Source: Candidatus Nomurabacteria bacterium
GTDB taxonomy: Bacteria > Patescibacteriota > Saccharimonadia > JAGOAT01
NCBI GenBank assembly: GCA_020639315.1
Contig: JACKGM010000001.1
Coordinates: forward strand, 374,767-438,766
Length of the DNA: 64,000 nt
Reading direction: 5' to 3'
In this document: one piece after another, positions 1 through 64,000 of the stretch
How positions within the stretch are numbered: position 1 is the stretch's first letter
Layout of the letters: every line of letters begins with the position of its first letter
Notes under the pieces: model-generated
What the model saw: the letters and a program-made list of their open reading frames with translations, nothing else
What the model was told of the DNA's origin: nothing
The model's database searches: none
Program-made: the position numbers and the translations under genes

Positions 1-66
1 CGAGGTTTTCGTAACTATCTCCTAAGTAAGCCACTAGTTCTACTGGTGTGACTAGACAAGGTTTGA

Positions 67-399
67 CCTTTACTAGCTTTTAGGCTAACTGGTTTTCGGA
101 GTTTACACAATATTTTGTATAGTCTCAGTCATAGGTACTCTCGTCCCTACAAGAAGAATGAACAATCACATATTGAGAATTTCAATAAGTCTCTAAGAAG
201 TGAATGCTTTAAACTAGGTAGCTATGATCCTAGTGATCTAGATACCCTACAGCTACAAGCAGACCAGTATACCAAACATTATATCAATAGACGCTGGCAT
301 ATGGGTCTACCCAACATGATGACTCCTGCTCAGTTTATTGAGTACTATAAACTAGATCCAGATACTGCTAGAATGAAGGTAGCAGAGATATACTGTTAG
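67..399 (+). pseudogene. DDE transposase (rve/integrase-core type), C-terminal remnant
   Basis: ORF 115-399 reads ...SRPYKKNEQSHIENFNKSLRSECF...HMGLPNMMTPAQF, which matches the C-terminal third of an rve-type DDE transposase. The frame is open only back to a TGA at 64-66, and all frames upstream carry stops, so the catalytic part is missing. Confidence 0.5.
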
Positions 400-456
400 T
401 CGCATTTGGGGTGGTACTTTACGTCCTTTTGTTCGAAATCTGATACAATAGTAGGC

Positions 457-1179
457 ATGAAGCAGCAGTCAACAGGCAGAGTTCTTGTAACAGGAGCCCA
501 GGGCGAGCTTGGCGTTCATCTCGTCCAAGCATACAAGGACGCAGGTTGGTCCGTCGTGCAACACGCTCGGTCTGGATCGGACATCAATGGTGATCTCGCG
601 GCACCCACGACTGTTGATCAAATAGCCAGCTTCGTGAAGACGGGACAGTTACACTGCATAGTCTTCAACGCATCCCATTTGGGGCGAGGGAGGCTGTGTG
701 AATATGAAGACAACGATATTACTGATCTAGTCCAATCTAATGTGACCGCCATCGCACTGTTCGCCATTCGTGTATCTAAAGTCCATCTAGCTCAACCGAT
801 CCATCTGATTCTCGTGTCTTCCATCGCTGTGATGACGGAGTATTCGCCAAACAGTCTTTACGCCCTGTCCAAGCAAGCGCAAGAAAAGGCTCTTATAGGA
901 CTCGCCGAAGAGAATCGACTGGTACGGCTTTCCATTGTTAGGCCCGGTCCTTTTGGACAAACAGCACTACTTGACCCATATTACGCCGCAAGACCTTCAC
1001 TAGTCAGCAGCACGGAGTCCATAGCTCAGCACGTAGTCGACCTGTCCAGCAGGAAGGTCGCCGGGCAAGTATCGACGATCGGTTGGCGTTACAAAATTCT
1101 CCTTTTTCTCGAAAGTTGGCTTCCACGAAGAATCTGGAAATATGCGACCATTTTGGCGAATCGCAACCGAGATACGTGA
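457..1179 (+). CDS. short-chain dehydrogenase/reductase (SDR) family oxidoreductase
   Basis: N-terminal Rossmann motif VLVTGAQGELG and catalytic YALSK (YxxxK). Start chosen at the internal Met (MKQQSTGRVLVTG); the ORF opens at 406. It lies in visibly G+C-richer DNA than the rest of the window. Confidence 0.65.
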   Translation: MKQQSTGRVLVTGAQGELGVHLVQAYKDAGWSVVQHARSGSDINGDLAAPTTVDQIASFVKTGQLHCIVFNASHLGRGRLCEYEDNDITDLVQSNVTAIALFAIRVSKVHLAQPIHLILVSSIAVMTEYSPNSLYALSKQAQEKALIGLAEENRLVRLSIVRPGPFGQTALLDPYYAARPSLVSSTESIAQHVVDLSSRKVAGQVSTIGWRYKILLFLESWLPRRIWKYATILANRNRDT

Positions 1180-1814
1180 TAGTTTCTTATGGCTCGCTAG
1201 AGCCAGGCGCAACGAGCAACTGGGGTAGCCCGTTGAGCCCCTCGGGGTTGATTCGGTGTTCGTCAGGTTGGCGGCGGCTGGCGCGATCGCTCGTCATGGA
1301 TCTCTCTCAACAGCGAGACCAGGACGAAGAGAGGGACAAGCACTTTCCTTCGTTTGCTGGGTGCACCGACTTGTCGGCAAAGTTACGAGCAGGTGCCATC
1401 TTGCAGGACGAGCGATCTGGCCGGCACACATCGTGGAATTGGGCATCGACCTACCGGTTTGCAATCCTGGGGAGTTCGAAGGAGCACGAATATGCTTAAA
1501 TCGGGTCATCTGTCCGAACCCTCTTGCACACCTTGATGTACAGATTTCGAAGCTAGGGAAGGCTCGATTTTTCTTGTCAAGTATCCACGACCAATATGTA
1601 GTATATGTGTGCAAGGACCGGCACCAAACCAATGATCAAGATCGGGGCTGTAGCGGTCGAGAAAGCGCCCGTAGCTGCAACAAGTAACGCTGCCGATTGA
1701 ATGCCGTTTGACCAACGAGCGATCGGAGGAATGTCGGAGCGCCTACCTTGTACTCCTAGACGAATATAACCAGCGATCAACAGCGTTGCATAGGTCGCCC
1801 CATAGAAAACCAGC

Positions 1815-2690
1815 ATGGTCACTGTTGAGACGTCGACACGGGTCAACCACACCAGCATGGCCGAAGCCCTTGATAAGCAAGGCTTCAAAACCAAGAAAGG
1901 ATCAAGAACCAACACCCCACCATCACGAGCCTGGGTAGCGGCAGCCCTCAAGAATCGTTACTACATCGGCAAACTGATCTACAAAGGTGCCGAATACCAA
2001 GGAAACCATCCACCGATCATCGACCCCGACACCTTCGACCGTGTTCAACAAGTACTTGCCACCAAAAGGCAGGGGGAGAAACAACGCAAACATCCCCACT
2101 ACCTCAAATCCACCATCAACTGCGGACGATGCAACGGCAGGCTCTGCTACGGCCGAAGCAAATCACGTAACGGCGACTACTACCAATACTTCTTCTGCAT
2201 CAACAGGCAAAAGAAACGCAACAACTGCGACCTCCCCTACCTACCCGTCATCGAAGTCGAACAAGCCGTCGAAGACCACTATCGCAACCTCTACCTACCC
2301 AAAACCACCCGAGACGAAATCATTGCTCTTTTTGGTCAAGCTCTGATCAAACGCAACCAGACCATCCAGACCGACATCGAACGTCAACAGGCCCGACTCC
2401 GCACCCTCGCAGACCAAAGAAAGAAGCTGCTCGCCCTCCACTACCAAGAAGCCAACCCCACCGCCCGCAGACACCTCAACCAAGCGTTCTACGACCAGAT
2501 CACCCTCGACACCGAAGGCATCACCTACCACCGCCTGACCCAGCCCTGCCAGCTGATCCTCCAACCAGACTTCATCAAGAAACTACGCACAGAAACAAAA
2601 AACCACTCCCCTCACACAGAGAGAAGTGGTTCTAGAGAGACCGTCATGGTGGGTCTGGCTGGGATTGAACCAGCGACCAATCGGTTATGA
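1815..2690 (+). pseudogene. large serine recombinase, C-terminal part only (recombinase and zinc-ribbon domains; catalytic resolvase domain absent)
   Basis: RYYIGKLIYKGAEYQGNHPPIIDPDTFDRVQ is a recombinase-domain motif, and CGRCNGRLCY...YYQYFFC...C is a zinc ribbon followed by a coiled-coil-like tail. There is no YxRxS catalytic N-terminus. The last ~15 codons (..GLAGIEPATNRL) are the antisense of the adjacent tRNA. Confidence 0.7.
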
Positions 2691-2722
2691 GCCGACTGCT
2701 CTAACCACTGAGCTACAGACCC
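2647..2722 (-). tRNA. tRNA with CAU anticodon (elongator Met or lysidine-dependent Ile2)
   Basis: The reverse complement folds as a cloverleaf: GGGTCTG TA GCTC AGTGGTTA GAGC A GTCGG CTCATAA CCGAT ... GGTTCAATCC ... CAGACCC A CCA. CCA is encoded. Confidence 0.85.
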
Positions 2723-2763
2723 TCGGGGTTTATTTTATCTCAAAAAGCTAGTTTTTGCCAATC

Positions 2764-2789
2764 AAAAACCCCTCAGGTGAGGGGTTTTT
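2764..2789. terminator. bidirectional rho-independent terminator hairpin
   Basis: aaaaacccctc-aggt-gaggggttttt is an 11-bp stem flanked by A/T runs on both strands. It sits between the tRNA and the stop of the 2808-3005 gene. Confidence 0.65.
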
Positions 2790-2807
2790 GAAATTAGCCT
2801 AAGCTAT

Positions 2808-3005
2808 CTAGGCTTTTTTGAGGATCAAAAGACCAGTCTTTTGGTTTTCAATTACTTGATAACCTTCAGGTACTGCGTCGATTGCACCATCTTTGGGTTC
2901 TTTAGCAAAGAAGTAGATAGTTTGTTTTCTACCACCCTTGAGGGTTACTTCTCTACGGTGCAAGTAGTAAGTTTGACCTCTTGAATTAGTTTGTGAATAA
3001 GCCAT
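2808..3005 (-). CDS. small conserved-looking hypothetical protein (65 aa)
   Basis: ORF with GGAGGA Shine-Dalgarno (tcctcc at 3011-3016 on the + strand) and a terminator just downstream. I recognise no family. Confidence 0.45.
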   Translation of the reverse strand: MAYSQTNSRGQTYYLHRREVTLKGGRKQTIYFFAKEPKDGAIDAVPEGYQVIENQKTGLLILKKA

Positions 3006-3101
3006 ATTTATCCTCCTTGTTAATTAATTGGCTTTTTACAGAGTGAACACTTCTGTATATGACTAGCATAGGTATCAGTCAGGTTATTGTCAAGTAAAAC
3101 C

Positions 3102-3130
3102 TTGTCAATTCGCTTAATGTTCGCTATAAT
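3102..3130 (+). promoter_or_regulatory. sigma70-type promoter of lexA (TTGTCA-17-TATAAT)
   Basis: TTGTCA at 3102-3107, a 17-nt spacer, and TATAAT at 3125-3130. The spacer carries a direct repeat, TTCGC-N6-TTCGC (3109-3113 and 3120-3124). Confidence 0.6.
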
Positions 3131-3172
3131 TAGTATGTATTATCCAATTAATTATCAAATATGGAGGGAGAC

Positions 3173-3790
3173 ATGAAAGTAGCATTAACCAAAAAACAGC
3201 GTAAGGTTCTAGATTTTATCAATAAGTTTATAGAAAAAAATGGTTATTCTCCGTCTTTTCGGGAGATCGGTAGAGGTCTCAAGCTGAGTTCGGTTGCTAC
3301 AGTCGCTCAGCATATTAGAGCGCTTGAGAAGAAGGGAATGATCAGCAAAGACAACAATGCTGCCCGTTCTATCTTGCCAGTCGAAGATGATCAATTGCTC
3401 GAGAGTGGGATTTTCTTACCAATCATGGGTAGCATTGCTGCCGGTACACCGATTGCAGCAGTAGCTGATGGGAGTGAGACACTCGAGGTGCCATCATTTA
3501 TGATTAGCGGTAATAACAACTATGTCTTAAGGGTCAAGGGTCAAAGTATGATTGAGGATGGGATATTTGATGGAGATTATGTGGTGATCAAGGAAAATCA
3601 AGCACCCAGAGATGGTGAAGTAGTAGTAGCCCTGATTGACGGAGGGGAAGTAACTCTCAAAAGGATTTATCATGAGGCGAATAGGATTAGGTTGCAACCA
3701 GCCAATAGTACGATGGAGCCAATCTATGTCGACAAGCAGACCAGTCTAGATATTCAGGGTGTAGTAGTCGGGGTAATCCGTAAGTATTAG
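3173..3790 (+). CDS. lexA: LexA repressor (S24 self-cleaving peptidase)
   Basis: N-terminal winged HTH (FREIGRGLKLSSVATVAQHIRALEKKGMI), the cleavage region IAAGTPI, and the S24 catalytic motifs VKGQSM and a later K (EVTLKRIY). Start at 3173 is preferred because GGAGG at 3163-3167 lies 5 nt upstream; the ORF opens at 3161. Confidence 0.9.
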   Translation: MKVALTKKQRKVLDFINKFIEKNGYSPSFREIGRGLKLSSVATVAQHIRALEKKGMISKDNNAARSILPVEDDQLLESGIFLPIMGSIAAGTPIAAVADGSETLEVPSFMISGNNNYVLRVKGQSMIEDGIFDGDYVVIKENQAPRDGEVVVALIDGGEVTLKRIYHEANRIRLQPANSTMEPIYVDKQTSLDIQGVVVGVIRKY

Positions 3791-3842
3791 GGTCAAATTA
3801 CAACCTTTTGCGTAGCCTTTTGGCGTGTTATAATACCTCTTG

Positions 3843-6533
3843 ATGAAACTTAAGAGGTTTGGTAGTCTCCTGGCCAGGAGTGGCTTAATATCCTTGGTGC
3901 TTTTGATGGTGATCAATTTGGCTTTGCCATTGGTGACTAGTCAGGTCAGATTAGATCAGGATGTCATCAGTGATAATCATGCGATCATTCTAGGAAAAGT
4001 GATACCCCGGGTGGATGCGGCCTGTGTGATTGACGGAGAAAATACTGATCAAGAAAGTGAAGAGGCTTGTCAAGATGCTGGAGGTCAGTGGCTATCAAGC
4101 TTAGAGGATCAAGAAGGCGGGGAAATAGACACCTGTTACCAAGGGGGACTATCACTGGGTTGGATTATCTGTCCTATTATTGAAGGGTTTACAGGGGTAT
4201 TAAATTTTGTAGAGGATCAACTAGTAGATGCCCTGGAGAATGACCCAAAGGGTATAGAGGGTACCTATGATGCATGGGTCGTTTTTCGTGATATTTCGAT
4301 AGGGGGCTTAGCTATCGTGGTAGTTTTTATGATTATTAGTAGCATATTAAGGCCAAGTGGAGATGCTGGTAAGTCTTATGATCTTAAAAGGACACTGCCT
4401 AGATTGTTTATAGCATTTGTGGCAATCTATCTATCTTTTACCATTAGCAATCTTATTTTGGATGTAGGCAATGTATTAGCGGAAATAATTAGAACTGTAA
4501 TGTTGAGGTTGCCAGGATTTGGTGGCGATGCCGGCAGGGTGAAAATATTTGATTATAGTGGTGCTGGACTGGGCTTGATACGGTCAATTGTAGATAGCGC
4601 AGCTTTATTAATAGGAATGTATTTCTTGATGACAGGTTTGCTTGGTACCGCGGTAATCGGAGTCTTGTTACTATTTTTTACAGTTGCAATAAGGAAGATA
4701 TTGGTTATACTTCTCGTCTTGTTTTCACCAGTTGCACTTTTACTTTTTGTGTTACCGCAAACCAATAGTATGTATAAAAAATGGTTTGAGAATATCTGGA
4801 GATTAAGTTTAATGTACCCCATGGTGATTGGGATTATCTATGGCTCTGAGTATGTTGCATTTTTGATTGCGAGCCAAAAAAATAGTGCTGATCAGGGAGC
4901 CGTCACGGATTTGAGCTCCTATGTAGCATTTGTTGTTAAGATTGCTCCACTATTTTTGATACCAGCTACATTTAAGATGGCGGGATCATTGGTCAACCTT
5001 GCTACCAATAAGGTGAGCGGTTTACAGAATGCAGGTAAAAACAAGTTAAATTCAGCTATTAATAGAACACCTTATATTGGTTCTGATAGTCTACAGAGGA
5101 AAGCTAGGAAGGCCAATAAGGATAAATATCGACAGGAAAAGTTTCAGAGAGCTGTATCTGGCAACTTAAATCCAGAGGAATCAAGTAGATTAAAACGAAG
5201 ACTGGGAATGTGGTCGGCTGGTGTTGGCATTAAGGATCTTGCTCGTGGTGAGGTTAAAGAAAATACACCTGAGGCCGCAGCAATTACGAGATTTGTAAGC
5301 GAATCGGATGAGATTAAGAGACGAGAGAGAAAAGAACAATATCAAGTACACACTAATAATCTAGTTGGCGACGATCTAGAGGTTTATCAGAATCTAATCG
5401 TGATGCAGCAACTATTTCGTGATATGCATGGTATTGAAGATGGTAGGAAGTTTACAGATGCTGAGCAGAGAGGTTTTATAGATTTCTATAATGGCGCAGT
5501 AGATCCTAGGCATCAGGTTGATGAAGATAGAATTCGTAGAGTTAGCAAGGCTGCGAGAATCAAATTTGATGATTTCATGTCACTAGATGGAAATCTCTCG
5601 ATCGAGGTTCTTGATAAAATGTTTGAAGGTAAGAAAGTTGACTCTATTAAGGCGCTGAACAATGCTATGATTCAGGATCCTAGTGCTGGGGGTATTGGAT
5701 TTAATATCAAGCATCCTCCAAGTTTATCCGAAAATCAGGTAGGTGCTTTATTTGCCGATATGTCTCTGGGAAAATATCGGGGATGGGCTAAGGAAAATAT
5801 GGGTCAAATGATTGGGTATGGTGCTGATAAATTGACTGCTACAGAATTCTTGGAACAAAAGAAGCAAGGATATGATATGATGGCTGAAAGGATTGAGGCA
5901 GAAACAGATCCTGCCAAGAAAGCTAAGCTTGTGAATGACTTTGTAAAAGCAGCAGAAAAAGCAGCATCTGATCCGAAGGCTGTATCAGCGGGTTATACAG
6001 ATGAAAAAGGACAACATATTATTGCTACCCTTGGGCGGATACATGCATCGCCAGCAGATATAGACTCTTTTAAGACTAAATTAGAAAACACACAACAAGG
6101 ATTGCCTCAATCATCTAGCCCTGTATCACCTTCATCATATATGACTTTAGACATTCAAGAAAGAATTTCCCGGGGAGAAGGAGGGATGTATAGTGCTGTT
6201 GGAACACCCGGAATTACTATGCAGGAGCGGGTTAATACTGTTGTTTCAACTGCTCAAGCTATCAATAATCCATACTTGAGAGATAGTGCCAATGCTACAC
6301 AACTAAGTAAGGGTGTTGCTAGACAAGCGGCAGCATTGATAGAAACCACCAGTCCAGCTGGGATTAAAGGTCAGATGACACAGGCTGAGTTTGTTACTAG
6401 GCATGGAGGGGCATTTAGTACTCCTGCAGAGGCTATAGATGCCTACGATCAATTGAGCAGTGTGATAGCAAGCATGGATGTAGATAGGAGTAGGACTACG
6501 GGTGATATTGTAGATGCAAAGTTTAGGGTTTAG
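3843..6533 (+). CDS. large polytopic membrane protein with a ~480-aa C-terminal soluble domain (function unknown; topology resembles TrbL/VirB6, unproven)
   Basis: N-terminal signal/anchor, a Cys-containing acidic segment, then about 7 hydrophobic spans and a long charged C-terminal half. TGtTATAAT at 3826-3834 lies 8 nt before the ATG. Confidence 0.55.
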   Translation: MKLKRFGSLLARSGLISLVLLMVINLALPLVTSQVRLDQDVISDNHAIILGKVIPRVDAACVIDGENTDQESEEACQDAGGQWLSSLEDQEGGEIDTCYQGGLSLGWIICPIIEGFTGVLNFVEDQLVDALENDPKGIEGTYDAWVVFRDISIGGLAIVVVFMIISSILRPSGDAGKSYDLKRTLPRLFIAFVAIYLSFTISNLILDVGNVLAEIIRTVMLRLPGFGGDAGRVKIFDYSGAGLGLIRSIVDSAALLIGMYFLMTGLLGTAVIGVLLLFFTVAIRKILVILLVLFSPVALLLFVLPQTNSMYKKWFENIWRLSLMYPMVIGIIYGSEYVAFLIASQKNSADQGAVTDLSSYVAFVVKIAPLFLIPATFKMAGSLVNLATNKVSGLQNAGKNKLNSAINRTPYIGSDSLQRKARKANKDKYRQEKFQRAVSGNLNPEESSRLKRRLGMWSAGVGIKDLARGEVKENTPEAAAITRFVSESDEIKRRERKEQYQVHTNNLVGDDLEVYQNLIVMQQLFRDMHGIEDGRKFTDAEQRGFIDFYNGAVDPRHQVDEDRIRRVSKAARIKFDDFMSLDGNLSIEVLDKMFEGKKVDSIKALNNAMIQDPSAGGIGFNIKHPPSLSENQVGALFADMSLGKYRGWAKENMGQMIGYGADKLTATEFLEQKKQGYDMMAERIEAETDPAKKAKLVNDFVKAAEKAASDPKAVSAGYTDEKGQHIIATLGRIHASPADIDSFKTKLENTQQGLPQSSSPVSPSSYMTLDIQERISRGEGGMYSAVGTPGITMQERVNTVVSTAQAINNPYLRDSANATQLSKGVARQAAALIETTSPAGIKGQMTQAEFVTRHGGAFSTPAEAIDAYDQLSSVIASMDVDRSRTTGDIVDAKFRV

Positions 6534-6626
6534 TTGACTTACGACTGTTTGATATATTATCGGAGTTTGCTACAATAAAGACATAAGGGCTATGGGTTAT
6601 TAAAATAAAATCATCATAGGAGGATT

Positions 6627-7769
6627 ATGCCAACGACCAAGAAACCAAGTGCAAGTAAGACTATTAAGACTCGGAAAGTAGCAAGTACGACTAGGGCAAC
6701 CAAACCAGTGGCTAGGACAGAGCCTAGCCAAGCCCAGCCGATGCAGACTATTGCAAACCAAACCGCCAATAGCCAACCAGACCCCGTCAGATCAAAGACC
6801 AACAAAACAGGCAATAAAAAAGTAACTTGGATTGTTTCGGTGATCATCTTGATCCTAATAGCAATCTTGGCCTACTTCCTGGTGAGGAATTTTAGGACTC
6901 AGAGATTTATTGAGAAATCTTGGCATCAAGTAGTAATAGGTGCTGATCGGTTGTCTGCGGAATTACCAGTGGACCTTAGAGATAATCAAATAGATCAAAC
7001 CATTACTTTAGCTAATGATTTGAGACTAGTAATCAAAGATCAGAGTTTTGCTAGTGGTAATAAGACGGCGATCTTCAATAATTCTACTGAGCTCAAGCGT
7101 TATCAAGAGGTTTTAGGTCGAGTCGATCAGTACAATAATCAAATCATTGAAAACATCGAATCCGATAGTCTTGATCGTGATAATCTGGAAGCTTTATCTA
7201 GTGCTGGAGAAGACCTCAAGAGCTACCTAGACTCCAAACTTTCTGAGTTTAAGTTTATCAGTGAGAAGATCAATAATGATTATTACATGGTCGATCAAGA
7301 TTTATTGCTCAAGCTAGATCAAGAGGATTTGATTGCTAGTGAAGAACAAGCCAATCAGGAAGCTGAAGCTCAGGTAGCAGCTCAGAGTCAAGCTGATCAA
7401 GAGCAAGCTCAGACTAACACTTTAGCCTTCCTCGAGGCGATGAAAAATCGTAACATCTCTGATACTCCAGCTGGGATGAAGTACTATATGACCAATGCCT
7501 ATATTCAAGAGTTCGGTCAGTCTGAGTTTGATCGGATTGCTAATCCCGACCAAGCCTATTCCAAGAATGATATTAGTAGCTATCGAATAGTCGGTACAGA
7601 GGCTCTGGATGATGGGACTGGTTATAGAGTATCAGCGAGCGTTGGCTATCATGTCGAGTATACTGATAACAACTCAGTCTATGACTATACCAGTACGATT
7701 GTTTATCGCGTAATCAAGAGCGGTTACAATAACCGTTGGGAGATAGACGGTATCATCCCTGTCAATTAG
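6627..7769 (+). CDS. single-pass membrane protein with basic N-terminus and coiled-coil/acidic ectodomain (hypothetical)
   Basis: AGGAGG Shine-Dalgarno upstream, a TM segment (WIVSVIILILIAILAYFLV), and a Q/E/A-rich coiled segment. Confidence 0.55.
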   Translation: MPTTKKPSASKTIKTRKVASTTRATKPVARTEPSQAQPMQTIANQTANSQPDPVRSKTNKTGNKKVTWIVSVIILILIAILAYFLVRNFRTQRFIEKSWHQVVIGADRLSAELPVDLRDNQIDQTITLANDLRLVIKDQSFASGNKTAIFNNSTELKRYQEVLGRVDQYNNQIIENIESDSLDRDNLEALSSAGEDLKSYLDSKLSEFKFISEKINNDYYMVDQDLLLKLDQEDLIASEEQANQEAEAQVAAQSQADQEQAQTNTLAFLEAMKNRNISDTPAGMKYYMTNAYIQEFGQSEFDRIANPDQAYSKNDISSYRIVGTEALDDGTGYRVSASVGYHVEYTDNNSVYDYTSTIVYRVIKSGYNNRWEIDGIIPVN

Positions 7770-7782
7770 CTTGTCAGTAAGC

Positions 7783-8970
7783 TTAGAGCCACTCAGGATT
7801 TGGCTGAGACCAGCCAAGATATTGACCGAGGCCACCCATATTGAGATCAGTCAACATGATGACTGGCCCGGTACTAACAAACTGGCCATTGCCAATCGAA
7901 ATCATTACGTGGCCAGCCGGCACATTGTTGGTAGGCCCGAAAAAAGCTAGTCCACCTGCTGGTACTTCTCGGCTGGCATTGATCATTTTTCTTCGATTCA
8001 TTTCCAAGAAATGGTCATAGGCTGTATGGTAGCCACTAAAAGCTCGACCATAAGCAAGGGCGACAAAACGGTCACACCAACCGTTCCAAGGCCTACCACT
8101 GTCAGGTTGGTAAGCTTTGCCTAGCTGAGCTTTGGCCCAATCTACGGCTATTAGGTTTTTGGGGTGGGCATTGGTCGAGCTAGGGGCTTTGGTAGCTGTA
8201 TCTTGCTTGGCTTGCTTTTCTCTTGGGTCAATCCCTGTATAGACACCACTAGCAATTGCTTCATCAATCTTGGATTGAGTGATTTGGTCATTGGTTGCAG
8301 CGTACTGAGCCTGTCGTTGTTCAAAGCTGGGTAGGGAGCTAGATTTGGCCAGGTTCTGATCACTATTTTGGTTGATTGGAGTAGTATCAGCTTGGTTTTC
8401 AGCTTCGATTTTTGGACAAGAGACCTTGCCAGTAATCTGATATTTTGCGAGGTCATGGTACTCGGTTGACTTGGGTTTGGATCTATTGAGTCTGGAGGTA
8501 CAGTTGAGACCCGCTTGATCGATTAAGAGTAATTGATCTTGATAGACCAAGTAATCTTGATTATTAATCGTAATTGCATCAAGTTCTTCGGTCTTTTTGT
8601 CTCTTTCACCTTTCTTACGATTGACTCTAGCTAGGCGAAACTCGGCGTCTTCTTCCGTAAGCTGGTGAGGGTCAAGCTGGTCTTGGCAATCCGGTATTTG
8701 ATTAGTAGTCTGATCTGGATCGATTAGTCCACCGTCTTCAAGTAGAATCCAGCCTGTCTGATCAAGCTTGCAACTTGCTAGTACAGTGAGGTTGGCAGGG
8801 ATGGTATAGCTGACTGCCAGCTGTTTGTCCGGACCGCGAAATACCATTTGATCTTTACTAGAACTGACTTCTGTTAGCTTAGTTTGCTCGCTACCTAGCT
8901 GAGTTGCGATTGTCCTACTGGTACCGATTGCTAGACTAAATCCCAAAAGGATTAAAATATTTTTAACCAT
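7783..8970 (-). CDS. secreted NlpC/P60-like (C40/CHAP-type) cell-wall hydrolase
   Basis: N-terminal signal peptide. The C-terminal domain has a Cys (NGWCDRFV) and a His (PAGHVMISIG), as in papain-like peptidoglycan peptidases. GGAGG Shine-Dalgarno upstream. Confidence 0.65.
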   Translation of the reverse strand: MVKNILILLGFSLAIGTSRTIATQLGSEQTKLTEVSSSKDQMVFRGPDKQLAVSYTIPANLTVLASCKLDQTGWILLEDGGLIDPDQTTNQIPDCQDQLDPHQLTEEDAEFRLARVNRKKGERDKKTEELDAITINNQDYLVYQDQLLLIDQAGLNCTSRLNRSKPKSTEYHDLAKYQITGKVSCPKIEAENQADTTPINQNSDQNLAKSSSLPSFEQRQAQYAATNDQITQSKIDEAIASGVYTGIDPREKQAKQDTATKAPSSTNAHPKNLIAVDWAKAQLGKAYQPDSGRPWNGWCDRFVALAYGRAFSGYHTAYDHFLEMNRRKMINASREVPAGGLAFFGPTNNVPAGHVMISIGNGQFVSTGPVIMLTDLNMGGLGQYLGWSQPNPEWL

Positions 8971-9089
8971 ATTACCTCCATGGCCAACAATATAGAAATA
9001 CCATTGGCGTATTAATGATTAGTGATTAGAATTGATAAAACCTTATTAATTTCATCATAGTGGGGCATAGGGATAATTGCAAGCACAGG

Positions 9090-9668
9090 CGGGATACTGG
9101 ATCCCCCGTAAGTTCTCCGAACTTCGGAGGATGACAATGCTCCTCCTGTCATATTCCAAAATCCTGTAAGGATTTATGGGATATCCAGTATTTGAGTTGA
9201 ATCCCCGGAAATGCAAAATACTGGATCCCCCGTAAGTTCTCCGAACTTCGGAGGATGACAAGAGAAAGGCGGAGTTTCGGAGGATGACAATGCCCTCTGT
9301 GTGTCATCTTCCAAATTTCCGTAGGAAATTATGGGAGATCCACCTCCCGTGTCATCTTCGGATTACCCGGAGGGTAATACCGGAGATCCAGTATTTGAAT
9401 TAGTTGCCCAGTAATACAGAAATACTGGATCCCCCGTAAGTTCTATAACCCTGTTGCCATATAACCTCACGGCTTCAAAACTGCCATTTTTGCCCCAGAC
9501 TAGCAAAACACTTCGCAGCGTAACTCCTGTTATGCTTTGTCGTGTTTTGGTATTCTGGAATAAAAATCATCAGCTTTGACCTCGCAAGTTTATATGGCAA
9601 CAGGGTTTATGAACTTCGGAGGATGACAATGCACAATGCCAGAATACAAGGGAGTTTCGGAGGATGGC
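9090..9668. repeat. REP/BIME-like hairpin-repeat cluster 1 (about 8 units, both orientations)
   Basis: Contains units of the form GTCATC[CT]TC..-hairpin-..GATCCAGTAT and their complements, for example 9148-9186, 9303-9342 and 9351-9391. Confidence 0.9.
9447..9607 (+). mobile_element. MITE-A copy 1 (161 bp, 18-bp terminal inverted repeats)
   Basis: Terminal repeats AACCCTGTTGCCATATAA ... TTATATGGCAACAGGGTT, flanked by TAT (9444-9446) and TAT (9608-9610). It is inserted in the loop of a hairpin-repeat unit (gtaagttc|TAT..TAT|gaacttcgg). Confidence 0.85.
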
Positions 9669-9705
9669 TATATCATCAAATACGAAAGTCGGATAAAATA
9701 AGGGC

Positions 9706-10830
9706 ATGAAGATATTGATAGACGGGAGAATGATCAAAGGGACAGGGATTGGTCGCTATATCGAAGAGTTGGTCAAAGAATTGGTCAGACAAGATAAGGA
9801 CAATAAATATCTATTATTGATCTTATCTAAGGATCGAGAGTCGGTAAATATCCAAGCTGACAATCTAGAAATCATCGAATGTGATATCAGCTGGTATAGT
9901 GTTGGTGAGCAAAGAGAGCTACTAAGAGTTATCAATACCTACAGGCCCGATCTAGTCCATTTTACCAATTTCAATTTTCCTATACGCTATAAGGGGAAGT
10001 TTGTCATGATGATTCACGATTTGACACTTTGGCGGTATCGCAACCAAAAATCAGGCTTCAAGCGCTTGGTTGACCCAGCCAGACTTATCATAATGCGCTT
10101 GATGGTTAAGCGTGGGGTCAAACGAGCTGAGGCAGTATTTTGTCCTAGCGATTTTGTCAAATCAGACCTAATCGATACCCTAGGAGTCGAGCCAGACAAG
10201 ATAGTGGTAACCAAGCTAGCAAGCTTTGGTAGGCAAGATCTCAAGCCTGAAAAACAAATCGATCTCAAGCAGTTTGGGATTAATAAGCCTTATCTACTAT
10301 ATGTTGGCACAGTCTACCGCAACAAGAATATCGAGCGACTAATCGTGGTACTAGCTAGACTAGTAATTGAAGCCAAGCTAGATATTCAGCTGGTACTTGT
10401 CGGTAAAAAGACAATCTATCATCAGAAGCTTGAGCAAGTAGTGCTAGAAGCTGAACTGCATGAGAGGGTAATCTTTACCGACTATGTCGATGATCAGACT
10501 TTGCTTGCTTTATATAAACAAGCAGCTTGCTATGTATTCCCTTCCTTATCAGAAGGTTTCGGTCTACCGATTCTTGAAGCCATGGACCAAGATTTGCCAG
10601 TGGTCTGTTCTTCTACTACTTCAGTCGGTGAAGTAGGGGGCTATGCGGTAGAAAGTTTTGATCCGACAGACTTAGAGGATATGTATCAAAAAATCCTAGC
10701 AGTACTAGAGTCTCCAGATCGTAGGGAAGAGCTGATTTTGCTGGGTCGCAAGCGAGTTAAGCAGTTTTCTTGGCAGGATACTGCCAAGAAAACTTTAGAA
10801 GTCTATCATAGACTTACTCCGAAATCTTGA
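9706..10830 (+). CDS. glycosyltransferase family 4 (GT-B, GT1-type)
   Basis: The C-terminal motif PSLSEGFGLPILEAMD (EX7E region) is typical of GT4 enzymes. TAAAAT at 9694-9699 lies 6 nt before the ATG. Confidence 0.8.
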   Translation: MKILIDGRMIKGTGIGRYIEELVKELVRQDKDNKYLLLILSKDRESVNIQADNLEIIECDISWYSVGEQRELLRVINTYRPDLVHFTNFNFPIRYKGKFVMMIHDLTLWRYRNQKSGFKRLVDPARLIIMRLMVKRGVKRAEAVFCPSDFVKSDLIDTLGVEPDKIVVTKLASFGRQDLKPEKQIDLKQFGINKPYLLYVGTVYRNKNIERLIVVLARLVIEAKLDIQLVLVGKKTIYHQKLEQVVLEAELHERVIFTDYVDDQTLLALYKQAACYVFPSLSEGFGLPILEAMDQDLPVVCSSTTSVGEVGGYAVESFDPTDLEDMYQKILAVLESPDRREELILLGRKRVKQFSWQDTAKKTLEVYHRLTPKS

Positions 10831-10901
10831 TTTTTTTGGGGTATGCTATAATCTAGCTATCAGTTATGATACTAGTATAAACTAACAATTTAGGAGGTAA
10901 A

Positions 10902-11321
10902 ATGGAAGTAGAGATCAACTATTTAGCAGTACTAGTAGCTAGTATAGCTCAGTTTGTGATTGGAGCTATCTGGTATATGCCGATTTTTGGCAATTTGTGG
11001 GGTAAGATCCACGGATTTGAAAAGCTTGAAAAGGCCGTCCAGCAGGAAATGCAAAAGAAGATGATGCCGATGCTAGTGATCCAGTTTGGCTTAAATTTTA
11101 TCTTGGCTACCGTCCTGGCACACTTTATTGGCCAGATTGATCAAGAGTGGTACAAGGTCGCTGTCTGGATTTGGTTTGGATTTGTTATGACCACCCAAGC
11201 TTCATCTGTCATTTTTGGGGGCACCCCAAAGCAGTGGCAGCTCAAGCAGTTTCTAGTAATGACTGGTGCTTCATTGGTCGAGATTTTGGCCGCTGCCTGG
11301 ATCATTAACCTTTTTTCCTAA
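10902..11321 (+). CDS. DUF1761-like small membrane protein
   Basis: N-terminus INYLAVLVASIAQFVIGAIWYMPIFG matches my recollection of the DUF1761 signature. Four hydrophobic spans. AGGAGG Shine-Dalgarno, with TGcTATAAT at 10844-10852. Confidence 0.5.
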   Translation: MEVEINYLAVLVASIAQFVIGAIWYMPIFGNLWGKIHGFEKLEKAVQQEMQKKMMPMLVIQFGLNFILATVLAHFIGQIDQEWYKVAVWIWFGFVMTTQASSVIFGGTPKQWQLKQFLVMTGASLVEILAAAWIINLFS

Positions 11322-11338
11322 AAGTAAGGCTATAATCA

Positions 11339-11848
11339 GTGCTGAATGAGGTAAAAGTCAGGTTGACCTGGCTAGTGATTGGATTATTCGCTAGCTTATT
11401 AACTGCTGGGCTAATCAATAATTTTGATCAAGTCTTAGATCGCAATTTAGTATTAGCATCTTTTATTCCTTTGATCGTCTATATGAGTGATGCCGTGGGG
11501 ACACAGATGGAAGCGATGATTATCCGTGAGCTTAATAATAAGAAGAAATTTAATTTTCGTGGTTTTTTTCAGAGACAGCTGATAGTAGTAACTATAATTG
11601 GGATGATTATAGCCAGTATTGCTACAGGGGTAGTCGGCATCTGGAAGTCCGACTTCAATCTAGCAATAGTAGTCGGGGCATCGCTTTTGTCGGGTATTTT
11701 GACTTCTCTTGTGACTGGAGCAGTCATGCCATACTTTTTTTGGAAGCTTCATCAGGACCCAGCCGAAGCTAGTGGGCCGATTGCTACAGTGATCCAGGAT
11801 TTTCTTAGTGTTTTGGTATTTTTCTTAGTTGCTTCTGTTTTGCTATAA
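11339..11848 (+). CDS. MgtE-like divalent-cation transporter, membrane domain only
   Basis: FIPLIVYMSDAVGTQMEAMIIR and GPIATVIQDFLSVLVFF resemble MgtE transmembrane-domain motifs. No N-terminal or CBS domains are present. The start codon is uncertain. Confidence 0.55.
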   Translation: MLNEVKVRLTWLVIGLFASLLTAGLINNFDQVLDRNLVLASFIPLIVYMSDAVGTQMEAMIIRELNNKKKFNFRGFFQRQLIVVTIIGMIIASIATGVVGIWKSDFNLAIVVGASLLSGILTSLVTGAVMPYFFWKLHQDPAEASGPIATVIQDFLSVLVFFLVASVLL

Positions 11849-11855
11849 TTAGAGT

Positions 11856-13634
11856 ATGACTACATCACAAATTCGCCAATCGTTTCTAGATTACTTTGCT
11901 AGTAAGGGGTGTCATATTATTCCTTCGGCACCTTTGGTGCCAAAGGATGACCCGACAGTATTATTCAACATTGCGGGGATGCAACCAATTGTCCCATACC
12001 TCAAAGGTCGACCTCATCCAGCTGGTACACGTTTGGCCAATTCCCAAAAGTGTGTTAGAACATCAGATCTTGAAGAAGTTGGTGATAGCTCGCATTTGAC
12101 TTTTTTTGAAATGCTGGGGCACTGGAGTCTGGGAGATTACTATAAGAAGGAGGCATTGGAGTGGATTTGGGAGTGGTTGACCGCACCTGAGTATTTGGGT
12201 CTAGAAAGCTCCAAGCTCTACGCTACTGTTTATCAGGGAGACAAACAAATTCCAAGAGATGATCAGAGCATCGGCATTTGGCAAGAAATTTTTAACGATC
12301 AAGGTCTTTCAAGCGAGGTAGGTAAGAGGATCCTGACGCTAGGTCGAGAGGATAATTGGTGGGAGATACCTGGAGCAGAGCAGAGTCCAGCTGGTCCCGA
12401 TAGTGAAATTTTTTATTACTTAGGTGAACAAGCTAATCCGGTTTTTGATCCCGAGGATCCAGACTTTATCGAGATTTGCAATTCAGTCTTTATGGCCTAC
12501 CAAAAGACTCCAGATGGGTATCAAGACTTGGTTAAGAAAAATGTTGACTTTGGTGGAGGGTTAGAAAGAATTGCCATGGTCAAGCAAGGAAAAGACTCGG
12601 TCTACGGAATAGATATATTTGTTGAGATTGATCGGGCGATTCAAGCGATAGCGACCAAAGATGATTTGAGAGCAAGAAGAATTATCTCAGATCATATTAG
12701 GACTGCTACGATGATGGTCGGTGATGGGGTGGTACCCGACAATAATGGGGCAGGTTATGTCTTAAGGCGCTTAGTCAGGAGGGCTCTTAGAGAGGCAGAT
12801 CGGATCGGGATCGATAGCCAGCTAATCGACCAATTGGTTCCAGTGGTAATTCATCTTTATCAGGATGCTTATCAAAATCTTGCCCAAGACAAAGACCAGA
12901 TTATCAAGGTGCTAAGCAAGGAAGAGCGTCTTTTTAGGGCTACATTGAAGAAAGGGATTAGATTGTTTCACAAGGAAGTCCAGCAGAAGTTGACCGGTGA
13001 ACAAGCTTTTAAGCTATTTGATACCTACGGTTTTCCTTTAGAACTTAGCCTGGAAGAGGCCAAAAGATTAGGCCTTAGTATTAGCAAAGATTTGGATCAA
13101 GAATTTGCTCAATCTATGTCCGAGCAGAGGGAACGATCTCGGACTGCCAATAAGGGGGTTTTTAAGGGTGGTCTGATTGATCACTCACCCAAGGTGATTC
13201 GTTATCATACTGCTACTCATATCCTTTATCGAGCACTTCGTAACATCCTTGGTGATCATGTAGTGCAAAGGGGAAGTAATATCACAGCCGAACGGACTCG
13301 GTTTGATTTTTCTCACCAGGGTAAGCTGACAGATCGTCAGATCAGCCAGATTGAGCAGATGGTCAACCAGACGATTGAGGCTGGCTTGCCTGTCAGCTAT
13401 CAAGTAATGCCGACCGAACAGGCGTTTGAGCAAGGGGCACTGGGAGCTTTTGGTGATCGTTATGATGATCAGGTAAAAGTCTATCAGATAGGAGAAGACA
13501 GTAACCCGTATTCTTTAGAGATATGCGGAGGCCCTCATGTCGAGAATACTATTGAGGTCGGTAAGTTTAAGATTGTTAAGGAACAAGCATCTTCTGCTGG
13601 GGTTAGGCGGATCAAGGCAGTGATTGAGGATTAA
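11856..13634 (+). CDS. alaS: alanine--tRNA ligase (short form, 592 aa)
   Basis: N-terminus IRQSFLDYFASKGCHIIPSAPLVPKDDPTVLFNIAGMQ, and the editing-domain motifs HTATHIL and CGGPHV. The protein ends right after the editing domain. Confidence 0.9.
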   Translation: MTTSQIRQSFLDYFASKGCHIIPSAPLVPKDDPTVLFNIAGMQPIVPYLKGRPHPAGTRLANSQKCVRTSDLEEVGDSSHLTFFEMLGHWSLGDYYKKEALEWIWEWLTAPEYLGLESSKLYATVYQGDKQIPRDDQSIGIWQEIFNDQGLSSEVGKRILTLGREDNWWEIPGAEQSPAGPDSEIFYYLGEQANPVFDPEDPDFIEICNSVFMAYQKTPDGYQDLVKKNVDFGGGLERIAMVKQGKDSVYGIDIFVEIDRAIQAIATKDDLRARRIISDHIRTATMMVGDGVVPDNNGAGYVLRRLVRRALREADRIGIDSQLIDQLVPVVIHLYQDAYQNLAQDKDQIIKVLSKEERLFRATLKKGIRLFHKEVQQKLTGEQAFKLFDTYGFPLELSLEEAKRLGLSISKDLDQEFAQSMSEQRERSRTANKGVFKGGLIDHSPKVIRYHTATHILYRALRNILGDHVVQRGSNITAERTRFDFSHQGKLTDRQISQIEQMVNQTIEAGLPVSYQVMPTEQAFEQGALGAFGDRYDDQVKVYQIGEDSNPYSLEICGGPHVENTIEVGKFKIVKEQASSAGVRRIKAVIED

Positions 13635-13636
13635 AC

Positions 13637-14845
13637 TCAAACTAGTGAAAGTACCCTGGATACTGCATTAAATACTTGATTAACATTGATGGTACTCATG
13701 CAGTATCCAGTAAAATCTTGTGTACATTTGTTATAACATGGTCCACATGCCAAGTTTGGAGTTATCTGTGTATCTCCAGGTTGTATTTCCATCTCTTGTG
13801 GTGGCAACGGATTGTCAAAGGTTACAACGGGTATACTCTGAGATTTTGCAGCATGGAATGCGAAAGAGTTTGATGTTACCATAATATCAAGATTACTGAC
13901 CAAACCAAGGAAGTCTCCAATCTCTAGATTACTAGGCAGTAGTGCTAAATTTGGTCTTTTGAAGTTTCCTAGAAATGCCCTAACTTCATTTAGGATTTTA
14001 TAGTCATCTGGCCCATATAGTACGATAATGCCTAGATTAGGATATTCTTGAGATAGTTTTATTGCAAGTTCTGCATAATATTGCGCAGGCCAGCGCCTAA
14101 CTCGTCCGTTTTCACTTGTCCCGATATTTAAACCTACAATATTAGATGGTTCACTATTAGACAGTAGCTCGGATAGAAGTTGTCTTGAATAAAGCATTTT
14201 TTCTTCTGGCACAATGACGCTGTATTGACTTGGCATGTGGCCAAGTCCAACACAGGTTAGTAGCACTTGTTGAAAAGTTAGTCTGTTCTCAGATCTAAAT
14301 TCGTTATCTACTTGAAGTCGTTGTAGGTATTTGAAATTAAGGTTATTGGTGAAGAAATTACCTTGTCTATTGATATTGAATCCATATACCCTGATTGCCT
14401 TTAATATTACTTGCTTAGCTAGCTCTGACATTTCAAAATTAATTATTAAGTCTTGTTTCTTGGCATACAACTCTACTTTAGAGTTAGAAGGTTTGATATT
14501 GATAGGATCAACTTCAGGTACATAGCCCAATAACTCAACTCCGCGCTGATGTGTAAACCAGTTTATTTGTGCATGAGGGTTAATAGATTTGATAGCTTTA
14601 GTGACAGCAGTGGTTCTAAGTATACTTCCTAGCCCACCCATTTCAACTATGCCTATTTTGCCAGCAGTAACTATTAAATCCCTATCGGAACATTCTGTCG
14701 TTGCCGGTTTGTTACATTCAGGGGCTGGTTCATATTGGTCACAGCCTAAGCAGTTTGGTCTATTGACTTGTCTTTGAATTTCACAAGGTTTAGATCCTTC
14801 CCAACGTTTACAATCAGCCTGAAATATTTCTGATGATAAGTTCAT
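13637..14845 (-). CDS. glycosyltransferase family 9 (heptosyltransferase-like) with Cys-rich N- and C-terminal segments
   Basis: IGIVEMGGLGSILRTTAVTKAIKSINPHAQINWFT resembles the GT9 N-terminal motif. The C-terminal CGPCYNKC...GYCM cluster is seen in many GT9 members. Confidence 0.6.
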   Translation of the reverse strand: MNLSSEIFQADCKRWEGSKPCEIQRQVNRPNCLGCDQYEPAPECNKPATTECSDRDLIVTAGKIGIVEMGGLGSILRTTAVTKAIKSINPHAQINWFTHQRGVELLGYVPEVDPINIKPSNSKVELYAKKQDLIINFEMSELAKQVILKAIRVYGFNINRQGNFFTNNLNFKYLQRLQVDNEFRSENRLTFQQVLLTCVGLGHMPSQYSVIVPEEKMLYSRQLLSELLSNSEPSNIVGLNIGTSENGRVRRWPAQYYAELAIKLSQEYPNLGIIVLYGPDDYKILNEVRAFLGNFKRPNLALLPSNLEIGDFLGLVSNLDIMVTSNSFAFHAAKSQSIPVVTFDNPLPPQEMEIQPGDTQITPNLACGPCYNKCTQDFTGYCMSTINVNQVFNAVSRVLSLV

Positions 14846-15428
14846 TACCGTATTTAGAGATAATATATTTGACTGGATAGATTAAGTTTCTTTGGGCTGC
14901 CTGATCTAGAGTCAACCATACTGGGTTGCTTCCCTCGTCCCTTACTTGTATATCTAAAGTGGTTTTAAGTTCTAACAAAAAGGCATGCCAACGGTGTATA
15001 TCAGCACCTCTGCGACAAGAGTCCCCGACAATGTTCTCGGTCGTAATACTAGTTAAGTTTTTTGGTTTTATCCCAACTTCTTCCTCTGTTTCTCTCTTGG
15101 CAGAATCTAGAGGATTTTCATTGGTGTCAAGGTGACCAGATGGTACAGTAAGGGCAAACGGAAATATATTTCTTTCAAAGAATAAAAATTTATCATCTGG
15201 GTTACGGATAAAAACACCTGCACTTTCATGCCAGTATTCCAGATCATTATCTATCCACCATTTGATGCCAGGGTCAATCACGATAGACCTTTCATATTGT
15301 TTTTTGCAGTAGCTACAAAAATAGTAAGTTTTATCTTCTTTGTAAATACGCTCAACTTCTTCTGCGTTGCAGCCTATACAATATTGGTGGTAGGTTCCGT
15401 CGTCTTTCCATTTAAAATTAAGTTTCAT
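14814..15428 (-). CDS. NUDIX hydrolase with N-terminal C4 zinc ribbon (NudC-like architecture)
   Basis: Nudix box GHLDTNENPLDSAKRETEEEVGI, and CIGC...CSYC upstream of it. TGcTATAAT lies 6 nt before the ATG (15426-15443 on the + strand). Confidence 0.8.
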   Translation of the reverse strand: MKLNFKWKDDGTYHQYCIGCNAEEVERIYKEDKTYYFCSYCKKQYERSIVIDPGIKWWIDNDLEYWHESAGVFIRNPDDKFLFFERNIFPFALTVPSGHLDTNENPLDSAKRETEEEVGIKPKNLTSITTENIVGDSCRRGADIHRWHAFLLELKTTLDIQVRDEGSNPVWLTLDQAAQRNLIYPVKYIISKYGNELIIRNISG

Positions 15429-15510
15429 ATTGCAATTATAGCACTACACTCGTTCTTTTGCGCCCGCCCCGGGTAATACAAAATAGCAAATTTCATGATA
15501 AGATATTCTT

Positions 15511-16827
15511 ATGCTTAAAGTTGGCAATTTGATAAACCTAGAGCAGGTAAAAAATAGCCTTAGTACTAACCTTCAAAGTTTTAGGGGCATGATCTCTAGC
15601 AAGAATCCAGATATCTTTTTGGGTCTAGATATCGGGACCGAGCAGGTCAAGGCAGTGCTTGCCAAGTATATTCCAGATAACGGCAAGCTAGAAGTAATAG
15701 CTACTGGTCAGGCCAAGCAGGGTCTTAGTGATATGCAGTCTGGGACGATCACTGATATCTCAGGAGTAATTACAAATTGTGATCAAGCTATTAGGGAAGC
15801 AGAATCGAAGTCAGATCAGATAGCTAAGCGAGTAGTGATCGGAATTGCAGGGGAACTAGTTCAAGGCAATAGCTTTGAGTTGCGTTACCAGCGTAAAGAT
15901 CCAGAGATAGAGATAGGCAAGCTTGAGACTCAAGATGTCCTGTCAAAACTGCAAGCAAAAGGCTTAGATAAGGCTAGAGAAGACATTAGTTGGGAAACTG
16001 GCCAAAAAAACCTCGATATTCGTTTGCTCAATTCTGCAATTACCCAGATTATTATAGATGGATATCAAATCACGAACCCAATCGGGTTCAAAGGTGAACA
16101 TGTGACTTTGAGAGCTTTTAATGCCTTTGCCCCGATGATTCATATTGCAGCAGTCGAGACCATTGCCAAGAACTTAGATCTAAGCCTAGTGGCAATTGCG
16201 GCTGAACCATTTGCGATAGCTAAGAGTGTCCAGGAGCTTGGTAAGGAAGCTACTAGTGCTGTTTTTATTGATATTGGAGGTGGCACTACTGATATCGCGA
16301 TAGTCAGTGAAGGTGGAGTAGCTGGTACCAAGATGTTTGCATTGGGGGGTCGAAGTTTTACTAGGGCTCTAGCTAATATTTTTTCACTAAGTTTTGATCG
16401 GGCAGAAGAGCTAAAGCTTGCCTATAGTGAGGGAAGGCTTAGTCCTGATAAGACAAAAAAGGTCAAGAAGGCTCTCTCTAGCGTGGTAGAGCTCTGGCTT
16501 GAGGGGGTTAAGCTTTCCTTGGAAGAGTTTGAAAATCTTGATCAGTTGCCCAATCGAATCTTGCTCTGTGGAGGGGGATCAAAATTGGCTGATTTGACTA
16601 CAGTACTTGATGATAAGGCCTGGCATAAAGAAGTAGGCTTTAGCAGGAGCCCAGTCATCAAGCATATTAAAAAAGCTCAGATACCTAGGGTCAACGATCC
16701 ACTAGATCTTGCCAAGGGACCAGAATATATTACACCACTTGCATTACTAAGCCTTTCACTAGATACTGTTACTAGTGACCCTAACTCAAATATTCTTAGT
16801 AGGTTCAATCAGGTAATCAAAAAATAA
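15511..16827 (+). CDS. ftsA: FtsA-like actin-family ATPase (cell division protein FtsA or PilM relative)
   Basis: Phosphate-1 motif LGLDIGTEQVKAV and phosphate-2 motif FIDIGGGTTDIAIV. Size is 438 aa, with an amphipathic C-terminal tail. Confidence 0.6.
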   Translation: MLKVGNLINLEQVKNSLSTNLQSFRGMISSKNPDIFLGLDIGTEQVKAVLAKYIPDNGKLEVIATGQAKQGLSDMQSGTITDISGVITNCDQAIREAESKSDQIAKRVVIGIAGELVQGNSFELRYQRKDPEIEIGKLETQDVLSKLQAKGLDKAREDISWETGQKNLDIRLLNSAITQIIIDGYQITNPIGFKGEHVTLRAFNAFAPMIHIAAVETIAKNLDLSLVAIAAEPFAIAKSVQELGKEATSAVFIDIGGGTTDIAIVSEGGVAGTKMFALGGRSFTRALANIFSLSFDRAEELKLAYSEGRLSPDKTKKVKKALSSVVELWLEGVKLSLEEFENLDQLPNRILLCGGGSKLADLTTVLDDKAWHKEVGFSRSPVIKHIKKAQIPRVNDPLDLAKGPEYITPLALLSLSLDTVTSDPNSNILSRFNQVIKK

Positions 16828-18476
16828 TGGAAGATAATAGCCAAATAATTTATTTAGAAATTGATACAGATATCACAGAAGTATCAAGACTGCTCAGTCA
16901 AACCAAAGCAAAGCAAATCCGGTTGGTTGTGCCAGCCAAATCTGGTTTGCTGAGAAGTTCGATCAACCTTAAGCTACTCAAAAAACAGATCGCTAGTAGT
17001 AAAAAAGAGGTTATTTTAGTCTGTCCTGATCAGGATATCCAGAAACTAATTCTTCGTAGTGGCTTACAGGTTGCTAGTACTGTAAAGTCAAAGGTGATTG
17101 AAATGACTTCATTAGCGACATCAGACCTAGATCCAGCCTCTGGCAACCAAGTTTCTAAAGAAGAGCCAGTAGTCTCAGATATGGTAACAGAAGATTTAAC
17201 TAAAGAGTCCGATTTAAAGGAGGAAGATGAGGAACCTTCGGGTCAGTCTACACTAGTGGTCAAACAATTTGACCCTGAGTCTAGTAAGCAGACTCCATCG
17301 AGTAGTAAGGCTGATCTTGATGCCAGCACAAAAACTGCTGTCGCTACTGACAGTGAACAGCTGAAGATCCCGGATTTTGACCACTTTAGAAGAAAATTCC
17401 TGATTATCGGTGGTTTGGGAGTGGTGGCAGTCAGCTTAATTTTAGTAGGAGTATTAACCCCAAAGGCCAAGGTCACAGTTAGCTTGCAGGCTGAGCAAGT
17501 ACCGATCAATCTCAGCCTAGACCAGTCGGAGTTTGAACAGGCTGGTTACGGCCAGATAACGGACCAAGAGACCTTGACTACTACGGTGGTCGCTAGTGAA
17601 CAAAAGGATCTAGGTAGTGTTGCCCAGGGTAATGTCGTGATTCAAAATTGCGAAGATAGTGATGCTCATAGTCTCAAGAAAGGGACCAAGCTGATCTCGG
17701 GTGGCCTGAGTTTTGAGCTTGATCAAGCAATTACTATCCCTGCTGGCATTTTTAGCGCTGGGGGGACTGTTTGCTCCACGCCACTAGTCGAGGCAGGGAT
17801 CAAGGCTAGTGAAAAAGGGTCAGATTACAATCTGACTCAAGCTAGTTTCGGCTTTACTGAACTCAGTGCCAACTTTAAGGCGACCGGGACTACTAGTGGT
17901 GGGGAGAGTAAAATAGTCAAGGTGATCGCCCAGTCTGATATCGATCAAGCTAGAGCGGCTTTGATCGCTACCAATACGCTTGAGGAAGCTGATCTGGTCA
18001 GCCAGATTGATCAGAATCAGAGCAGACTAGTCAAGGGGAGCTATAGTGAGGTCGTAGATCAAGAGTCATTGGCTGACCCTGTGGGGAGCCAGGTCGATCA
18101 GACAGAACTCAAGCTGGTAATCAAATCTAGCCTGGACTACCTTGAACTTAAAGGTATTGGAGTGGTATTAGATCAATATCTTCAGGAAAACTCGGATGGT
18201 AGCAAGCAGATTTTTGATAATGGGGCAGAGTCAGTAGAGCCAAGTTATCAAGATGGTCAGATCACTATCACTACCACTGGATATCTTGGACCAAAATTTG
18301 ATCAAGAAAGAATTATTAGTGAGCTAAGATTTGTCAGTAAGAAGCAAGTGCGTGAGGTGGTCAAGGAATATATAGATTACCAGGACTTGCAGGTCGATGG
18401 AGGGATTACACTCTTATCGAGGATGCCAATCTTTGGCTCAAAGATTGGCCTAGAACTTGAAGTGACCAATATCTAG
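16827..18476 (+). CDS. hypothetical bitopic membrane protein (549 aa)
   Basis: ATGA-type overlap with the upstream ftsA-like gene, an acidic linker, a single TM (FLIIGGLGVVAVSLILVGVL), and a large C-terminal ectodomain. Confidence 0.55.
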   Translation: MEDNSQIIYLEIDTDITEVSRLLSQTKAKQIRLVVPAKSGLLRSSINLKLLKKQIASSKKEVILVCPDQDIQKLILRSGLQVASTVKSKVIEMTSLATSDLDPASGNQVSKEEPVVSDMVTEDLTKESDLKEEDEEPSGQSTLVVKQFDPESSKQTPSSSKADLDASTKTAVATDSEQLKIPDFDHFRRKFLIIGGLGVVAVSLILVGVLTPKAKVTVSLQAEQVPINLSLDQSEFEQAGYGQITDQETLTTTVVASEQKDLGSVAQGNVVIQNCEDSDAHSLKKGTKLISGGLSFELDQAITIPAGIFSAGGTVCSTPLVEAGIKASEKGSDYNLTQASFGFTELSANFKATGTTSGGESKIVKVIAQSDIDQARAALIATNTLEEADLVSQIDQNQSRLVKGSYSEVVDQESLADPVGSQVDQTELKLVIKSSLDYLELKGIGVVLDQYLQENSDGSKQIFDNGAESVEPSYQDGQITITTTGYLGPKFDQERIISELRFVSKKQVREVVKEYIDYQDLQVDGGITLLSRMPIFGSKIGLELEVTNI

Positions 18477-18581
18477 GATTCTTGGTTTATACCTGCAAGG
18501 TGTCACCTTGATTACCAGGAATTGCAGGTCGATGGAGGGATTACATTCTTATCGAGGATGCCGAAACCCTACCCCTCTCTT

Positions 18582-18928
18582 GTCATCCTCCGAAACCCCG
18601 CCCTCTCCTGTCATCCTCCGAAACCCCGCCCTCTCCTGTCATCCTCCGAAACCCGAAGGGTTTACGGGGGATCCAGCATTTTGCATTTCCAGGATTCAAT
18701 TCAAATACTGGATATCCCATAAATCCTTACAGGATTTTGGAATATGACAGGGAGAGGATTGTCATCCTCCGAAACCCGAAGGGTTTACGGGGGATCCAGC
18801 ATTCCTGCATTGTGCACGGTCATCCTCCGAAACCCGAAGGGTTTACGGGGGATCCAGCATTTTGCATTTACGGGATTCAACTCAAGTACTGGATCTCATA
18901 AATCCCTGCGGGATTTTGCTATATGATA
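18582..18928. repeat. REP/BIME-like hairpin-repeat cluster 2
   Basis: Two 28-nt half units (GTC at 18582 and 18610), then full hairpin units at 18638-18676, about 18761-18800 and about 18819-18858, with inverted partner units between them. Confidence 0.9.
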
Positions 18929-18962
18929 GAACAGGGTTGGATATTCAGTACTATCTTCCATT

Positions 18963-19123
18963 AACCCTGTTGCCATATAACCTCACGGCTTCAAAACTGC
19001 CATTTTTGCCCCAGACTAGCAAAACACTTCGCAGCGTAACTCCTGTTATGCTTTGTCGTGTTTTGCTATTCTGGAATAAAAATCATCAGCTTTGACCTCG
19101 CAAGTTTATATGGCAACAGGGTT
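18963..19123 (+). mobile_element. MITE-A copy 2 (161 bp)
   Basis: Nearly identical to 9447-9607, with the same terminal repeats. Flanks are ATT and ATA. Confidence 0.85.
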
Positions 19124-19228
19124 ATAGAAATTCGAAGGTTACGGGGAGGCGAGAGCGGAAGATGGAAAAAGGGACAGAAATTTGAGTTAGTGATAGGGAA
19201 GTGAGGTATAGTTACGGGTTTTGTTTGG

Positions 19229-19257
19229 TTGACACTAATTATGTGGTTTGTTAGAAT
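19229..19257 (+). promoter_or_regulatory. sigma70-type promoter (TTGACA-17-TAGAAT) upstream of the LysM/CHAP gene
   Basis: TTGACA at 19229-19234 and TAGAAT at 19252-19257, with exact 17-nt spacing. Confidence 0.55.
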
Positions 19258-19356
19258 TCTATTCGGTATCTACTGTTGTATTCTTGTTAAGTAAGTGAGG
19301 TACTAAGTCAATTAATATGGAGTATTGCTATTAGTAAGTTTACTAGTGTCTCTACT

Positions 19357-20481
19357 GTGCTAATTCGTCGAAATAAATCCCAGAATCCAAAATCTACTGC
19401 TAGTTATCAAAATCAAAGTAAATCCAGACAATTCCGATTGTTTTTGCCGATGCTTTATCTAATGCTTATTGTATTTAGTCTCAACTTCCAATTACTTCCT
19501 AGTATAATTTCCACTACTGAGCACAGTCAGGCTCAGAGTTTCTCAAAGTCAGTAGATAATTATGGGTTTTTAGAGGTTACCTCTGATCTTTCTAGGTTGG
19601 CACCAGTAGCAGAGCTTTCTACTCAAGTCAATAACGAAGAGCAATCACTTGATCAAAATGATTCTACCAGCCTAGATACGACTGGTGGGGATTTTATTAC
19701 CAAGCCCAAGCCAGTCTTGACCGAAGGTAAAGCCACACGGGATGTTGTAGACTATCAGGTCAAAGAAGGGGACACCGTTTCGACAATTGCGAGTCAGTTT
19801 GGCCTGACTACAGACACTGTCAGATGGGCTAATCAGCTTGAATTGGACCAAGTGCTAGAAGTCGGAGAGACTCTCAAGATTCTGCCGATTGATGGTGTTT
19901 TGCACTGGGTTGAACCCGGGTCTGGTGATACTCTAGATCAGATTTCAGCCTTGTATAAGGTAGATAAAAAAGTGATCGTTAGCTATAACCAGATTCTTGA
20001 TAATAAACTTGAAGATGATATGGTACTAGTAGTTCCTGGAGGTCAGATTGAAGAAGTGGAGGCTAGTCAAGAGACTACCCAAAACCAAGTAGCTCTTGAT
20101 CAGCCCGCAACCACTCAGACATATAACCAGCCAGTACAGGCCAATAGTACTGCTCCAGAAGCTTTGACTAGCTATAGCGGTGGATATAATAACTATGCCT
20201 ATGGGTATTGCACCTGGTATGTGGCTAATCGTCGAGCTGTACCGGCTAGTATGGGCAATGCAGCCAATTGGTATTATGCGGCTCAAGCAGCTGGGTTCGG
20301 AGTAGGCAGTCAGCCAGTAGTAGGGGCAGTGGCTTGGACTCCAGCTGGTTATTATGGACATGTTGCCTATGTCGAAGCAGTTGAAGGAAGCCAAGTGTAC
20401 ATCTCGGAGATGAATTATGCAGGCTGGGGAGTAGTGTCTTATCGCTGGGTACCAGCTAACGCTTTCAGCTATATTTATTAA
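19357..20481 (+). CDS. secreted peptidoglycan hydrolase with two LysM domains and a C-terminal CHAP domain
   Basis: LysM domains: YQVKEGDTVSTIASQFGLTTDTVRWAN and HWVEPGSGDTLDQISALYKV. CHAP domain: YGYCTWYVANRR...GHVAYVE. N-terminal anchor/signal present. Confidence 0.8.
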   Translation: MLIRRNKSQNPKSTASYQNQSKSRQFRLFLPMLYLMLIVFSLNFQLLPSIISTTEHSQAQSFSKSVDNYGFLEVTSDLSRLAPVAELSTQVNNEEQSLDQNDSTSLDTTGGDFITKPKPVLTEGKATRDVVDYQVKEGDTVSTIASQFGLTTDTVRWANQLELDQVLEVGETLKILPIDGVLHWVEPGSGDTLDQISALYKVDKKVIVSYNQILDNKLEDDMVLVVPGGQIEEVEASQETTQNQVALDQPATTQTYNQPVQANSTAPEALTSYSGGYNNYAYGYCTWYVANRRAVPASMGNAANWYYAAQAAGFGVGSQPVVGAVAWTPAGYYGHVAYVEAVEGSQVYISEMNYAGWGVVSYRWVPANAFSYIY

Positions 20482-20486
20482 TCGCA

Positions 20487-21788
20487 ATGTTTATTGATCA
20501 GGTCAAAATCACTGTCCAAGCTGGACGGGGTGGAGATGGTCGGGTCAGTCTACTTAGCAATCGGAGCCAAGTCAAGGGTGGTCCAGATGGTGGTGACGGT
20601 GGTGACGGTGGTGATGTGATTCTGCAAGCTAGTCATAATTATAGTACACTAAGTCACTTTCGGGGCAAGAAACGTTTTGCCGCGGAAAATGGTCAAATGG
20701 GCGATAAGTTTCATAAGCACGGCAAGAGGGGACATAGTCTTAGATTGGAAGTTCCAATTGGTACTGTAATCAAGCGTGACGGGGAGGTGATTGCGGATTT
20801 GACAGAAAACCGCCAGGCTGTAATTATCGCCCGTGGTGGAGAAGGCGGTTATGGCAATGCCCATTTTACTTCTTCCAGGCGTCAGACTCCGCGGTTTGCC
20901 GAGTTGGGTTTGCCTGGAGAAGGATTTGAATTAGAGTTGGAGCTAAGGTTGCTGGCCGATGTCGGCCTAATCGGGTTGCCAAATGCCGGTAAGTCTAGTT
21001 TGATCTCGGTTTTGACAAGTCTCAAGCCTAAGATAGCAAACTATCCTTTTACGACCATTACACCAAAAATCGGAATTGCCACTTACTATCAGCACAGTTT
21101 TGTGGTTGCCGACTTGCCAGGACTAATTGCTGGGGCTAGTGAAGGCAAGGGTCTGGGACAGCAGTTTTTGAGACATATTGAAAGATGTCGGGTGCTAGTA
21201 GAACTAATTAGTGTGGAGAGTGAAGATTATACTAAAGATATAGAGACTGTTTTATTAGAACTTAAAAATTACAAACGAGGCAGTCTACTAGATCGCAAGA
21301 TAATATTTGTGGTCAGTAAGATTGATTTATTAGGCAACGATCAAGGGTTGGTAGACCAATACATTTCGGAGGTAAGGCAGGCTACTAGAAAACTGATTGC
21401 CAAATATCAGCTTGACGCTGATCCAGGTGTGATTGGAGTTTCTGCTGTGACACTGCAAAATTTGGATCAATTAAAGGCTAAGCTAGCCTTGCAGCTTGAG
21501 GCACTTGATCAGGAGATTGAGGTTGATCAGGAGATTGAGGTTGTGCCAGTTATTCGAGCTGAGGATGACCCCAATCTTTACTCGGTTGACAAACTTGAGG
21601 AAGGTAAGTATCTGGTCAGGGGACAAAAGATCGAGCGGTTTGCGATGAAGACCAATTTTGATCAAGATCAAGGACTGGCTAGGCTGAGGGATATCTTGGG
21701 CAAACTAGGAATAGAACGTGAGTTGATCCGCCAGGGGGCAAAAGTTGGAGATCGGGTGGAGATTGCGGGTAAAAGCCTGGAGATTTAG
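20487..21788 (+). CDS. obg: GTPase Obg/CgtA
   Basis: Obg fold (GGDGRVSL, GGPDGGDGGDGGDV), G1 motif GLPNAGKSS, DLPGLI, and a C-terminal extra domain. Confidence 0.9.
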   Translation: MFIDQVKITVQAGRGGDGRVSLLSNRSQVKGGPDGGDGGDGGDVILQASHNYSTLSHFRGKKRFAAENGQMGDKFHKHGKRGHSLRLEVPIGTVIKRDGEVIADLTENRQAVIIARGGEGGYGNAHFTSSRRQTPRFAELGLPGEGFELELELRLLADVGLIGLPNAGKSSLISVLTSLKPKIANYPFTTITPKIGIATYYQHSFVVADLPGLIAGASEGKGLGQQFLRHIERCRVLVELISVESEDYTKDIETVLLELKNYKRGSLLDRKIIFVVSKIDLLGNDQGLVDQYISEVRQATRKLIAKYQLDADPGVIGVSAVTLQNLDQLKAKLALQLEALDQEIEVDQEIEVVPVIRAEDDPNLYSVDKLEEGKYLVRGQKIERFAMKTNFDQDQGLARLRDILGKLGIERELIRQGAKVGDRVEIAGKSLEI

Positions 21789-21792
21789 TGGT

Positions 21793-22017
21793 TTAAAATT
21801 TTATTGACCGCCTTGGTGTAGTTTTCATTGTTAAATTTGTACAATCCAAAATTTCTAATTTTTCCACTTTTTTAGCTTTTTTCCAAAGGGATGCCTTAAT
21901 GGGCTGGTTGGGGTTTTTTTTGTCGGGTATAGAGTAGTTAAAGGTAAAAACACGACTTTTTGATTCTTTTATCGTCTTATCTAATAAATCTTTTTGGTAA
22001 GCCGTATCGTTGCTCAT
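21793..22017 (-). CDS. hypothetical protein (74 aa)
   Basis: ORF only; lysine-rich, with no motif recognised. Confidence 0.3.
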   Translation of the reverse strand: MSNDTAYQKDLLDKTIKESKSRVFTFNYSIPDKKNPNQPIKASLWKKAKKVEKLEILDCTNLTMKTTPRRSIKF

Positions 22018-22076
22018 GCTAGTATCATATCATATAATCCCAACAAAAGATGGAGAATAATTTAGAAACTAGTATC

Positions 22077-22153
22077 TGGTGGAGTATGGCGGATTCGAAC
22101 CGCCGACCTCTTGCATGCCATGCAAGCGCTCTAACCAACTGAGCTAATACCCC
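22077..22153 (-). tRNA. tRNA-Ala (GGC)
   Basis: The reverse complement reads GGGGTAT TA GCTC AGTTGGTTA GAGC G CTTGC ATGGCAT GCAAG ... GGTTCGAATCC ... ATACTCC A CCA, including the G3:U70 Ala identity pair. Confidence 0.9.
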
Positions 22154-22224
22154 TATGAAATGTCGCATAGATATTATAGCATAATAGAATATCTATACGA
22201 GATTACTCCGATTTTGGCTTTGGG

Positions 22225-22271
22225 TTGAGGGGTCTATAGCTGAAGTAACTCCAGTTTTAACTTTGGGCTAA
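22225..22271 (+). repeat. 47-nt conserved element, copy 1 (second copy at 32520-32566)
   Basis: ttgaggggtctatagctgaagtaactccagttttaactttgggctaa matches 32520-32566 at 45 of 47 positions. Both copies lie just upstream of a sigma70-like promoter. Confidence 0.8.
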
Positions 22272-22289
22272 CAAAGCAGAACATTGATA

Positions 22290-22318
22290 TTGACTTTTAG
22301 GGATTGGCGGGGGATAAT
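22290..22318 (+). promoter_or_regulatory. sigma70-type promoter (TTGACT-17-GATAAT) of the LPSTG-sortase-GT2 operon
   Basis: TTGACT at 22290-22295 and GATAAT at 22313-22318. Confidence 0.5.
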
Positions 22319-22373
22319 AGGAAAGTAAATAAAAAATTTAATTGTAAAGTAATAAGGTAGAAGGAGATTATCA

Positions 22374-22601
22374 ATGTCAGGTAAAGATAATGGAACAGTT
22401 TTGGGTGTAGCGACAACAGTAGGGGGAGCTGGTACAGTATTGGGTGCATCTACCTCTGGGGAAGGCCTCGGTGCAATTACTAGTTTACCGAGTACTGGCG
22501 GTGAGATCGCATTGCATCTTGCTGTGCTAGTTGCTTTGGGCTGTGGTTTGATCATTTTGACTAGTAATTTGATTACTTATCTAGCAAAAAAGTATCAATA
22601 G
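22374..22601 (+). CDS. Gly/Thr-rich LPSTG micro-protein (75 aa), putative sortase substrate without a recognisable signal peptide
   Basis: AAGGAG Shine-Dalgarno. The C-terminus has SLPSTGGE, a hydrophobic span (IALHLAVLVALGCGLIIL) and a basic tail (KKYQ), which is a classical cell-wall sorting signal. The N-terminus MSGKDNGTVLGVATTVGGAGTVLG is not hydrophobic. Confidence 0.7.
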   Translation: MSGKDNGTVLGVATTVGGAGTVLGASTSGEGLGAITSLPSTGGEIALHLAVLVALGCGLIILTSNLITYLAKKYQ

Positions 22602-22610
22602 GCTAGATCT

Positions 22611-23198
22611 ATGAATAGGCTAATCTTTAGCCTAAAACTCGTATTAGTTTACCTAGTAGTGACTGCTTTGTTTTTTGGTGATGAAATTTATACAAAGTAT
22701 CAAGAGTATAAGGTTACTGGTGAGAATCAAGAGCAGTTGGCACAGCTCGAACAAGACGCTTCATTCGAACAAGAATATATTCCTGCTAAGCCAGCCCAGA
22801 TTAGAATCGAGAGATTAGGCGTAGACCTGAAAGTATTGGATGGTGAGTATGATGTCACTAATAGTACTTGGACACTTAGTCAAGATAGCGCTCATTATGC
22901 TTTACAAACCAGTCTACCAAATTTTGATTATGGCAATACCTTGATCTATGGTCACAATCTAGATAATATTTTTGGGAGCCTCAAAGATCTAATTATAGGT
23001 GATATTTTGATTTTAAGCGATTCATCTGGAGTAGAGATCACTTATAAGTTTGTGGGATTTGATTTACTTACACCAAATGACACTTCAATATTTTATTATC
23101 AGGGTGACCCCCAATTGTCACTTTTGACCTGTCATGGATTATTTGATAGCGAGAGATTATTATCAAAATTTCAACCTGTAGGCATTGTATCGAGATGA
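22611..23198 (+). CDS. sortase (transpeptidase)
   Basis: N-terminal TM, IRIERLGVDLKVLDG, catalytic His in GNTLIYGHN, catalytic Cys in LSLLTCHG (TLxTC-type), and a downstream Arg. Confidence 0.85.
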   Translation: MNRLIFSLKLVLVYLVVTALFFGDEIYTKYQEYKVTGENQEQLAQLEQDASFEQEYIPAKPAQIRIERLGVDLKVLDGEYDVTNSTWTLSQDSAHYALQTSLPNFDYGNTLIYGHNLDNIFGSLKDLIIGDILILSDSSGVEITYKFVGFDLLTPNDTSIFYYQGDPQLSLLTCHGLFDSERLLSKFQPVGIVSR

Positions 23199-24460
23199 TA
23201 GATTTTATATTTGGTTTTCTTTCTATACTTGGAATAGTTACACTTTTGAGGGTGACATTATTTTTTATAGGTAGTGATATTTATGAAATTAAGCGAATTT
23301 TTAAACGCCGAAAATTAAGTAAAGTGATTAATTTTCATCCAAGAAATTATCAAGTAACAGTCTTAATCCCTGCACATAACGAAGAGGCAGTGATTATTCG
23401 TTGCCTAGAGTCAGTATTTAAAAGTGAATACAAAAGGATCAAGGTAGTAGTAGTCAATGATGGATCAACTGACCAGACTAAGACTCTAGTCAACAACTAT
23501 AAAGCCTTAAATAAACTTAGTAATCTTAAGCTAATCAATAAGGAGAATTCAGGTAAAGCTGATTCATTAAATTTAGCCCTAGGCAATGTTCGCTCAGCAT
23601 TAGTAATGGTTCTGGATGCAGATTCAATTGTCCAACCAGATACAATCTCGATTGCTGTTCGTCATTTTGATAACACCAAAGTAGTTGCAGCTGCTACCAA
23701 TGTCAGGATTACTCATAATCTAAATAGTATAGTAGGTGCAGTTCAACTTTTAGAGTTTAGCTCATCTTTTCGTTTCAAGCGAGCACTCACAACATTTAAT
23801 ATGGAGTATATTATTGGGGGTATGAGTTTTTTTCGCTATAAGACTCTTAAAAAAGTTGGTTTTTTTGATACTGATACTGTGACTGAGGATATTGATTTGA
23901 CCCTCAAGCTGGTTAGTCTTGGCAATAAGCAGAATCGGATTATTTTTGCGGGAGATTCAATAACCTACACAGAAGGAGCGGGGAGTTTCCGGGCATTACT
24001 CAAACAGAGGTATCGTTGGAAGTATGGAAGGTTTCAGACTTTTGTAAAAAATCGCAAACTATTTTTTAATCGAGATCCGAAATACAGTAGGAGTTTGGCT
24101 TTTTTCTATTTGCCATGGTCACTTGTGCAGGAGTTAATATCCTTACTCGATCCTTTTATTATAATTTTTTGGTTAGTAGTATCAATTTATTTGGGCAACT
24201 ACGGAACCTTTAGGTTTATTATTATTTTTTATACAGTCTTTGTGTTGTTGATTACGATGACTGAGGAAAGGCTGAATTTAGCTGCAAGATTTAGGTTGGT
24301 GGTCTACGCCCCATTGGGCTATTTGTTTTTTTTGACCGTAGGGCTGGTAGAGTACTTAGCATTGATTAGATGTATATTGAACTATCGTAAGATTGTTCAA
24401 CTGGAGCAAGAGATTGGTGGCTGGGATCATATCCAGCGTGATGGTGGTAGTTTAGGGTGA
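23195..24460 (+). CDS. membrane-embedded family-2 glycosyltransferase, processive-synthase type (PgaC/IcaA/NodC/BcsA-like)
   Basis: VNDGSTDQT, LDADS, TEDIDLTLKL and QRYRWKYG (QxxRW), with N- and C-terminal TM spans. The start ATG overlaps the sortase stop (ATGA at 23195-23198). Confidence 0.8.
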   Translation: MIDFIFGFLSILGIVTLLRVTLFFIGSDIYEIKRIFKRRKLSKVINFHPRNYQVTVLIPAHNEEAVIIRCLESVFKSEYKRIKVVVVNDGSTDQTKTLVNNYKALNKLSNLKLINKENSGKADSLNLALGNVRSALVMVLDADSIVQPDTISIAVRHFDNTKVVAAATNVRITHNLNSIVGAVQLLEFSSSFRFKRALTTFNMEYIIGGMSFFRYKTLKKVGFFDTDTVTEDIDLTLKLVSLGNKQNRIIFAGDSITYTEGAGSFRALLKQRYRWKYGRFQTFVKNRKLFFNRDPKYSRSLAFFYLPWSLVQELISLLDPFIIIFWLVVSIYLGNYGTFRFIIIFYTVFVLLITMTEERLNLAARFRLVVYAPLGYLFFLTVGLVEYLALIRCILNYRKIVQLEQEIGGWDHIQRDGGSLG

Positions 24461-25267
24461 TTAGTTAGACTGGATTAGGCTAATAGGTGTATCAAGACTA
24501 ATCAGGGCTCCTAAGAAGTTCTCCAGAAGCCGGGTGTCTTGGCTATCTCCAGGAATTTGATCCCAAAATGAATAGTCAGTCAACCAAACAGTTTGCAAAC
24601 GATTCTCTAGATCCAGCACTATCTCAAGACTTAGTCCTTGATTGTCCAGTAAGTAGGCAAGGTTAAGTATTTGATTGAGCGACTTGAAACGTTGATCTAG
24701 GCTAACACTTATTAGCCGCCTCTGATGATAATAGACTTTTGCAATGCCTAGCTGAAGGATTACCTCAAATCTATCAGTTCTTAGCACTTTTATTAAGTCA
24801 TAGACCTCTTGTAATTGGCGGCTAGTGATTGGGCTAGTTATTTCTAAATCTAGGGTGACTGACTGGTTTGGATTTAAATCTAAGGCCAAATCTTGGAGAT
24901 TCTTTGACCAATTTTGAGTTTCAAGCTGGATAGTTTGAGGATTGATCGATCCCAAGTAGTTGGTATTAGATAGATGATAGGTATTGTTTAGTTTAAGCTT
25001 AGGACAGATTAGAGAGGTCAGGTCTTCGATTTTGTAGGTTGCAATTTGGCTGATTTCATATTCGGGGGTGGACTTAATAGCTAGTGGTTGCTCAGAACAG
25101 TATTTGCTATAAGAGTCATCTATCTGGTATTGGCTGGATTTCTTATCAATTCTGAGCTGGTTACTAAAGTGGTGATAGGTAATAATGACCGATATAGTAC
25201 CGACTGCAAAACCAAACGCGATCAAGCTGGGTAGTAATATATCAGCCCTAAACCTAGGTAATCGCAT
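24461..25267 (-). CDS. N-terminally anchored hypothetical protein (268 aa)
   Basis: TM span LLPSLIAFGFAVGTISVIITY. The start ATG directly follows the stop of the upstream GT2 gene (TAAATG). Confidence 0.5.
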   Translation of the reverse strand: MRLPRFRADILLPSLIAFGFAVGTISVIITYHHFSNQLRIDKKSSQYQIDDSYSKYCSEQPLAIKSTPEYEISQIATYKIEDLTSLICPKLKLNNTYHLSNTNYLGSINPQTIQLETQNWSKNLQDLALDLNPNQSVTLDLEITSPITSRQLQEVYDLIKVLRTDRFEVILQLGIAKVYYHQRRLISVSLDQRFKSLNQILNLAYLLDNQGLSLEIVLDLENRLQTVWLTDYSFWDQIPGDSQDTRLLENFLGALISLDTPISLIQSN

Positions 25268-26500
25268 TTATATCCCTTTCCTCTCCCATTTTTGCCATTG
25301 TAGTTGTCGCTTTCTGATACTCAGATAAACACTTTGCATTAATGCTAGATATTCAACCCAAACCAAAATATAAATCAGTGGCCAGAGATAGATCCAAGAT
25401 AGGCCAAACCTGAGTTTATGTCTAGGTACCTCAAAGATTGCTAGAATAATAAAACCTATCGCAAAGAAACTAATACTAAGAGCTAGCCCCAAAGGATTAC
25501 GCTTGATTACATTATCTATAAAAAAATAACTCAGCGAGATTGGCTCGATCAATAGCTGAAACTCTAGAAGAACTGAACTGGGTAATAGTCCCCAGGTCAA
25601 GAGTTTGTTGTGTTGGGGTTTTCTTGAGAAGAACATTTCACGATATTTGTCAAAAGTTTCAAATCGACCCTTTTTCCAACGAATTCTTTGTTTGACTAGA
25701 CCATAGATACTACTTGCTCCTTCGGTATAGCAAACTACATCACTAGCATACTTACTTCTTAGGCCATGAAATTGTGTTCGAAGTGACATTTCTATGTCCT
25801 CAGTAAGATTTGCGGTGTCAAACTCTCCAAATTGATCAAAAGTCAATGATTTACGGAAGGCTGCACAGGCTCCACCAAAGATATATTCGATACCTAGAAG
25901 TGAATTAGCCTTCTTGGCATAAAAGCCAAAACTGTATTCAAAGTATTGGAGGTAACCAATCAGGCTTTGGTAGTTGGCAATCTCTACTCGTCCTACCAAG
26001 CCTGCCAGCTCAGGGTCTTGGAAATGGATAGAGAGATGATATAAAGCTTGGTCGTCTAGAATTGAGTCCGCATCCATTGTCATAATTATCTCGGAGGTTG
26101 CCAGCTTGAGCCCTTGATTCAGGGCATGACCTTTACCAGCATTGGCTTGATAGTGATAAATAATTTTTTCATCTGGATGCTTTTTGATAAAAGTTTTGAT
26201 AATTTTATCTGAGTCGTCAGTCGATCCGTCATTGATGACTATTATTTCTAGGTTTGGGTAATGGTTGTCGATTACAGACTGAATAGTTTTGGTGATCCCG
26301 ACCGCTTCATTCCAGGCTGGGATGATTACACTGATTGAGACGGGAGGGGAATTGATCTGTTGATAACGTTTTGCTTTCAAGATTTCTTTGAGGTCATAGA
26401 TAGGTGCAATCAGCATTACAAACAAATAGCGGATTAATAGGCTGGCAGTGCCAACAATCACGATTAGTCGGAGGGACTGATAAAGAAAATCAATAATCAA
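25268..26500 (-). CDS. membrane-embedded family-2 glycosyltransferase, processive-synthase type
   Basis: INDGSTDDS, MDADS, TEDIEMSLR and QRIRWKKG (QxxRW), with flanking TM spans. It overlaps the upstream gene by 4 nt. Confidence 0.8.
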   Translation of the reverse strand: MIIDFLYQSLRLIVIVGTASLLIRYLFVMLIAPIYDLKEILKAKRYQQINSPPVSISVIIPAWNEAVGITKTIQSVIDNHYPNLEIIVINDGSTDDSDKIIKTFIKKHPDEKIIYHYQANAGKGHALNQGLKLATSEIIMTMDADSILDDQALYHLSIHFQDPELAGLVGRVEIANYQSLIGYLQYFEYSFGFYAKKANSLLGIEYIFGGACAAFRKSLTFDQFGEFDTANLTEDIEMSLRTQFHGLRSKYASDVVCYTEGASSIYGLVKQRIRWKKGRFETFDKYREMFFSRKPQHNKLLTWGLLPSSVLLEFQLLIEPISLSYFFIDNVIKRNPLGLALSISFFAIGFIILAIFEVPRHKLRFGLSWIYLWPLIYILVWVEYLALMQSVYLSIRKRQLQWQKWERKGI

Positions 26501-27318
26501 GTTGCTTCTCCTGAACCAAACTGGTAGATTTGGATTGGGTTTGAGTCAATAATGATAGATAGGCTGTAGGATTGAGGATTAGTTGAGGGTTGATAAAGAG
26601 TATCAATACGGGTTAGATTGTAGACTTGACGATTTATTTGCTCCGATTGGCCATTCTCTAGAATCAAGGGTGAGCCAAGCTCTAGATTTGTAATCGAATC
26701 TATTGATTCTTGCTCAGCCAAAGTAATAATGGTTTGGTCAGGAGTATGCCAGTAAAGATTTTGCCCATAGTCTAGATAGATTTTATCAAGGGTCACTGGG
26801 TAGGTAACTTTCTCCACAGATAAGGCTAAGGGGTTAATCAAATAAATGCTCGGTCGGCTTTGATCGAAAGTTAGAGTTAGGTTGGGGTTTTTATCAATAA
26901 TCTTTACCCCCTGACTGATTGGTAGATCGATTGCCAAGCTCTTTTCAATACTTGATCCGAAGATCATCAGTGTGACCCCACTAATCAATAGGTAGAAACC
27001 GAGTTGGATTAGTCGCCCAAGACTTAAATGTTGAGTGAAGTTTGTTTTTATTTTTTTTGGCTTATTCTTGTTACTAAAGCCAAGTTTTGGCTTTAGTAGT
27101 CTGGTAAAAGTTTTTACGAAGATATTAAGGATTAGACTAAGCAAGATAAAGCTTAGTAAAATGTCAAGCAATACGCCATGGCTAAGTCTAAGAGTATGGT
27201 AGGTGGAAATCAGATCAGATAACATCAAGGGTGCAGCGGCAACTAATATTAAAAATAGTGCTTGGAGCAAGAATCTCCAGACTAGAGTTACCAAGGATAT
27301 TATAACGTCCTCCTTCAA
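26497..27318 (-). CDS. polytopic/bitopic membrane protein (hypothetical)
   Basis: Three hydrophobic spans, then a ~150-aa soluble part. The start is uncertain: TTG at 27318 has no Shine-Dalgarno, and the ORF overlaps the upstream ORF by 104 nt. Confidence 0.45.
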   Translation of the reverse strand: MKEDVIISLVTLVWRFLLQALFLILVAAAPLMLSDLISTYHTLRLSHGVLLDILLSFILLSLILNIFVKTFTRLLKPKLGFSNKNKPKKIKTNFTQHLSLGRLIQLGFYLLISGVTLMIFGSSIEKSLAIDLPISQGVKIIDKNPNLTLTFDQSRPSIYLINPLALSVEKVTYPVTLDKIYLDYGQNLYWHTPDQTIITLAEQESIDSITNLELGSPLILENGQSEQINRQVYNLTRIDTLYQPSTNPQSYSLSIIIDSNPIQIYQFGSGEAT

Positions 27319-27874
27319 TATCTAGACTCAAGCTACGATTGCTAAGGTTATTTATAGTAAAGCTAGACTGGTTGGGAGCTAGTTGGATTTGGTAAACATT
27401 TAGCATTTGGTTATTTGGGCTAAGGTTCGAAATGTTAAATATGTTCGGCATAGCTTGAGTAGTAGGCAATACTGGCCCAAGAGGATCAACAGTGGTAATA
27501 GGCTCAAGGGGAGGTAAAGGCTGCTCTTCATCAAAGCTAGTCTGGTCGGTAATTGAGGATGTTGACTGGGTAGAGTCATTACTTGGGACACTGGAAGTAG
27601 ATTGGGGATTTGAGCTTGAGCTAGGGTTGGAGTTTTCTGCCGGTTGACTATTAATGATACTAGCCTGGTCGGAATTCGCAGCTTGGGCATTTTGATTGGA
27701 TGGTTTCTGATTATTTGAAGTCTCGATTTTAACAAAGTTTGGCAAATCGGCTAGATCAAAGCGTAACTTGACTGGGCTTCTGATCGCTAGATCTAAGCCA
27801 ATCCCCAATGTGAATAGTAATACCATATGCAGGATTAATTTTCGCTTTTTAAATGTTTTGCTTGGCAACTTCAA
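27215..27874 (-). CDS. secreted/anchored Ser-Pro-Gln-Asn-rich low-complexity protein (hypothetical)
   Basis: AAGGAGG Shine-Dalgarno 5 nt before the TTG start, an N-terminal anchor (LILHMVLLFTLGIGL), and a long S/P/N/Q-rich region. Confidence 0.5.
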   Translation of the reverse strand: MKLPSKTFKKRKLILHMVLLFTLGIGLDLAIRSPVKLRFDLADLPNFVKIETSNNQKPSNQNAQAANSDQASIINSQPAENSNPSSSSNPQSTSSVPSNDSTQSTSSITDQTSFDEEQPLPPLEPITTVDPLGPVLPTTQAMPNIFNISNLSPNNQMLNVYQIQLAPNQSSFTINNLSNRSLSLDIEGGRYNILGNSSLEILAPSTIFNISCRCTLDVI

Positions 27875-27992
27875 TTTGACCTCCTTTGTCCCTCAATTCT
27901 CTTAAGTTTATTATATATGATCCTGTAAGTTTATTATATATGATCCTGGGTTGGTTGGCTAGTGATTATATACCTATAGATTGTGTGAAGTT

Positions 27993-28009
27993 TCGCGAAC
28001 AGTTCGCGA
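27993..28009. promoter_or_regulatory. 17-bp perfect palindrome TCGCGAAC-A-GTTCGCGA (candidate operator), copy 1
   Basis: Exact inverted repeat in the divergent control region between 27874 (-) and 28097 (+). Identical copies occur at 42297-42313 and 42342-42358. Confidence 0.6.
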
Positions 28010-28096
28010 CAACTTGGGGATTATAAATACTGGGCTTGCTATTTTCCCTCAGTAGTTTACAATTAGGTTTGTATCAGTAAAAATAGGAGGGAGAAA

Positions 28097-28333
28097 GTGT
28101 CAGATATTACAACAGGTCAGGTTTTGGGTGTGTCAACAGTATTGGGTGGAGCCGGGGCAGTAGCGATCAACCTAGGAGATAGTGGTTCAGTCCTAGGGGA
28201 TAGTATTACCAGTGGAGTGGGAGTATTGCCTAGTACCGGTGTTGCGATCGGGATTTTGATTGCAGTAGCCGTGGGTTTAATCTTAGCTTTATTGACTGTT
28301 ACTCGCTTGCGCACTAAATCATCAGAGAAGTAA
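28097..28333 (+). CDS. Gly/Ser-rich LPSTG micro-protein (78 aa), paralog of 22374-22601
   Basis: AGGAGGG Shine-Dalgarno with a GTG start. The N-terminus MSDITTGQVLGVSTVLGGAGAV parallels the first micro-protein. The C-terminus has VLPSTG, a TM span and the basic tail RLRTKSSEK. Confidence 0.7.
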   Translation: MSDITTGQVLGVSTVLGGAGAVAINLGDSGSVLGDSITSGVGVLPSTGVAIGILIAVAVGLILALLTVTRLRTKSSEK

Positions 28334-28351
28334 TCAATCGACTGAATTATT

Positions 28352-29713
28352 TTGAGTCTAAATGGGGTATTCGATCTGATTGCTATGATCAACTTCGTGT
28401 TGGTCTTGTTGGGTATTAGCGTATACAGTTATATATTTTTTGCAGCAATTTACTACAACCGATTATATAAAAGTTTGATTAAGGGCCATGATAGATTGGA
28501 TCAGGACAAACAAATTGAGAGTACCAATCAGGTAGAAGCTAGTCCATTTTTATCTGATATAAGGATTAGTACTAATTATCTACCTAGTATTACAATTATC
28601 ATACCTGCCTACAATGAAGAGCAGGTTATTATTCAGTGCCTAAATAGTATTGCCAAGCTAGAATATCAGAAGCTCAAAGTAGTAGTCGTGGATGATGGTT
28701 CGATAGACCAGACGGCAGAACTAGTCCGAGGGTTTATTGATCAGCATCGGCTCAGTCCAAATCCATACCAGATCGACTTTTACTTACTTTGTCAGGCCAA
28801 TCAAGGTAAGGGCGCAGCACTCAATAATGCGATTTTTGATTATACCGATAGTGAGATAGTCGGATGCCTGGATGCTGATAGTGAGATTGATCCTCAAGCT
28901 ATTGCCAATGCCATCAAACACTTCAATCTAGACAATTCAATTATTGCGGTTTCTAGCTATATAGATGTGATCAAGAAGCCAAGTTTGTTTTATTGGCTCC
29001 AAAAGATTGAATATCTGATTGCTTTTGGCCTCAAGAAAGGTGTGACTAGGGCAAACATGGATTATTTATTGCCTGGTCCGGGGTCATTTTTTCTCAGAGA
29101 AAGTATTCTTGAAATCGGAGGCTATGATCATGATACAATTACTGAAGACCTTGGCTTGTCGCTCAAGATCGTAGATTCTGAACTGGAAAATAAAAAGCTG
29201 TATTTTGCCAGTGATGTGATTACTCGGACTGAGCCAGTCTCAAGCTGGCAAGACTTGTATCGCCAAAGAAAACGCTGGATTAGAGGGTGGTTTCAGAACC
29301 TCTTGAGATATCGCAATCTGCTTTTAAGCACCGACAAAAAGCATAGCTGGCAACTGACAGTATTCTACCTTCCCTATCTAGTGATCAGTCAATTTTTTGG
29401 TGTATTTCAGATCAGTATTCTAGTAGTAACGATGGTGATTGGTCTGATTGCTGGTAACCCTTGGATTTTGGTCATCCAGATAGTCTCAATCCAGGCCTTG
29501 GTGCTATATTTTATCTTTAGCGATGTTAATCTTGGGCCCAAATCAGAACGCTGGAAATTAAGCCTTGGATCATTCTCTGTGATCGGGATGCTAGTGGGGC
29601 TGAATCTTTTGCAGGCTGGGATTACGGTCGGAGAATATGGGAGGATGCTCTGGGGAATAGTCAGGCCAGATATCAAAGATTCTGGCAGATGGCAACATGT
29701 CTCCCGGGGGTGA
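28352..29713 (+). CDS. membrane-embedded family-2 glycosyltransferase, processive-synthase type
   Basis: VDDGSIDQT, LDADS, TEDLGLSLK and QRKRWIRGW (QxxRW), with N- and C-terminal TM spans. Confidence 0.8.
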   Translation: MSLNGVFDLIAMINFVLVLLGISVYSYIFFAAIYYNRLYKSLIKGHDRLDQDKQIESTNQVEASPFLSDIRISTNYLPSITIIIPAYNEEQVIIQCLNSIAKLEYQKLKVVVVDDGSIDQTAELVRGFIDQHRLSPNPYQIDFYLLCQANQGKGAALNNAIFDYTDSEIVGCLDADSEIDPQAIANAIKHFNLDNSIIAVSSYIDVIKKPSLFYWLQKIEYLIAFGLKKGVTRANMDYLLPGPGSFFLRESILEIGGYDHDTITEDLGLSLKIVDSELENKKLYFASDVITRTEPVSSWQDLYRQRKRWIRGWFQNLLRYRNLLLSTDKKHSWQLTVFYLPYLVISQFFGVFQISILVVTMVIGLIAGNPWILVIQIVSIQALVLYFIFSDVNLGPKSERWKLSLGSFSVIGMLVGLNLLQAGITVGEYGRMLWGIVRPDIKDSGRWQHVSRG

Positions 29714-29734
29714 GTATGCTATACTAGAGGTAGC

Positions 29735-29811
29735 GGCTGAGTAGCTCAGGTGGTTAGAGCACCAGATTCATAAACTGGAGGTCACAGGTTCAAATCCCGT
29801 CTCAGCTACCA
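29735..29811 (+). tRNA. tRNA with CAU anticodon (Met or Ile2)
   Basis: GGCTGAG TA GCTC AGGTGGTTA GAGC A CCAGA TTCATAA ACTGG ... GGTTCAAATCC ... CTCAGCT A CCA. The fold has a G1:U72 pair and single mismatches in the anticodon and T stems. TGcTATACT at 29717-29725 lies 9 nt upstream. Confidence 0.75.
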
Positions 29812-29851
29812 TTTATCAGTTATTAGTATAGTATATAGCACAAGGAGCAAG

Positions 29852-32278
29852 ATGCAGAAGTATAGTCCGATTGAGCTTGAGAAGAAGTGGCAAAAGATTT
29901 GGGAAGAAACTGAGATCTATCAGACTCCAGTTGATCCCAAAAATCCTTACTATTGCTTGGTGATGTTTCCGTACCCCAGTGGAAACTTACATGTTGGACA
30001 TTGGTATAATTTTGCCTTGGCTGATAGCCTGGCAAGATACAAAAAAATGCAAGGGTATGATTTACTGAGTCCGATTGGATTTGATTCTTTTGGTCTTCCT
30101 GCTGAGAATGCTGCTATCAAACGGGGTCTAGCAGCTGATCAATGGACTGCCGATAATATCTCCCAGATGAAGGTTCAGCTTAAGTCGATCGGAGCTATCT
30201 ATGACTGGGATCGAACTCTATCTACCTCAGACCCCGAATACTACCACTGGACCCAATGGCTATTTTTACAGTTTTATCAATCAGGTCAAGCTTACCAGTC
30301 AGAAGCCTTGGTCAACTGGGATCCGGTCGATCAAACTGTACTTGCCAACGAGCAAGTTGTAGACGGTAGAGGTGAACGCTCGGGGGCATTGGTCGAGAAG
30401 AAAAGACTCAAACAATGGTTTTTTAGAATTACTGATTATGCCGATGAGCTACTCGATCAGCTAGACAATCTAGATTGGCATGACAATATCAAGCAGATGC
30501 AGCGTAACTGGATTGGTAAGAGTCAGGGTAGTCAACTTGGTTTTGCCGTCAAGGGTAAGGATCTAATGATTGAAGTGTTTACTACTCGAATCGATACCTT
30601 GGCTGGGGCAACATTTTTGGTCTTAGCTCCCGAGCATGATTTGGTTGAAAAGATAGTGGAAGATCAGTATCGGGCAAAGGTCAAAGATTATCAGAAACAA
30701 GTAGCCAGTATGACCAATCTCGATCGAATTCAATCGGATAATAAAGATGGAGTATTTACCGGGGCTTATGCAGTCAATCCCTTGACCAATCAAAGGATGC
30801 CAGTCTATATTGCTGAGTATGTTTTACCCGAATATGGCACAGGCGCGATTATGGCAGTACCTGCCCATGATCAGAGAGATCACCAGTTTGCTACTAAGCA
30901 CGGATTAGAGATTATTGAAGTGATTGATTCGGGCGGGGCTGGGGTAGAGGAGCAGGCCTATGAGGATGAGGGTTTGCTGATTAACTCTGAGCGATTTAAC
31001 GGTCTTGCTAAAGAGGAAGCCAAACGAGCCATTACTCAGTATCTGGCTGATACCAATCGTGCAAAGCTGGTTACTAACTATCGCTTGAAAGATTGGCTAA
31101 TTTCTCGCCAAAGATATTGGGGTTGCCCGATTCCGATCATCTACTGTGACAAATGTGGGGTAGTGCCAGTACCAGAAGAGGATTTGCCAGTGATTTTACC
31201 ACTTGAGCAAGAATTTGATAATGCTGCCGATTCACCGTTGAAGCGCCACCCAGATTATCTTAAACTTAACTGTCCAGCCTGTGGCGACAGTAATGCTAGG
31301 CGAGAAACTGACACTCTGGATACTTTTGTCGATTCGAGTTGGTATTTCTTAAGATATACTGACAACCATAACTCTCAGCAACCGTTCAATCAAGATAAAG
31401 TCAATCAGTGGATGCCAGTTGGGCATTATATCGGGGGGATTGAACATGCGGTAATGCACCTACTTTATGCTCGGTATTTCACTAAGGCATTGGCAGACCT
31501 AGGTCTTTTAGAATTTCGTGAGCCATTTAAGAGATTGACCAATCAAGGAACTATTCTTGGCCCCGATGGTCAAAAGATGAGCAAATCCAAAGGCAATGTA
31601 GTTGATCCCGATCAATATGTCAGCCAGTATGGGTCAGATAGCGTTCGTACTTACTTGATGTTCTTGGGGCCATTTAGCCAAGGTGGTCCTTGGGATGATT
31701 CGAGATTTGAGGGTATTACTAGATTTTTGACTAGACTTTATAGTCTGGTAGTCGATCCCTATGAACCAGGTGATTTTGAAGCTGATCAAGAGATGGAAAT
31801 GGTTCAGAAGCTACATGCTACGATTAAAAAACTAGGTCAAGATCTAGAGGAACTGAAATTTAATACAGCTGTAGCTAGCTTGATGGAGCTGGTTAGCTTG
31901 ATGCAGGACAAGAAGAATCAAGGGGTAATCTCGAATGATGTTTGGCATCAGAGTCTCAAGTATCTGAGCCTAATCTTGGCGCCAATCACTCCACACTTGG
32001 CTGAAGAGTTTTGGCAACACTTAGGAGAAGAGCAGAGCGTCCATCTCCAGGGTTGGCCAGCCTATGACCCTGAAGTGATTGAGCAAACAGAGCTAACCAT
32101 TCCGATTCAAATCAATGGCAAGAAGCGCTCAGAGATTTTGGTTGCCCAGGGGCTAGATCGTGAAGAGGTGACGAGGTTGGTACTCGATAATGCTCGAGTC
32201 CAGCAATTGCTTGAGGGGAGAGAACCGGATAAAATTATTGTCGTACCGGATAGGATTGTAAATATTGTGTTGGATTAA
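29852..32278 (+). CDS. leuS: leucine--tRNA ligase
   Basis: HIGH-type motif PSGNLHVGH, KMSKS, a CP1 editing region and zinc-finger cysteines. 808 aa. Confidence 0.95.
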   Translation: MQKYSPIELEKKWQKIWEETEIYQTPVDPKNPYYCLVMFPYPSGNLHVGHWYNFALADSLARYKKMQGYDLLSPIGFDSFGLPAENAAIKRGLAADQWTADNISQMKVQLKSIGAIYDWDRTLSTSDPEYYHWTQWLFLQFYQSGQAYQSEALVNWDPVDQTVLANEQVVDGRGERSGALVEKKRLKQWFFRITDYADELLDQLDNLDWHDNIKQMQRNWIGKSQGSQLGFAVKGKDLMIEVFTTRIDTLAGATFLVLAPEHDLVEKIVEDQYRAKVKDYQKQVASMTNLDRIQSDNKDGVFTGAYAVNPLTNQRMPVYIAEYVLPEYGTGAIMAVPAHDQRDHQFATKHGLEIIEVIDSGGAGVEEQAYEDEGLLINSERFNGLAKEEAKRAITQYLADTNRAKLVTNYRLKDWLISRQRYWGCPIPIIYCDKCGVVPVPEEDLPVILPLEQEFDNAADSPLKRHPDYLKLNCPACGDSNARRETDTLDTFVDSSWYFLRYTDNHNSQQPFNQDKVNQWMPVGHYIGGIEHAVMHLLYARYFTKALADLGLLEFREPFKRLTNQGTILGPDGQKMSKSKGNVVDPDQYVSQYGSDSVRTYLMFLGPFSQGGPWDDSRFEGITRFLTRLYSLVVDPYEPGDFEADQEMEMVQKLHATIKKLGQDLEELKFNTAVASLMELVSLMQDKKNQGVISNDVWHQSLKYLSLILAPITPHLAEEFWQHLGEEQSVHLQGWPAYDPEVIEQTELTIPIQINGKKRSEILVAQGLDREEVTRLVLDNARVQQLLEGREPDKIIVVPDRIVNIVLD

Positions 32279-32285
32279 GTGACTT

Positions 32286-32510
32286 GTCATCCTCCGAAAC
32301 CCCGCCCTCTCCTGTCATCCTCCGAAACCCGTCCCTTGTCTTGTCACCCTCCGAAACCCGAAGGGTTTACGGGGGATCCAGTATCCCTGTATTTACAGGT
32401 ATCCAATTCAAATATTGGATCTCCGGTATTACCCTCCGGGTAATCCAAAGATGACCCAACTCCTGTCATCCTCCGAATCCTCATAGAGGATTACGGGGGA
32501 TCCAGTATTC
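32286..32510. repeat. REP/BIME-like hairpin-repeat cluster 3
   Basis: Begins 8 nt after the leuS stop. Half units have GTC at 32286 and 32314. Full units are at 32343-32381 and 32465-32505, with an inverted unit at about 32415-32455. Confidence 0.9.
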
Positions 32511-32519
32511 GGTATTGTA

Positions 32520-32566
32520 TTGAGGGGTCTATAGCTGAAGGAACTCCAGTTTTAATTTTGGGCTAA
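32520..32566 (+). repeat. 47-nt conserved element, copy 2
   Basis: 45 of 47 positions identical to 22225-22271. Confidence 0.8.
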
Positions 32567-32583
32567 GATTGCAGGGCATTTGA

Positions 32584-32612
32584 TTGAAAAAATAATAAAT
32601 CAGTGTTAGAAT
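32584..32612 (+). promoter_or_regulatory. sigma70-type promoter (TTGAAA-17-TAGAAT) of the rpmF-nusB operon
   Basis: TTGAAA at 32584-32589 and TAGAAT at 32607-32612. Confidence 0.55.
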
Positions 32613-32649
32613 AGATAAAAGGTTATAAAACAGGAAAGAAAGGTAGGAT

Positions 32650-32814
32650 ATGGCTGTACCAAAAAAACAATCATCTAGATCAAAAGTTCGCAGAAGGCGT
32701 TCACATCAGGCGATCAAGCCTGAAGGACTAATTGTCGAGCCAAGAACAGGTCAAGCTGTGCCAAGACGGTTATTTCGAGCAATCAATCTGGGTCTTGTCA
32801 AACTCAAAAAATAG
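32650..32814 (+). CDS. rpmF: 50S ribosomal protein L32 (54 aa; below the ORF-track size cutoff)
   Basis: My own translation is MAVPKKQSSRSKVRRRRSHQAIKPEGL..., the typical L32 N-terminus (MAVPKxKxSxSxxxxRRSH). An AGGTAGG-like Shine-Dalgarno lies upstream. Confidence 0.85.
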   Translation: MAVPKKQSSRSKVRRRRSHQAIKPEGLIVEPRTGQAVPRRLFRAINLGLVKLKK

Positions 32815-32827
32815 AGCATTATAGTAG

Positions 32828-33304
32828 ATGGCTTCAAATCGACATCTAGCAAGGATAGTAGCAATGCAAGCTTTGTTTGAGTTATCTTTTAATATTGAGA
32901 TTGGCATAACAAGTCCAGAGGACAAACTAGCAAAAGAAGCTATCATAGATAGGTCGATAGAAATCTACGGGATGTCAGTCAAGGACCAAGAGTTTTGTCG
33001 AGAGCTTTACTATGGTAGTATTGAAAACCTCGATGCATTAGACCAGATCATCGCGCCAGCCGCCCCAGAGTGGCCGATTGCTCAGATCTCCAAGGTAGAT
33101 TTGGCAGTTTTGAGGCTCAGCGTATTTGAGTTAACCATTTATGATCAGGTTACGCCATACAAAGTAATCATCAATGAGGCAGTGGAAGTGGCAAAATCTT
33201 TTGGGGGAGATAATTCATCCAAGTTTGTCAACGGAGTACTGGCCACAGTATATAAAGAACAAGTAGAATCAAGGGGAGAAGAAAACAATGTCAAGACCAA
33301 TTAA
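32828..33304 (+). CDS. nusB: transcription antitermination factor NusB
   Basis: RHLARIVAMQALFE, ..DLAVLRLSVFEL.., and INEAVEVAKSFGG..SSKFVNGVL. Confidence 0.85.
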   Translation: MASNRHLARIVAMQALFELSFNIEIGITSPEDKLAKEAIIDRSIEIYGMSVKDQEFCRELYYGSIENLDALDQIIAPAAPEWPIAQISKVDLAVLRLSVFELTIYDQVTPYKVIINEAVEVAKSFGGDNSSKFVNGVLATVYKEQVESRGEENNVKTN

Positions 33305-33800
33305 AGCAAGGAGACAGATAGGAAGACGCTTAGCTAAGCGTTTCAAAATCACAGCGATTAGGGAATATAGTGCCGGAGGTTTTGTCTTTCGTCAAAGTCC
33401 AGAGGGCGAGATTGAATTCTTACTGATTGAAGACAAAAGAGGTCGTTGGAGTATTGCCAAAGGGCATATTGATCCTGGCGAGACCTCTCAGGAGACAGCA
33501 CTGCGTGAAATCAACGAGGAGACCAATCTAGAAAGCCTTAGGCTAATCGAACTGATGGATGAGATCTATTTCTTTTATAAGATTGAGGGTAGGTTTGTCC
33601 ATATGACAGTATTTGTCTATCTAGTAGAAGCAATCAAGGGTTTCCAAGAAAAGATCCAAGTCGAAGATCTTGAATGGATTACGGGGGTCAAATGGTTTAG
33701 TGCAGTTGAAGCCTACAGACTGATAGAGTATCCAGATCTCAAACGCTTGACCAAGCACGCTTATCAACGGATTACAGGGAAGGAGTTAATCATCCCATGA
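33288..33800 (+). CDS. NUDIX hydrolase
   Basis: Nudix box GHIDPGETSQETALREINEETNL. Confidence 0.8.
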   Translation: MSRPIKARRQIGRRLAKRFKITAIREYSAGGFVFRQSPEGEIEFLLIEDKRGRWSIAKGHIDPGETSQETALREINEETNLESLRLIELMDEIYFFYKIEGRFVHMTVFVYLVEAIKGFQEKIQVEDLEWITGVKWFSAVEAYRLIEYPDLKRLTKHAYQRITGKELIIP

Positions 33801-34504
33801 TTGACAAATTAAGGCGGGATTTGCATCAGCTATTTGCAGGTTTTGGAGTCAAAGTCGATAACCCCGATCTAATGATCAGAGCATTTATCCACCGAAGCTA
33901 CCTCAATGAGAATCGAGGGATTGACAGTGAACACAATGAACGCTTGGAGTTTTTGGGTGATGCAGTCTTGGAATTGGTTACCACAGAGTATCTTTATCGG
34001 AGGTTTTCGCGTGATGAGGGAGTGCTGACCAATTTGCGGTCGGCTCTAGTTAAGACGGAGACTTTGTCTGAAACTATTAAAGATCTAGGGTTGTCGGATT
34101 ATTTACTAGTATCAAGAGGAGAGCTCAAATCAGGTGGTAGAGAGCGAACAAGTCTGCAGGCCAATTTATACGAAGCGATTATCGGAGCAATTTATTTGGA
34201 TCAGGGGATAGAACAGGCAAGGGCTTTTATTACTACTACCTTACTTAGCAGGCTTGATCAGATTGTATCAAGCAAGGCTTATCTAGATCCCAAGAGTCAC
34301 TTTCAAGAGCTCAGCCAACAATACTATAATCTTACCCCCACCTATCAAGTATTGGAGGAGACTGGACCTGATCATGATAAAGTCTTTACGGTAGGAGTAT
34401 TTATTGGCGAGAAGAGACTTGGCGTCGGCAAGGGTACTAGTAAGCAGTCGGCTCAGCAGACAGCAGCTGAAGATGGCTTAAATAACTTGCCAAATTTGAA
34501 GTAA
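33797..34504 (+). CDS. rnc: ribonuclease III
   Basis: Signature ERLEFLGDAVLELV, with a C-terminal dsRBD (GPDHDKVFTV...GKGTSKQSAQQTAA). Confidence 0.9.
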   Translation: MIDKLRRDLHQLFAGFGVKVDNPDLMIRAFIHRSYLNENRGIDSEHNERLEFLGDAVLELVTTEYLYRRFSRDEGVLTNLRSALVKTETLSETIKDLGLSDYLLVSRGELKSGGRERTSLQANLYEAIIGAIYLDQGIEQARAFITTTLLSRLDQIVSSKAYLDPKSHFQELSQQYYNLTPTYQVLEETGPDHDKVFTVGVFIGEKRLGVGKGTSKQSAQQTAAEDGLNNLPNLK

Positions 34505-34564
34505 TGCTTTAGATTATTAGATAGTGTCTAGATGGTCTAGACAGATAAATATAAGGAGAACTAA

Positions 34565-35197
34565 ATGAGTGAAAAGAAATTAGACCCAAGAATCCAGGCG
34601 ATCAAGACCCAACATACTTTTTGTATGATTAAGCCCGATGGAGTTAAGCGAGGGTTGGTCGGAGAGATTATCAGGAGAATTGAGACTGCTGGCCTGAAGG
34701 TAGTTGCACTCAAGATGATGACTGCAGATGAAGAGCAAATCCGCAAACATTATCCGATGAGTGATCAAGCTTGGGTCGATCGGCTTGGCGATAAGGGTCT
34801 TGGTACTTTTGAAGAATATGATTTGGACCCAGTCGAATTTCTTGGGACTTCAGATAGAAGCCAAATCGGGAGACAGGTGGCTGAAACTCTGGTCGGCTAT
34901 ATGACTTCAGGACCAGTGGTCTGTATGGTGATAGAAGGTGTTCAGGCGATTGATATGATTCGGAAGTTGGCTGGTCACACTTTGCCATTTAAAGCTGAGA
35001 TGGGGACGATCAGAGGAGACTTTTCCGTAGATAGCCCTGGGGTGGCCAATGTCGAAGGGCGAGCTATTCACAATCTTTTTCACGCTAGTGAAAACCCTGT
35101 CGAGGCTGCCAACGAAGTAGCCTTGTGGTTTAGCGAAGCTGACAAGCAGAAGTATTTTCGGATAGATGAAACCTTGATGTATTCAAAGCATTATTAA
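34565..35197 (+). CDS. ndk: nucleoside-diphosphate kinase (long form with internal insertion)
   Basis: TFCMIKPDGVKRGLVGEIIRRIE, TIRGDF, and the catalytic His in NLFHASE. At 210 aa it has a ~50-aa insertion after ..KHY. Confidence 0.8.
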   Translation: MSEKKLDPRIQAIKTQHTFCMIKPDGVKRGLVGEIIRRIETAGLKVVALKMMTADEEQIRKHYPMSDQAWVDRLGDKGLGTFEEYDLDPVEFLGTSDRSQIGRQVAETLVGYMTSGPVVCMVIEGVQAIDMIRKLAGHTLPFKAEMGTIRGDFSVDSPGVANVEGRAIHNLFHASENPVEAANEVALWFSEADKQKYFRIDETLMYSKHY

Positions 35198-35210
35198 GAG
35201 TAAGTATTAG

Positions 35211-35687
35211 ATGCAGATCTGGGCCAGTCAAGTCTCCAAGATGCCGATTTTTGATATCTCTCTTGGTAAATACATCGCTTGGACTAATGGTCTAGTTTTT
35301 GACCCTCAGAGCTTGAGGATCAAGCTCTTTAAGGTTCAGTCTCGCAAAGATCAGTATTATATTCGAGTGGAGGATATCTCTGAGATCATTGCCAAGAGAA
35401 TTTTGATCAAGAGCCAATCTGAAATATCAGAGGCGGACGATTTGATCCGTTATCAGCCTTTAATCGAAAGAAACTTGACGATGATCGGACTCCCGGTGGT
35501 CGATGATACTGGTAAAAAACTCGGAGTTTGTAAGGACTTACTACTTGATAGCTGGGGACTTGATCTCAGTGCGATTAGTATTAGACCTAGCCTACTTCAT
35601 CGGTTGCTATATAAAGAGCAAAGGATTGATGCCTTGCAAATCAAGCAAGTCCTTAATGACAAAATCATCATTCAAACCCCTAATTAA
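35211..35687 (+). CDS. hypothetical protein, possibly tandem PRC-barrel-like
   Basis: Two segments resemble the PRC-barrel pattern (G..V.D..GKKLG.CKDLLLD). The assignment is weak. Confidence 0.35.
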   Translation: MQIWASQVSKMPIFDISLGKYIAWTNGLVFDPQSLRIKLFKVQSRKDQYYIRVEDISEIIAKRILIKSQSEISEADDLIRYQPLIERNLTMIGLPVVDDTGKKLGVCKDLLLDSWGLDLSAISIRPSLLHRLLYKEQRIDALQIKQVLNDKIIIQTPN

Positions 35688-35721
35688 TCTCTGAGTCCTC
35701 GCTCCTGTCTTCTTATAATAC

Positions 35722-35823
35722 CAATGCCATTAACTTAAGACCTTGTAAGCTTTATTCAATGTACAAATCAAGCATGAATAGAACTCCAAAATATACTGAC
35801 CTTCCCTTAAGTTGATGGCATTG
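35722..35823 (+). mobile_element. MITE-C copy A (102 bp)
   Basis: Terminal repeats CAATGCCATTAACTTAAG ... CTTAAGTTGATGGCATTG. A second copy in inverted orientation lies at 63184-63285. Confidence 0.75.
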
Positions 35824-36218
35824 TCCCGTCATCCTCCGAAACTCGCCCCTTGTCTTGTCATCCTCCGAAACCCGTCCCTTGTCTTGTCATCCTCCGAAGT
35901 TCGGAGAACTTACGGGGGATCCAGTATTCGGGCATTTGCATTGTCATCCTCCGAATTATCCTTAAGAGAATTACGGGGGATCCAGTATTTCGCATTGTCC
36001 TGACTCCTAATACAAATACTGGATCTCCGGTATTTCCCCAAGGGGAAATCCGAAGATGACAAGAGGGGATGGATCTCCCATAAATCCTTACAGGATTTTG
36101 GAAAATGACCCACCTCCTGTCATCCTCCGAAACTCCGCCTTTCTCCTGTCATCCCCGAAACCTGTCCCTCCCCTGTCATCCTCCGAAACCCGAAGGGTTT
36201 ACGGGGGATCCAGTATTC
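35824..36218. repeat. REP/BIME-like hairpin-repeat cluster 4
   Basis: Phased half units, then full units (for example 35885-35925, 35943-35985 and 36174-36215) with inverted partners. Confidence 0.9.
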
Positions 36219-36286
36219 GGGATTTTGATTTATGTAAAAGTTAGGTATATAATCATAACTAGTTTAATAAAATAAAATGGAGGAAG

Positions 36287-36361
36287 ATGGGACTAATTAT
36301 GATTTTAATTGTTTGGGGATTAGTTGGATTAATCGGTTGGCGAGCTGTTTTCGAACGCTGA
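36287..36361 (+). CDS. candidate 24-aa hydrophobic peptide (MGLIMILIVWGLVGLIGWRAVFER), antisense to the recX 3' end
   Basis: The canonical promoter TTGATT-17-TATAAT (36225-36253) and GGAGG lie just upstream. The ORF overlaps recX by 33 nt on the opposite strand. It is not in the ORF track because it is under 60 aa. Confidence 0.3.
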   Translation: MGLIMILIVWGLVGLIGWRAVFER

Positions 36362-36766
36362 TTTGATCGATTGATAGTCGTAGCCTCGACGAGATAACTT
36401 TTGGAAATTTTTTGGAGTATTCTTTAGACTTCTTAGATTGATTTGAGTGATCAGGCTTTGTTTGACCCAGTCTGATTCGATTGAATCGATTGCTAGGCTG
36501 ATTAGATCTGGGCTAAGGCGTTTTTTGGCTAGGGCTTGTTTGAGCTGCAAAGGTGAACGATGTCTAATCCGGATCGCTTCTTCTGTCCAGGCAAGGGCTA
36601 GAGAGTTATCATCGATTAGCTTTGATGAGACAAGCGCACTTCGCACTGTTGGGGTATAGTTGAGCTGGTTTTTCTGACAATAGTTGATAATCTCTGATTC
36701 AAACCTAGGTCCGTAATTAATCCAGGTGACGATTCGATCAAGTGTTTTATTTTCTTCCGGGGTCAT
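36329..36766 (-). CDS. recX: RecX-family regulatory protein
   Basis: Helical-repeat protein whose C-terminus LSRRGYDYQSIKSAFE is typical of RecX. TGcTATGAT lies 6 nt before the ATG (36764-36781 on the + strand). Confidence 0.55.
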   Translation of the reverse strand: MTPEENKTLDRIVTWINYGPRFESEIINYCQKNQLNYTPTVRSALVSSKLIDDNSLALAWTEEAIRIRHRSPLQLKQALAKKRLSPDLISLAIDSIESDWVKQSLITQINLRSLKNTPKNFQKLSRRGYDYQSIKSAFENSSPTD

Positions 36767-36773
36767 AATTTGA

Positions 36774-38446
36774 TCATAGCACAGATTGCCTACTCTTATC
36801 AGATGTGATAGGGTAGAAACTGGGAAACTCAGGTTGCCCTGGTAGCTCAGTGGAAGAGCGTCTCCGTCCTAAGGAGAGCGTCGGGGGTTCGATTCCCTCC
36901 CAGGGTACCAAAGACGAACTTTTCGGGAAATTGTGGCGCGAATGCGCCGCTTTTTCTTTGGCTGCGCGCAGCGCAGACCAAAGGTTTTCAGAGGGGGGAG
37001 CAATTGCAGGGGCAGCCGTAGGCTGCGCCGTTTTGTTTTTTAGAAATAGGTTCAATCCTTCAATTTTTAGCAAAGCGTCCTTTTTCGCCTCAAGACTTCC
37101 ACTTTTTGCGGTTTCACAGATAGAATTAGCGAATTTTAGCCAATTGCGCATAGGTTCAACCCACGCATTGGCGGCAAGCGTTAGCTTGCCGATTTGTTCC
37201 TCTAGCGTTTTCTTGGCAGACATCAACTCGGCTTGTTTTGCCTTGTAGGTTGGCTTGTCAATGTCTTGGTCAAGGTAGCTATCAAGCAGGCGTTGTAGCT
37301 TGCCCTCTAGGTCGTCAATTTTGTTTCTCGCATCAGCGATAAACACGTCTGATGTTTCGCTGGCTTTTTGTTCGTCCTCGTCCAGCATACGCCCCAGCTC
37401 CGCCGCCCAGCTTTCAGGCAGGGCGTAGCCCTGCAATATGTTCGTGAGTTGCGCCGCTAACACTGGTTCGGTAGTCGGCGGCTCGGTACACCGCACCGCC
37501 TTATTTTTTCGGGTACACCTGTAATACACATATTCGTGTATATTGCCGTTTTTCTGGTACTTTATCTTTTTCTCGGCGGTAATCGCCATATTGCACATAC
37601 CGCAGGTCAACAAGCCGCAAAAGATTTGCGGCGCAGTTACACCCTTTTGCGGGTGGCAACGCTTGGCTATGGCGGCTTGCACGCGGTCAAACAATCGTTT
37701 TTCCATAATCGGCTTGTGCTTGCCCTCGTACACCTCGCCGTAATACCTGAAATGTCCGTAGTAAAACGGATTTACCAGCATATACTTGATTTGGTCTTTG
37801 CTCAAAGGCTTTTTACCTTTGGTCATAATGCCTTTTGTTTTCAAAAAGCCGGCAATATCTTGCAAGGTTTTGCCGCCCTCGGCGTACATCTCAAATGATT
37901 GTATGACAAGCGGTGCGCGCCGCTTGTCTACCACAATACTTTTGTGCCGTACATCGTTGATATACCCCAGAGGCGCAAGCCCTGGGTATTCTTTGCGCCG
38001 TACCTTTTGGCGCAAGCCTCGTTTTACGTTTTCGCTCAAGTTGTCCACATAATATTTGCCCTGGCTGAACGCCATAGACAACATAAACTTACCTTGCGAT
38101 GTGTTCTCAAACCAAAATGTCGGGAACTTCAACGCCACGAGTAACATTAGATCGAGAAAGTAAATGATATGCCCGCCGTCTACCGTATTTCTGGCTAGTC
38201 GGTCGGGGTGCCACGATAGCAAGCCGTTCGCCTCGCCAGCCTCAACACGCTTGAGCGTGTTGTTGAACTTTTTGCGCTCTGGCACTTTGGCGGACTTTTT
38301 TCTATAACCGTATCAACAATATACAAGTTATTGTCGGCTGCGTATTTACGCAGTTCGACTATCTGCGCCTCAACAGATAACACTTGCTTGTCCTCTACGT
38401 CGGTGCTTTTGCGCACATAGATGATGTATTTTTCTTGGTTTTGCAT
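36774..38446 (-). pseudogene. large serine recombinase, disrupted by a -1 frameshift in a homopolymer run
   Basis: The N-terminal ORF (38446-38195) has the catalytic motif YIIYVRKSTDVEDKQVLSVEAQ. The second ORF (38285-36774) has WHPDRLARN, a recombinase domain (YYGHFRYYGEVYEGKHKPI), a zinc ribbon (CGMC...YYRC...C) and a coiled coil. Adding one A to the A6 run (T6 at 38296-38301 on the + strand) restores ..VIEKKSAKVPERKKF.. in frame. The C-terminal ~45 codons are antisense to tRNA-Arg and the recX promoter. Confidence 0.8.
36836..36910 (+). tRNA. tRNA-Arg (CCU)
   Basis: GCCCTGG TA GCTC AGTGGAA GAGC G TCTCC GTCCTAA GGAGA GCGTC GGGGG TTCGATT CCCTC CCAGGGT A CCA. Pair 1:72 is G:U. A GC hairpin plus T-run at 36933-36955 follows. 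Confidence 0.8.
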
Positions 38447-38611
38447 ACCCGTACCCCTTTCTTAAACTCAAATAGCCGCCCTGTTGCACACAACTTCTGA
38501 GAAAACTCAAAAATTGTACAGGACGGCTATTCAAGCCAATGAAAAAGCTTTCTCGTACTAAAGTTGTGTGCAAGGTCTATTATACCAGAAACAAAGCCGC
38601 CAGCGGCGGCC

Positions 38612-39619
38612 CTAGATTCTATTTCCAAATGCAACCTTAGCTAAGTCTAACTCACTATTAGGGTTAGAAGCAAGCCAATCGTAAACCTCTTGAGGTGTAT
38701 GCCACCCTAGTCTTTTTCTAGGCTTGTTATTAAGCTCCCAGGCTATATCATCTAGCTCTTGTTGGGTTAGTCCCCTAATATCACTACGCTTAGGGAGATA
38801 CGCCCTAAGTTGTCCGTTGATATTCTCGTTAGCTCCTCTCTGCCAAGAGCTATATGGATCAGCAAAGTATACCTCTATACCAATAGCTTCTGTGATTCTC
38901 TCGTGTTTAGTGAATTCAGTACCATTATCAAAGGTGATGGTATGGGCAACAAGACCTCTAAGCCCGTCTATTACTGCATTGGCTGTCTCCTCTGCTGTCT
39001 TACGGTCTAGTTTAGTAAATACTACTAAACTACTAATTCTCTCGTTTACAGTGTTAATAGCTTGTTTATGTAGGTATAAGACACTATCACCCTCCCAATC
39101 TCCTAGTCTGGTTCTTTGATTTACAACTTCTGGTCTTTTATGGATAGATACTCGATTTGGTATCTTAGACCTATGAGATGACCTACCTTGATTCTTGGTT
39201 CTCTTTTTCTTGCCTTGTCTAAGATATTGATAGAGCTTTTCCTCTTTAGCCCAAGAGCTAGTATATATCCAGTTATAGATAGTTTCAGCAGAGACTGATG
39301 GGTGTCCTTCTTTCTTTAATCTACCTGAGATAGTTACTGGATTCCAGCCCTTCTGTAGGCAGTCTACTACTCGACTGCGTAAACGATGATTAACTGGGTT
39401 ATCTAAGATTGGTATCTGTCTAGATTCTTGTCGGTTCTCTTCATAGCTAGATTGAGCTATCCAGGTATGATAGATACCTTTACCATCAAGCCCTCTTTTG
39501 ATCTCTCTACCTATAGTAGATTTATCTTTACCAATTCGCTTTGCTATTTGATTATTTGTATAATTGTCTTGGAGTAAGACTTCTATCTTACCCCGTTCTG
39601 CAGCCGTTAGGTGACTCAT
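38612..39619 (-). CDS. IS30-family DDE transposase
   Basis: N-terminal HTH (LTAAERGKIEVLLQDNYTNNQIAKRIGKDKSTIGREIKRG) and a DDE core with the C-terminal signature SWQRGANENINGQLRAYLPK. Start taken at MSHLTAAERG (39619), which is inside the right inverted repeat. Confidence 0.85.
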   Translation of the reverse strand: MSHLTAAERGKIEVLLQDNYTNNQIAKRIGKDKSTIGREIKRGLDGKGIYHTWIAQSSYEENRQESRQIPILDNPVNHRLRSRVVDCLQKGWNPVTISGRLKKEGHPSVSAETIYNWIYTSSWAKEEKLYQYLRQGKKKRTKNQGRSSHRSKIPNRVSIHKRPEVVNQRTRLGDWEGDSVLYLHKQAINTVNERISSLVVFTKLDRKTAEETANAVIDGLRGLVAHTITFDNGTEFTKHERITEAIGIEVYFADPYSSWQRGANENINGQLRAYLPKRSDIRGLTQQELDDIAWELNNKPRKRLGWHTPQEVYDWLASNPNSELDLAKVAFGNRI

Positions 39620-39678
39620 GCAATCCTTTCGTTTAATTGTATGTATTATTCTAACGGTTGCATTTGATATTGGAACTA
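38613..39678 (-). mobile_element. IS30-family insertion sequence (about 1.07 kb) nested in the G+C-rich element
   Basis: Imperfect inverted repeats: TAGATTCTATTTCCAAATGCAACC (38613-38636) against the reverse complement of 39656-39678 (TAGTTCCAATATCAAATGCAACC). The G+C content is low, like the host, while both flanks are G+C-rich. Confidence 0.7.
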
Positions 39679-39762
39679 TGGAGCATTTCATTACAGGGGT
39701 AAATATGATACAACATAAACTTGCACGGAAGAAGCAATATAACGAAGGAGATTTTTGTAATT

Positions 39763-40311
39763 ATGGCTAGCTCTATGGAATTTGAAAAAACCTACCTGTG
39801 TCTAGAGGTACCCACGCGGTACATATCTGGTGAACCGACACGCATGATTGATGTGTATATACCAGAGGTGTCAAGCCACCCAAAGTTACGCTTGCGTCAA
39901 AAGGAGGGCGATACATATGAAATCACCAAAAAAACACCCGTTGATAATGACCCATCTCAGCAGCTTGAAGAAACTATTGGGCTGACAAAAGAAGAATTTG
40001 ATGCGCTCTTGGGTGCTTCTACGCGTAGGATTGAAAAATTGCGTGTACCATTGGCGTATGAGGGCTTTGAAGGTGAGCTGGACGTATTCGGCGGGGAGCA
40101 CATTGGTCTTGTATTAGTAGACTTTGAGTTTGCGAACACAGACGACCAAGAAAAATTTGGTCAGCCTAGCTTCTGTTCGGCTGATGTTACGCTGGAGGAT
40201 GCAATTGCTGGTGGTGTTCTTTCGGGTCTGAAGCATGAGGAGCTATTCGCCATATTACGTGATAAATATGGCTACGAACCGGTAGACGTCGCTAGTTTTA
40301 ATGAGTCGTAA
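39763..40311 (+). CDS. CYTH-domain protein (triphosphate tunnel metalloenzyme family)
   Basis: EFEKTYL at the N-terminus (ExExK-like), LRLRQKEGDTYEITKK, and LVLVDFEFANTDDQEKF..P.. with a C-terminal ..DVT.. pattern, all typical of CYTH/CYTH-like proteins. G+C-rich cargo of the integrated element. Confidence 0.6.
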   Translation: MASSMEFEKTYLCLEVPTRYISGEPTRMIDVYIPEVSSHPKLRLRQKEGDTYEITKKTPVDNDPSQQLEETIGLTKEEFDALLGASTRRIEKLRVPLAYEGFEGELDVFGGEHIGLVLVDFEFANTDDQEKFGQPSFCSADVTLEDAIAGGVLSGLKHEELFAILRDKYGYEPVDVASFNES

Positions 40312-40548
40312 AACCCCCAACCCTAAAAACTCCTTTCCTCCCACTGATTGCAGCACACGAACCACCAGCCAACCCCTTTTCAGCTAAAAAAAGAAATTCG
40401 GCGGGGGGAAATCTCAGAAAAAAGGCAAAGGGGGCGGCTGGTGGGGCGCGTCCGCCTTTGGGCGGACAGGCGGCGCGGCTCAGAGTTACACTTTTGTGCT
40501 AAAATGGGTTCTAGCGAGATTGTAAAAATCTACCAATTCCTAGTGCCA

Positions 40549-40577
40549 TTGATGAAATCATTTTAAGCTGGTATAAT
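40549..40577 (+). promoter_or_regulatory. promoter of the rpsF operon (TTGATG-17-TGgTATAAT)
   Basis: TTGATG at 40549-40554, TG at 40569-40570, TATAAT at 40572-40577, and the likely start ATG at 40585, 7 nt downstream. Confidence 0.6.
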
Positions 40578-40584
40578 GGAGAGC

Positions 40585-40878
40585 ATGCAAAGAAAATATG
40601 AAGTAGCAATCGTCCTTAGCCCGGATCTAGAAGCAGTAGTCGCTAATAGCAAATCTAAGGTTGAGTCTAGCATCACAGAATTAGGTGGTAAAATCGTAGA
40701 TGTCGATGAGTGGGGCAAGCGTCGCTTGGCTTATCCAATCAAGAAGCATGAGTGGGGAATATATTATTTCTTCTATGTCAAATTCGATCCAAAAGATGTT
40801 AAAGAACTCGAGACCAAGTTTCGATACAATCAAGAAATCCTAAGGTTTTTAGTGACCAAGCAAGAGGAGAATAAATAG
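40585..40878 (+). CDS. rpsF: 30S ribosomal protein S6
   Basis: MQRKYEVAIVLSPDL...WGKRRLAYPIKK. The ORF opens at 40576, but that ATG lies inside the -10 hexamer. Confidence 0.85.
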   Translation: MQRKYEVAIVLSPDLEAVVANSKSKVESSITELGGKIVDVDEWGKRRLAYPIKKHEWGIYYFFYVKFDPKDVKELETKFRYNQEILRFLVTKQEENK

Positions 40879-41321
40879 TGGCTAAGAGTTTCAATCAAGC
40901 AATCGTAGTCGGTAATCTGACTCGGGATCCTGAGCTCAGGACTACTCCATCGGGTAAGACTGTAGTAGGATTTGGTATTGCTACTAATCGTAGCTGGAAG
41001 ACTGAGACTGGCGAACAGCGAGATGAAGTAGAGTATCATGATATTGTCGTCTGGGGCAAGCTAGGAGAGATCTGTAATCAATATTTGGCCAAAGGGCGCA
41101 AAGCTATGGTGATCGGTAGGCTCCAAACTAGAAACTGGGAAGACAAGGAAGGCAATAAGCGTCAAAAAACCGAAATCATTGCTAGTGACGTTACATTTAT
41201 GGATGGTGGGGGTAGTCAGTCGTCTAGCTCTGGTGCTTCCAGTCAGCCCAGTCAATCTTCCAGCGTAGTTCAGGATATTGATGAAGGTTCTGAAGTCAAT
41301 CTAGATGATATTCCATTTTAG
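40878..41321 (+). CDS. ssb: single-stranded DNA-binding protein
   Basis: OB-fold motif NQAIVVGNLTRDPELRTTPSGKTVVGFGIATNR, and an acidic tail ending DDIPF. Confidence 0.9.
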   Translation: MAKSFNQAIVVGNLTRDPELRTTPSGKTVVGFGIATNRSWKTETGEQRDEVEYHDIVVWGKLGEICNQYLAKGRKAMVIGRLQTRNWEDKEGNKRQKTEIIASDVTFMDGGGSQSSSSGASSQPSQSSSVVQDIDEGSEVNLDDIPF

Positions 41322-41343
41322 CTAATAAGATATAGGAGAAGAT

Positions 41344-41601
41344 ATGAGTGATCCAGTAGACAACACCCAGCCAACCCAAGCACAAGCTGATGACCAAGCA
41401 ACTGACCAATCTCAGACCCCAAGACAATCAGGTGACAAGGTTGATTACAAAGATATCAAAAATTTGCAAAGATATATTACCCCGACAGGCAAGATTGATA
41501 GCCGTCGTCGCGGGGTGACTTCTAAGCAACAAAAAAAGATAGCCGATGCAATCAAGCGTGCCAGACACTTGGCGCTTTTGCCATATGTAGTAAACCAATA
41601 G
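41344..41601 (+). CDS. rpsR: 30S ribosomal protein S18
   Basis: [46 protein letters not shown]. Confidence 0.9.
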
Positions 41602-41608
41602 GGCTTAA

Positions 41609-42166
41609 ATGTACTCGATTACTGATCTTAGGAAAGATACTCTAATAGATTTGGATGGAGTTCCTCACCGAGTCGTTGAGTATCATCATGCTCAGCTCGG
41701 AAGAGGCGGGGCAACAGTCAGGATTAAGGTCAAGAATCTTGCTACGGGTCAGCTACTAGACAAGACCTATAAGAATGATGAGAAGATTGCTCCAGCTGAT
41801 GTAATGCGCAAAAAGATTCAATATTTATACAGTGATCAAGACAAAGCAAATTTTATGGATATTGAGAGCTTCGATCAGTATCAAGTGGATTTATCGGAGT
41901 CTGAAGATGTGCTCAAGTATTTTCCGGAGGGCGCAGAGCTAGAGGCTTATATCTACAATCAAGCAATTGTTAGCTTTGAATTACCCAATAATACTATCCT
42001 AGAAGTGGTTGAAGCTCCAGGGGCGGACAAGGGCAACTCTGCCAGTGGTGCGACCAAGGTGGTCAAGATGGAGACTGGGATCAGTGTCAATGCACCATTA
42101 TTTATCAAGGTGGGGGACAAGCTCAAGGTTGATACTCGCTCTGGCGATTACCTCCAGCGCGCCTAA
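41609..42166 (+). CDS. efp: elongation factor P (Arg at the modified-loop position)
   Basis: Three-domain EF-P, 185 aa. The loop reads HAQLGRGGATVRIKVKNL, where E. coli has KPGKGQAFARVKLRRL. Confidence 0.85.
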   Translation: MYSITDLRKDTLIDLDGVPHRVVEYHHAQLGRGGATVRIKVKNLATGQLLDKTYKNDEKIAPADVMRKKIQYLYSDQDKANFMDIESFDQYQVDLSESEDVLKYFPEGAELEAYIYNQAIVSFELPNNTILEVVEAPGADKGNSASGATKVVKMETGISVNAPLFIKVGDKLKVDTRSGDYLQRA

Positions 42167-42296
42167 CTCTACTAGCTTTAGTCTTATTAAGAGCTAAGAG
42201 CTACCTTAAAAGACCACTACGGCCTCAAACTAGACAATTTAGACTCAAACATTACTCAAAAAAGTGCCTATTGACAAAAACAATAATCATCAAATA

Positions 42297-42358
42297 TCGC
42301 GAACAGTTCGCGACAATCTCAATCTGGCGATATTGTAAAAGTCGCGAACAGTTCGCGA
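42297..42358. promoter_or_regulatory. two copies of the 17-bp palindrome TCGCGAAC-A-GTTCGCGA (candidate operators) upstream of the DUF389 gene
   Basis: Exact copies at 42297-42313 and 42342-42358, 45 bp centre to centre. The second ends 9 nt before TGtTATAAT (42368-42376). The start ATG is at 42386. Confidence 0.6.
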
Positions 42359-42385
42359 CAATATTCATGTTATAATAATGGCAAT

Positions 42386-43912
42386 ATGCTTAAGCTTGGA
42401 ATAATCAATGACATCTCTGATGCCAGAAATAATGCTCGTCAGAGGATCAATGAGAATCTTGTCTCTCGTGCCAAGTTGCGTAGCTCGTTTTTGATAGAAC
42501 TAATTAGTGCTACAGTTGTCTGTAGTCTGGGGCTAATCATCAACTCCACAGCAGTGATTATTGGGGGTATGATTATCGCTCCTTTGATGTGGCCGATCTT
42601 GCGTGTATCCTTCCATCTTGCTAGTCGTCGTACTAGGACTAGCTTTGAAGCTTGGTTTAATCTATTGTTTTCGATTGGAGTTATCTTGTTAGTTTCGGCC
42701 TTGGTAGCGCTAATCACGCCATATAAAGAGGTTACTTCAGAGATGCTACTTAGGACATCACCGACTTCGCTTGAGATTTTTATCGCACTAGCGGCGGCTC
42801 TGATTGCTGCTTTAGCTTTGGCACTACCGAAGATTAGTGACTCAGTGGCTGGAGTAGCAGTAGCTACCTCACTCGTACCACCTTTGGCGGTCAGTGGAAT
42901 TGGCTTGGCTTATTTGAATTTTGATATATTTTATGGGGCATTTTTGCTCTTTATGACCAATGCTTTGGTGATAGTCTTGGTCGCTACTATCGTCTTTTCA
43001 TATTTTTTGTATGGTAAAGATTTTCATAACCTGAGGCGCAAAGAGTTGATTGCTATTGTGGTGGGTTTATTGGCGATCTCGATCCCGCTTTATCGGGGCT
43101 TGGAACATTCGATTCTCGATATATCAACTAGTGCCTCTGCTAAGTCAATTATCGAGGAGCGGATTGATCAATATGCACCAAATGCCGAGCTAGAGAACTA
43201 CCAGGTAACTTTATCTGAAGACAATCAAAGTATTGCAATTCGGGCGGTAGTCTTACTCTCTCCTTCACAAACGATTAGCTTCGAGCAAGAGCAAGAGTTG
43301 ACTAGGCTATTAAGAGAAAAGCTTGGAAAGGAAGTGGATTTGAGACTAGTAAGACAAGATTCGATTAGGCCTGTAACAGAGAAAGAACTTGCAGAAATCA
43401 ACCAACGATCCTTGGTCGAAACAATCTTTAAGCAGTCGTTGGAGATTATCGAACCAGCCGCGCAGATCAATAGCTTTTCGGCTGAGTTGTCCAGTGATAA
43501 TATCTGGGGTGTCGAGGCTAGCTTGCGTGTGCCCGATCAGGCCAGTTTGAGTATTGATAAGCTAAGGCAGATCGAAGACGCGATCAGGGAAGAGATAGGT
43601 CAGCAAGTAGTGATTACTTTAGAGGTGATTAATAGTAAGCTGATTGGAGGGGAAGAACTAAGGCGAGATGATTTATCGAAGACAATTCGGACGATTTTGG
43701 AGGATCGGTCGGAGTTTATTGAAATCATCAGTCTCAATCTAGAGGGTCTAGACCAGGTAAATCAGCTCAAAGTTCGGGCGGTTGTTTTGGTAGAGCCTGA
43801 GTCTGAACTGGATACAAACCTCAAGACTGAGCTGATTCGATCTATCCAGAGACAGATTGGGCAGGATATTCAGCTTGAGATTACTCTCGTGGAAAGTAGT
43901 AATCGACTCTGA
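42386..43912 (+). CDS. DUF389-family integral membrane protein with a C-terminal soluble repeat region
   Basis: LIELISATVVCSLGLIINSTAVIIGGMIIAPLMWPI resembles the DUF389 (TIGR00341-like) signature. About 6 TM spans. Confidence 0.55.
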   Translation: MLKLGIINDISDARNNARQRINENLVSRAKLRSSFLIELISATVVCSLGLIINSTAVIIGGMIIAPLMWPILRVSFHLASRRTRTSFEAWFNLLFSIGVILLVSALVALITPYKEVTSEMLLRTSPTSLEIFIALAAALIAALALALPKISDSVAGVAVATSLVPPLAVSGIGLAYLNFDIFYGAFLLFMTNALVIVLVATIVFSYFLYGKDFHNLRRKELIAIVVGLLAISIPLYRGLEHSILDISTSASAKSIIEERIDQYAPNAELENYQVTLSEDNQSIAIRAVVLLSPSQTISFEQEQELTRLLREKLGKEVDLRLVRQDSIRPVTEKELAEINQRSLVETIFKQSLEIIEPAAQINSFSAELSSDNIWGVEASLRVPDQASLSIDKLRQIEDAIREEIGQQVVITLEVINSKLIGGEELRRDDLSKTIRTILEDRSEFIEIISLNLEGLDQVNQLKVRAVVLVEPESELDTNLKTELIRSIQRQIGQDIQLEITLVESSNRL

Positions 43913-43917
43913 CAGAC

Positions 43918-43995
43918 TATAGCCCCCGAAAACAAACCCTGTACTTCTGACTGTATTTTATGGTCTATATAGCAAGTTAAAAACAAAACCAGACT
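43918..43995. repeat. mosaic of MITE-B terminal modules
   Basis: TATAGCCCCCGAAAACAAACCCTGTACTT... resembles the left end of 58740-58906. It is followed by TATAGCAAGTTAAAAACAAAACCAGACTTTT, which resembles the end of 50672-50764. It starts 6 nt after the stop codon. Confidence 0.7.
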
Positions 43996-44042
43996 TTTCT
44001 ATCTATCACGATTCCTGACTAGATCTTGAAAATCAGTTACTC

Positions 44043-44119
44043 TGGCGGGCTCGACCGGATTCGAACCGGCGATCTCCTCCGTGACAGGGAGGCATGTTAG
44101 GCCTCTACACCACGAGCCC
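44043..44119 (-). tRNA. tRNA-Asp (GUC)
   Basis: The reverse complement reads GGGCTCG TG GTGT AGAGGCCTA ACAT G CCTCC CTGTCAC GGAGG AGATC GCCGG TTCGAAT CCGGT CGAGCCC G CCA. Confidence 0.9.
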
Positions 44120-44214
44120 AGACCTAGATTTGACAATCAAGCTTTACAACTTTGATTGCATAGTAATTTTAACATGGATTAGTGAACAAGTCTATTTGAA
44201 TTTAGTGATTGAAT

Positions 44215-44715
44215 ACAGAATACTGGATCCCCCGTAAGTTCTCCGAACTTCGGAGGATGACAATGCCTCCTCTCTTGTCATCTTCGGATTTCTCTAAGGG
44301 AGAAATACCGGAGATCCAGTATTTGAGTTGAACCCCAGAAATACAGAATACTAGATCACCCGTAAACCCTCTGGGTTTCGGAGGATGACAGAATAGGGGT
44401 GGAACTTCGGAGGATGACAGGAGTTGAGTCATCCTCGACAATTCCCGCCCTTCATTTGAAGGGAATTATCGGGGATCCAGAACTCTAGATTATGCACTGG
44501 ATTAACTCAGTTACTTTTAATGTTTATTATTTGTTTTCTGGATACCCAGAGCAAGCTCTGAGTATGACGGATGCAAATACGGGATACTGGATCACTCGTA
44601 AACCCTCTGGGTTTCGGAGGATGACAATGCCCTCTGTCGCCAAATCAAATTTCCACCCCCTCTTCGCGTCATCTTCCAAATTTCCGTAGGAAATTATGGG
44701 AGATCTAGTATTTGG
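44215..44715. repeat. REP/BIME-like hairpin-repeat cluster 5
   Basis: Multiple units. The ~107-nt composite at 44221-44327 recurs at 50333-50437, and the ~85-nt segment at 44508-44595 recurs at 58972-59056. Confidence 0.9.
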
Positions 44716-44799
44716 GTTGTTATTGGGGATTATTAAGTAGGTGTTACATTTATCGTGAGACTGCGTTATACTATAGTTGGATAAATAATGGAGGACTTT

Positions 44800-45927
44800 A
44801 TGAGAAAAAGTTTCAAAAAGTATTTTGGGGTAGGTGTACTTGGTATAGCTATCTTACTAGTTGGGATTATGATGTCACCTAGGATAGTCCAAGCAGAGGA
44901 GCAGGCTGATAATTTGACTAGCTCAGAGACAGTTGTTTTGGAGGGTCCAGTAGTCAAAGTAGAACAAAAGGTAGTAATCGATCAGTATATCAAAGGTGAT
45001 TTGATAGTGATGGCTAGAAAGCTTAAGATTACCGGCGTAGTCGAGGGCAGTGTCTATGGGATGGCAGAGTCAGTGGAGCTAGAAGGTCAGGTCAAGGGGA
45101 ATATTCATTTGCTTGCTAGAAATATTGGTTATAAAGCAGGAGAGATAGATGGCAGTAGCTATACTGTCGGTCAGAATATTGTAGTACTCAATGAATCAGT
45201 TATTCAAGGTTCTCTTATCGGCCTTGCGCAAAACTTTGACTTGGCAGGTGAAATCAAAAATATATTTGCAGCTGGCTTGAGACTACGCTTATCAGGCAAG
45301 AGTGATCAAGCTAGTATGCGAGTCAAGACTCTGGAGGTAGATCAAGATGCGGAAGTAGCAAAGCTAAGTGGGCAGTACGGTGACGGGACGATTTCTGAGG
45401 TAGCAAAAATAGGTGACAATCAGCTCGAGCTAGCCAAATACTCTGATCATCGTCCAAGTCCTGCCAAGATGATAGTGATTAAACTATCTAGTATTTTGGG
45501 ATGGGCGATTGGTTTTTTCATTTTGTTTTGCTTTGTTAGGAGATATGTATCAGGAGTATATTCTAGACTAGGAGAGGTAAACCAAAGGATAGGTATCAAT
45601 CTAGGAATTGGTCTAGGGCTAAGTGTGGGTTCAATCTTGCTTGGTGTCTTATTGCTCATACCCTATGTTGGTTGGTCGCTTATTATGCCAGTAGTTGCTA
45701 TTTGGGTAGTATCAATTGGCCTAATCCCAGTAATAGCAATACAGCTCTTGATCGACCGATTTGCAGAGAGGGAGCTTAAGCCGTGGGAGATATTTGGACT
45801 ATCATTACTAGTCAGCATGGTTTTTTTTCTACCAATCATCGGTATGATAGCTAGATTTCTAATGGGCTTGATAAGTTTGGGAGTGATAATTCGAGCAATG
45901 TTTGCTAAACCCCTTGCCAAATCCTAA
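44800..45927 (+). CDS. membrane protein with a bactofilin-like (polymer-forming, beta-helical repeat) domain and a C-terminal multi-TM region
   Basis: Repetitive pattern ITGVVEGSVYGMAESVELEGQVKGNIHLLARNIG...VIQGSLIGLAQNFDLAGEIK. GGAGG lies 5 nt before the ATG at 44800; the ORF opens at 44788. Confidence 0.45.
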   Translation: MRKSFKKYFGVGVLGIAILLVGIMMSPRIVQAEEQADNLTSSETVVLEGPVVKVEQKVVIDQYIKGDLIVMARKLKITGVVEGSVYGMAESVELEGQVKGNIHLLARNIGYKAGEIDGSSYTVGQNIVVLNESVIQGSLIGLAQNFDLAGEIKNIFAAGLRLRLSGKSDQASMRVKTLEVDQDAEVAKLSGQYGDGTISEVAKIGDNQLELAKYSDHRPSPAKMIVIKLSSILGWAIGFFILFCFVRRYVSGVYSRLGEVNQRIGINLGIGLGLSVGSILLGVLLLIPYVGWSLIMPVVAIWVVSIGLIPVIAIQLLIDRFAERELKPWEIFGLSLLVSMVFFLPIIGMIARFLMGLISLGVIIRAMFAKPLAKS

Positions 45928-46033
45928 AAGCTTATGATAATCTAAGATTAACTATCGTGAGGGTAGCGTTCACAAAGCAATGCGTGAAAATAAAAACTAA
46001 AAAGTAAAGCTATTATTAAATAGAGGTGGAGGA

Positions 46034-49000
46034 ATGAGACAAAAGTTGAATTTGTTTGGTAAATTAGGGGCAAGAAAGTCAATAATTACTTTGACCGGGT
46101 TAGGACTGGTCATAGCCGGAGTGGCCAATATTGCTTCAGTCAGCGGTCTTAATACCCAGACTAGCAATAATCAGACTCTGAGCAAGGATGTCAACCCGAT
46201 AGTCAGCGGTAACCCTGACTATACTGCCACCACTGTAGATGCTGGGGGCGAACTCCAGTGGATTATAGAATACGGTAATGATACGGGTAGTATAGTAGAC
46301 CCGGTCACAATCACTGATGATATTACTGGTGGTCAACAGTATGTAGCTGGTAGCTTAGATGTCCCAATTGGCTGGGAAGAAGGGTATTCAACTGATGCTG
46401 GCAATACGTATAGCCCAGTCGAGCCGGCTGCGAGTAGTGTCAACTCAATTCAAGCCACAGGCAATCGAATTACCTCTCCTGCTACAGGTATCAATGGTCT
46501 AATACCTGCCCCAGTGGCTTCGGTCAATCAGGATAAATCAGTCACCCATGGCGATGGTTTTGTCCCAATTGTTTACCGTAATGGAGATATCTATCGAGTT
46601 TACAATATTTATCATCACAATTCCTGGGAAGATGGGGACGCTACAGGTCTAATCAATTGTTTTGATGTCAATGTCGGTGACTATTGTGCTGATACTAGTT
46701 TTGATTATACTGGTGGCCTTTACACTCCCTTGACAGGAGTGGATGTCCAGACTTCTTGGTTCCCCGAGGGGCAACAGGCAGTGATAGATGGCAAGTTTTA
46801 TTATGCAGTTCATCAAGAGAATACCAGCAATGTCGGGGTAGGTTGTCTGGATTTGGCGACTGGTGTGGACTGTGCTACCAACCCATATACTCAGATCAGT
46901 AATAATGCTCCTTGGTATACCTATGCAGACGCAAGTAAGAATCACCATGCTGGTATTGAGGGGCCAGCGGTTGTCGGGGATGTGATTTATTTCTTTGTCC
47001 GTCATAGCGATGGTAAGCTCTATATGCATAGCTACAATACTACTACTGGAGTAGCAAACACGACAGGAGTTCAAATTGTTACCACTGGTACTTATGCTAA
47101 TAATGTTGCTGGGAATGAAGGCGAAATGTATGTACCGTATGAAGTCGTGGGAACAAAAATATACTTTACTATTAACTTCCAGATAAGTGATGATACTAAC
47201 GGTATCCAATATGCCGAATTTGGATGTTTTGATACAGCTAGCAATACTGCTTGTTCTGGTTTTTCTAGCACTAAACTATTACAGTTTTCTAACCAGAAAT
47301 CTAATGTGGGTACACAGACCTGGGTTTATTATTCAGTATTTGGACTCTATGATACATCTGGTAGTGTAGTGGCCGTATGTACTACTGCAAACCTAGAATT
47401 GATGCTTACTGGGTATATTAACTCGACCTTTACAGGATATCCAAAATCAGAATGTTATAGCCAATCAGGATCTAAATATAATGGATCAGAAATAGCTCCT
47501 TTTGCAACATTTTGGGAGAATGATGTCAACCCAAGTCTGCCAGCAACAGAAGGTACAAGTATAGGTGTCGATGGAGATGTCTTGGTGGAAGAGTTATATA
47601 TTGCTAATGGTACCCAAGGTATATCAGGTAATCGTACATATTTTTCAATTCGTACTACTGATCAATATGATAATGTTAATCCGTATGGAGCAGTAGCTTG
47701 TTATGACTTTACAACTCAGTCTGGTTGTGCCAACTTTGGTAATGGTGGACTGGCACAATTCCCATCAATCAATGGAGGTGCTACCAAAGACTATGGCTAT
47801 GACTATGATCAAGTCAGTGGCTGCATGTGGGGGCTAGGTGATGAAGGTTATCTCTGGAGTTTTGACGCTGAGACTGGTGCTAGCCCATGTAGCTCAATCT
47901 CAGAAACTATTCAGCTGGACCTCACCCCTGACAATTTCTACTGTGATGGACAAAGTGACAATTATATCCAAGGTTGGGATAGTCTGACTATCTTGGAGCC
48001 TGGAACTGGTGTTCCTAGTACAGTCAGCTACACAGTGACTGTCTATGATGTCAACAATAACCCCATATCTGGGTATCAAAATGTAGCGCCAGATGCCAAC
48101 AATCAGCTAGACCTCAGCGCGATTGATAGTACGACCTACTCGAGCTTGAGAGTAGAAGTGACAGCTAGCGATAGCAATAATGGTACCAGCTGGACCAATA
48201 CTATACCAGTGATGCTGACATTTAGCGCTACTCACAATCCACAGATTTGTTATAGCACAATCGTGCCTGATAATTGTGATATTTCTTCAGCTGATAATAC
48301 TGCAGTAGTTGATGCCGATGGGACTATCATCAGTGTCAGTGATAGTATTGAGATAGTCAATCAGTCCAATTGTGATCCTGGTAGAATCGGCAATCAGGTC
48401 TGGAATGATCTTGATCATGACGGGGTATTTGACCCAGGCGAGCCCGGGATACCTGGAGTGACGATCAAGCTCTACCAAGGTATTTGTGCAGATCACACCA
48501 CTTCTTCTACCTCTATGGCTACCACCACTACCGCTTCAGATGGCACTTATTACTTCAATAGTCTACCAGTCGACCAGAATTATTATGTGGTAGTAGACAG
48601 ATCTAGTAGCAGTGTATTGACCAATTATACCAATTCTACTGGTCCCGATCATACTGCTGATGGCAACTCCAAGTCTGAAGATTGTTACGAGGTCAGTTTG
48701 ACTACCGCTAGTCCCAGCAACCTGACCGCAGATTTTGGTTACTATGCTGGACGGATTGGTAATCAAGTCTGGGTAGATTCAGACCGAGATGGTATTTTCG
48801 ATGCTGGAATTGAGAATGGAGTCGCTGGAGTATCAATCGATCTTTATCAAGGTACTTGTGACCAACACACTACTAGTTCAACAATTCTTGCCACAGAGGC
48901 AACGGCTTCAGACGGTACATATTACTTTGATGGTTTAGCTTTGGATCAATCGTACTATGTGATTGTAGATCGGTCTGGAAGCAGTATTGCTAACTATCAA

Positions 49001-50056
49001 CACATTATGGGTACAGATCAGACAGCAGATAATTATTCCAAGGATGAGACTTGCTATGAAGTCAATCTGACTACTGCAAACCCAGAGAACTTGACTGCAG
49101 ACTTCGGCTATTATGCTTCTGGGATCGATATCGCAGTAACCAAGGAGATTGTAGGACAGACTGATGGAGTGACTCTGAGTAGAGGGCAGGAGTTTACTTA
49201 TCGCATTACTGTGACCAATCTTGGCCCAGATGAAGCTAAGAATATATTCGTTAAGGATACCTTCCCAGATGGAATTACTGTCGCTCAAGCTGCTATTAGC
49301 TGTGCCAAGCAAAATCCAGTAGATACTTGTACCATTGCTGATGCTCCTGCGGATGGGTATTCAGGGATTAATATTGAAAATCAAAATCTTGCACTACTGG
49401 TCAATCAAAAGATTGTAATAGATGTAGTAGCTACTGTTGATCAGGAAGCATTTGGCACTGTTACTAATAGCGTAGAGGTCGGAGAGACAGGCAGGGAAGA
49501 GGTGACCCTAGTCAACAATAAAGATGATGTCAGCTTCGTAGTGCCAAAAGAGATTGATCTAGCGATCACCAAGACTCATGACCCAGCACAACCAACTGCT
49601 GGAGGTATTGTGACCTATACTATTGTAGTAGTCAACAATGGTCCAGATGCTGTCGAAGGGGCTGTGATGAATGATAGTGTGCCTGAGGTAGTCACTGCAG
49701 TCAGTTGGACTTGTACTGCCAGCGCTGACGCGGTCTGTATCGATACTAGCGGCAGTGGCAATCAGATCAATGCTACTAGCAATATGCTTAGTGGTGCTTC
49801 GGTCAACTATTCAGTAGTAGGAACATTGTCTGCTAGCGCTAGCGGGGAGATAGTCAATCAGGCTTCGGTCACAGCACCCGAAGGATATATCGAGACTACC
49901 TTAGAGAACAATACTGATTCGACCGCTTTTAGTATTGCTCCTCCAGCTAGTCTGCCTCAGACTGGTATTTCTAAAAACTTGAGTGTAGTCGGCTTATTTA
50001 GTCTCTTGCTCGGTCTAGCAATCGTCTATAGGCAGCTTAGACCATTGGCTGCTTAG
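46034..50056 (+). CDS. large LPXTG-anchored surface protein/adhesin (1340 aa)
   Basis: N-terminal signal/anchor. Two SdrD-B/Cna-B-like repeats start GRIGNQVW.D.D.DG.FD (about 48380 and 48750). Two DUF11-like modules follow (D[IL]A[IV]TK...GPD). The C-terminus is LPQTG, a hydrophobic span and RQLR. Confidence 0.85.
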   Translation: MRQKLNLFGKLGARKSIITLTGLGLVIAGVANIASVSGLNTQTSNNQTLSKDVNPIVSGNPDYTATTVDAGGELQWIIEYGNDTGSIVDPVTITDDITGGQQYVAGSLDVPIGWEEGYSTDAGNTYSPVEPAASSVNSIQATGNRITSPATGINGLIPAPVASVNQDKSVTHGDGFVPIVYRNGDIYRVYNIYHHNSWEDGDATGLINCFDVNVGDYCADTSFDYTGGLYTPLTGVDVQTSWFPEGQQAVIDGKFYYAVHQENTSNVGVGCLDLATGVDCATNPYTQISNNAPWYTYADASKNHHAGIEGPAVVGDVIYFFVRHSDGKLYMHSYNTTTGVANTTGVQIVTTGTYANNVAGNEGEMYVPYEVVGTKIYFTINFQISDDTNGIQYAEFGCFDTASNTACSGFSSTKLLQFSNQKSNVGTQTWVYYSVFGLYDTSGSVVAVCTTANLELMLTGYINSTFTGYPKSECYSQSGSKYNGSEIAPFATFWENDVNPSLPATEGTSIGVDGDVLVEELYIANGTQGISGNRTYFSIRTTDQYDNVNPYGAVACYDFTTQSGCANFGNGGLAQFPSINGGATKDYGYDYDQVSGCMWGLGDEGYLWSFDAETGASPCSSISETIQLDLTPDNFYCDGQSDNYIQGWDSLTILEPGTGVPSTVSYTVTVYDVNNNPISGYQNVAPDANNQLDLSAIDSTTYSSLRVEVTASDSNNGTSWTNTIPVMLTFSATHNPQICYSTIVPDNCDISSADNTAVVDADGTIISVSDSIEIVNQSNCDPGRIGNQVWNDLDHDGVFDPGEPGIPGVTIKLYQGICADHTTSSTSMATTTTASDGTYYFNSLPVDQNYYVVVDRSSSSVLTNYTNSTGPDHTADGNSKSEDCYEVSLTTASPSNLTADFGYYAGRIGNQVWVDSDRDGIFDAGIENGVAGVSIDLYQGTCDQHTTSSTILATEATASDGTYYFDGLALDQSYYVIVDRSGSSIANYQHIMGTDQTADNYSKDETCYEVNLTTANPENLTADFGYYASGIDIAVTKEIVGQTDGVTLSRGQEFTYRITVTNLGPDEAKNIFVKDTFPDGITVAQAAISCAKQNPVDTCTIADAPADGYSGINIENQNLALLVNQKIVIDVVATVDQEAFGTVTNSVEVGETGREEVTLVNNKDDVSFVVPKEIDLAITKTHDPAQPTAGGIVTYTIVVVNNGPDAVEGAVMNDSVPEVVTAVSWTCTASADAVCIDTSGSGNQINATSNMLSGASVNYSVVGTLSASASGEIVNQASVTAPEGYIETTLENNTDSTAFSIAPPASLPQTGISKNLSVVGLFSLLLGLAIVYRQLRPLAA

Positions 50057-50063
50057 AGGCACG

Positions 50064-50321
50064 ATGTCCAAGCGTTCTATTCGTGATTCTGACCTAGATA
50101 TGATAGTCAAGATTGCCCTCTATCAGATCTTGGGGTTGGTGTGGATAGTCAATAGTGGTGGGTATCGAATATTCCCTATAGGACTAATTGTCGGCTACTT
50201 TTTGACCAAACATGAAAAGCTTCGTCTCAACCAAAGGCTGGAGTTTGCTCCTCTAGTAATGGGGGCTACCTTGGGGCTGATTGGGATTGGTGGGATTTAC
50301 CTGACTTTGCCTTGGTTTTAA
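50064..50321 (+). CDS. small two-TM membrane protein (hypothetical)
   Basis: ORF 7 nt after the adhesin stop, with two hydrophobic spans. Confidence 0.4.
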   Translation: MSKRSIRDSDLDMIVKIALYQILGLVWIVNSGGYRIFPIGLIVGYFLTKHEKLRLNQRLEFAPLVMGATLGLIGIGGIYLTLPWF

Positions 50322-50326
50322 AAAAT

Positions 50327-50645
50327 GCGGGATACTGGATCCCCCGTAAGTTCTCCGAACTTCGGAGGATGACAATGCCTCCTCTTGTCATCTTCGGATT
50401 TCTCCAAGGGAGAAATACCGGAGATCCAGTATTTGAATTTAATACCTGTAAATGCAGAGATACTGGATCCCCCGTAAACCCTCTGGGTTTCGGAGGATGA
50501 CAACTCACAATGCGGGATACTGGATCCCCCGTAAGTTCTCCGAACTTCGGAGGATGACAGGAGAGGGGTGGAGTTTCGGAGGATGACAATGCAGTGGCAG
50601 TTTTGGAGGATGACAGGGCAAGGGACAGGTTTCGGAGGATGACAA
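50327..50645. repeat. REP/BIME-like hairpin-repeat cluster 6
   Basis: Starts 6 nt after the stop codon. It ends with four roughly 28-nt phased ..TTCGGAGGATGACA.. half units at 50553-50645. Confidence 0.9.
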
Positions 50646-50671
50646 GCCTTGCTACCACTAGATAGTTTTGA

Positions 50672-50764
50672 TATAGCAAGCCCAAACCAAAACCAGACAA
50701 TTTGAGCTGTACTATAGACTCTAGAGTTGGGTCAAAAGTCTGGTTTTGTTTTTAACTTGCTATA
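50672..50764 (-). mobile_element. short MITE-B-related element (93 bp)
   Basis: TATAGCAAGCCCAAACCAAAACCAGAC ... GTCTGGTTTTGTTTTTAACTTGCTATA. This is the inverted counterpart of 60435-60540. Confidence 0.7.
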
Positions 50765-50790
50765 CGCTGGGAGGGTGCTAATTAAGCTCG

Positions 50791-52155
50791 CTAGAGCTTG
50801 AATTGGTTGGCCAGGTAGGCAATCAGTTGATCTAGTTTGACTCTAGTCTGCTCCATACTATCACGATCCCGAACCGTAACCGCCTGGTCCTCAAGCGACT
50901 CAAAGTCAACGGTTACACAAAGGGGTGTGCCGATCTCATCTTGCCTACGATACCTTTTGCCTATACTTTGGGTCTCATCGTATTCAGACATTAGCCCGGC
51001 TTTGGTAATTTCATTAAATAGTTGTTTGGCGAGGTCTATTAATGGTTGCTTTTTGCTGAGGGGGAGAACTGCCACCTTGATTGGGGCAATCACCTTGGCA
51101 AGCTTTAGGACAACCCTAGTCTCGCTATTGACCTCCTCTTCTGTGTAGGCATTGGTCAAGGCGGCCATCATTAGCCTACCGACTCCGACTGAGCTCTCGA
51201 TCACATTGGGGACAAAACGGCTGGAGTCAGTTGGGTCAAAGTAGCTCAGATCTTGGCCACTCTCCTTAATATGGCTACTGAGGTCGAAGTCTGTTCGATT
51301 GTGAGTACCCCAGAGCTCCTTCTTGCCATGAGGGAAATGAAAATAGATATCATGGGCAGCAGCTGCATAGTGGGCTCTCTCGTCATCTCCATGTTCATGC
51401 CAACTCAGACGTTCGGGGTCAATCCCCATCCTGGAAACCAGAAAGTCCCAGGCAAATTCTCGCCATTCTTGGTAGCTGTCAGCTTGAGTGTCGGGATGGA
51501 TGAAGTATTGCATTTCCATCTGTTCGAGCTCACGCACTCGGAAGATAAAATCACGCGGATTAATCTCATTGCGAAAAGCTTTACCGACCTGGGCGATACC
51601 AAATGGTAGCTTGGAGCGAGTAGTTTCTCTGACCAGCTCATAGTTGGTAAAGATTGACCCAGCTGTTTCTGGACGCAGGTAGACAGTACTCTCACGATCT
51701 TCAAGAGGACCTAGGTAGCTCTTCATCATCATATTAAATAATCTCGGCTCAGTTAGGGCATCAGCCTGACAGCTAGGGCAGACTTTACCATTGAGTAAAG
51801 TGGTCAATTGTTCAATATCACTAGAATCAACCTCAGCTAGATGATCAGCACGAAATCTCAGCTTGCAATTCTTGCAATCGACCAAGGGGTCATTGAACCC
51901 TTCGATGTGTCCACTGGCCTTCCAGAGTCGCGGATGTTGGATGATAGCTCCATCGATCCCATAAACATTAATCCTTTCTCGCACCATGGCTTGCCACCAG
52001 AGAGCTTTGATATTGTTGACTAGCTCTACTCCATAGGGACCATAGTCCCAAAATCCACTCAGACCTCCATAAATCTGACTAGATTGAAAGACAAAACCTC
52101 GGCGTTTAGCAAGGTTGGTAATAGTGGCTAGGTCGATGGTAGTGTAGTTGCTCAT
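50791..52155 (-). CDS. glyQS: glycine--tRNA ligase (class II, dimeric GlyQS type)
   Basis: LAKRRGFVFQSSQIYGGLSGFWDYGPYG, FRNEI.PR..IFRVREF.QME and the other class II motifs. Start set at MSNYTT (52155). The 59-codon upstream extension of the ORF overlaps the divergent gene and the promoter. Confidence 0.9.
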   Translation of the reverse strand: MSNYTTIDLATITNLAKRRGFVFQSSQIYGGLSGFWDYGPYGVELVNNIKALWWQAMVRERINVYGIDGAIIQHPRLWKASGHIEGFNDPLVDCKNCKLRFRADHLAEVDSSDIEQLTTLLNGKVCPSCQADALTEPRLFNMMMKSYLGPLEDRESTVYLRPETAGSIFTNYELVRETTRSKLPFGIAQVGKAFRNEINPRDFIFRVRELEQMEMQYFIHPDTQADSYQEWREFAWDFLVSRMGIDPERLSWHEHGDDERAHYAAAAHDIYFHFPHGKKELWGTHNRTDFDLSSHIKESGQDLSYFDPTDSSRFVPNVIESSVGVGRLMMAALTNAYTEEEVNSETRVVLKLAKVIAPIKVAVLPLSKKQPLIDLAKQLFNEITKAGLMSEYDETQSIGKRYRRQDEIGTPLCVTVDFESLEDQAVTVRDRDSMEQTRVKLDQLIAYLANQFKL

Positions 52156-52188
52156 AGAGTAATTATAACATGCTATAATTACTCTATG
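52153..52188. promoter_or_regulatory. palindromic bidirectional extended -10 promoter serving two divergent leaderless genes
   Basis: CATAGAGTAATTATA-acatgc-TATAATTACTCTATG has perfect 15-nt arms. Each strand reads TGnTATAAT-tactct-ATG. Confidence 0.65.
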
Positions 52189-52707
52189 AGCAAAAATAAT
52201 ACTACCAGCCAGGTTTTTCCAGACTATTATCAATTGTTTGGCATAGACCCTGGTTCTAGTAAGGGTCAGATCAAGGATCGGTATAAAGAATTGAAAAGTC
52301 AGTATGGGATTGAAGGTGATAAGTCCGAGCAATCAGTAGAGAAAGTAATCGAAATCAATCAAGGATTTAGAGTATTGGGAAATCAAAAGCTTAGACCACT
52401 TTACGATCAATACTATCAAAAGTATCGAGGATTGTCTGGTAGTGTCAAATATAATGAACAAATTCAGAATTTGACTTATGAGATGAATCTGGCACTCGCT
52501 ACTAAAGCGGTCAAGGAAAAGATTGCTTTAGGCGCTGTATTTTTAGTCATAGGACTGGGAGTATTGATTGGTGGGTATCTCAACGCTTCGAGTAATGATG
52601 GAAACTATATCTTACCTTATGGCTCAATTATTTGGGGTGGTTGGCAGATGATAGCTGGTATTCGTCAGTATCGCAATATAAGGTCGGGCACTAGAGCAAC
52701 TGAATAA
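52186..52707 (+). CDS. J-domain-like membrane protein lacking the HPD motif
   Basis: DYYQLFGIDPGSSKGQIKDRYKELKSQY, followed by GIE where HPD is expected, then ..FRVLGNQKLRPLYDQ. Two C-terminal TM spans. Confidence 0.5.
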   Translation: MSKNNTTSQVFPDYYQLFGIDPGSSKGQIKDRYKELKSQYGIEGDKSEQSVEKVIEINQGFRVLGNQKLRPLYDQYYQKYRGLSGSVKYNEQIQNLTYEMNLALATKAVKEKIALGAVFLVIGLGVLIGGYLNASSNDGNYILPYGSIIWGGWQMIAGIRQYRNIRSGTRATE

Positions 52708-53290
52708 TTAGCTGGTCGAGCCAGTTTTCAAACCTGTGATCAAGGTTAGTTAGAGATTCGGGATTGAGGGTTTGTATTTGATTCAGGGAATCTAGATTGA
52801 CTAGCTCGGATAGTAAGAGTTGGGGTAATTTAGTTTGGTCAAGTCTGGGTAAGCTTCCACTTTGAGCAAGTAACTGTGATTTGAAGAAAATTCTGATCAG
52901 ATCCAGCTCGATTAGGTCAAAATCTCGATAGATAGTACTGAGGCTTTGCCATAGCTCGGCTTGGGGGTAGTTGTGGATAGTATGCTTACCTATAAGTAAT
53001 ACAATCTGGCTGAGGGTCTCAATCTGTTCTAGGTTACGCAAATTGATTGATTGGTTTGAGTCAAGAGCAGTGACAATCGGTATCTTGCCTCTAGCTGTCA
53101 ATTCAATTGACAAAATAAAGTTTGGCTCAAGATAACCTCGCAATTTGGCCTGGGGTCTAAGTACCCCCTTGGCAATGGCAGTCACCTTGCCTTGCTCTTC
53201 TGTAAAAAAGTCGATAAACTGATCGGCTTCTTTGAAGCTAGATTTTCTCAGCACTATCCCAGTCAGTTTGACGATATTGGAATCAGGCAT
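52691..53290 (-). CDS. recO: DNA repair protein RecO (short form)
   Basis: N-terminal OB-fold pattern GIVLRKSSFKEADQFIDFFTEEQGKVTAIAKGV. 199 aa. Confidence 0.6.
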   Translation of the reverse strand: MPDSNIVKLTGIVLRKSSFKEADQFIDFFTEEQGKVTAIAKGVLRPQAKLRGYLEPNFILSIELTARGKIPIVTALDSNQSINLRNLEQIETLSQIVLLIGKHTIHNYPQAELWQSLSTIYRDFDLIELDLIRIFFKSQLLAQSGSLPRLDQTKLPQLLLSELVNLDSLNQIQTLNPESLTNLDHRFENWLDQLIIQLL

Positions 53291-53613
53291 TAAGCTTGCT
53301 TTCTAATAAAATCAGATTTTTTGATAACCTCTACTTGGAGTAGTTGGGTTAAGCGAAGGCTTAGATCATCTAGGGGTTGGTTGGTTAGTAAAAGCTTGCT
53401 TGCGACCCGGATCTCTCGCTGGGACAAATCAATCAAGACAGAGATTGCATTATTTGGGCCCTTGCCCAGCTCTAGGATTAATTGATCAATAGGACTGGAT
53501 CTCAAGAAGTCAATTAGCCTAGTTTGATCGTCAAAGGTTGTCATATCTGGGAATTTACTTTTAAAGGCCTTGATTGATTCCGGATTTTCACTGTAGAATA
53601 CTTGCTTAATCAT
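53290..53613 (-). CDS. hypothetical protein, possibly a degenerate receiver-like domain
   Basis: 107 aa. The pattern ..IDQLILELGKGPNNAISVL.. resembles the REC beta3 region, but with Glu where the phospho-acceptor Asp is expected. The assignment is weak. Confidence 0.3.
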   Translation of the reverse strand: MIKQVFYSENPESIKAFKSKFPDMTTFDDQTRLIDFLRSSPIDQLILELGKGPNNAISVLIDLSQREIRVASKLLLTNQPLDDLSLRLTQLLQVEVIKKSDFIRKQA

Positions 53614-54298
53614 TACTTTTGACTAATTTAGCTTGAGTCTGAGTGGGTAATTTGATATTGAGATAATTTTTGTGATCAAATCTTGTCAGTCGGATTTGGC
53701 CGCCATTGAGCCTGATGATCTCCAGAGCTAAAGCCAGCTCAAAGTCGAGTCTGAAATAATGGGGACTAGACAAAACCCTTCTAGTAGTCTTAGTATAAGG
53801 ATTACCTTGGTCAATCAATCTGATTAGAATATGATTTGACTTTTTTGAGCTATCAATTGTGATTCTCTTGTCTGAAGCATTATCGATCACCCTTTTGGCT
53901 ATGGTCAGTAGAGCCTGATAAAGCTTGAGGTAATTTCCGGCAATACTTGGCAAGGCCTGTTTCCTCTGATACTGCACTTTGCCAAATTGCCCGAGGTCAC
54001 TGATTAGTTGGTCAATCAGAAGTCTAGTCTGAATCGCATTGTTGATTAGCTTGTAATTTTCATCAAGCCCGCTTAGGGAAAGGATGATATCAAAGGTTCG
54101 ATCGAGCTTAGTGGTCAGGTTGGTAATATCAGATACCAATTCAGTCTGATTGGGGTCGAGCTTGGTCTTAGCTAGTTCTGAGAGGTAAATCTGAGAGTTG
54201 GTAATGGGGTCTTTGATTTGCTGGACTAGGCTGGCTAAAGTCTTAAAATCCTCACTAGGTAGTAACATTCTCAATAATCTGATTAAACTGATCTTCAA
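53606..54298 (-). CDS. histidine-kinase-like protein with a degenerate H-box and ATP-binding motifs
   Basis: A DHp-like helix pair (..KDPITNSQIYLSELAK...LDRTFDIILSLSGL) without the conserved His, then an N-box-like VIDNASDK and G-box remnants (IDQGNPY, ..NGGQIRL). Confidence 0.35.
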   Translation of the reverse strand: MKISLIRLLRMLLPSEDFKTLASLVQQIKDPITNSQIYLSELAKTKLDPNQTELVSDITNLTTKLDRTFDIILSLSGLDENYKLINNAIQTRLLIDQLISDLGQFGKVQYQRKQALPSIAGNYLKLYQALLTIAKRVIDNASDKRITIDSSKKSNHILIRLIDQGNPYTKTTRRVLSSPHYFRLDFELALALEIIRLNGGQIRLTRFDHKNYLNIKLPTQTQAKLVKSND

Positions 54299-54959
54299 AT
54301 AATTGTAGGCTGTCAGTTCTAATCAGTAAGGTTTTGTCTTGGATTGGGATTAGGACATAGGCCCCTTGACTTTCAATGTCTTTGAAATACTCAGAACGAT
54401 AATAGGCTTCCTTGCCTGCCACTTTTATCAGATATCCTTGCTTGCCTTTGTCTAGCTTGGAGTCTTGATCAAGAGCTTTGGCTTTTTCCTGGGAGTAGGG
54501 AGATTCGATTAGCTCAATACGCAGAGCAAACCGATCGGTATTAAGATCTACTTTGTCTGGGTGGGCGATAATCGACACAGGGTTGCTGGTATTGTTATTA
54601 TAGACTGTACTATAGTTTTTGGGATAGCTGATCTTAAAACCCCCGTAGATATCTGGTGCTTGATAGACAGTGTATGGAGTAGCAAGCTGTTCTTTGAAGG
54701 CGACTCGATCAATATCTCTTTGGTTAATAATCCCAGTATTGTAGGCTTCCTGATAGACCTTGTCTCGTTCAAAATGATTGCGAACTAGCAAGAAGATTAG
54801 GATTATTACCAGGACAAGAAGCACAGTACTGACTATCATCGCAGCCAAGGCAGTGGTCTTGTGCTTGGCTAGGACAGTGCTAGTGCTAGCTTGTTGATCA
54901 TCCAGCTCACTAGCTTCAAAATCAAGGTCAGGATTGGTTTGGGGGTCTATCTTATTCAT
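54255..54959 (-). CDS. single-pass membrane protein (hypothetical)
   Basis: Acidic N-terminus, TM span (ALAAMIVSTVLLVLVIILIFLLV), and a ~150-aa ectodomain. Confidence 0.45.
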   Translation of the reverse strand: MNKIDPQTNPDLDFEASELDDQQASTSTVLAKHKTTALAAMIVSTVLLVLVIILIFLLVRNHFERDKVYQEAYNTGIINQRDIDRVAFKEQLATPYTVYQAPDIYGGFKISYPKNYSTVYNNNTSNPVSIIAHPDKVDLNTDRFALRIELIESPYSQEKAKALDQDSKLDKGKQGYLIKVAGKEAYYRSEYFKDIESQGAYVLIPIQDKTLLIRTDSLQLFEDQFNQIIENVTT

Positions 54960-56127
54960 CTTCTAGCCTTTTTGCTAATCCAGCTTGGTTAAGCCTTTTA
55001 TAATACAAGTCAAGAGTTTGTCTAGCCACAGTATCAGTCGAGTATCTCTTGACCAGCTCTAGCTGATCATTAATCGCTTTTTGATACTGTTTTGAGGTAA
55101 GTGTGGCATAGTGCCTGATTAGTTTAGCTAGATTGGGGTAGTCATAGGGGTCGAAGACCTGGGCAGTGAGATTGTCCATCACGCTAGCATAGCCCGGATT
55201 GTCTCCAGCTAGGACAATCGGTCTAGCTGTTGCCATTGCTTCTGTCAGCACTATGCCAAAGCTTTCACCGCCAGTCGCAGGATAGACAGCCAGATCAATC
55301 GACTTGAGAAACTGGATCTTGGCTTTTTCGTGAAGATGCCCGTGCCAGGTCGCAATTTTGTCTAGTCCTAGCTCCTTTGCTAGGGCAAGAAGTTTCTCCT
55401 TGTCCTTGCCGTCACCGGCAATCTCGAGACGGAAATCAAATCCTTGATCGAGTAGGATTTTGCTTGCCTGAAGTAAATGCTCCAAACCTTTACGCTTGAC
55501 TAGCCTGCCCAAAAAGCCGATTCGAATTGGCTTCTGGGGCCAGGGAAGAGGTTGTCGTGACTTCTTAAAATATTTAGAGAAATCTACTGGATTTGGAATT
55601 ACTACACTATCCAGGCCAAGGTATCTTTTGGCAAAGCCTTGGGCAGGCTTGGAGACAGCAATCACTTGAGTCAAGTGTCTTTGGGAACGGCGGTTGAGTA
55701 GCCCAATCACATAAGAGCCGATCACACTAGTCAGTCCCGAGGGGACAATATGGACTGTGCCAAAGGCCAGAGTATCGTCTGGACAAAGGTTGAGAACGCG
55801 ACCAGCCAAAAGCGGACTATAGGGCATCTGGATATGGATGATATCGTATTGATTTTTGCGCAGAATCTCTTCGATCAGACCCCTAGGGGCGGGCATCGGC
55901 ATCTTGAGAGTATTCTGATTGAAATTGACTTGGATATTATCGGCTAAACTGTAGACTGTCCCTAGCTTAGAAGTCTTACTTTTACTGACTAGAAAGTCTA
56001 CAGAATGACCTTTGGTATTGTAGTATTTGGCGAGGGATTTGATGTGTTGCTGGATGCCGTCATCACGATCAAGGCTATCGTCGAAGACGAAGGCAATTTT
56101 GAGCTTAGGTTTTGAGGATTTTTTCAT
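54952..56127 (-). CDS. glycosyltransferase family 4
   Basis: GGESFGIVLTEAMA (EX7E region), GT-B size. Confidence 0.8.
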   Translation of the reverse strand: MKKSSKPKLKIAFVFDDSLDRDDGIQQHIKSLAKYYNTKGHSVDFLVSKSKTSKLGTVYSLADNIQVNFNQNTLKMPMPAPRGLIEEILRKNQYDIIHIQMPYSPLLAGRVLNLCPDDTLAFGTVHIVPSGLTSVIGSYVIGLLNRRSQRHLTQVIAVSKPAQGFAKRYLGLDSVVIPNPVDFSKYFKKSRQPLPWPQKPIRIGFLGRLVKRKGLEHLLQASKILLDQGFDFRLEIAGDGKDKEKLLALAKELGLDKIATWHGHLHEKAKIQFLKSIDLAVYPATGGESFGIVLTEAMATARPIVLAGDNPGYASVMDNLTAQVFDPYDYPNLAKLIRHYATLTSKQYQKAINDQLELVKRYSTDTVARQTLDLYYKRLNQAGLAKRLEDE

Positions 56128-57232
56128 ACAAATTTAAGTAACTATTGATTATTATATCAAAATCATACTTCAAAATCTCTAGCCTTGACCAGTCAGTAAA
56201 AACCTGTGATATTTCAGGGTTGTTGATAAACAAGGCAAGTCTTCTCGCAAATTCCTCAGGGTTTTTTGGGTTGATCAGTCCTAGCTCGCCAACCCCAGTC
56301 AAGACAGAACTATATCCAGGATTGTTACCAGCGACGATTGGTCTATTGCAAGCCATTGCTTCAAGCAAAACAATACCGAAGCTCTCACCATAGATCGCGG
56401 GTGAGCAAAATACATCTGCTGACTTGAGCCAAGTACGCTTATCTTGATCACTAATCTGACCCAGCCATTTAACCTTGTGCGTTAACTGGTAGCGTTCAGT
56501 ATAGTTGACAAGGCTTTTAAATTTTGGTCCAGTTCCTGCCAGCACCAATTCTGCATCAATCCCCATTTCTTGAGTTAAAACTCGAAAGGCCTTGAGTAAA
56601 TAATCCAGCCCTTTGCGTTTTTCGAGCCGTCCGACATAAAAGATTGTTGGTCTTGGCAGACGAAAATTCTTGGTCGGTTGCTTGTAGATATTGACATTGA
56701 TAGCATTGGGAATTATGTGAAACTTTTTATCTGTTAGGTTGCTCAGGTACTCAGCAGCTACCTCACTAACTGCTGTAAAATAGTCAAAGTCTCCAAGAAT
56801 AGAGCGAGCATAGGGTGTTATAGCCTTTTCGATTGGTCTAGAAATGAAATTGTCTGGTAGTTTTGCATGGAAGGTAGCTAAAGTTTTTTGATCTTTTGGT
56901 AAGAGATCAATGATTTGTTTGGAAAGTCTGGGGATCCAGGGCTCGTGAAAATGCCAGAGGTCAAACTGATGGTTGTTTAGTAGAGAGGTTATTTCAGATT
57001 TGTCAGTTGAGAAAGTCCATTCAGTACTAGTAGCAAAAGGGGTTCTAATCTTGCTAGCTCGACCAAGCATCTTGACTCTAGGGTCAGGGGTATAGTGTTT
57101 TTGCAAGGTAGTGGGGGCAACGATACTGATATCATGGCCACGGGATTCTAACTGGCTTGCTAGATCTCTGATGCATTCTTGGACTCCACCAGGTCGATAA
57201 AAGTCATAGGGGCAGACTAGAGCAATATTCAT
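56105..57232 (-). CDS. glycosyltransferase family 4
   Basis: YGESFGIVLLEAMA. The N-terminus MNIALVCPYDFYRPGGVQ is typical of PimA/MshA-like GT4 enzymes. Confidence 0.8.
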   Translation of the reverse strand: MNIALVCPYDFYRPGGVQECIRDLASQLESRGHDISIVAPTTLQKHYTPDPRVKMLGRASKIRTPFATSTEWTFSTDKSEITSLLNNHQFDLWHFHEPWIPRLSKQIIDLLPKDQKTLATFHAKLPDNFISRPIEKAITPYARSILGDFDYFTAVSEVAAEYLSNLTDKKFHIIPNAINVNIYKQPTKNFRLPRPTIFYVGRLEKRKGLDYLLKAFRVLTQEMGIDAELVLAGTGPKFKSLVNYTERYQLTHKVKWLGQISDQDKRTWLKSADVFCSPAIYGESFGIVLLEAMACNRPIVAGNNPGYSSVLTGVGELGLINPKNPEEFARRLALFINNPEISQVFTDWSRLEILKYDFDIIINSYLNLYEKILKT

Positions 57233-58119
57233 TCTGCTATTATATCAATAATTTCTTTACTTAGGGTTGATTTTATTTCTTGCTTGGTTGCAATCAGGCT
57301 CGGGGCATGGTTGGAAATCTTTAGTTGCTTGGTCTGATAGTCTTGATAGTATTGGTTAAATACCTGGTTGGCTTTATCCCAGTCTATGTACTGATCACTA
57401 GTAGTAATCATATTGATAAATTCTAAATCAATCTTTGATCCAGCAGGAGTTGAAAACGGTTGAGTCAGTAATTGGTAGCCAATAGTGCTATGAGTCTTGA
57501 TGTCTTGTTGCCAGAGCTGGTATTCGAGCTCAATCAATTCATCTGGGTTGTTGGAGTCACTGTATTTCTTAATACCAAATTTGTAGAGGTATTTGATTCG
57601 GGGAGAGGAGACAGCCTTTTTAGCTAGATGGATCAAAGGCCAATAGCGAAATATTAGTAAGGATTTGAAGAATAACAATTCTGGGTTTTTGAGGCCGAAG
57701 GGGCGGAAACTGTCTGATCCTAGTGGGCAACCTAACCCAAGGATTTTGTCAAGCTTATTTTCTAGCTCTGGACTGATCAGTAGGGCAGAGGTGATTAGCT
57801 GACCACCAAGCGAGATTGCTAGGACAAAGAGATTATTGGCTTCAAGTCTAGAAAGTAGCTTGGCAAGGTAGCTAGCAAGATTATCCAGGCTAATATCTTG
57901 GCCGATTGAGCTTAAGGGGGCGGTTTCGCCCATCCCCGGTAAATCAAAACTGATTACTTGTCCATAATCTTGTAAAAATTCAATCACACCACGCATCCGG
58001 GTTTGGTTGGAGTGCATACCTTGGATTAGGATGAAGGTTTTATCAGAATCTGGATTGCTTGGGGGGTGAAAATAGATGGTTTGTTTGATGCCATCAATAT
58101 CATATTGTTTACTAGACAT
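57229..58119 (-). CDS. alpha/beta-fold hydrolase
   Basis: FILIQGMHSN, the nucleophile elbow AISLGG, and a C-terminal His region. TGgTAAAAT lies 6 nt before the ATG (58117-58134 on the + strand). Confidence 0.65.
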   Translation of the reverse strand: MSSKQYDIDGIKQTIYFHPPSNPDSDKTFILIQGMHSNQTRMRGVIEFLQDYGQVISFDLPGMGETAPLSSIGQDISLDNLASYLAKLLSRLEANNLFVLAISLGGQLITSALLISPELENKLDKILGLGCPLGSDSFRPFGLKNPELLFFKSLLIFRYWPLIHLAKKAVSSPRIKYLYKFGIKKYSDSNNPDELIELEYQLWQQDIKTHSTIGYQLLTQPFSTPAGSKIDLEFINMITTSDQYIDWDKANQVFNQYYQDYQTKQLKISNHAPSLIATKQEIKSTLSKEIIDIIAE

Positions 58120-58148
58120 AGGGCTATTTTACCATTATTGTATTAAGT

Positions 58149-58724
58149 ATGAATTTAAAACAATTTTTTCAGGGTAGGGTTACAGGGGTAGTATTGAGTG
58201 TATCTGGGGGGCTTGGGATACTAGCAGCAATGCAGTTGGCTCTCGATCAATTGCATTTGCTTGAAGACCCAGGCTTTGTCCCGGTCTGTTCAATCAATCA
58301 GACTGTTAGTTGTACACCCGTGATCGAATCTTGGCAGTCCTCAGTCTTTGGCTTTCCAAACTCATACTTGGGGCTAGTTAGTTTTGCGATGATACTAGCA
58401 GTCGGGGTGGCCTTGATCGGCAAAGTCAAATTCCCTAGATGGTATATGCTGATATTTAATCTAGGTACTCTTGGTGGATTCATCATGGTTCACTGGTTGG
58501 CTGGGAGTGTGATGTTTGACATTGGCAAGCTCTGCTTGTGGTGCGTACTAGTTTGGATTTGTACTGGCGCTAGCTTTGTCTATACTTTGGCTTACAATTT
58601 TGCCGAGGATAATCTAAGGCTCGGTAGTCAAAAGTTTCGAGACGCCTTTGTCGAGAATCAACTTTCAATTCTTCTAGCCTGGTATTTATTGATGGCCGGG
58701 CTGATAGCCTGGAAGCTGTTCTAG
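58149..58724 (+). CDS. vitamin K epoxide reductase (VKOR) family protein
   Basis: Loop cysteines CSINQTVSC, the active-site CLWC (CxxC) in a TM helix, and 4-5 TM spans. Confidence 0.75.
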   Translation: MNLKQFFQGRVTGVVLSVSGGLGILAAMQLALDQLHLLEDPGFVPVCSINQTVSCTPVIESWQSSVFGFPNSYLGLVSFAMILAVGVALIGKVKFPRWYMLIFNLGTLGGFIMVHWLAGSVMFDIGKLCLWCVLVWICTGASFVYTLAYNFAEDNLRLGSQKFRDAFVENQLSILLAWYLLMAGLIAWKLF

Positions 58725-58739
58725 ATTGGATTTGTTACC

Positions 58740-58906
58740 TATAGCCCCCGAAAAACAAAACCTGTACTTTTGACTGTATCTTATAGTCTATAACTGCCAC
58801 TATTGCTCCTCACCATATCTACGGATATGATTTGTCACAATAGCGACAATTCTAGATCGATAATCTATCACCCAAAACAAACAGGTTTTGTTTTACTGGG
58901 GCTATA
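58740..58906 (+). mobile_element. MITE-B (167 bp, about 26-bp imperfect terminal inverted repeats)
   Basis: TATAGCCCCCGAAAAACAAAACCTGT ... ACAGGTTTTGTTTTACTGGGGCTATA, matching at 23 of 26 positions. Internal palindromes include CATATC-tacg-GATATG. The right ~119 bp recur at 60539-60657. Confidence 0.8.
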
Positions 58907-58971
58907 TAGCCCTAACACTTTGTCTTGCTATAAGTCAGGGTGTTGGGTCTATGGATAATTGGTTAGGTAAC

Positions 58972-59435
58972 CCAGTTACTTTTAATATTTATTGTTAGTT
59001 TTCTGGATACCCAGAGCAAGCTCTGAGTATGACGGATGCAAATACGGGATACTGGATCCCCCGTAAGTTCTCCGAACTTCGGAGGATGACAAGACAAGGG
59101 ACGGGTTTCGGAGGATGACAATAACCCTGTTGCCATATAAACTTGCGAGGTCAAAGCTGATGATTTTTATTCCAGAATACCAAAACACGACAAAGCATAA
59201 CAGGAGTTACGCTGCGAAGTGTTTTGCTAGTCTGGGGCAAAAATGGCAGTTTTGAAGCCGTGAGGTTATATGGTAACAGGGTTAATGCCCTCCTCCTGTC
59301 ATCTTCCAAATTTCCGCCCACTTCGCGTCATCTTCCAAATTTCTGTAGGAAATTATGGGAGATCCACCCTCTCCTCTGTCATCTTCGGATTACCCGAAGG
59401 GTAATACCGGAGATCCAGTATTTGAATTAGACTCA
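58972..59435. repeat. REP/BIME-like hairpin-repeat cluster 7 (interrupted by MITE-A copy 3)
   Basis: Units at 59005-59035 and 59050-59089, half units up to 59120, then units at 59298-59435. Confidence 0.9.
59123..59283 (-). mobile_element. MITE-A copy 3 (161 bp, inverted relative to copies 1 and 2)
   Basis: Same sequence in reverse orientation, with one mismatch in one terminal repeat (GGTAAC). Flanked by AAT (59120-59122) and AAT (59284-59286). Confidence 0.85.
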
Positions 59436-59462
59436 GGAAATGCAGGAATACTAGAAATTAGG

Positions 59463-60392
59463 CTAGACAGGTCGTAAAGTGCCAAAGAAAATTTGCCAGG
59501 CTAGGGCAGATTTGGCTAGCAAGCTTAGTAAGATAAAGACCTTCTCACCATAGATATAATCATTCCAACGACCTATTTTCTTATACTGAAGATACATATT
59601 AAGTGCAAAACAATTGAAGAAAATAAAGATCGAAAGATAGATATAGTAGACAAAAGTCGGGATCATCCCATTGCCACTGGAGCTTGAACCCCAGAAATAA
59701 ACCCCGATTACAACCCAAGGTACAATCCCTGCTAGGATACCAATCTTGAAGCTTAGCCAATCGACTACCCTCTTGCCTTGATTGATTTTTTCCATAGATA
59801 GACCGAGCAAATTCATGATCATGGTCAGGATAAAGACCATTAGAAGAGTAGAGAGATCTTCTATGCCAGCAAGCATAGCGATCGCTAGCATCATCGTCGA
59901 AGCACTGAGGCTATACTCAATAAATCTTGTTGGATTGGTAGAAAGTCTAAGATTGGCTTGATACGGATCGGGTCTTATTAGTCCGAGGTAGAAGTGGAAT
60001 CCACTTGAAAGTAAGAGGAATATTATAATTAGTCCGACTAGGGGTATTTCAAATAAGGTTTTAGAGTCGATTACTAGTGAGCTAGTCGCGAGATCAAAAG
60101 TCTGATAAGAGGTGGTGACAGGTAGGCTAAAGTCTGTAGCTAGCACAATCATGACAATGGCCTGCAGAAGATGGATTGTCCCCATAATGATATTAAAAGC
60201 TACTAATTTGTCTAGACTCGACTTACGCAAAATCCCTGCATCTCCAGGATCGCCTCCGAAGTCCAGAACTACTTTTTCTGCTATCAACGATGCATCAGCA
60301 TCGCTTCCATCAGATAAAAGAATTTCTGAATCTTCGGAAGGCAAGCCTGGAGTATCCGAGGTTTTGCGTAAGTCGAGTAAAAGTTTTTGCAT
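59463..60392 (-). CDS. heliorhodopsin with an N-terminal acidic extension
   Basis: The motifs align with the prototype heliorhodopsin 48C12 as I recall it: FN..G..HLLQ...M..L...DF.LP.T..Y; R..EYSLS.S.M; GI.AGIVPW; FVY.I..S.F.FFN.FAL..YLQYK..G.W..Y..GE....LSL.AKSALAWQIF.GTL.P. The retinal-binding Lys lies in SLLAKSALAWQ (about K294). Confidence 0.85.
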   Translation of the reverse strand: MQKLLLDLRKTSDTPGLPSEDSEILLSDGSDADASLIAEKVVLDFGGDPGDAGILRKSSLDKLVAFNIIMGTIHLLQAIVMIVLATDFSLPVTTSYQTFDLATSSLVIDSKTLFEIPLVGLIIIFLLLSSGFHFYLGLIRPDPYQANLRLSTNPTRFIEYSLSASTMMLAIAMLAGIEDLSTLLMVFILTMIMNLLGLSMEKINQGKRVVDWLSFKIGILAGIVPWVVIGVYFWGSSSSGNGMIPTFVYYIYLSIFIFFNCFALNMYLQYKKIGRWNDYIYGEKVFILLSLLAKSALAWQIFFGTLRPV

Positions 60393-60434
60393 ATTATTAC
60401 CTTTGTTTTAATTAAAATTTTCTATTGTAAATAT

Positions 60435-60657
60435 TATAGCATACCCCAAACAAAACCAGACTTTTGACCCAACCCTAGAGTCTATCAAGCTAGTTTTCTA
60501 TAGTACAGCTCAAATTGTCCGGTTTTGTTTTGAGCTTGCTATAACTGCCACTATTGCTCCTCACTATATCTACGGATATGATTTGTCACAATAGCGACAA
60601 TTCTAGATCCATAATCTATCACCCAAAACAAACAGGTTTTGTTTTATGGGGGCTATA
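60435..60657 (+). mobile_element. composite of a short MITE-B-related element (60435-60540) and the right ~119 bp of MITE-B (60539-60657)
   Basis: TATAGCATACCCCAAACAAAACCAGAC...GTCCGGTTTTGTTTTGAGCTTGCTATA, then ATAACTGCCACTATTGCTCC...ACAGGTTTTGTTTTATGGGGGCTATA. The latter matches 58788-58906 closely. Confidence 0.75.
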
Positions 60658-60805
60658 TCACTTTTTACTTTACATTTGGATCAATAAAGTGTAAGATTAT
60701 TTGCGAAACAGTGAAGTATCTGACTCCTTGGTACCAAAAGTGTCAAAAGTGTCCAGTAACAAACGGTTTTATAAGTAATAAATTAATAAGAAAGGTTTTA
60801 GTCAG

Positions 60806-61078
60806 ATGGTTACTAAATTATATGTTGGTGGTATTCCTTACTCTGCTACAGAGCAAGAATTAGAAGAGTTCTTTAGTGTAGCAGGTAGCGTAGTCAGTGC
60901 GAGAATTATTACAGATCGTGAAACAAATCGTTCAAAAGGATTTGGTTTTGTCGAAATGTCCACCCAAGAAGAGGCTCAACAAGCAATCACAATGCTTCAT
61001 GACAAAGATATGGGTGGTCGTAAGATTACTGTTAACGAAGCTCGACCCAAAGAAGATCGACCAGCTAGACGTTTCTAG
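60806..61078 (+). CDS. RRM-type RNA-binding protein
   Basis: RNP-2 motif LYVGGI and RNP-1 motif KGFGFVEM. 90 aa. A possible hairpin terminator lies at 61105-61130. Confidence 0.85.
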   Translation: MVTKLYVGGIPYSATEQELEEFFSVAGSVVSARIITDRETNRSKGFGFVEMSTQEEAQQAITMLHDKDMGGRKITVNEARPKEDRPARRF

Positions 61079-61154
61079 GGTTGGATCGGTAGAGTTACAC
61101 TGATAGTACTCCCTGCAATGGGAGTACTTTAGTATTAAAGACTAGTAAATAATT

Positions 61155-62966
61155 ATGGTAGAAAACAAGATTCGTAATATAGCAGTAATCGCCCATGTCG
61201 ATCATGGTAAGACTACTTTGGTCGATGCTTTTTTGAAGCAGACCAAAGTCTTTCGTGATAATCAGGCCGAGATGGGTCAGGCTTTGATTATGGATTCTAG
61301 TGATCAAGAGCGTGAGCGAGGGATTACTATCACAGCCAAGATTACGGCAGTAAAGTTTGATGACACCCAGATAAATATTATCGACACGCCCGGACACGCT
61401 GATTTTGGTGGAGAGGTAGAGCGAACACTCCATATGGCTGATGGCTGCCTCCTAATCGTAGATGCTCAAGAGGGTCCGATGCCTCAGACCAAGTTTGTGC
61501 TCGAGAAAGCTTTTGTGGCTGGACTTCGTCCAATCGTCGTAATTAACAAGATCGATAAACCGGCCGCTAGGGTGTCTGAAATAGTAGATGAGATCGGGGA
61601 CTTATTTTTGGAGCTTGCTACTGATGATAGTCAGCTCGATTATCCGGTCTATTATGCAATTGGTCGCGATGGTAAGGCTTGGAAAGAATTACCAAATGAT
61701 CCGAGTGAGCCAGCCGATATTCAGCCAATCTTACGAGCAATTATTGAGCATATTCCTGCTCCACAAACTTCCGAAGGCGGATTTCAGTTGTTGGCTACCT
61801 CACTTGAGTGGGATGATTATCAAGGCAAGTATGTGATCGGCAAAGTAGAGCGAGGTCAGCTCAAGGCTGGTGAAATCTTAAGCTTGGTAGACCAATCTGG
61901 AGTAGTGGGTAGTGGCTATCGAGTCGATAAGATTTATGGATATCAAGGTCTAGATAAGGTGATCAAGGATCAGGCTAGTGCAGGTGAGATCGTTGCGGTC
62001 ACTGGTATCAAGGATGCCAAGATTGGCCAGACCCTGACTACGCCAGATCAACCGGAAGCCTTGGAAGCAATCGACTTGGAGCCACCGACTTTGAGTATTT
62101 ATCTCGGACCCAATACCTCTCCCTTTAAAGGCCTAGAAGGCGAATTTACTACTTCGAGACAAATTGGGGATCGATTGAAGCGAGAATTGGAGACTAATAT
62201 CGGCTTGATAGTAGAGGATGATGGGGTTGGCTTCACCGTTAAGGGTAGGGGTGAATTGCACTTGAGTGTACTGATGGAGACAATGCGTCGAGAAGGGTTT
62301 GAGTTTGAGATCGGCAGACCCAAGGTAGTGTATAAAGTGCAGGATGGTCAGAGTCTGGAGCCAGTAGAGCTAGTGACTGTCGAGGTACCAGTCGAACATA
62401 TTGGAGTAATCCAGTCTGAGTTTGGTAGTCGTAAGGCTGAACTTCTAGAACAGGTCAACCTTCGTGATAATTTGGTCAGGCTAGTCTACAGGATTAGTAC
62501 TCGTAATCTAATCGGCCTAAGGAGTCAATTGATTACAGCTACCAAAGGTACCTTGGTAATGAATAGTTTGATGGATGGTTATCAGCCTAAGACAGCTGAG
62601 CTGGCATCAAAACGCAACGGAGTCTTGATCGCTTGGGAGCAGGGGGAGAGTCGGGCTTATGCTCTGAGTAATGCTGAGGCTAGAGGTGTATTGTTCGTCG
62701 GGCCAGGGGTCAAGCTATATCAGGGGCAGATTATTGGACTTGCCAATCAGTCGGGGGATTTGGATATCAATGCTTCTAAGTCCAAGCAACTGACCAATAT
62801 GCGGAGCAAGAGTAGTGATGGTACGATCAAGTTGACTCCAGCGATTGAGATGAGCCTCGAACAGTCAATGGACTTTTTAAACGATGATGAGCTCTTGGAA
62901 ATCACACCTAGCTCACTGAGGCTGAGAAAACGAATTTTGGATAAAGGGCTTCGTAAGAAGAAGTAG
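61155..62966 (+). CDS. typA: translational GTPase TypA/BipA
   Basis: IRNIAVIAHVDHGKTTLVD, DTPGHADFGGEVER, NKIDK. 603 aa with the BipA-type C-terminal domain. Confidence 0.9.
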   Translation: MVENKIRNIAVIAHVDHGKTTLVDAFLKQTKVFRDNQAEMGQALIMDSSDQERERGITITAKITAVKFDDTQINIIDTPGHADFGGEVERTLHMADGCLLIVDAQEGPMPQTKFVLEKAFVAGLRPIVVINKIDKPAARVSEIVDEIGDLFLELATDDSQLDYPVYYAIGRDGKAWKELPNDPSEPADIQPILRAIIEHIPAPQTSEGGFQLLATSLEWDDYQGKYVIGKVERGQLKAGEILSLVDQSGVVGSGYRVDKIYGYQGLDKVIKDQASAGEIVAVTGIKDAKIGQTLTTPDQPEALEAIDLEPPTLSIYLGPNTSPFKGLEGEFTTSRQIGDRLKRELETNIGLIVEDDGVGFTVKGRGELHLSVLMETMRREGFEFEIGRPKVVYKVQDGQSLEPVELVTVEVPVEHIGVIQSEFGSRKAELLEQVNLRDNLVRLVYRISTRNLIGLRSQLITATKGTLVMNSLMDGYQPKTAELASKRNGVLIAWEQGESRAYALSNAEARGVLFVGPGVKLYQGQIIGLANQSGDLDINASKSKQLTNMRSKSSDGTIKLTPAIEMSLEQSMDFLNDDELLEITPSSLRLRKRILDKGLRKKK

Positions 62967-63335
62967 CTATAGCCCCCGTAAGCTCTTTGAGCTTCGGAGG
63001 ATGACAATGCCCTTTTTGTGTCATCTTCCAAATTTCCTTTAGGAAATTATGGGAGATCCAGTATTTGGATTTGACATCAGGGCAATACGGTAATACTGGA
63101 TCCCCCGTAAGTTCTCTGAACTTCGGAGGATGACAGAAGAGTAGTAGGTTTCGGAGGATGACAATGTCCTCCGCCTGTCATCTCAATACCATTAACTTAA
63201 GGAAAGGCCAGTATCTTTTGACATCCTGTTAAAGCTTGATTTGTACATTGAATAAAACTTGCAAAAGCTTAAGTTAATGGCATTGGCCTGTCATCTTCGG
63301 ATTACCCGGAGGGTAATACCGGAGATCCAGTATTT
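62967..63335. repeat. REP/BIME-like hairpin-repeat cluster 8 (interrupted by MITE-C copy B)
   Basis: Starts at the base after the typA stop with CTATAGCCCCCGTAAG.... Units at 62972-63005, 63019-63060, 63093-63135 and 63289-63330. Confidence 0.9.
63184..63285 (-). mobile_element. MITE-C copy B (102 bp)
   Basis: CAATACCATTAACTTAAG ... CTTAAGTTAATGGCATTG, inverted relative to 35722-35823. It is flanked by an 11-nt direct repeat, GCCTGTCATCT (63173-63183 and 63286-63296). Confidence 0.75.
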
Positions 63336-63391
63336 AAATTATTAGGCAAATGATGTAAGCTAAAGAGGTATTATATAGCTGGAGGGATAGA

Positions 63392-64000
63392 TTGAAGAAG
63401 CATTTTGGGCGAATTGTAATAGTCGGGGGAGGCTTTGCCGGGGTTAAGCTGGCCCTGAGTCTAGCAAAACATCGACACTTTGATGTCTGCTTGATTTCGG
63501 ACACAGACTTCTTTGAATATCATGCGGCACTATATCGTTCTGCCACAGGTGGTTCACCCAAGGAGGTTAAGATACCCCTTGGGGAGATCTTTGCCAGCTA
63601 TTTGGCAGTCAAGGTAGTCAAGGATAAAATAGTAGAGATTGATTATTCTGACAAGAAAATTATCGGTAGGTCTGGGCATAAGTACTACTTTGATAAGCTT
63701 GTGATGGCACCAGGTCAGGTGGCTTGTTTCTATGGTATAGCTGGGATGGAGGAAAGTGCCTTTGCCCTTGACTCTATTGGCAATGCGGATAAGCTGAGAA
63801 AACATTTAGAGAGGTTGGTTCAGAGCAAATCTGAGGAAAATAAGCTAGAGTTTGTGGTGATTGGTGGAGGGGCTACTGGAGTTGAGTTGGCATCTGAATT
63901 GCAATTTTATCTGCAAGATCTTGCCAGTGGCTCAAAGGCAAAGGGGCATATTATTCAGGTGGATCTGATTGAAGCTGCACCAAGGTTACTCGGGCTCTTG
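63392..64000 (+). CDS. ndh: type II NADH dehydrogenase-like FAD-dependent oxidoreductase (5' part; continues past the window end)
   Basis: My own translation from TTG 63392 (GGAGG 6 nt upstream) is MKKHFGRIVIVGGGFAGVKLA...KLVMAPG...FVVIGGGATGVELASEL..., with two dinucleotide-binding GxGxxG motifs spaced as in NDH-2. The frame stays open to base 64000. It is absent from the ORF track because no stop falls within the window. Confidence 0.7.
   Translation, partial: MKKHFGRIVIVGGGFAGVKLALSLAKHRHFDVCLISDTDFFEYHAALYRSATGGSPKEVKIPLGEIFASYLAVKVVKDKIVEIDYSDKKIIGRSGHKYYFDKLVMAPGQVACFYGIAGMEESAFALDSIGNADKLRKHLERLVQSKSEENKLEFVVIGGGATGVELASELQFYLQDLASGSKAKGHIIQVDLIEAAPRLLGLL

Follow-up and report, generated by a model that had tools for sequence, protein, structure and literature searches.

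Thirty-seven full copies of an oriented hairpin unit were found in eight intergenic clusters of the window, by which we mean the whole 64-kb stretch of DNA that was analysed. These units are probably strand-specific single-stranded DNA (ssDNA) hairpins of the CGTC-tagged REP/SRM family, in a variant with an extended stem. The assignment is carried by the unpaired tag and tail, by compensatory changes in the stems, by the asymmetry between the two strands and by an identical sequence frame in Brevundimonas that flanks genes of single-domain GIY-YIG proteins.

Anatomy and covariation of the units

Each unit begins with a pyrimidine-rich leader of about 10 nt and an unpaired (T/C)GTC tag, the base preceding GTC being T in 27, C in 4, G in 3 and A in 1 of 35 units. 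The proximal stem comprises 8 bp up to a bulged A; its first pairs are A-T and T-A, and the fifth is always T:G. The proximal 5' arm is followed by a variable distal stem-loop, the bulged A, the 3' arm and an unpaired C-C-A(G) tail. The insert between the arms measures 15-32 nt and forms a second helix of 6-8 bp with a loop of 3-4 nt, and the bulged A was present in 33 of 33 units having this inner helix. Class E alone is compact and has a 4-nt loop on a stem of 11 bp; among the unit classes it is nearest to NTSvar CGTCATACTCGGG...CCCGAGTATC (PMC11893778). Identical in 35 of 35 units were G9, T10 and C11 of the tag, A12, T16, G53, A56, T57, C58 and A60; the other tail positions were slightly less uniform (C59 in 33, G61 in 31), so that CCA was read in 33 of 35 units. 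A12 and T57 were paired in 35 of 35 units and T13 and A56 in 34. Read on the opposite strand, a unit starts with ATACTGG.

A covariance model built from 35 units (R1) and run with filters off over the window recovered the 37 full units at 26-74 bits (E 5e-5 to 6e-19), 19 on the forward and 18 on the reverse strand. The earlier note had proposed such a scan; all eight clusters that it had listed were found at their positions together with every stem and loop variant quoted, and no unit lay outside them. The opposite strand of the same sites scored just 12-15 bits; the strand asymmetry of T:G pair, bulge and tag is real. Folded as ssDNA, the GTC strand was about 1.5 kcal/mol more stable than its complement in all four classes tested; for the class A unit at 18638-18675 the values were -10.4 kcal/mol (z -3.7) and -8.8 kcal/mol.

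Standard pairs occupied 98.2 % of the 501 stem cells of alignment A1, against 80.1 ± 1.1 % in shuffled controls (0 of 500 as high), and sliding the partner by 1-3 columns lowered the pairing to 25-57 %. Changes on both sides of the pair were observed in 11 of 16 stem pairs, with a covariation score of 0.447 versus 0.149 in shuffles, and six of the eight proximal-stem pairs presented compensated variation (n = 35 units); as there are only about seven outer-stem classes and about ten inner-stem types, the independent compensatory events are far fewer than the cells, with a rough minimum of 5 for the outer stem and 10 for the inner one. The covariation of outer stems and inner hairpins described in the earlier note was thereby confirmed, and its view that structure rather than sequence is conserved gains support from covariation and from pairing relative to the shuffles. 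Free variation at the T:G position had been named there as contrary evidence; the pair was T:G in 35 of 35 units of the window, without variation.

Arrangement and spread of the clusters

All 37 units sit in the eight clusters, with 3-8 units in each, and head-to-head and tail-to-tail junctions alternate (Table 1). Two hairpin types, A/E on the one hand and B/C/D/F (X) on the other, always face each other within a cluster, in agreement with the BIME-like composites of the earlier note. Also its duplicated block of about 107 nt was found again, 44221-44327 and its second copy at 50333-50437 differing by one substitution and a 2-nt indel; the dimer period is about 128 nt. The observation that clusters begin 1-8 nt past stop codons held for leuS, typA and the open reading frame (ORF) 50064-50321. 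Half units run from the leader through tag and 5' arm into the beginning of the distal stem; they were always 5' halves, never 3' halves, and arrays of them always lie directly upstream of a full unit. Degenerate copies at 44588, 18878 and 62969 had lower model scores. The clusters double as landing sites for unrelated MITEs.

Table 1 Positions of clusters, full units, half units and inserted elements in the window
Cluster	Feature	Position	Strand	Remarks
1	Cluster	9086-9668		5 full units, 1 half unit, 1 split unit
1	Unit A	9098-9135	-	
1	Unit D	9148-9187	+	Type unit of class D: ATATTCCA/TGGGATAT; AAATCCT-gta-AGGATTT
1	Unit A	9222-9259	-	
1	Half unit A	9273-9288	-	
1	Unit C	9303-9342	+	Type unit of class C: ATCTTCCA/TGGGAGAT; AATTTCC-gta-GGAAATT
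1	Unit B	9351-9390	+	Type unit of class B: ATCTTCGG/CCGGAGAT; ATTACCC-gga-GGGTAAT
1	Split unit A	9422-9444 + 9611-9627	-	Interrupted by 163-nt MITE; additional to the 37
2	Cluster	18561-18935		Includes the earlier note's own interval (18582-18928)
2	Half-unit array	18561-18637	+	28-nt repeat
2	Unit A	18638-18675	+	Type unit of class A: GTC, ATCCTCCG/CGGGGGAT with T:G at pair 5; distal AAACCC-gaa-GGGTTT, bulged A, tail CCA(G)
2	Unit D	18709-18748	-	
2	Unit A	18761-18798	+	
2	Unit A	18819-18856	+	
2	D-like unit	within 18878-18935	-	Degenerate
3	Cluster	32279-32508		Begins 1 nt past leuS stop (32278)
3	Half-unit array	32283-32342	+	
3	Unit A	32343-32380	+	
3	Unit B	32416-32455	-	
3	Unit A	32465-32504	+	
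4	Cluster	35821-36216		5 full units, 2 half-unit arrays
4	Half-unit array	35821-35885	+	
4	Unit A	35886-35923	+	
4	Unit A	35943-35984	+	
4	Unit B	36020-36060	-	
4	Unit D	36070-36109	-	
4	Half-unit array	36114-36174	+	
4	Unit A	36175-36212	+	
5	Cluster	44212-44715		7 full units, 1 half unit
5	Unit A	44224-44261	-	
5	Unit B	44277-44318	+	
5	Unit A	44352-44389	-	
5	Half unit A	44403-44418	-	
5	Unit F	44428-44479	+	
5	Unit E	44539-44568	-	Type unit of class E: unbroken 11-bp stem ATACTCAGAGC/GCTCTGGGTAT, without bulge
5	Unit A	44588-44625	-	Degenerate
5	Unit C	44668-44707	+	
6	Cluster	50324-50646		4 full units, 1 half-unit array
6	Unit A	50336-50373	-	
6	Unit B	50387-50428	+	
6	Unit A	50464-50501	-	
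6	Unit A	50521-50558	-	
6	Half-unit array	50559-50646	-	29-nt repeat
7	Cluster	58992-59421		4 full units, 2 half units
7	Unit E	59004-59033	-	
7	Unit A	59053-59090	-	
7	Half unit A	59104-59119	-	
7	MITE	59124-59286		Inside head-to-head linker
7	Half unit C	59298-59313	+	
7	Unit C	59327-59366	+	
7	Unit B	59378-59417	+	
8	Cluster	62956-63333		Abuts typA stop codon (62966)
8	A-like unit	62969-63005	-	Tail degenerate
8	Unit C	63020-63060	+	
8	Unit A	63097-63134	-	
8	Half unit A	63147-63162	-	
8	Unrelated inverted-repeat element	63184-63286		103 nt
8	Unit B	63290-63329	+	

The gain of clusters is lineage-restricted. The best named TypA matches belong to Candidatus Saccharibacteria, at 93 % identity and then at 71 % or less. 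The relative whose TypA is 93 % identical lacks the clusters 58972-59435 and 62967-63335 at the orthologous sites and has only two units in 19 kb; three more distant Saccharibacteria had no unit in 62 kb. A cyanobacterial context (small dispersed repeats with HIP1, or Nezha) was considered and rejected: HIP1 occurs only twice in the 64 kb, and TypA is of Saccharibacteria. The cyanobacterial small dispersed repeats of Elhai et al. 2008 are likewise reported to be tiny dispersed hairpins with compensatory changes and nested arrangements.

Relation to known hairpin families and a GIY-YIG gene

The CGTC-tagged REP superfamily of Di Nocera et al. 2013 (PMC3733652) comprises the families CGTC-1 to -4, including Neisseria dRS3 and Rickettsia RPE-4/RPE-6. 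Its defining features are an unpaired CGTC/TGTC (or CCTC) tag, a stem of 8-9 bp whose first two positions are a complementary A and T, and a CCA tail; loops have 4-5 nt, dimers are mostly head-to-head, and tail-to-tail dimers and clusters are rare. No CGTC REP was found to flank a tyrosine transposase gene, though many hosts encode one (PMC3733652). The units of the window agree in the tag (GTC in 35 of 35), in the 8-bp proximal helix with A and T first and in the CCA tail (33 of 35). There are further likenesses: sub-families differ by complementary changes of the stem, G-T pairs occur and units form head-to-head dimers, and among the window ORFs no associated transposase was found. In place of the 4-5-nt loop, however, a structured insert of 15-32 nt separates the proximal arms; stems measure 14-16 bp instead of 8-9 bp, all units are clustered, and tail-to-tail dimers are the rule. 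The family has not been reported from Patescibacteria (PMC3733652).

Hairpins of this family are also called Ssn-related motifs (SRMs). The motifs and their nuclease were described only in 2025 (Chenal et al. 2025, Nat Commun, PMC11893778): Ssn, an enzyme of the GIY-YIG type, binds and cuts NTS/SRM hairpins solely as ssDNA. Cleavage is governed by the three nucleotides that precede the palindrome, binding depends above all on the C directly after it, and neither dsDNA nor RNA nor the reverse strand serves as a substrate (PMC11893778). Both the cleavage determinant (GTC) and the binding determinant (C58) were invariant in 35 of 35 units, and the model scores are orientation-specific. SRM/NTS elements resemble the units as oriented hairpins with a 5' HGTC tag, a stem start of A/T-T and C-Y after the stem, and top-strand specificity is common to both; they occur in hundreds of mostly intergenic copies that form clusters, and clusters are formed here too. 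The strict SRM motif, HGTCWYN(0-2)YYVSBRHN(0-5)WNVSBRGN(0-2)RNCYNB, had no match in the window (0.3 in shuffles) and in none of the 37 units. With only the loop term relaxed from N(0-5) to N(0-20), 24 matches were obtained versus 0.87 in dinucleotide shuffles; classes C, D, E and F deviate also at the S/B positions. The published pattern misses all units because the loop is replaced by a second helix and a bulged A. Where SRM/NTS hairpins have a 0-5-nt loop, the units thus have a second helix of 6-8 bp plus the bulged A, and distinct from them are also the obligatory T:G wobble, the two hairpin types in fixed antiparallel order and the arrays of 5' half units. Ssn homologues have been reported mainly from Gram-negative Pseudomonadati, whereas the host here belongs to the Saccharibacteria (CPR).

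The extended form is not confined to the window. A scan of 185,579 species genomes for the frame GTCATCCTCCG-N12-24-CGGGGGATCCAG gave 35 loci, nearly all in Brevundimonas/Caulobacterales, at a chance expectation of about 0.2 matches by our own arithmetic. The same Brevundimonas loci also hold short-loop units, e.g., CGTCATCCTCCGGCTTGACCGGAGGATCCAG, which satisfy the strict SRM pattern; 75 relaxed and 11 strict SRM matches identify the extended-stem unit as the majority form in Brevundimonas. In six of six Brevundimonas loci examined, frame units flank a gene for a single-domain GIY-YIG protein (113-116 aa, Pfam PF01541), with units on both sides in L008 and L032 and flanking units also in L030, L045, L046 and L048. 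These proteins, putative members of the CDD family cd10448, had no NCBIfam match and no PDB relative. Other members of this GIY-YIG clade carry an N-terminal 'VIPAKAGIQ', which is a translated NTS-type hairpin. Several traits are common to the window and Brevundimonas: a T:G pair in long-insert units, an A before the 3' arm and a pyrimidine leader. In both, tail-to-tail dimers have a conserved spacer and a half unit precedes a full unit; in Brevundimonas this last arrangement adjoins the putative ssn gene. The frame is kept across phyla despite G+C contents of 43 % and 67 %.

The partner enzyme was searched for on several routes. A profile of the clade (HMM), run against all six-frame ORFs of the window and of contigs L036-L041, revealed a GIY-YIG gene neither in the window nor across 46 kb of contigs that belong to the organism and its relatives (hmmsearch, best E 3.8). 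Approximately 40 ORFs compared with Pfam and NCBIfam yielded no partner enzyme, nor did a GIY-YIG regular expression, and the orphan ORF 16892-17344 of contig L040, located beside units of a relative, had no detectable domain. A profile search of 1.84 billion proteins gave 20,314 related clusters; the search for the ssn gene of the lineage via repeat-encoded peptides gave no candidates. Scanning metagenomes with class A units returned two short contigs of relatives only (L038, L039), which lacked a nuclease gene; the unit was absent from viral contigs, and a literature search by repeat sequence strings found nothing relevant.

Alternative readings, proposed mechanism and significance

The evidence agrees with the general idea of the earlier note that an ssDNA hairpin serves an enzyme encoded elsewhere as its substrate; the RAYT/IS200-like partner that it suggested is not supported. 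REP or REPIN elements serviced by a RAYT or an IS200/IS605-type TnpA encoded elsewhere would share the architecture of unpaired conserved 5' tag, irregular stem, inverted doublets and BIME-like alternation, and RAYT-linked REPs are known from many phyla (PMC3116915, PMC3733652). We regard this as very unlikely, since the tag is (T/C)GTC with a CCA tail and not 5' GTAG, CGTC REPs were reported not to flank tyrosine transposase genes (PMC3733652), the identical frame flanks GIY-YIG genes in six of six Brevundimonas loci, and a search for the Y1 transposase, which the earlier note had recommended, found no Y1_Tnp domain among the window ORFs. The RAYT-linked REP of Nostoc punctiforme (gttgggtttcgttcctcaacccaac), the only one compared, was unrelated in sequence. 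The E. coli REP/BIME system with its RAYT (TnpA-REP) is nevertheless instructive as an analogue: imperfect hairpins with an unpaired conserved 5' tetranucleotide, Y and Z types that alternate with type-specific linkers in tandem arrays of dimers (here A and X), and a domesticated ssDNA-hairpin enzyme encoded once in the genome, for which a counterpart is presumed here. It differs in the GTAG tag and in an HUH/Y1 transposase against the proposed GIY-YIG nuclease, and the sequences are unrelated. REPINs (Bertels & Rainey 2011, PMC3116915) are alike in the inverted doublet as apparent copying unit (blocks of about 107 nt here) and in their lineage-restricted, expanding distribution; they consist, however, of two arms of the same REP and are RAYT-linked, whereas the arms here come from different stem classes.

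Selection on a DNA hairpin and selection on an RNA hairpin are inseparable from sequence alone. In RNA a G-U pair has full stability. Di Nocera et al. (PMC3733652) took the frequency of G-T pairs in REP stems to indicate a function as RNA, and the position of the clusters shortly past stop codons, five of eight being downstream of at least one gene end, would suit 3'-UTR hairpins that terminate transcription or block 3' exonucleases, with T:G as a G-U wobble. Stable hairpins affect transcripts somewhat, whatever their origin, and a passive effect may exist. As the selected role, the terminator or mRNA stabiliser considered in the earlier note is unlikely. The tally of orientations that it had proposed gave a mixed picture, with both orientations in each cluster and no rule relative to the direction of the flanking genes: 19 units point forward and 18 in reverse, the three clusters between co-directional forward genes hold 7 forward and 5 reverse units, and two clusters (9090 and 44215) lie between divergent genes. 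Because each cluster has both orientations, any transcript contains half of the units in the version with an A-C mismatch. The stems are followed by CCAGTAT and not by a T-run. A terminator scan gave 14 sites versus 15.0 expected and called no unit hairpin; the only terminator-like site in a cluster (50343-50329) is a short stem of the tail region, not a unit stem. In Rfam no family matched, five tRNAs being the only window features at gathering score. A generic stabiliser would have no use for the invariant unpaired GTC and CCA, which match the determinants of the ssDNA nuclease. A third possibility, decaying fragments of MITE-like composites, in which complementarity is mechanical (palindromic insertion, arm-to-arm templated repair) and invariant bases are inherited, finds some footing in the copying of whole composites as blocks (107 nt at 44221 and 50333, dimer period about 128 nt) and in the use of clusters as landing pads by unrelated MITEs. 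A part of the inner-stem covariation may indeed not reflect selection, because palindromic inserts are self-complementary by construction. Proximal stems, however, differ by point-wise double changes at four positions while tag, T:G pair and tail are fixed; the T:G pair would not survive arm-to-arm repair but is retained in 35 of 35 units and in Brevundimonas, and the same frame persists across phyla of 43 % and 67 % G+C. Decay is visible where it occurs, as the degenerate copies (44588, 18878, 62969) score lower. An absence of structural constraint is highly improbable.

For ssDNA hairpins of the CGTC/SRM type, a mechanism can be proposed in analogy to Ssn. The GTC strand would fold when the locus becomes single-stranded, i.e., in imported transforming DNA, in the lagging-strand template or in repair intermediates. 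We infer that an Ssn-type single-domain GIY-YIG nuclease is encoded elsewhere in this genome; it would bind via the stem and the C after the stem and cut a few nucleotides 5' of GTC, within the leader. Because the A/E and B/C/D/F types face each other, both DNA strands of every cluster carry putative cleavable sites. The expected effect would be a fragmentation of ssDNA at intergenic clusters and thus a modulation of recombination, and the same pair of enzyme and hairpin probably drives the spread of the repeats. A more far-reaching scenario is rather doubtful. In it, an SRM-type hairpin system would recently have grown to about 5 % of the sequence of this reduced and host-dependent lineage of Saccharibacteria; with cut sites on both DNA strands in every intergenic cluster, it could provide programmed points of breakage in ssDNA that is imported or being replicated. 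The arrays of 5' half units could then be footprints of CGTC REP copying, e.g., by Ssn leader cleavage and subsequent template switching, or functional alternative half-sites that share one 3' arm.

With the probable assignment of the units, the SRM/CGTC REP family would reach into the Candidate Phyla Radiation, where it would make up about 5 % of a normally repeat-poor, streamlined genome, and the published search pattern would overlook the whole extended-stem form. The seven stem classes present a natural mutational series, in which GTC, T:G, AT and CCA would be read as sequence and the rest as pairing only; such a series may help to engineer Ssn enzymes into programmable tools that cut ssDNA. 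The mechanism of mobilisation can be approached through the orthologous sites with and without a cluster, the half-unit arrays and the constant A/X polarity.

Covariation and anatomy of the hairpin units

Hairpin repeats at 18582-18928 and in seven further intervals had been described in an earlier note; RNA folding and an elementary search for stems recovered all outer and inner stems quoted there in place. Thirty-five units were aligned under a single imposed helix, in which a bulged A on the 3' side separates 8 proximal from at most 8 distal pairs. Standard pairs filled 98.2 % of 501 cells, compared to 80.1 ± 1.1 % with shuffled partners (0 of 500 as high), and fell to 25-57 % with the partner slid by 1-3 columns. 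The proposed stem covariation held: both sides had changed in 11 of 16 pairs, with a covariation score of 0.447 versus 0.149 in the shuffles. The invariance of pair 5 held as well (T:G in 35/35 units). Because the units belong to a restricted set of sequence classes, independent compensatory events are far fewer than cells; by a rough count, double changes arose independently at least about 5 times in the proximal and at least about 10 times in the distal stem. An unfiltered covariance-model scan of the whole window revealed 37 units of 26-74 bits, 19 on the plus and 18 on the minus strand, and none outside the eight clusters. The opposite strand at the unit sites scored just 12-15 bits. A 38th unit is interrupted by a MITE.

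Column statistics of the alignment presented a leader of 73 % pyrimidines, a base preceding the tag that is mostly T (T 27, C 4, G 3, A 1) and an invariant tag GTC. The stem starts with A-T (35/35) and T-A (34/35), pairs 3 and 4 vary (CC/GG, CT/AG, AT/AT, AC/GT, TT/AG), the T:G pair, kept in every class, is followed by C-G in 33/35 units, and pairs 7 and 8 vary again (CG/CG, GG/CC, CA/TG, GA/TC, AG/CT). About ten different sequences form the distal helix, the bulged A is present in 33/33, and the tail reads C (35/35), C (33/35), A (35/35), G (31/35). Folded as single-stranded DNA, the tagged strand was more stable than the complementary one by 1.5 kcal/mol in each of the four classes tested. 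We favour reading the T:G pair as two sequence-specific contacts on a single strand; it has survived, although repair of one arm from the other would eliminate it.

The outer-stem classes are segregated by strand in 8/8 clusters, A and E on one strand and B, C, D and F on the other, and 16/16 non-A units are antiparallel to the 21 A/E units. Tail-to-tail spacers are conserved at about 25 nt, head-to-head linkers measure 9-15 nt, and dimers of A with a non-A/E class have a period of about 128 nt (spacings 124-129). This alternation follows the same Y/Z logic as in E. coli BIMEs. The earlier note had called the composites BIME-like, and the 107-nt blocks at 44221 and 50333 do differ by a single substitution and an indel of 2 nt. 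Beyond the full units, 16 half units were observed, composed of leader, GTCATCCTCCGAAAC and 1-2 extra bases, in arrays with a period of 28-29 nt (TRF). They always lie immediately 5' of a full unit of the same orientation, none is a 3' half, and every 5' arm is able to pair with the single downstream 3' arm.

Lineage distribution and neighbouring elements

The gene content fits Saccharibacteria. For TypA, the closest named relatives belong to Candidatus Saccharibacteria (93 %, then ≤71 %). LeuS matches were confined to short Logan contigs ending at the repeats. A heterocystous cyanobacterium, considered at first as the source, was rejected; HIP1 occurs twice in the window. The relative GCA_017983775.1 (L040/L041, TypA 93 %) is syntenic with 50.8-63.9 kb at 74-82 % nucleotide identity; its sites orthologous to clusters 7 and 8 hold 205 nt and 90 nt of unit-free sequence, and a single D/A tail-to-tail pair with a degenerate half-unit array lies elsewhere. 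Three Saccharibacteria (TypA 67-71 %) had zero units in 62 kb, and two small metagenome contigs of closer relatives carried the same units, arrays and MITE. Thus the hairpin family, occupying about 3.2 kb of the 64 kb, is confined to a single sub-lineage, and in this genome it is expanding.

Features of the window beside the hairpin units
Feature	Position	Remarks
163-nt MITE	9446-9608 (+); 18962-19124 (+); 59124-59286 (-); metagenome contig L039 811-975	copies 97-99 % identical
Second inverted-repeat element, ~103 nt	35721-35823; 63184-63286	opposite orientations, 83 % identical
Palindromic element, ~100 nt	~43968-44000; 50672-50770; 58740-58910; 60435-60660	four places
73-nt direct repeat	22213-22285; 32508-32580	84 % identical
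1.9-kb segment	58724-60662	cluster 7 and heliorhodopsin gene (59463-60392, -)
Integrase-core (rve) fragment	115-399	
Large serine recombinase, C-terminal part	1815-2690	overlaps tRNA-Met (2647-2722, -)
Alanyl-tRNA synthetase (short AlaRS)	11856-13634	only 592 aa; catalytic and editing-associated SAD domains
Sortase		
PilM-like protein, heliorhodopsin, several domain-less proteins		
LexA; Pfam RecO_N match		
RecX-like		weak, sub-cutoff NCBIfam matches

The MITE has terminal inverted repeats AACCCTGTTGCCATATAA and A/T-rich target duplications of 3 bp (TAT, ATT). One copy lies inside a class A hairpin loop and another in a head-to-head linker, thus other small elements use the clusters as landing sites. 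The ~103-nt element ends in CCATTAACTTAAG and both copies abut hairpin clusters. The palindromic element, TATAGCAAG...AAACAAAACCAGAC...GTCTGGTTTTGTTT...CTTGCTATA, adjoins tRNA-Asp and clusters and was also present in L039, there with the MITE inserted. One copy of the 73-nt repeat adjoins tRNA-Ala, the other directly follows cluster 3. Direct repeats of 120 nt (58788-58907 and 60539-60658, 97 % identical) bound the 1.9-kb segment. It is missing at the syntenic VKOR-RRM intergenic region of L040 and so resembles a gene cassette that recombination between the repeats has added or removed. The rve fragment and the recombinase (115-2722) together resemble what is left of an element integrated at a tRNA gene. 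The alanyl-tRNA synthetase is without the usual C-terminal part. GATCAAG, a heptamer scattered through coding sequence, was counted 45 times on the plus and 19 times on the minus strand, against about 4 expected per strand; TGATCAAG is the commonest 8-mer outside repeats, and GATC counts 437 against about 250 expected. The GATCAAG excess might reflect a bias in codons or dipeptides, a motif linked to methylation, or a signal of the uptake type.

Relation to CGTC REPs and the Ssn/SRM system

Rfam held no match for the units. Scanned against a set in which each species has one genome, the pattern GTCATCCTCCG-N12-24-CGGGGGATCCAG revealed 35 loci, nearly all in Brevundimonas or other Caulobacterales (60-70 % G+C), where a 'cctttc' leader precedes the tag CGTC. 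By our own arithmetic, about 0.2 chance matches are expected. CGTC-tagged REPs have a tag CGTC or TGTC, a stem of 8-9 bp starting with complementary A and T, a loop of 4-5 nt and a tail CCA; they form mostly head-to-head dimers, have no transposase and include Neisseria dRS3 and Rickettsia RPE-4/6 (Di Nocera et al. 2013, PMC3733652). Both NTS, the version found in Neisseria (CGTCATTCCCGCGMAVGCGGGAATCYRG), and related SRM hairpins flank the 94-aa GIY-YIG gene ssnA, whose product binds and cuts them solely as single-stranded DNA, on the tagged strand only, a few nt upstream. The C just after the palindrome governs binding and the three bases preceding it on the 5' side govern cleavage, and in N. 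meningitidis NTS-bearing transforming DNA integrates less owing to this cleavage system (Chenal et al. 2025, PMC11893778). These determinants coincide exactly with the never-varying positions of our units, and where the units have the T:G pair, the SRM consensus reads Y opposite R. The strict published SRM pattern had 0 matches in the window, but 24, against 0.87 expected, with its loop term alone relaxed to N0-20; the loop is replaced by a further helix and a bulged A, which hides the units from the motif. The strict matches in the Brevundimonas loci are short-loop units of the same frame, e.g., CGTCATCCTCCGGCTTGACCGGAGGATCCAG. They number 11, against 75 units with the relaxed pattern, thus the extended form is common in Brevundimonas also.

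Among the Brevundimonas sequences, a GIY-YIG ORF of 113-151 aa (Pfam PF01541) was present in three of the 35 loci, in two of them (L008, L032) flanked by units on both sides within 15-100 nt. Three independently fetched genes of the same clade (L045, L046, L048) were all bracketed by CGTC hairpin dimers, at L045 including a half unit and a full unit. In Brevundimonas, a short-loop form with T:A as pair 5, CCGGAGGAT (L032 25-73, L001 853-901), and a long-insert form with T:G, CCGGGGGAT (L032 78-137, L008 2999-3064), lie adjacent beside the same GIY-YIG gene.

Interpretation of the repeats

We are confident that the window units belong to the CGTC-REP/SRM superfamily. The fuller claim, with these units serving as single-stranded DNA hairpin targets of the genome's own Ssn-type nuclease, is slightly more likely than not, since the gene was not found in the window or in 46 kb of related contigs. 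The earlier suggestion of a RAYT substrate is unlikely to hold: the tag is wrong, such repeats are published as not associated with RAYTs, and the Brevundimonas neighbours speak otherwise. Nor do the units suit a terminator or mRNA stabiliser, the other role suggested, as both orientations occur in 8/8 clusters and a T-run is lacking; passive transcript effects of the hairpins are nevertheless likely. Debris free of structural constraint may explain part of the distal-helix diversity, but fails for the proximal stem, which is compensated point by point beside fixed unpaired bases, and for the conservation across phyla.

Repeats of this kind are already known. New are the host phylum and repeat density, the second helix with bulged A in place of a loop, the obligatory T:G pair, the strictly antiparallel arrangement of two hairpin types and the arrays of 5' half units. 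A profile of the Brevundimonas GIY-YIG clade retrieved 20,314 related clusters (50 % identity), several with an N-terminal 'VIPAKAGIQ' that reads as an NTS-type hairpin translated into the ORF. Such spurious extensions, for example 'VIPAKAGIQ' or 'SFPRKRESS', are frequent on predicted GIY-YIG proteins in public collections (P0251, P0256, P0258, P0263, P0305 and others) and represent translations of the flanking hairpin repeat. They could mark Ssn-hairpin pairs from protein data alone.

Follow-up and report, generated by a model that had tools for sequence, protein, structure and literature searches.

A recurrent association of LPxTG micro-proteins, a sortase and processive glycan synthases in Saccharimonadia

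Hyaluronan synthases (HAS) secrete their product without a partner protein. PNAG synthases have small membrane partners, IcaD and PgaD, which possess two transmembrane helices and are encoded downstream of the synthase. A link between protein sorting and EPS is known from the PEP-CTERM/exosortase system (PMC1569441), which provides one precedent for the locus described here. Another is PorU/VimE/VimA of the T9SS, where a transpeptidase joins protein C-termini to a sugar-borne amine that is formed with the help of a CE4 deacetylase (PMC7468200). SafA, a 52-aa transmembrane protein linked to actinobacterial srtA, binds the transmembrane region of SrtA and blocks signal-peptidase cleavage (PMC9282373).

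The window (the whole 64,000-nucleotide stretch that was analysed) comes from a Candidatus Saccharibacteria organism and includes an interval that encodes a single sortase alongside three synthases of the QxxRW GT2 type and a pair of paralogous LPSTG micro-proteins. The first synthase, GT2a, resembles HAS, PgaC and BcsA in motifs and fold. The micro-proteins differ from SafA, which lies downstream of srtA, has an FPW motif and lacks a sorting motif. Pfam, NCBIfam and the literature searched yielded no described system with this make-up, in line with the preliminary description of this DNA. The combination of a sortase, its ~50–80-residue target peptide and a polysaccharide synthase of the hyaluronan/PNAG type is a recurrent and undescribed module. 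Our preferred reading is tentative, though quite possible: the interval may comprise two copies, one full and the other derived, of a Saccharimonadia envelope module in which peptide and glycan share a surface layer, with a third synthase operon between the copies.

Layout and origin of the interval

ARAGORN, Rfam and ORF calls recovered both tRNAs and all nine ORFs where the preliminary description had placed them. The left boundary is a tRNA-Ala (GGC; 22077–22153, minus strand), which is also the insertion point of unit 1, and the right boundary is a tRNA-Met (CAU; 29735–29811, plus strand). Unit 1, on the plus strand, consists of micro1 (22374–22601, 75 aa), the sortase (22611–23198) and GT2a (23195–24460), whose start overlaps the sortase stop (ATGA) as previously reported. 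The minus-strand operon begins with hyp219 (27215–27874), continues with the membrane protein hyp273 (26497–27318) and the second synthase GT2b (25268–26500), and ends with hyp268 (24461–25267). Unit 2, again on the plus strand, carries micro2 (28097–28333, 78 aa, GTG start) and the third synthase GT2c (28352–29713) directly 3' of it. The earlier statement that micro-proteins directly precede two synthases is therefore accurate for GT2c but not for GT2a, as the sortase lies between micro1 and GT2a.

A consensus scan placed a candidate sigma-70-like promoter of unit 1 (TTGACT-17-GATAAT, 10/12 matches) at 22290–22318 on the plus strand; the count of such sites in the region does not exceed that in shuffled sequence, which makes this weak evidence. 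The divergent promoter region contains a perfect tandem 23-bp repeat (27903–27948, no strand), found by repeat search and in the sequence itself, that could be an operator.

The interval had been interpreted as a single island, a view that synteny contradicts. In a relative, the minus unit and unit 2 lie in synteny between the genes for Obg and LeuRS, and a copy of the tRNA-Ala (6018–6122, 92% identical) directly precedes the minus unit in locus L001. Judged from these comparisons, unit 1 is a separately relocated three-gene cassette, next to tRNA-Ala, that moves intact.

The N-terminally anchored hyp268 has a 71% identical homolog in the close relatives L001–L004 only and no match in Pfam or NCBIfam searches; its single-sequence AF2 model (pLDDT 38.8) is unusable. 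Homology of hyp273 to a 245-aa protein of L001 starts at residue 33, and its true start is probably at 27225, so that the gene would encode 242 aa and overlap hyp219 by 11 nt, an arrangement shared with the relative. The signal-anchored, Ser/Pro-rich hyp219 retains 46–51% identity in L001–L004 and varies in length.

Three synthases and an unclassified sortase

All three GT2 proteins score above the cut-offs of PF00535, PF13641 and PF13632 and share 32–33% mutual identity. Invariant among them are D89, D141-A-D143, T230-E-D232 and Q271-R-x-R-W275. The best NCBIfam match of GT2a is PgaC_IcaA (153 bits, cut-off 422); GT2b reaches 183 bits with the same family and cut-off. The AF2 model of GT2a (pLDDT 92.4) retrieved hyaluronan synthases as the top Foldseek matches (E 1e-16, TM 0.65–0.71), followed by BcsA and Chs1. 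By their motifs, and for GT2a by the fold of its predicted model, the GT2 proteins are processive, channel-forming, membrane-embedded synthases, as had been proposed.

The synthases differ in their conservation. GT2b is 88% conserved in L001–L004, with its nearest non-CPR relative, from Aestuariimicrobium, being 35% identical. The GT2c lineage is rare, with homologs at 85% and 46% identity and the rest at ≤39%. Between the near-identical strains L001 and L002, GT2c shows an allele swap beginning ~270 nt into the gene.

The sortase matches PF04203 at 56 bits (cut-off 26.6); these Pfam searches bear out the gene identities first assigned to it and to the three GT2s. None of the NCBIfam sortase classes is matched at cut-off, and the best PDB matches of its profile, 2LN7 and 4D70, are both weak. 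Its catalytic triad, H115, C174 and R182, is unchanged across 27 homologs. On this sequence evidence it is a membrane-anchored enzyme whose Saccharimonadia clade is unclassified; it stands nearest to class D (or to D, A or E) and is not clearly class C. Outside the interval, a sorting-signal scan and Pfam identified a 1340-aa LPQTG surface protein with SdrD_B and DUF11 domains (46034–50056, plus strand), which is probably a further, conventional substrate of the same sortase. The enzyme is therefore unlikely to be dedicated to the micro-proteins.

A conserved micro-protein family and its neighbours

Micro1 and micro2 are 49% identical. The sequence of micro1 is that of a tail-anchored LPSTG micro-protein, with 37 Gly/Ala/Val/Thr-rich residues containing VLG repeats, then LPSTG, a transmembrane helix and the tail KKYQ. 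Strong Shine-Dalgarno sites precede both genes at proper spacing (AAGGAG 7 nt upstream of the micro1 start; AGGAGG for micro2), and comparison with relatives gives dN/dS values of 0.09 (micro1) and 0.12 (micro2). In L005 and L176 the sortase gene is preceded by an 88% identical homolog of micro1, and an 83% homolog of micro2, carrying LPNTG, lies upstream of GT2c in L001–L004. Homologs in relatives are also annotated as genes of 57–87 aa by independent pipelines, and Pfam and NCBIfam profile searches returned no family covering the micro-proteins. By these sequence criteria the micro ORFs, whose conservation the preliminary description had singled out for checking, are real, conserved and translated-looking genes.

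The 57 family members share the pattern (MY|MS)...VLG...LPxTG, transmembrane helix and basic tail. LPxT[GS] is kept in 54 and an N-terminal MY in 45, with the remainder of the exported peptide varying. Most start with MY and have 9–25 residues ahead of LPxTG, which leaves no space for a signal peptide. The Gly-rich peptide of ~45 aa described earlier is present here but is unusually long for the family, the window micro-proteins having 37–43 exported residues versus 9–25 in most relatives. Long variants with 2–4 tandem VLG-type repeats, namely micro1, micro2 and the L172 protein with its four 'VLGATAPA'-like units, start with MS and not MY. The helix and cytoplasmic tail (mid-helix Gly, ARxVAKKxYKA) are conserved above the exported peptide, so a role as membrane partner fits better than one as pure cargo. 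In the type C relatives, the slot of the micro gene holds a full-length, signal-peptide-bearing LPxT[GS] protein with the same '...VLG.ST...LPxTG' C-terminus.

Recurrence was assessed in 80 related metagenomic loci, retrieved via the sortase. Of the 70 loci with room for one, 51 have an LPxTG ORF of 49–90 aa immediately before the sortase, and micro-like ORFs are ~30-fold denser in this slot than elsewhere (1.54 vs 0.05 per kb). Among unique loci with room, a QxxRW GT2 adjoins the sortase in 33/34 that bear a micro gene, and 6/7 without one also lack a sortase-adjacent GT2 (Fisher p = 1e-5, uncorrected for phylogeny, the loci not being phylogenetically independent). As judged from gene order, the association recurs strongly across Saccharimonadia, covers two deep sortase clades and persists through rearrangement. 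The neighbourhood that recurs broadly is micro-protein, sortase and GT2; the bare pair of micro-protein and GT2 put forward earlier is rare, being confined to unit 2, the near relatives L001–L004 and L172. In these the micro gene appears to have remained with the GT2 after duplication, even without a sortase.

A proposed shared surface layer and the competing readings

In the shared-layer reading, the micro-protein would be a minimal sortase substrate that, lacking a signal peptide, inserts tail-first. Its short, neutral Gly/Ala/Val/Thr-rich N-terminal peptide would lie outside, followed by one transmembrane helix and a basic tail inside. The adjacent membrane-anchored sortase would cut LPxTG between T and G and move the peptide onto an envelope amine acceptor, and the co-expressed synthase would polymerise and extrude a glycan, for which the best family match and the CE4/GH10 neighbours in relatives point to a GlcNAc-based product. 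The peptide could end wall-linked, holding or organising the polymer, or joined to amines that de-N-acetylation exposes on the polymer's sugars; it may act as the anchor or primer for the glycan suggested earlier.

A deacetylase partner had been described as missing. This is true of the window, but many relatives encode next to the module a secreted CE4 deacetylase, in some cases with CBM or Big_7, and often GH10 as well; peptidoglycan genes are also found close by in relatives. Neither CE4 nor GH10 occurs in the window or in retrieved contigs of a close relative, so a deacetylated acceptor would not be a general requirement, unless the enzyme is encoded at another site. A xylan-degrading role for CE4, GH10 and CBM4_9, kept together by synteny, is just as possible. 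That HAS-type synthases secrete without a partner also counts against a joint explanation of peptide and glycan, as do the convergent GT2 of the LPATG group and the replacement of LPxTG in two relatives.

It is conceivable, if rather unlikely, that the micro-protein acts within the membrane as a small subunit or regulator, with a helix and tail that bind the sortase in the manner of SafA, or the GT2 in the manner of IcaD and PgaD. LPxTG would then be a sortase-cleavable switch or pseudo-substrate that couples the activity of the synthase to the state of the sortase or the wall, and the cleaved transmembrane remnant could be the active species. SafA is a known precedent, and the mid-helix Gly and ARxVAKKxYKA outlast the exported peptide across micro-bearing loci whose sortases are only 30–45% identical. 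In two relatives LPxTG is replaced by FPVAG or FPVAN, yet the gene and its neighbours are retained; micro-GT2 pairs occur without a sortase, and the closest GT2 from outside Saccharibacteria (L007) is immediately preceded by a 56-aa single-helix ORF that lacks LPxTG. However, the near-constant LPxT[GS] and the conserved MY and VLG argue for the importance of the exported segment and of its cleavage. The type C loci suggest that the slot is a substrate slot, and SafA in position, FPW and absent sorting motif, like IcaD and PgaD in helix number and gene order, differs from the micro-proteins.

Improbable, in our estimate, is the absence of any direct molecular link, with the micro-protein a minimal or vestigial housekeeping substrate, truncated from the full-length substrate gene found ahead of this type of sortase and adding a short peptide to peptidoglycan, and the GT2 adjacency reflecting envelope-gene synteny in small genomes. 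The type C proteins would suit such an origin, as would the sortase's conventional substrates and a hyaluronan-synthase-like fold that requires no partner. In several genomes the module lies among peptidoglycan-synthesis genes (MraY, MurB, MurT/GatD and a MurA-like gene), and the GT2' of the LPATG group, which also has DAD, TED and QNLRW, is convergent and so not co-transcribed. Against this stand the association in two deep sortase clades despite rearrangement, the overlapping sortase and GT2a codons, and a duplicated micro gene that went with the GT2 and not with the sortase; strong purifying selection and the conserved MY start and tail are hard to square with a vestige. It is very unlikely that the end product is the micro-peptide, whether as a repetitive fibre that the sortase joins head-to-tail through the conserved N-terminal Met-Tyr amine or as a short hydrophobic signal set free when the sortase hydrolyses LPxTG between T and G, with the GT2 polymer a separate matrix component. 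The persistence of MY would accord with such a fibre, and the long MS-starting repeat variants look like a genetically fused polymer, but a Lys pilin motif and a folded domain are absent, the sortase is not clearly class C, and the GT2 linkage is left unexplained. To our knowledge, neither a natural head-to-tail polymer made by a sortase nor a pheromone released by one has been described.

The shared-layer reading, for its part, suggests that tiny epibiotic Saccharibacteria make a sortase-processed peptide and a glycan together in a surface layer.

Gene order of the interval and relocation of unit 1

The interval between tRNA-Ala(GGC) (22077-22153, minus strand) and tRNA-Met(CAU) (29735-29811, plus strand), both re-found by ARAGORN and Rfam, holds nine ORFs at the coordinates of the preliminary description, and every gene overlap listed there stands. 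On the plus strand, unit 1 consists of the LPSTG micro-protein gene micro1 (22374-22601), a sortase gene assigned by PF04203 (22611-23198), and GT2a (23195-24460), one of three synthase genes matched by Pfam GT2 families. The minus unit encodes hyp219 (27874-27215), hyp273 (27318-26497 as the longest ORF), the synthase GT2b (26500-25268), and hyp268 (25267-24461). Unit 2, again on the plus strand, comprises the paralogous micro-protein gene micro2 (28097-28333) and GT2c (28352-29713). The genes flanking the island are Obg and LeuRS.

In its longest form the hyp273 ORF overlaps hyp219 by ~100 nt. Because homology to the 245-aa protein of the near relative L001 begins only at residue 33, a start at 27225, giving an 11-nt overlap with hyp219 as in L001, appears more likely. 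Homologs of hyp268, hyp273, and hyp219 are confined to near relatives, and a single-sequence AF2 model of hyp268 (pLDDT 38.8) was too poor for use. Between the divergently transcribed minus operon and micro2 lies a perfect tandem duplication of the 23-bp unit TAAGTTTATTATATATGATCCTG (27903-27948), possibly an operator or the product of recent slippage. Promoter and terminator scans gave results no better than shuffled sequence. Just 5' of Obg lies a gene for a LysM and CHAP peptidoglycan hydrolase (19357-20481, plus strand), which is syntenic in L001.

The initial view of the interval as one tRNA-bounded island is not borne out. In the relative GCA_017983775.1 the gene order is Obg, a Big_9 protein, tRNA-Ala, the minus unit, micro2, GT2c, and LeuRS, and unit 1 is found on a separate contig in a different context (L176 9767-11847). 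In the window, unit 1 (22154-24460) separates tRNA-Ala from the 3' end of the minus unit, and the convergent stop codons of GT2a and hyp268 abut with no spacer. As the relative keeps unit 1 on another contig amid unrelated genes, this unit is a three-gene cassette (micro1-sortase-GT2a) that was relocated beside tRNA-Ala. The synteny with L001 and the placement of unit 1 elsewhere in the same relative speak against horizontal acquisition as a single island. GC content is only mildly low (0.35–0.40 in the island vs. 0.43–0.46).

The near relatives L001 and L002 are 99.2–99.5% identical in DNA over the minus unit and micro2; blastn similarity is gone ~270 nt into GT2c (L001 10263-11618, L002 4107-5495), and the encoded proteins are 47% identical. 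Judged from the alignment, this allele difference is a recombination breakpoint within the synthase gene, resembling a capsule-type allele swap.

The micro-protein family and its recurrence

Micro1 and micro2 are 49% identical and share the LPXTG-anchor layout of a C-terminal motif, a hydrophobic stretch, and a basic tail. Micro1, which is identical to one 'Candidatus Saccharibacteria' hypothetical protein, ends in LPSTG, 22 hydrophobic residues, and KKYQ; micro2 ends in LPSTG, a TM helix, and RLRTKSSEK. Strong Shine-Dalgarno sites before both genes, 83–88% identity in close relatives, and dN/dS values of 0.09 and 0.12, near those of the neighbouring enzymes, exclude the possibility that they are chance ORFs or remnants of pseudogenes. 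The two ORFs are thus conserved and translated-looking, and equivalent 57–87-aa genes have been called in other assemblies by independent gene callers.

Among the curated anchor models, micro2 scores 14.8 against PF00746 (cut-off 20) and 14.5 against TIGR01167 (cut-off 15.9), micro1 is matched by neither, and some relatives' micro-proteins exceed the TIGR01167 cut-off (16.9 and 17.0 vs. 15.9). The closest curated likenesses among very small sortase-motif proteins, compared by score with their contexts set aside, are NF058583 'LAXTG motif-containing small protein' and NF053819 'EF0750 family'; at 12–15 bits vs. cut-offs of 47–65 the micro-proteins fall outside both. For NF058583 (LAXTG_small_WW) two relatives reach 12–13 bits vs. 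a cut-off of 65, and the window proteins give no match. A word-index search with the micro-protein alignment matched four clusters, and a full HMMER search of the profile against 1.84 billion representatives returned two matches, both the family itself. Since short low-complexity proteins cannot reach significance, the family was set by context and motif. It fills an annotation gap, having no Pfam or NCBIfam model and not always being called as a gene, as in the related locus L173 where it was missed.

The 57 curated members have a median length of 58 aa, with a median of 18 residues (range 9–49) before the motif. This segment is nearly uncharged and rich in Gly (19%), Ala (16%), Val (14%), and Thr (10%). 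An 'MY' start (ATG-TAY) behind a Shine-Dalgarno site is found in 44 of 53 unique sequences. The window proteins belong to a rarer 'MS..QVLG' subgroup with 2–3 VLG repeats (four in the related locus L172) and carry 37–43 weakly hydrophobic residues before the motif, with no basic n-region in micro2. For the family, a cleavable Sec signal peptide is ruled out on length, given a median of 18 and a minimum of nine pre-motif residues. With a neutral N-terminal segment, a basic tail, and too few residues for a signal peptide, the micro-protein would, we infer, insert N-out and C-in, placing LPxTG at the outer membrane face within reach of the sortase. Variants in L111 and L122 carry FPVAN or FPVAG in place of the LPxT[GS] of all others, with sortase and GT2 still downstream.

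A metagenome scan seeded with the sortase yielded 80 loci, with sortases 30–46% identical to that of the window. In 51 of the 70 loci with enough flanking DNA, the stretch ≤400 bp 5' of the sortase contains a same-strand small ORF that encodes LPxTG, a TM helix, and a basic tail, and micro-like ORFs occur at 1.54 per kb in this slot vs. 0.05 per kb elsewhere. Three arrangements are seen. Type A, which includes unit 1 of the window, has a micro-protein gene (mostly LPNTG/LPSTG) before the sortase and a co-directional GT2 after it, with stop and start often overlapping or touching. Type B has a micro-protein gene (mostly LPATG) and a convergent GT2 of another subfamily (GT2'), with DAD, TED, and QNLRW motifs. 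Type C has neither micro-protein nor GT2; a full-length secreted LPxT[GS] protein, ending in '..VLG.ST..LPxTG' as in the micro-proteins, lies 5' and a 330–365-aa multi-TM protein with no Pfam match lies 3'. This third architecture suggests that the micro-protein arose from a conventional substrate, encoded beside the sortase, that was pared down to its sorting end. The sister sortase clade of type C comprises L088, L093, L098, L126, L138, and L163 (around position 5000), where the upstream proteins carry LPxT[GSN].

In the set of unique loci with enough DNA on both flanks, GT2 adjoins the sortase in 33 loci with a micro-protein and is lacking in one; where the micro-protein is absent, GT2 is adjacent in one and lacking in six (Fisher p = 1e-5, with loci counted as if unrelated by phylogeny). 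An NJ tree groups the type C sortases in one clade and separates the clade of the window from the large 'MY' clade; the micro-GT2 association therefore spans deep branches. The recurrent pairing of micro-protein and GT2 anticipated by the preliminary description survives in a modified form: the micro-sortase-GT2 module recurs (an upstream micro-protein in 51 of 70 loci, and GT2 beside the sortase in 33 of the 34 micro-bearing unique loci above), and direct micro-GT2 pairs are rare, being found without an intervening sortase in the window, L001-L004, and L172 only.

A contig scan with the GT2 alignment listed matches mostly from unrelated phyla. Among these listed matches the module is repeated in L008 only, and no micro-type ORF stands beside the closest GT2s of other phyla. 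The closest listed homolog outside Saccharibacteria, at 38% identity, is the GT2 of L007, a locus of non-Saccharibacteria Patescibacteria with no sortase nearby. Directly 5' of that GT2 is a 56-aa single-TM ORF without LPxTG (3780-3950).

Sortase, synthases, and their neighbours

The sortase scores 56.4 bits against PF04203 (gathering 26.6), and its catalytic residues H115, C174 (TLxTC), and R182 are invariant in 27 homologs. All named homologs are from Saccharibacteria or Saccharimonadales. Scores against the NCBIfam classes A–F and GN are all below cut-off (SrtD 34 of 140, GN 34 of 158, D 30 of 165, F 19 of 166 bits). A PDB phmmer search with the sortase alone gave no match; its profile matched classes D, C, A, and E weakly, with class D 2LN7 at 4e-9. 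By profile score the sortase is outside every curated class. A sortase family was reported to be common in CPR by Méheust et al., with nothing further on the module (PMC6744442). Like the housekeeping sortases A/D/E, it is a membrane-anchored Cys transpeptidase with a His-Cys-Arg triad, has a substrate gene adjoining its own, and has a substrate of LPxTG, helix, and basic tail; it differs in its coupling to a processive GT2, its place in no curated class, and a substrate of 49–87 aa without signal peptide or folded domain. The window also encodes a conventional adhesin-like substrate of 1340 aa (46034-50056, plus strand), in which SdrD_B and DUF11 domains precede a canonical LPQTG sorting signal; the sortase therefore probably serves more than the micro-proteins.

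GT2a, GT2b, and GT2c are pairwise 32–33% identical. The Pfam checks proposed earlier were passed throughout, each synthase exceeding the cut-offs of PF00535, PF13641, and PF13632 and the sortase that of PF04203. The D, DxD, TED, and Q(Q/R)xRW motifs (D, DAD, TED, and QRxRW in the paralogs) are invariant in the three paralogs and 47 homologs, bearing out the reading of all three as processive membrane synthases; GT2a, the only synthase modelled (AF2, pLDDT 92.4), matches in fold too. Foldseek places the GT2a model closest to hyaluronan synthases (E 1e-16, TMq 0.65–0.71), then BcsA (5e-13) and Chs1 (4e-11). With a confident model matching these enzymes, GT2a appears to be a processive synthase that forms a channel and is self-contained.

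The best NCBIfam match is TIGR03937 PgaC/IcaA (153, 183, and 132 bits for GT2a, GT2b, and GT2c), far under its equivalog cut-off of 422. The three thus share the D, DxD, TED, QxxRW GT2 domain and TM channel of the PNAG (PgaCD/PgaB, IcaAD/IcaB), HAS, BcsA, and chitin/NodC systems, with the fold match extending to HAS, BcsA, and Chs. Unlike those systems, the module has no PgaD, IcaD, BcsB, or PilZ partner (no two-TM small protein of PgaD/IcaD type was found in the window), a sortase and an LPxTG micro-peptide are conserved instead, and the window has three paralogous synthases with no deacetylase. The lineage of GT2c is narrow, its homologs standing at 85%, at 46%, and then at ≤39%. The nearest non-CPR homolog of GT2b among the matches listed is from the actinobacterium Aestuariimicrobium (L009 3764-5128; 35% over 406 aa). 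Actinobacteria are known hosts of cultivated Saccharibacteria, so GT2b-type genes could conceivably have been exchanged by host and epibiont.

The module often lies near peptidoglycan genes, namely MraY, MurB, MurT/GatD, and an HTH-MurA-like fusion. In many Saccharimonadia this ~506-aa fusion of HTH_3 with an EPSP-synthase/MurA-like domain lies immediately 3' of the module (L095 5387-6907, minus strand; also L167, L168, and L171). A deacetylase partner, which had been thought lacking, is indeed missing from the window, where blastp at 1e-3 found no CE4, but ~28 related loci have a secreted PF01522 CE4 (some with CBM_4_9 or Big_7), often with GH10, directly adjoining the module.

A possible tie between peptide and glycan

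The earlier proposal that the sortase-processed peptide and the glycan are functionally tied is supported by the stop-start coupling of sortase and synthase, the mobility of the cassette, and the micro-protein gene travelling with GT2 after duplication. As a more specific reading, which we consider rather unlikely, the sortase would ligate the LPxT carboxyl of the micro-peptide to free amines of de-N-acetylated sugars in the glycan of the coupled synthase. The amines would be made by the neighbouring CE4 in relatives, and a peptide-decorated or peptide-cross-linked wall-tethered polysaccharide would result. The logic matches that of T9SS PorU/VimE/VimA, in which cargo C-termini are joined to an amino-acylated, CE4-deacetylated linking sugar of A-LPS (PMC7468200). 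In both the T9SS route and the proposed one, a deacetylase frees a sugar amine and a Cys transpeptidase forms an amide between C-terminus and glycan. PorU is however an unrelated gingipain-family enzyme that handles large CTD-signal cargo at a diderm outer membrane, and the use of sugar amines by the module is a proposal only. The other analogue is PEP-CTERM/exosortase (EpsH), in which a transpeptidase for protein sorting is genetically linked to EPS glycosyltransferases (PMC1569441). The module likewise has a sorting transpeptidase genetically linked to a glycosyltransferase, and TIGR03111, the XrtG-associated GT2 family, is the second-best NCBIfam match for all three synthases (94, 92, and 116 bits). 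Here, however, the sortase is of PF04203, the motif is LPxTG rather than PEP-CTERM, the TIGR03111 cut-off of 364 is not reached, and ORF, Pfam, and NCBIfam annotation revealed no exosortase in the interval.

Synthase-dependent EPS systems usually come with CE4 and a hydrolase as accessories, and the CE4 and glycoside-hydrolase neighbours in relatives of the window recall PgaB, IcaB, and PelA. Alternatively, CE4 and GH10 could act as acetyl-xylan esterase and xylanase and be held together by synteny. Aminosugar nucleophiles may have precedent in sortase reactions, although the ligation reading does not rely on it. A different role for the micro-protein, as a subunit or regulator rather than a substrate, deserves to be kept alive given the conserved TM glycine, the conserved tail ARxVAKKxYKA, and the FPVAG variants. 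The parallel for such a role is SafA, a 52-aa actinobacterial TM protein whose gene follows srtA and which bears an FPW motif on the exoplasmic side (PMC9282373); it, too, is a ~50-aa single-pass protein encoded beside a housekeeping sortase and conserved across a phylum. Its defining features are not shared, as the micro-protein is encoded upstream of the sortase, has LPxTG and no FPW, and bears no detectable sequence similarity to SafA, which lacks a sorting motif.

Each component of the module is of a known kind, but their conserved combination is new, as is a micro-substrate that lacks a signal peptide. No account of the module was found in the full-text literature within reach, most subscription papers lying outside it. 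Saccharibacteria are ultrasmall obligate epibionts whose almost uncharacterised envelope mediates attachment to host bacteria. A conserved compact module of sortase, unannotated micro-substrate, and hyaluronan/PNAG-type synthase points to a specific surface structure, testable in the few cultivable Saccharibacteria strains. The GT2c allele swap between 99%-identical strains suggests that the polymer is under diversifying selection, the expectation for a host- or phage-recognition surface. If sugar-amine ligation were true, it would represent a new class of peptide-polysaccharide conjugate, so far in Saccharibacteria/CPR only, and would give a true sortase an acceptor of a new type. If the coupling of peptide and glycan is covalent or functional, sortase biology would gain signal-peptide-less micro-substrates, possibly a glycan acceptor, and a monoderm counterpart to exosortase/EPS and T9SS/A-LPS attachment.

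Follow-up and report, generated by a model that had tools for sequence, protein, structure and literature searches.

Mini LPXTG proteins without a signal peptide as putative minimal sortase substrates in a conserved sortase and glycosyltransferase module of Saccharibacteria

Known sortase substrates and small membrane proteins

By the textbook definition, a sortase substrate has a signal peptide at its N-terminus and a sorting signal at its C-terminus. The mini LPXTG proteins examined here resemble the classical LPXTG substrates (TIGR01167/PF00746) in their LPXTG motif with a free X, in the hydrophobic segment and basic tail that follow it, and in the position of their genes beside a sortase gene; ordinary substrates even hold the same genomic slot in some relatives. 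They differ from the classical substrates in having no signal peptide and essentially no passenger, the whole protein being 51–78 aa long. Sortase substrates are mostly exported by the Sec pathway, and Tat-dependent ones were presented as new in 2024 (PMC10924467).

Very small sortase-motif proteins have already been noticed by curators, as the existence of the model NF058583 ('LAXTG motif-containing small protein', 54 positions) indicates. This curated family is defined by LAXTG rather than LPXTG, and it could be compared with the present one by model score and name only. Weak matches to nearly the whole model were obtained for 13 of 37 relatives of the mini proteins, the best at 21.9 bits (positions 1–46 of 54) against a cut-off of 65 bits that no relative reached, and the two proteins of the locus under study, A and B, gave no match to it. 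The mini family may be distantly related or analogous to the NF058583 family.

A second comparison is offered by SafA, a protein of about 52 aa with a single transmembrane (TM) helix that is tightly linked to the actinobacterial housekeeping sortase gene (PMC9282373). SafA is encoded downstream of the sortase, adopts an N-in/C-out topology, carries an exoplasmic FPW motif and no LPXTG, and acts as a signal-peptidase antagonist (PMC9282373). The mini proteins share with SafA the small size, the single TM helix and the tight sortase linkage, but their genes lie upstream of the sortase, their charges predict N-out/C-in, and they contain neither an FPW nor a PGP motif, which sets them apart from the SafA proteins.

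In terms of membrane insertion, YidC is able to insert the N-tails of Pf3 coat and MifM in the absence of a signal peptide (PMC8920935). These proteins also combine a short N-tail and a single TM helix with a C-tail that is basic and cytoplasmic, and they provide a mechanistic model for N-tail export. They differ from the mini family in that their N-tails are acidic instead of neutral to +1, in that they have no sequence relationship to it, and in that they are not sortase substrates. With regard to the neighboring glycosyltransferases, PgaC and IcaA function with the small membrane partners PgaD and IcaD, which are encoded downstream of the synthase, with two TM helices reported, and lack LPXTG. 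The mini proteins are likewise small membrane proteins beside a PgaC/IcaA-like glycosyltransferase of family 2 (GT2), but they differ from IcaD/PgaD in gene position, in the number of TM helices and in having LPXTG, and no similarity between the two groups was detected.

Signal-less or mini LPXTG proteins were not described in any paper returned by a literature search, nor were sortase substrates of Saccharibacteria, and sortase is not mentioned in a 2025 review of small membrane proteins. The comparisons below point to a conserved module in Saccharibacteria, formed with a sortase and a GT2 by signal-peptide-less, passenger-less proteins whose identity as minimal sortase substrates we infer.

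Genes A and B and their neighborhood

The window analyzed is a stretch of 64,000 nucleotides from a Candidatus Saccharibacteria genome, with a G+C content of 43% (assembly GCA_020639315.1). An earlier note on this DNA had described two short LPSTG-encoding ORFs on the + strand, and inspection of the ORFs found both where it had placed them (Table 1). The encoded proteins are MSGKDNGTVLGVATTVGGAGTVLGASTSGEGLGAITSLPSTGGEIALHLAVLVALGCGLIILTSNLITYLAKKYQ (A) and MSDITTGQVLGVSTVLGGAGAVAINLGDSGSVLGDSITSGVGVLPSTGVAIGILIAVAVGLILALLTVTRLRTKSSEK (B, read from its GTG start). The N-terminal pattern that had been assigned to both, M-S-x4-G-x-VLGV-[AS]T-x2-GGAG-x-V, is exact in A and B, and the two are paralogs, as had been claimed (46% identity over 69 residues, E=6e-8, BLASTP). 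Both also possess the LPXTG, hydrophobic and basic elements of a sorting signal that had been noted: in A, LPSTG is followed by about 27 mostly hydrophobic residues and KKYQ, and in B by 21 hydrophobic residues and RLRTKSSEK. The segments that span the motif are GAITSLPSTGGEI in A, VGVLPSTGVAI in B and ASLPQTGISK in a conventional 1340-aa protein of the same window. Public copies of A carry the name 'hypothetical protein [Candidatus Saccharibacteria bacterium]'.

The strong Shine-Dalgarno sites described for the two genes, AAGGAG for A and AGGAGGG for B, are present. A promoter-like site 5′ of gene A is weak evidence, because such sites are no commoner in the region than in shuffles; promoter and terminator scans of the region both gave counts that were not above those in shuffled sequence. 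Rfam detected tRNAs alone in the window, and the idea of an upstream riboswitch or leader RNA was rejected on this ground.

Table 1. Positions of genes A and B, their signals and neighboring features in the window.
Feature	Position	Strand	Remarks
LysM/CHAP hydrolase	19357-20481		
Promoter-like TTGACT-17-GATAAT 5′ of gene A	22290-22318	+	consensus match alone, 10/12 positions
Shine-Dalgarno AAGGAG of gene A	22361-22366	+	7 nt 5′ of ATG
Gene A, mini LPXTG protein	22374-22601	+	ATG start, 75 aa
Parts of gene A			N-tail, residues 1-37; LPSTG, 38-42 (nt 22485-22499); TM, ~45-63 (nt 22506-22562); tail KKYQ
Sortase	22611-23198	+	195 aa, N-terminal membrane anchor; PF04203, 56.4 bits vs cut-off 26.6
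GT2a, processive family-2 membrane glycosyltransferase, PgaC/IcaA-like	23195-24460	+	QRYRW motif; third gene of apparent operon
Shine-Dalgarno AGGAGGG of gene B	28085-28091	+	5 nt 5′ of GTG
Gene B, paralog of A	28097-28333	+	GTG start, 78 aa
Parts of gene B			N-tail, residues 1-43; LPSTG, 44-48 (nt 28226-28240); TM, ~49-67 (nt 28241-28297); tail RLRTKSSEK
GT2c, processive GT2	28352-29713	+	directly 3′ of gene B; start uncertain, TTG 28352 or ATG 28385
Conventional LPQTG surface protein	46034-50056	+	1340 aa; basic, hydrophobic N-terminal signal peptide; internal control

Gene A, the sortase gene and GT2a form an apparent operon, in which the sortase starts 10 nt after gene A and overlaps GT2a by 4 nt. 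The sortase contains the sortase domain and the catalytic triad, with His115, Cys174 and Arg182 invariant in 17 relatives, and the enzyme looks active. When it was compared with the NCBIfam class models A–F and GN, no class cut-off was reached, the best scores being 34 bits each, for class D (cut-off 140–165) and for class GN (cut-off 158). Each of the 17 relatives matches several of these models, with no E value among the matches listed better than ~1e-13, and the nearest PDB sortases (E ~1e-9) are equally distant and belong to classes A, C, D and E. On these scores the sortase falls in no curated class. An AlphaFold2 model built from a 3-sequence alignment was poor (pLDDT 56.5), and the class assignment rests on the profile searches instead.

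The three GT2s of the window scored 153, 183 and 132 bits on TIGR03937 (poly-beta-1,6-GlcNAc synthase), the first of these being GT2a. The equivalog cut-off is 422, so that neither GT2a nor the other two is an equivalog; judged from their profile matches, the neighboring GT2s are processive enzymes of the same broad type as PgaC and IcaA. GT2c is paralogous to GT2a (32% identity), and between the two, on the opposite strand, is another paralog, GT2b. The pairing of gene B with a GT2 is kept in loci L003 and L004. Elsewhere in the window, the conventional LPQTG protein is presumed to be an ordinary substrate of the same sortase, and the presence of a cell wall is implied by the LysM/CHAP hydrolase.

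Orthologs of A were found in loci L001 and L007–L009, and orthologs of B in L003–L006, with protein identities of 85–88%. Compared with these, A and B gave dS values of 0.69–0.83, dN values of 0.075–0.089 and dN/dS ratios of 0.09–0.12 (Nei-Gojobori), with 27–28 of 41–43 substitutions located at third codon positions of the + frame. The ratio was about 0.1 for A, compared with L001, L007 and L009, and 0.12 for B. The orthologs of B have kept the GTG start and have the motif LPNTG; L, P, T and G are common to the two paralogs, and X is S or N among the B orthologs. Lack of conservation or of purifying selection had been named in the earlier note as a result that would speak against its proposal. 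The comparison was carried out, and with dN/dS at this level and LPxTG kept, A and B are genuine genes under purifying selection. In assembly GCA_017983775.1, the trio of A, sortase and GT2 is intact at another place (L007), and the B-GT2 pair is at the same place as in the window (L003), which means that both paralogs have been retained across a divergence of dS ~0.7–0.8.

The ORFs on the opposite strand (22268-22555 and 28117-28392), which had been explained as shadows of these genes, are open only across their overlap with the Gly/Val/Ala-rich codons of A and B. In the orthologs they have lost both their start codons and their extensions, and the changes fall at third positions of the + frame, in agreement with that explanation.

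A mini LPXTG family upstream of related sortases

Homologs of A and B were sought with a word-indexed search and with a full HMMER profile run against 1.84 billion representative proteins, and both returned only the two clusters of A and B themselves. GTDB genome contigs were also scanned, once with the sortase and once with the A/B alignment, and gave nothing that was confirmed. Synteny with the sortase alone, and not a direct homolog search, revealed the wider family. It was recovered from 52 metagenomic loci, fetched with the sortase alignment, whose sortases are 29–44% identical. The loci were scanned for C-terminal sorting signals and the starts were then refined, with the upstream count limited to the 44 loci that have at least 250 nt upstream.

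In 40 of these 44 independent loci, a mini LPXTG gene (51–63 aa) immediately precedes the sortase gene in the same orientation, with a median gap of about 78 nt. With A and B included, the family spans 51–78 aa. Its members have the form MYG(K)-VLG-x-LPxTG-TM-basic tail, and the alignment yielded the consensus M-Y-G-(P)-K-[VI]-L-G-x(5-9)-G-[IVA]-[AS]-[LV]-L-P-x-T-G-[DSN]-[NS]-R-x-L-F, followed by the TM helix and then by A-R-K-x-R-x-S-E-A-N. The LPXTG motif is preceded by 11–24 residues in the relatives (median 17). Its L, P, T and G are nearly invariant, and its X is any of 10 different residues across 37 relatives; together with the LPxTG kept in A, B and their orthologs, this shows selection on the sorting signal. 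A GGAG-type Shine-Dalgarno sequence (AAGGAG type) lies just 5′ of the M-Y-G start in 35 of 38 family members. Ten members were looked up in the public protein collection, and for all of them the gene callers behind it had arrived at the same short proteins with the same starts; the named entries are called 'hypothetical protein' and come mostly from Candidatus Saccharibacteria. According to these comparisons, the mini LPXTG family is conserved across diverse Saccharibacteria and is unannotated. Its genes are labeled 'hypothetical' or are not called, and any census of LPXTG proteins that requires a signal peptide would miss them.

In the remaining four of the 44 loci, the slot is taken by an LPXT[AS] gene. 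This gene is complete in L045, L060 and L061, where it encodes a protein of 183–217 aa with a signal peptide; in L037 the contig ends within the ORF. The sorting signal of the slot proteins of the L045/L060/L061 type resembles that of the mini protein of L063. Because ordinary substrates occupy the same slot, the gene upstream of this sortase is likely to be that of its cognate substrate, which would mostly have been reduced to the sorting signal. The LPXTG_anchor model TIGR01167 was matched by 31 of the 37 relatives, several of them above its cut-off (20.7–23.7 bits). A did not match the LPXTG anchor models, and B scored below the cut-offs (14.5 bits vs 15.9 for TIGR01167 and 14.8 vs 20 for PF00746), so that neither protein is recognized by a sorting-signal HMM at its cut-off. 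Apart from this generic anchor, the mini proteins gave no match above cut-off in Pfam or NCBIfam.

The relationship of A and B to this family is seen in the N-terminal half by pairwise BLASTP and MAFFT alignment, not by profile-profile comparison; in hhalign, the profiles of A/B and of the mini family aligned over the sorting-signal half only (88.5% probability), where homology is supported. A is 36% identical to the mini protein of L034 over 55 residues (pairwise E ~1e-10, BLASTP), with which it has the C-terminus ...KKY in common, and its pairwise E value with the mini protein of L025 is ~1e-9. The MAFFT alignment showed that A and B carry one extra N-terminal unit, x-VLGV-x-T-x2-GGAG, ahead of the standard unit x-VLG-x-S...G-x3-LPxTG. 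The two units of A are GTVLGVATTVGGA and GTVLGASTSGEGL, which are identical at 23 of 39 nt. The extra unit is the best conserved stretch between A and B, from which it follows that the duplication is older than the split of A and B and is under constraint. By these alignments, A and B are lengthened, derived members of the mini LPXTG family.

A processive GT2 gene adjoins the sortase in 28 of the 29 loci with at least 1 kb downstream, co-directionally in 7 of them and convergently in 21, and one related locus also has a protein with CBM and polysaccharide deacetylase alongside. The conservation of this three-gene neighborhood and the location of B before a GT2 suggest that the partners act together in the construction of an envelope polymer. 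Neither the derivation of A and B from a sortase-linked family nor the GT2 as a third partner was part of the earlier note.

Membrane topology and possible functions

The earlier note had named an upstream start that provides a signal peptide as a finding that would overturn its claim. The starts of A and B are the first ATG, GTG or TTG codons after an in-frame stop, which leaves no hidden N-terminal extension, and the mini relatives have no room for a signal peptide, with just 11–24 residues ahead of LPXTG; an upstream signal peptide is thereby excluded. The N-terminal regions were then compared on the Hessa scale with seven signal peptides or anchors from this genome and the related loci. 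The best 12-residue and 19-residue windows were +2.5 and +4.5 kcal/mol in A and +2.1 and +4.0 kcal/mol in B, with a charge before the window of 0 and -1, respectively. The seven controls had best 12-residue windows of -0.8 to -2.6 kcal/mol and a charge before the window of +2 to +7. Because both hydrophobicity and charge are outside the range of the controls, A and B have no canonical signal peptide, as had been claimed, and they lack the Sec or Tat signal of a classical substrate. Their N-terminal regions had also been described as polar with no hydrophobic core. The term polar was not quite apt, since these ~40 residues are nearly uncharged, rich in Gly, Val, Thr, Ala and Ser, and weakly hydrophobic; the conclusion that they form no canonical signal peptide holds. 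Export of A and B by the Tat pathway was rejected, as no twin-arginine motif is found in the two sequences.

The best 19-residue windows of the C-terminal helix were -1.5 kcal/mol in A and -3.6 kcal/mol in B. In the 37 relatives, the net charge of the C-tail is +1 to +4 (at least +2 in 36 of them) and that of the N-tail is -1 to +2, with most at +1. The N-tail net charge is -1 in A (K4, D5, E30) and -3 in B (D3, D28, D35), and their C-tails are at +2 to +3. A and B thus have the features of YidC-type clients, namely a short N-tail in which positive charges are not in excess, a single TM helix and a basic C-tail. Under the positive-inside rule, the combination of a basic C-tail with an uncharged N-tail predicts N-out/C-in for A and B. 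A net charge of +1 on the N-tail is mildly unfavorable for its unassisted translocation. By homology with the relatives, the N-terminus of A and B is an elongated N-tail and not a signal peptide. A tail-anchored, N-out topology is favored. The tail-first insertion proposed earlier is supported as far as sequence analysis goes, both by the charge pattern and by an N-terminus too weakly hydrophobic to span the membrane.

The explanation that we consider reasonably probable is that A and B are genuine minimal sortase substrates which reach the membrane tail-first, N-out/C-in, without a signal peptide. In effect, each would be a cell-wall sorting signal that stands by itself, preceded by a short N-terminal tail rich in Gly, Val and Thr. 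The route of insertion, the cleavage, the acceptor and the role of the peptides are what we infer as follows. The peptide would be synthesized without a signal peptide, and its single C-terminal hydrophobic helix would enter the membrane with the basic tail remaining cytoplasmic, while the uncharged N-tail (37–43 residues in A and B, 11–24 in most relatives) would be flipped out, as YidC does for Pf3 coat and MifM. This would position LPSTG at the outer face of the membrane, where it would be open to cleavage between T and G by the membrane-anchored sortase encoded next door. The sortase would then join the N-terminal peptide to an amine of the envelope, most likely lipid II or peptidoglycan. 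A would be the cognate, co-transcribed partner of the sortase, and B is a retained paralog ahead of a paralogous glycosyltransferase. The conserved GT2 neighbor suggests that the peptide may act in the same envelope or exopolysaccharide process.

The family has kept only the C-terminal sorting signal, with almost no passenger, and its genes lie where a sortase locus carries the cognate substrate. Should the peptides be processed, tail-first insertion, whether by a YidC-type route or unassisted, would be compatible with sortase action, and the bacterium would be investing in stapling a peptide of ~16–45 residues to its wall. The surface of Patescibacteria mediates their attachment to host bacteria, and the conservation of a processive glycosyltransferase in the neighborhood suggests that this phylum has a module for building the envelope that is as yet unexplored.

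Some observations weigh against a substrate role. There is no obvious reason for anchoring to the wall a peptide that has no passenger domain, and gene B does not adjoin a sortase. The strongly conserved extreme N-terminus (MYG...; VLG) is not explained by service as a mere substrate, and the weakly hydrophobic, Gly-rich segment of A and B leaves a small chance of a hairpin topology.

One alternative is that the peptide is a partner or regulator of the sortase that is not turned over. It would reside in the membrane, bound to the enzyme through its TM helix or through LPXTG as a pseudo-substrate, and would stabilize or gate it in the manner of SafA. Such a role would suit a small single-pass protein with an invariant co-directional linkage to the sortase, no passenger domain to display and a conserved extreme N-terminus. 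We nevertheless regard it as unlikely. SafA is unlike the mini proteins in its downstream gene, its N-in/C-out topology, its FPW motif and its missing LPXTG, and no sortase gene is found beside paralog B. A true substrate would better account for a free X within a fixed LPxTG and for the canonical substrates that fill the same slot in L045, L060 and L061.

The mini LPXTG peptides might also serve as carriers, in which the signal-less, Ser/Thr/Gly-rich N-tail either receives the polymer of the neighboring processive GT2 or nucleates it, and the sortase staples the conjugate to peptidoglycan. This proposal is speculative and we consider it decidedly unlikely. If true, an ultra-small, epibiotic bacterium would be using a sortase to tether exopolysaccharide to its wall, and sortase substrates would have a third way of export in addition to Sec and Tat. 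Pilin-like polymerization through the Lys of 'MYGK' was rejected as a general explanation, because a Lys in the N-tail occurs in only 24 of the 37 relatives and B has none.

It is quite improbable that the peptide is instead an accessory subunit of the neighboring processive GT2, similar to IcaD/PgaD, with LPXTG being incidental or secondary. The GT2 is convergent in 21 of 28 loci, and in these it is not co-transcribed with the small gene, which is always co-directional with the sortase. Furthermore, LPxTG is the best conserved element of the family, and the NCBIfam and Pfam scans gave no similarity to IcaD/PgaD models. What speaks for such a subunit is that B lies directly upstream of GT2c without a sortase, a pairing kept in a second genome, that 28 of 29 loci have a GT2 beside the sortase, and that the GT2s are PgaC/IcaA-like.

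For A and B alone, the duplicated Gly/Val-rich N-terminal unit could be a weak, uncleaved or atypical signal, or a first TM helix, so that the protein inserts as an N-in hairpin through Sec, the route of classical substrates. The Kyte-Doolittle maxima of this region (1.8–2.0 over 9 residues and 1.3–1.6 over 19) and its GxxxG-type spacing are compatible with a helix of this kind, but the Hessa energy of +4.0 to +4.5 kcal/mol for 19 residues and the lack of a basic n-region (net 0 and -1, vs +2 to +7 in the genome's own signal peptides) make it very improbable. A hairpin would also be a novelty of this lineage, because the 11–24-residue N-tails of the relatives cannot form one.

Finally, the view of A and B as non-functional chance ORFs, or as shadows of the antisense ORFs, might be suggested by their short, low-complexity sequences and by the two clusters of their own that the HMMER search returned, but it is hardly credible and is refuted by the dN/dS of ~0.1 in the + frame, the Shine-Dalgarno sites and synteny kept in diverged genomes, the recurrence of the family across 40 loci and the disappearance of the antisense starts in the orthologs.

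Position of the A-sortase-GT2 cassette in a relative

The cassette formed by gene A (a 75-aa mini LPXTG protein), its sortase and the processive family-2 glycosyltransferase GT2a has a different position in the related assembly GCA_017983775.1 (L003 3813-5774 and L007 9767-11847). In this relative, the position flanked by obg and the GT2 cluster is occupied by a 653-aa Big_9 protein carrying an LAKTG sorting signal, not by the A-sortase-GT2 cassette, which is found on a different contig, where it adjoins ApbE. This gene order means that, among close relatives, the cassette has either changed its place or been replaced. In the window, the region is bracketed by a pair of tRNA genes.

Features of the window and of related loci (L014, L024, L032)
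Feature	Position	Strand	Remark
tRNA gene	22080-22153	-	one of bracketing pair
tRNA gene	29735-29808	+	one of bracketing pair
Membrane or secreted protein	24461-25267	-	no family match
Membrane or secreted protein	26497-27318	-	no family match
Membrane or secreted protein, Ser/Pro/Asn-rich	27215-27874	-	no family match
Interspersed repeat, placed sites	9272-9289, 18573-18897, 32277-32482, 35827-36191, 44373-44626, 50485-50644, 59103-59120, 62989-63163		core TGTCATCCTCCGAAACCC
Secreted protein, 720 aa, CBM_4_9 repeats and polysaccharide deacetylase domain	L014 2163-4325	-	divergent from mini-peptide/sortase pair
Divergent mini protein	L024 139-303		LA[NT]TAG subgroup
Divergent mini protein	L032 3568-3723		LA[NT]TAG subgroup

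The GT2 cluster and gene B

Three paralogous processive GT2 genes lie inside 6.5 kb (23195-29713), and interleaved among them are three genes for membrane or secreted proteins, all on the minus strand. Two of these listed ORFs, 26497-27318 and 27215-27874, share 104 nt; the downstream one, 26497-27318, therefore probably starts later than listed.

A perfect tandem duplication of the AT-rich 23-nt unit TAAGTTTATTATATATGATCCTG (27903-27948) lies in the intergenic region that separates gene B, the paralog of gene A, from the divergently oriented 219-aa gene (minus strand, start 27874). This duplication may represent an operator, or a promoter element present in two copies. In the public protein collection, the best match of gene B has a JGI metagenome as its only source, is listed at 99% identity and begins with V. 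Because no NCBI-sourced protein was found among the matches for gene B in this collection, while gene A has one, the annotation deposited for the source genome may lack a call for gene B.

Mini proteins and neighbours in related loci

The mini proteins of L024 and L032, relatives with a G+C content of 31-33%, start with MYDP-x-IGQVLG and lack the D/N-R-x-LF segment, and their genes have no Shine-Dalgarno site; in L032 the mini gene and the start of the sortase gene overlap by 17 nt. LA[NT]TAG replaces LPXTG in both proteins; it is possibly an altered sorting motif whose changes track those of its sortase. In L014, the CBM_4_9/deacetylase protein together with a convergent GT2 resembles a PNAG-type synthase and deacetylase set.

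An interspersed repeat

Allowing up to 2 mismatches, the window has 22 copies of the core TGTCATCCTCCGAAACCC, compared with 0 expected by chance. The repeat is often arranged as tandem 28-nt units and as larger copies of ~79 nt, and every placed site is intergenic. The 'PPKPEGFTGDP / ILRNP' ORFs at 18508-18926 and 32279-32454 are spurious products of this repeat.
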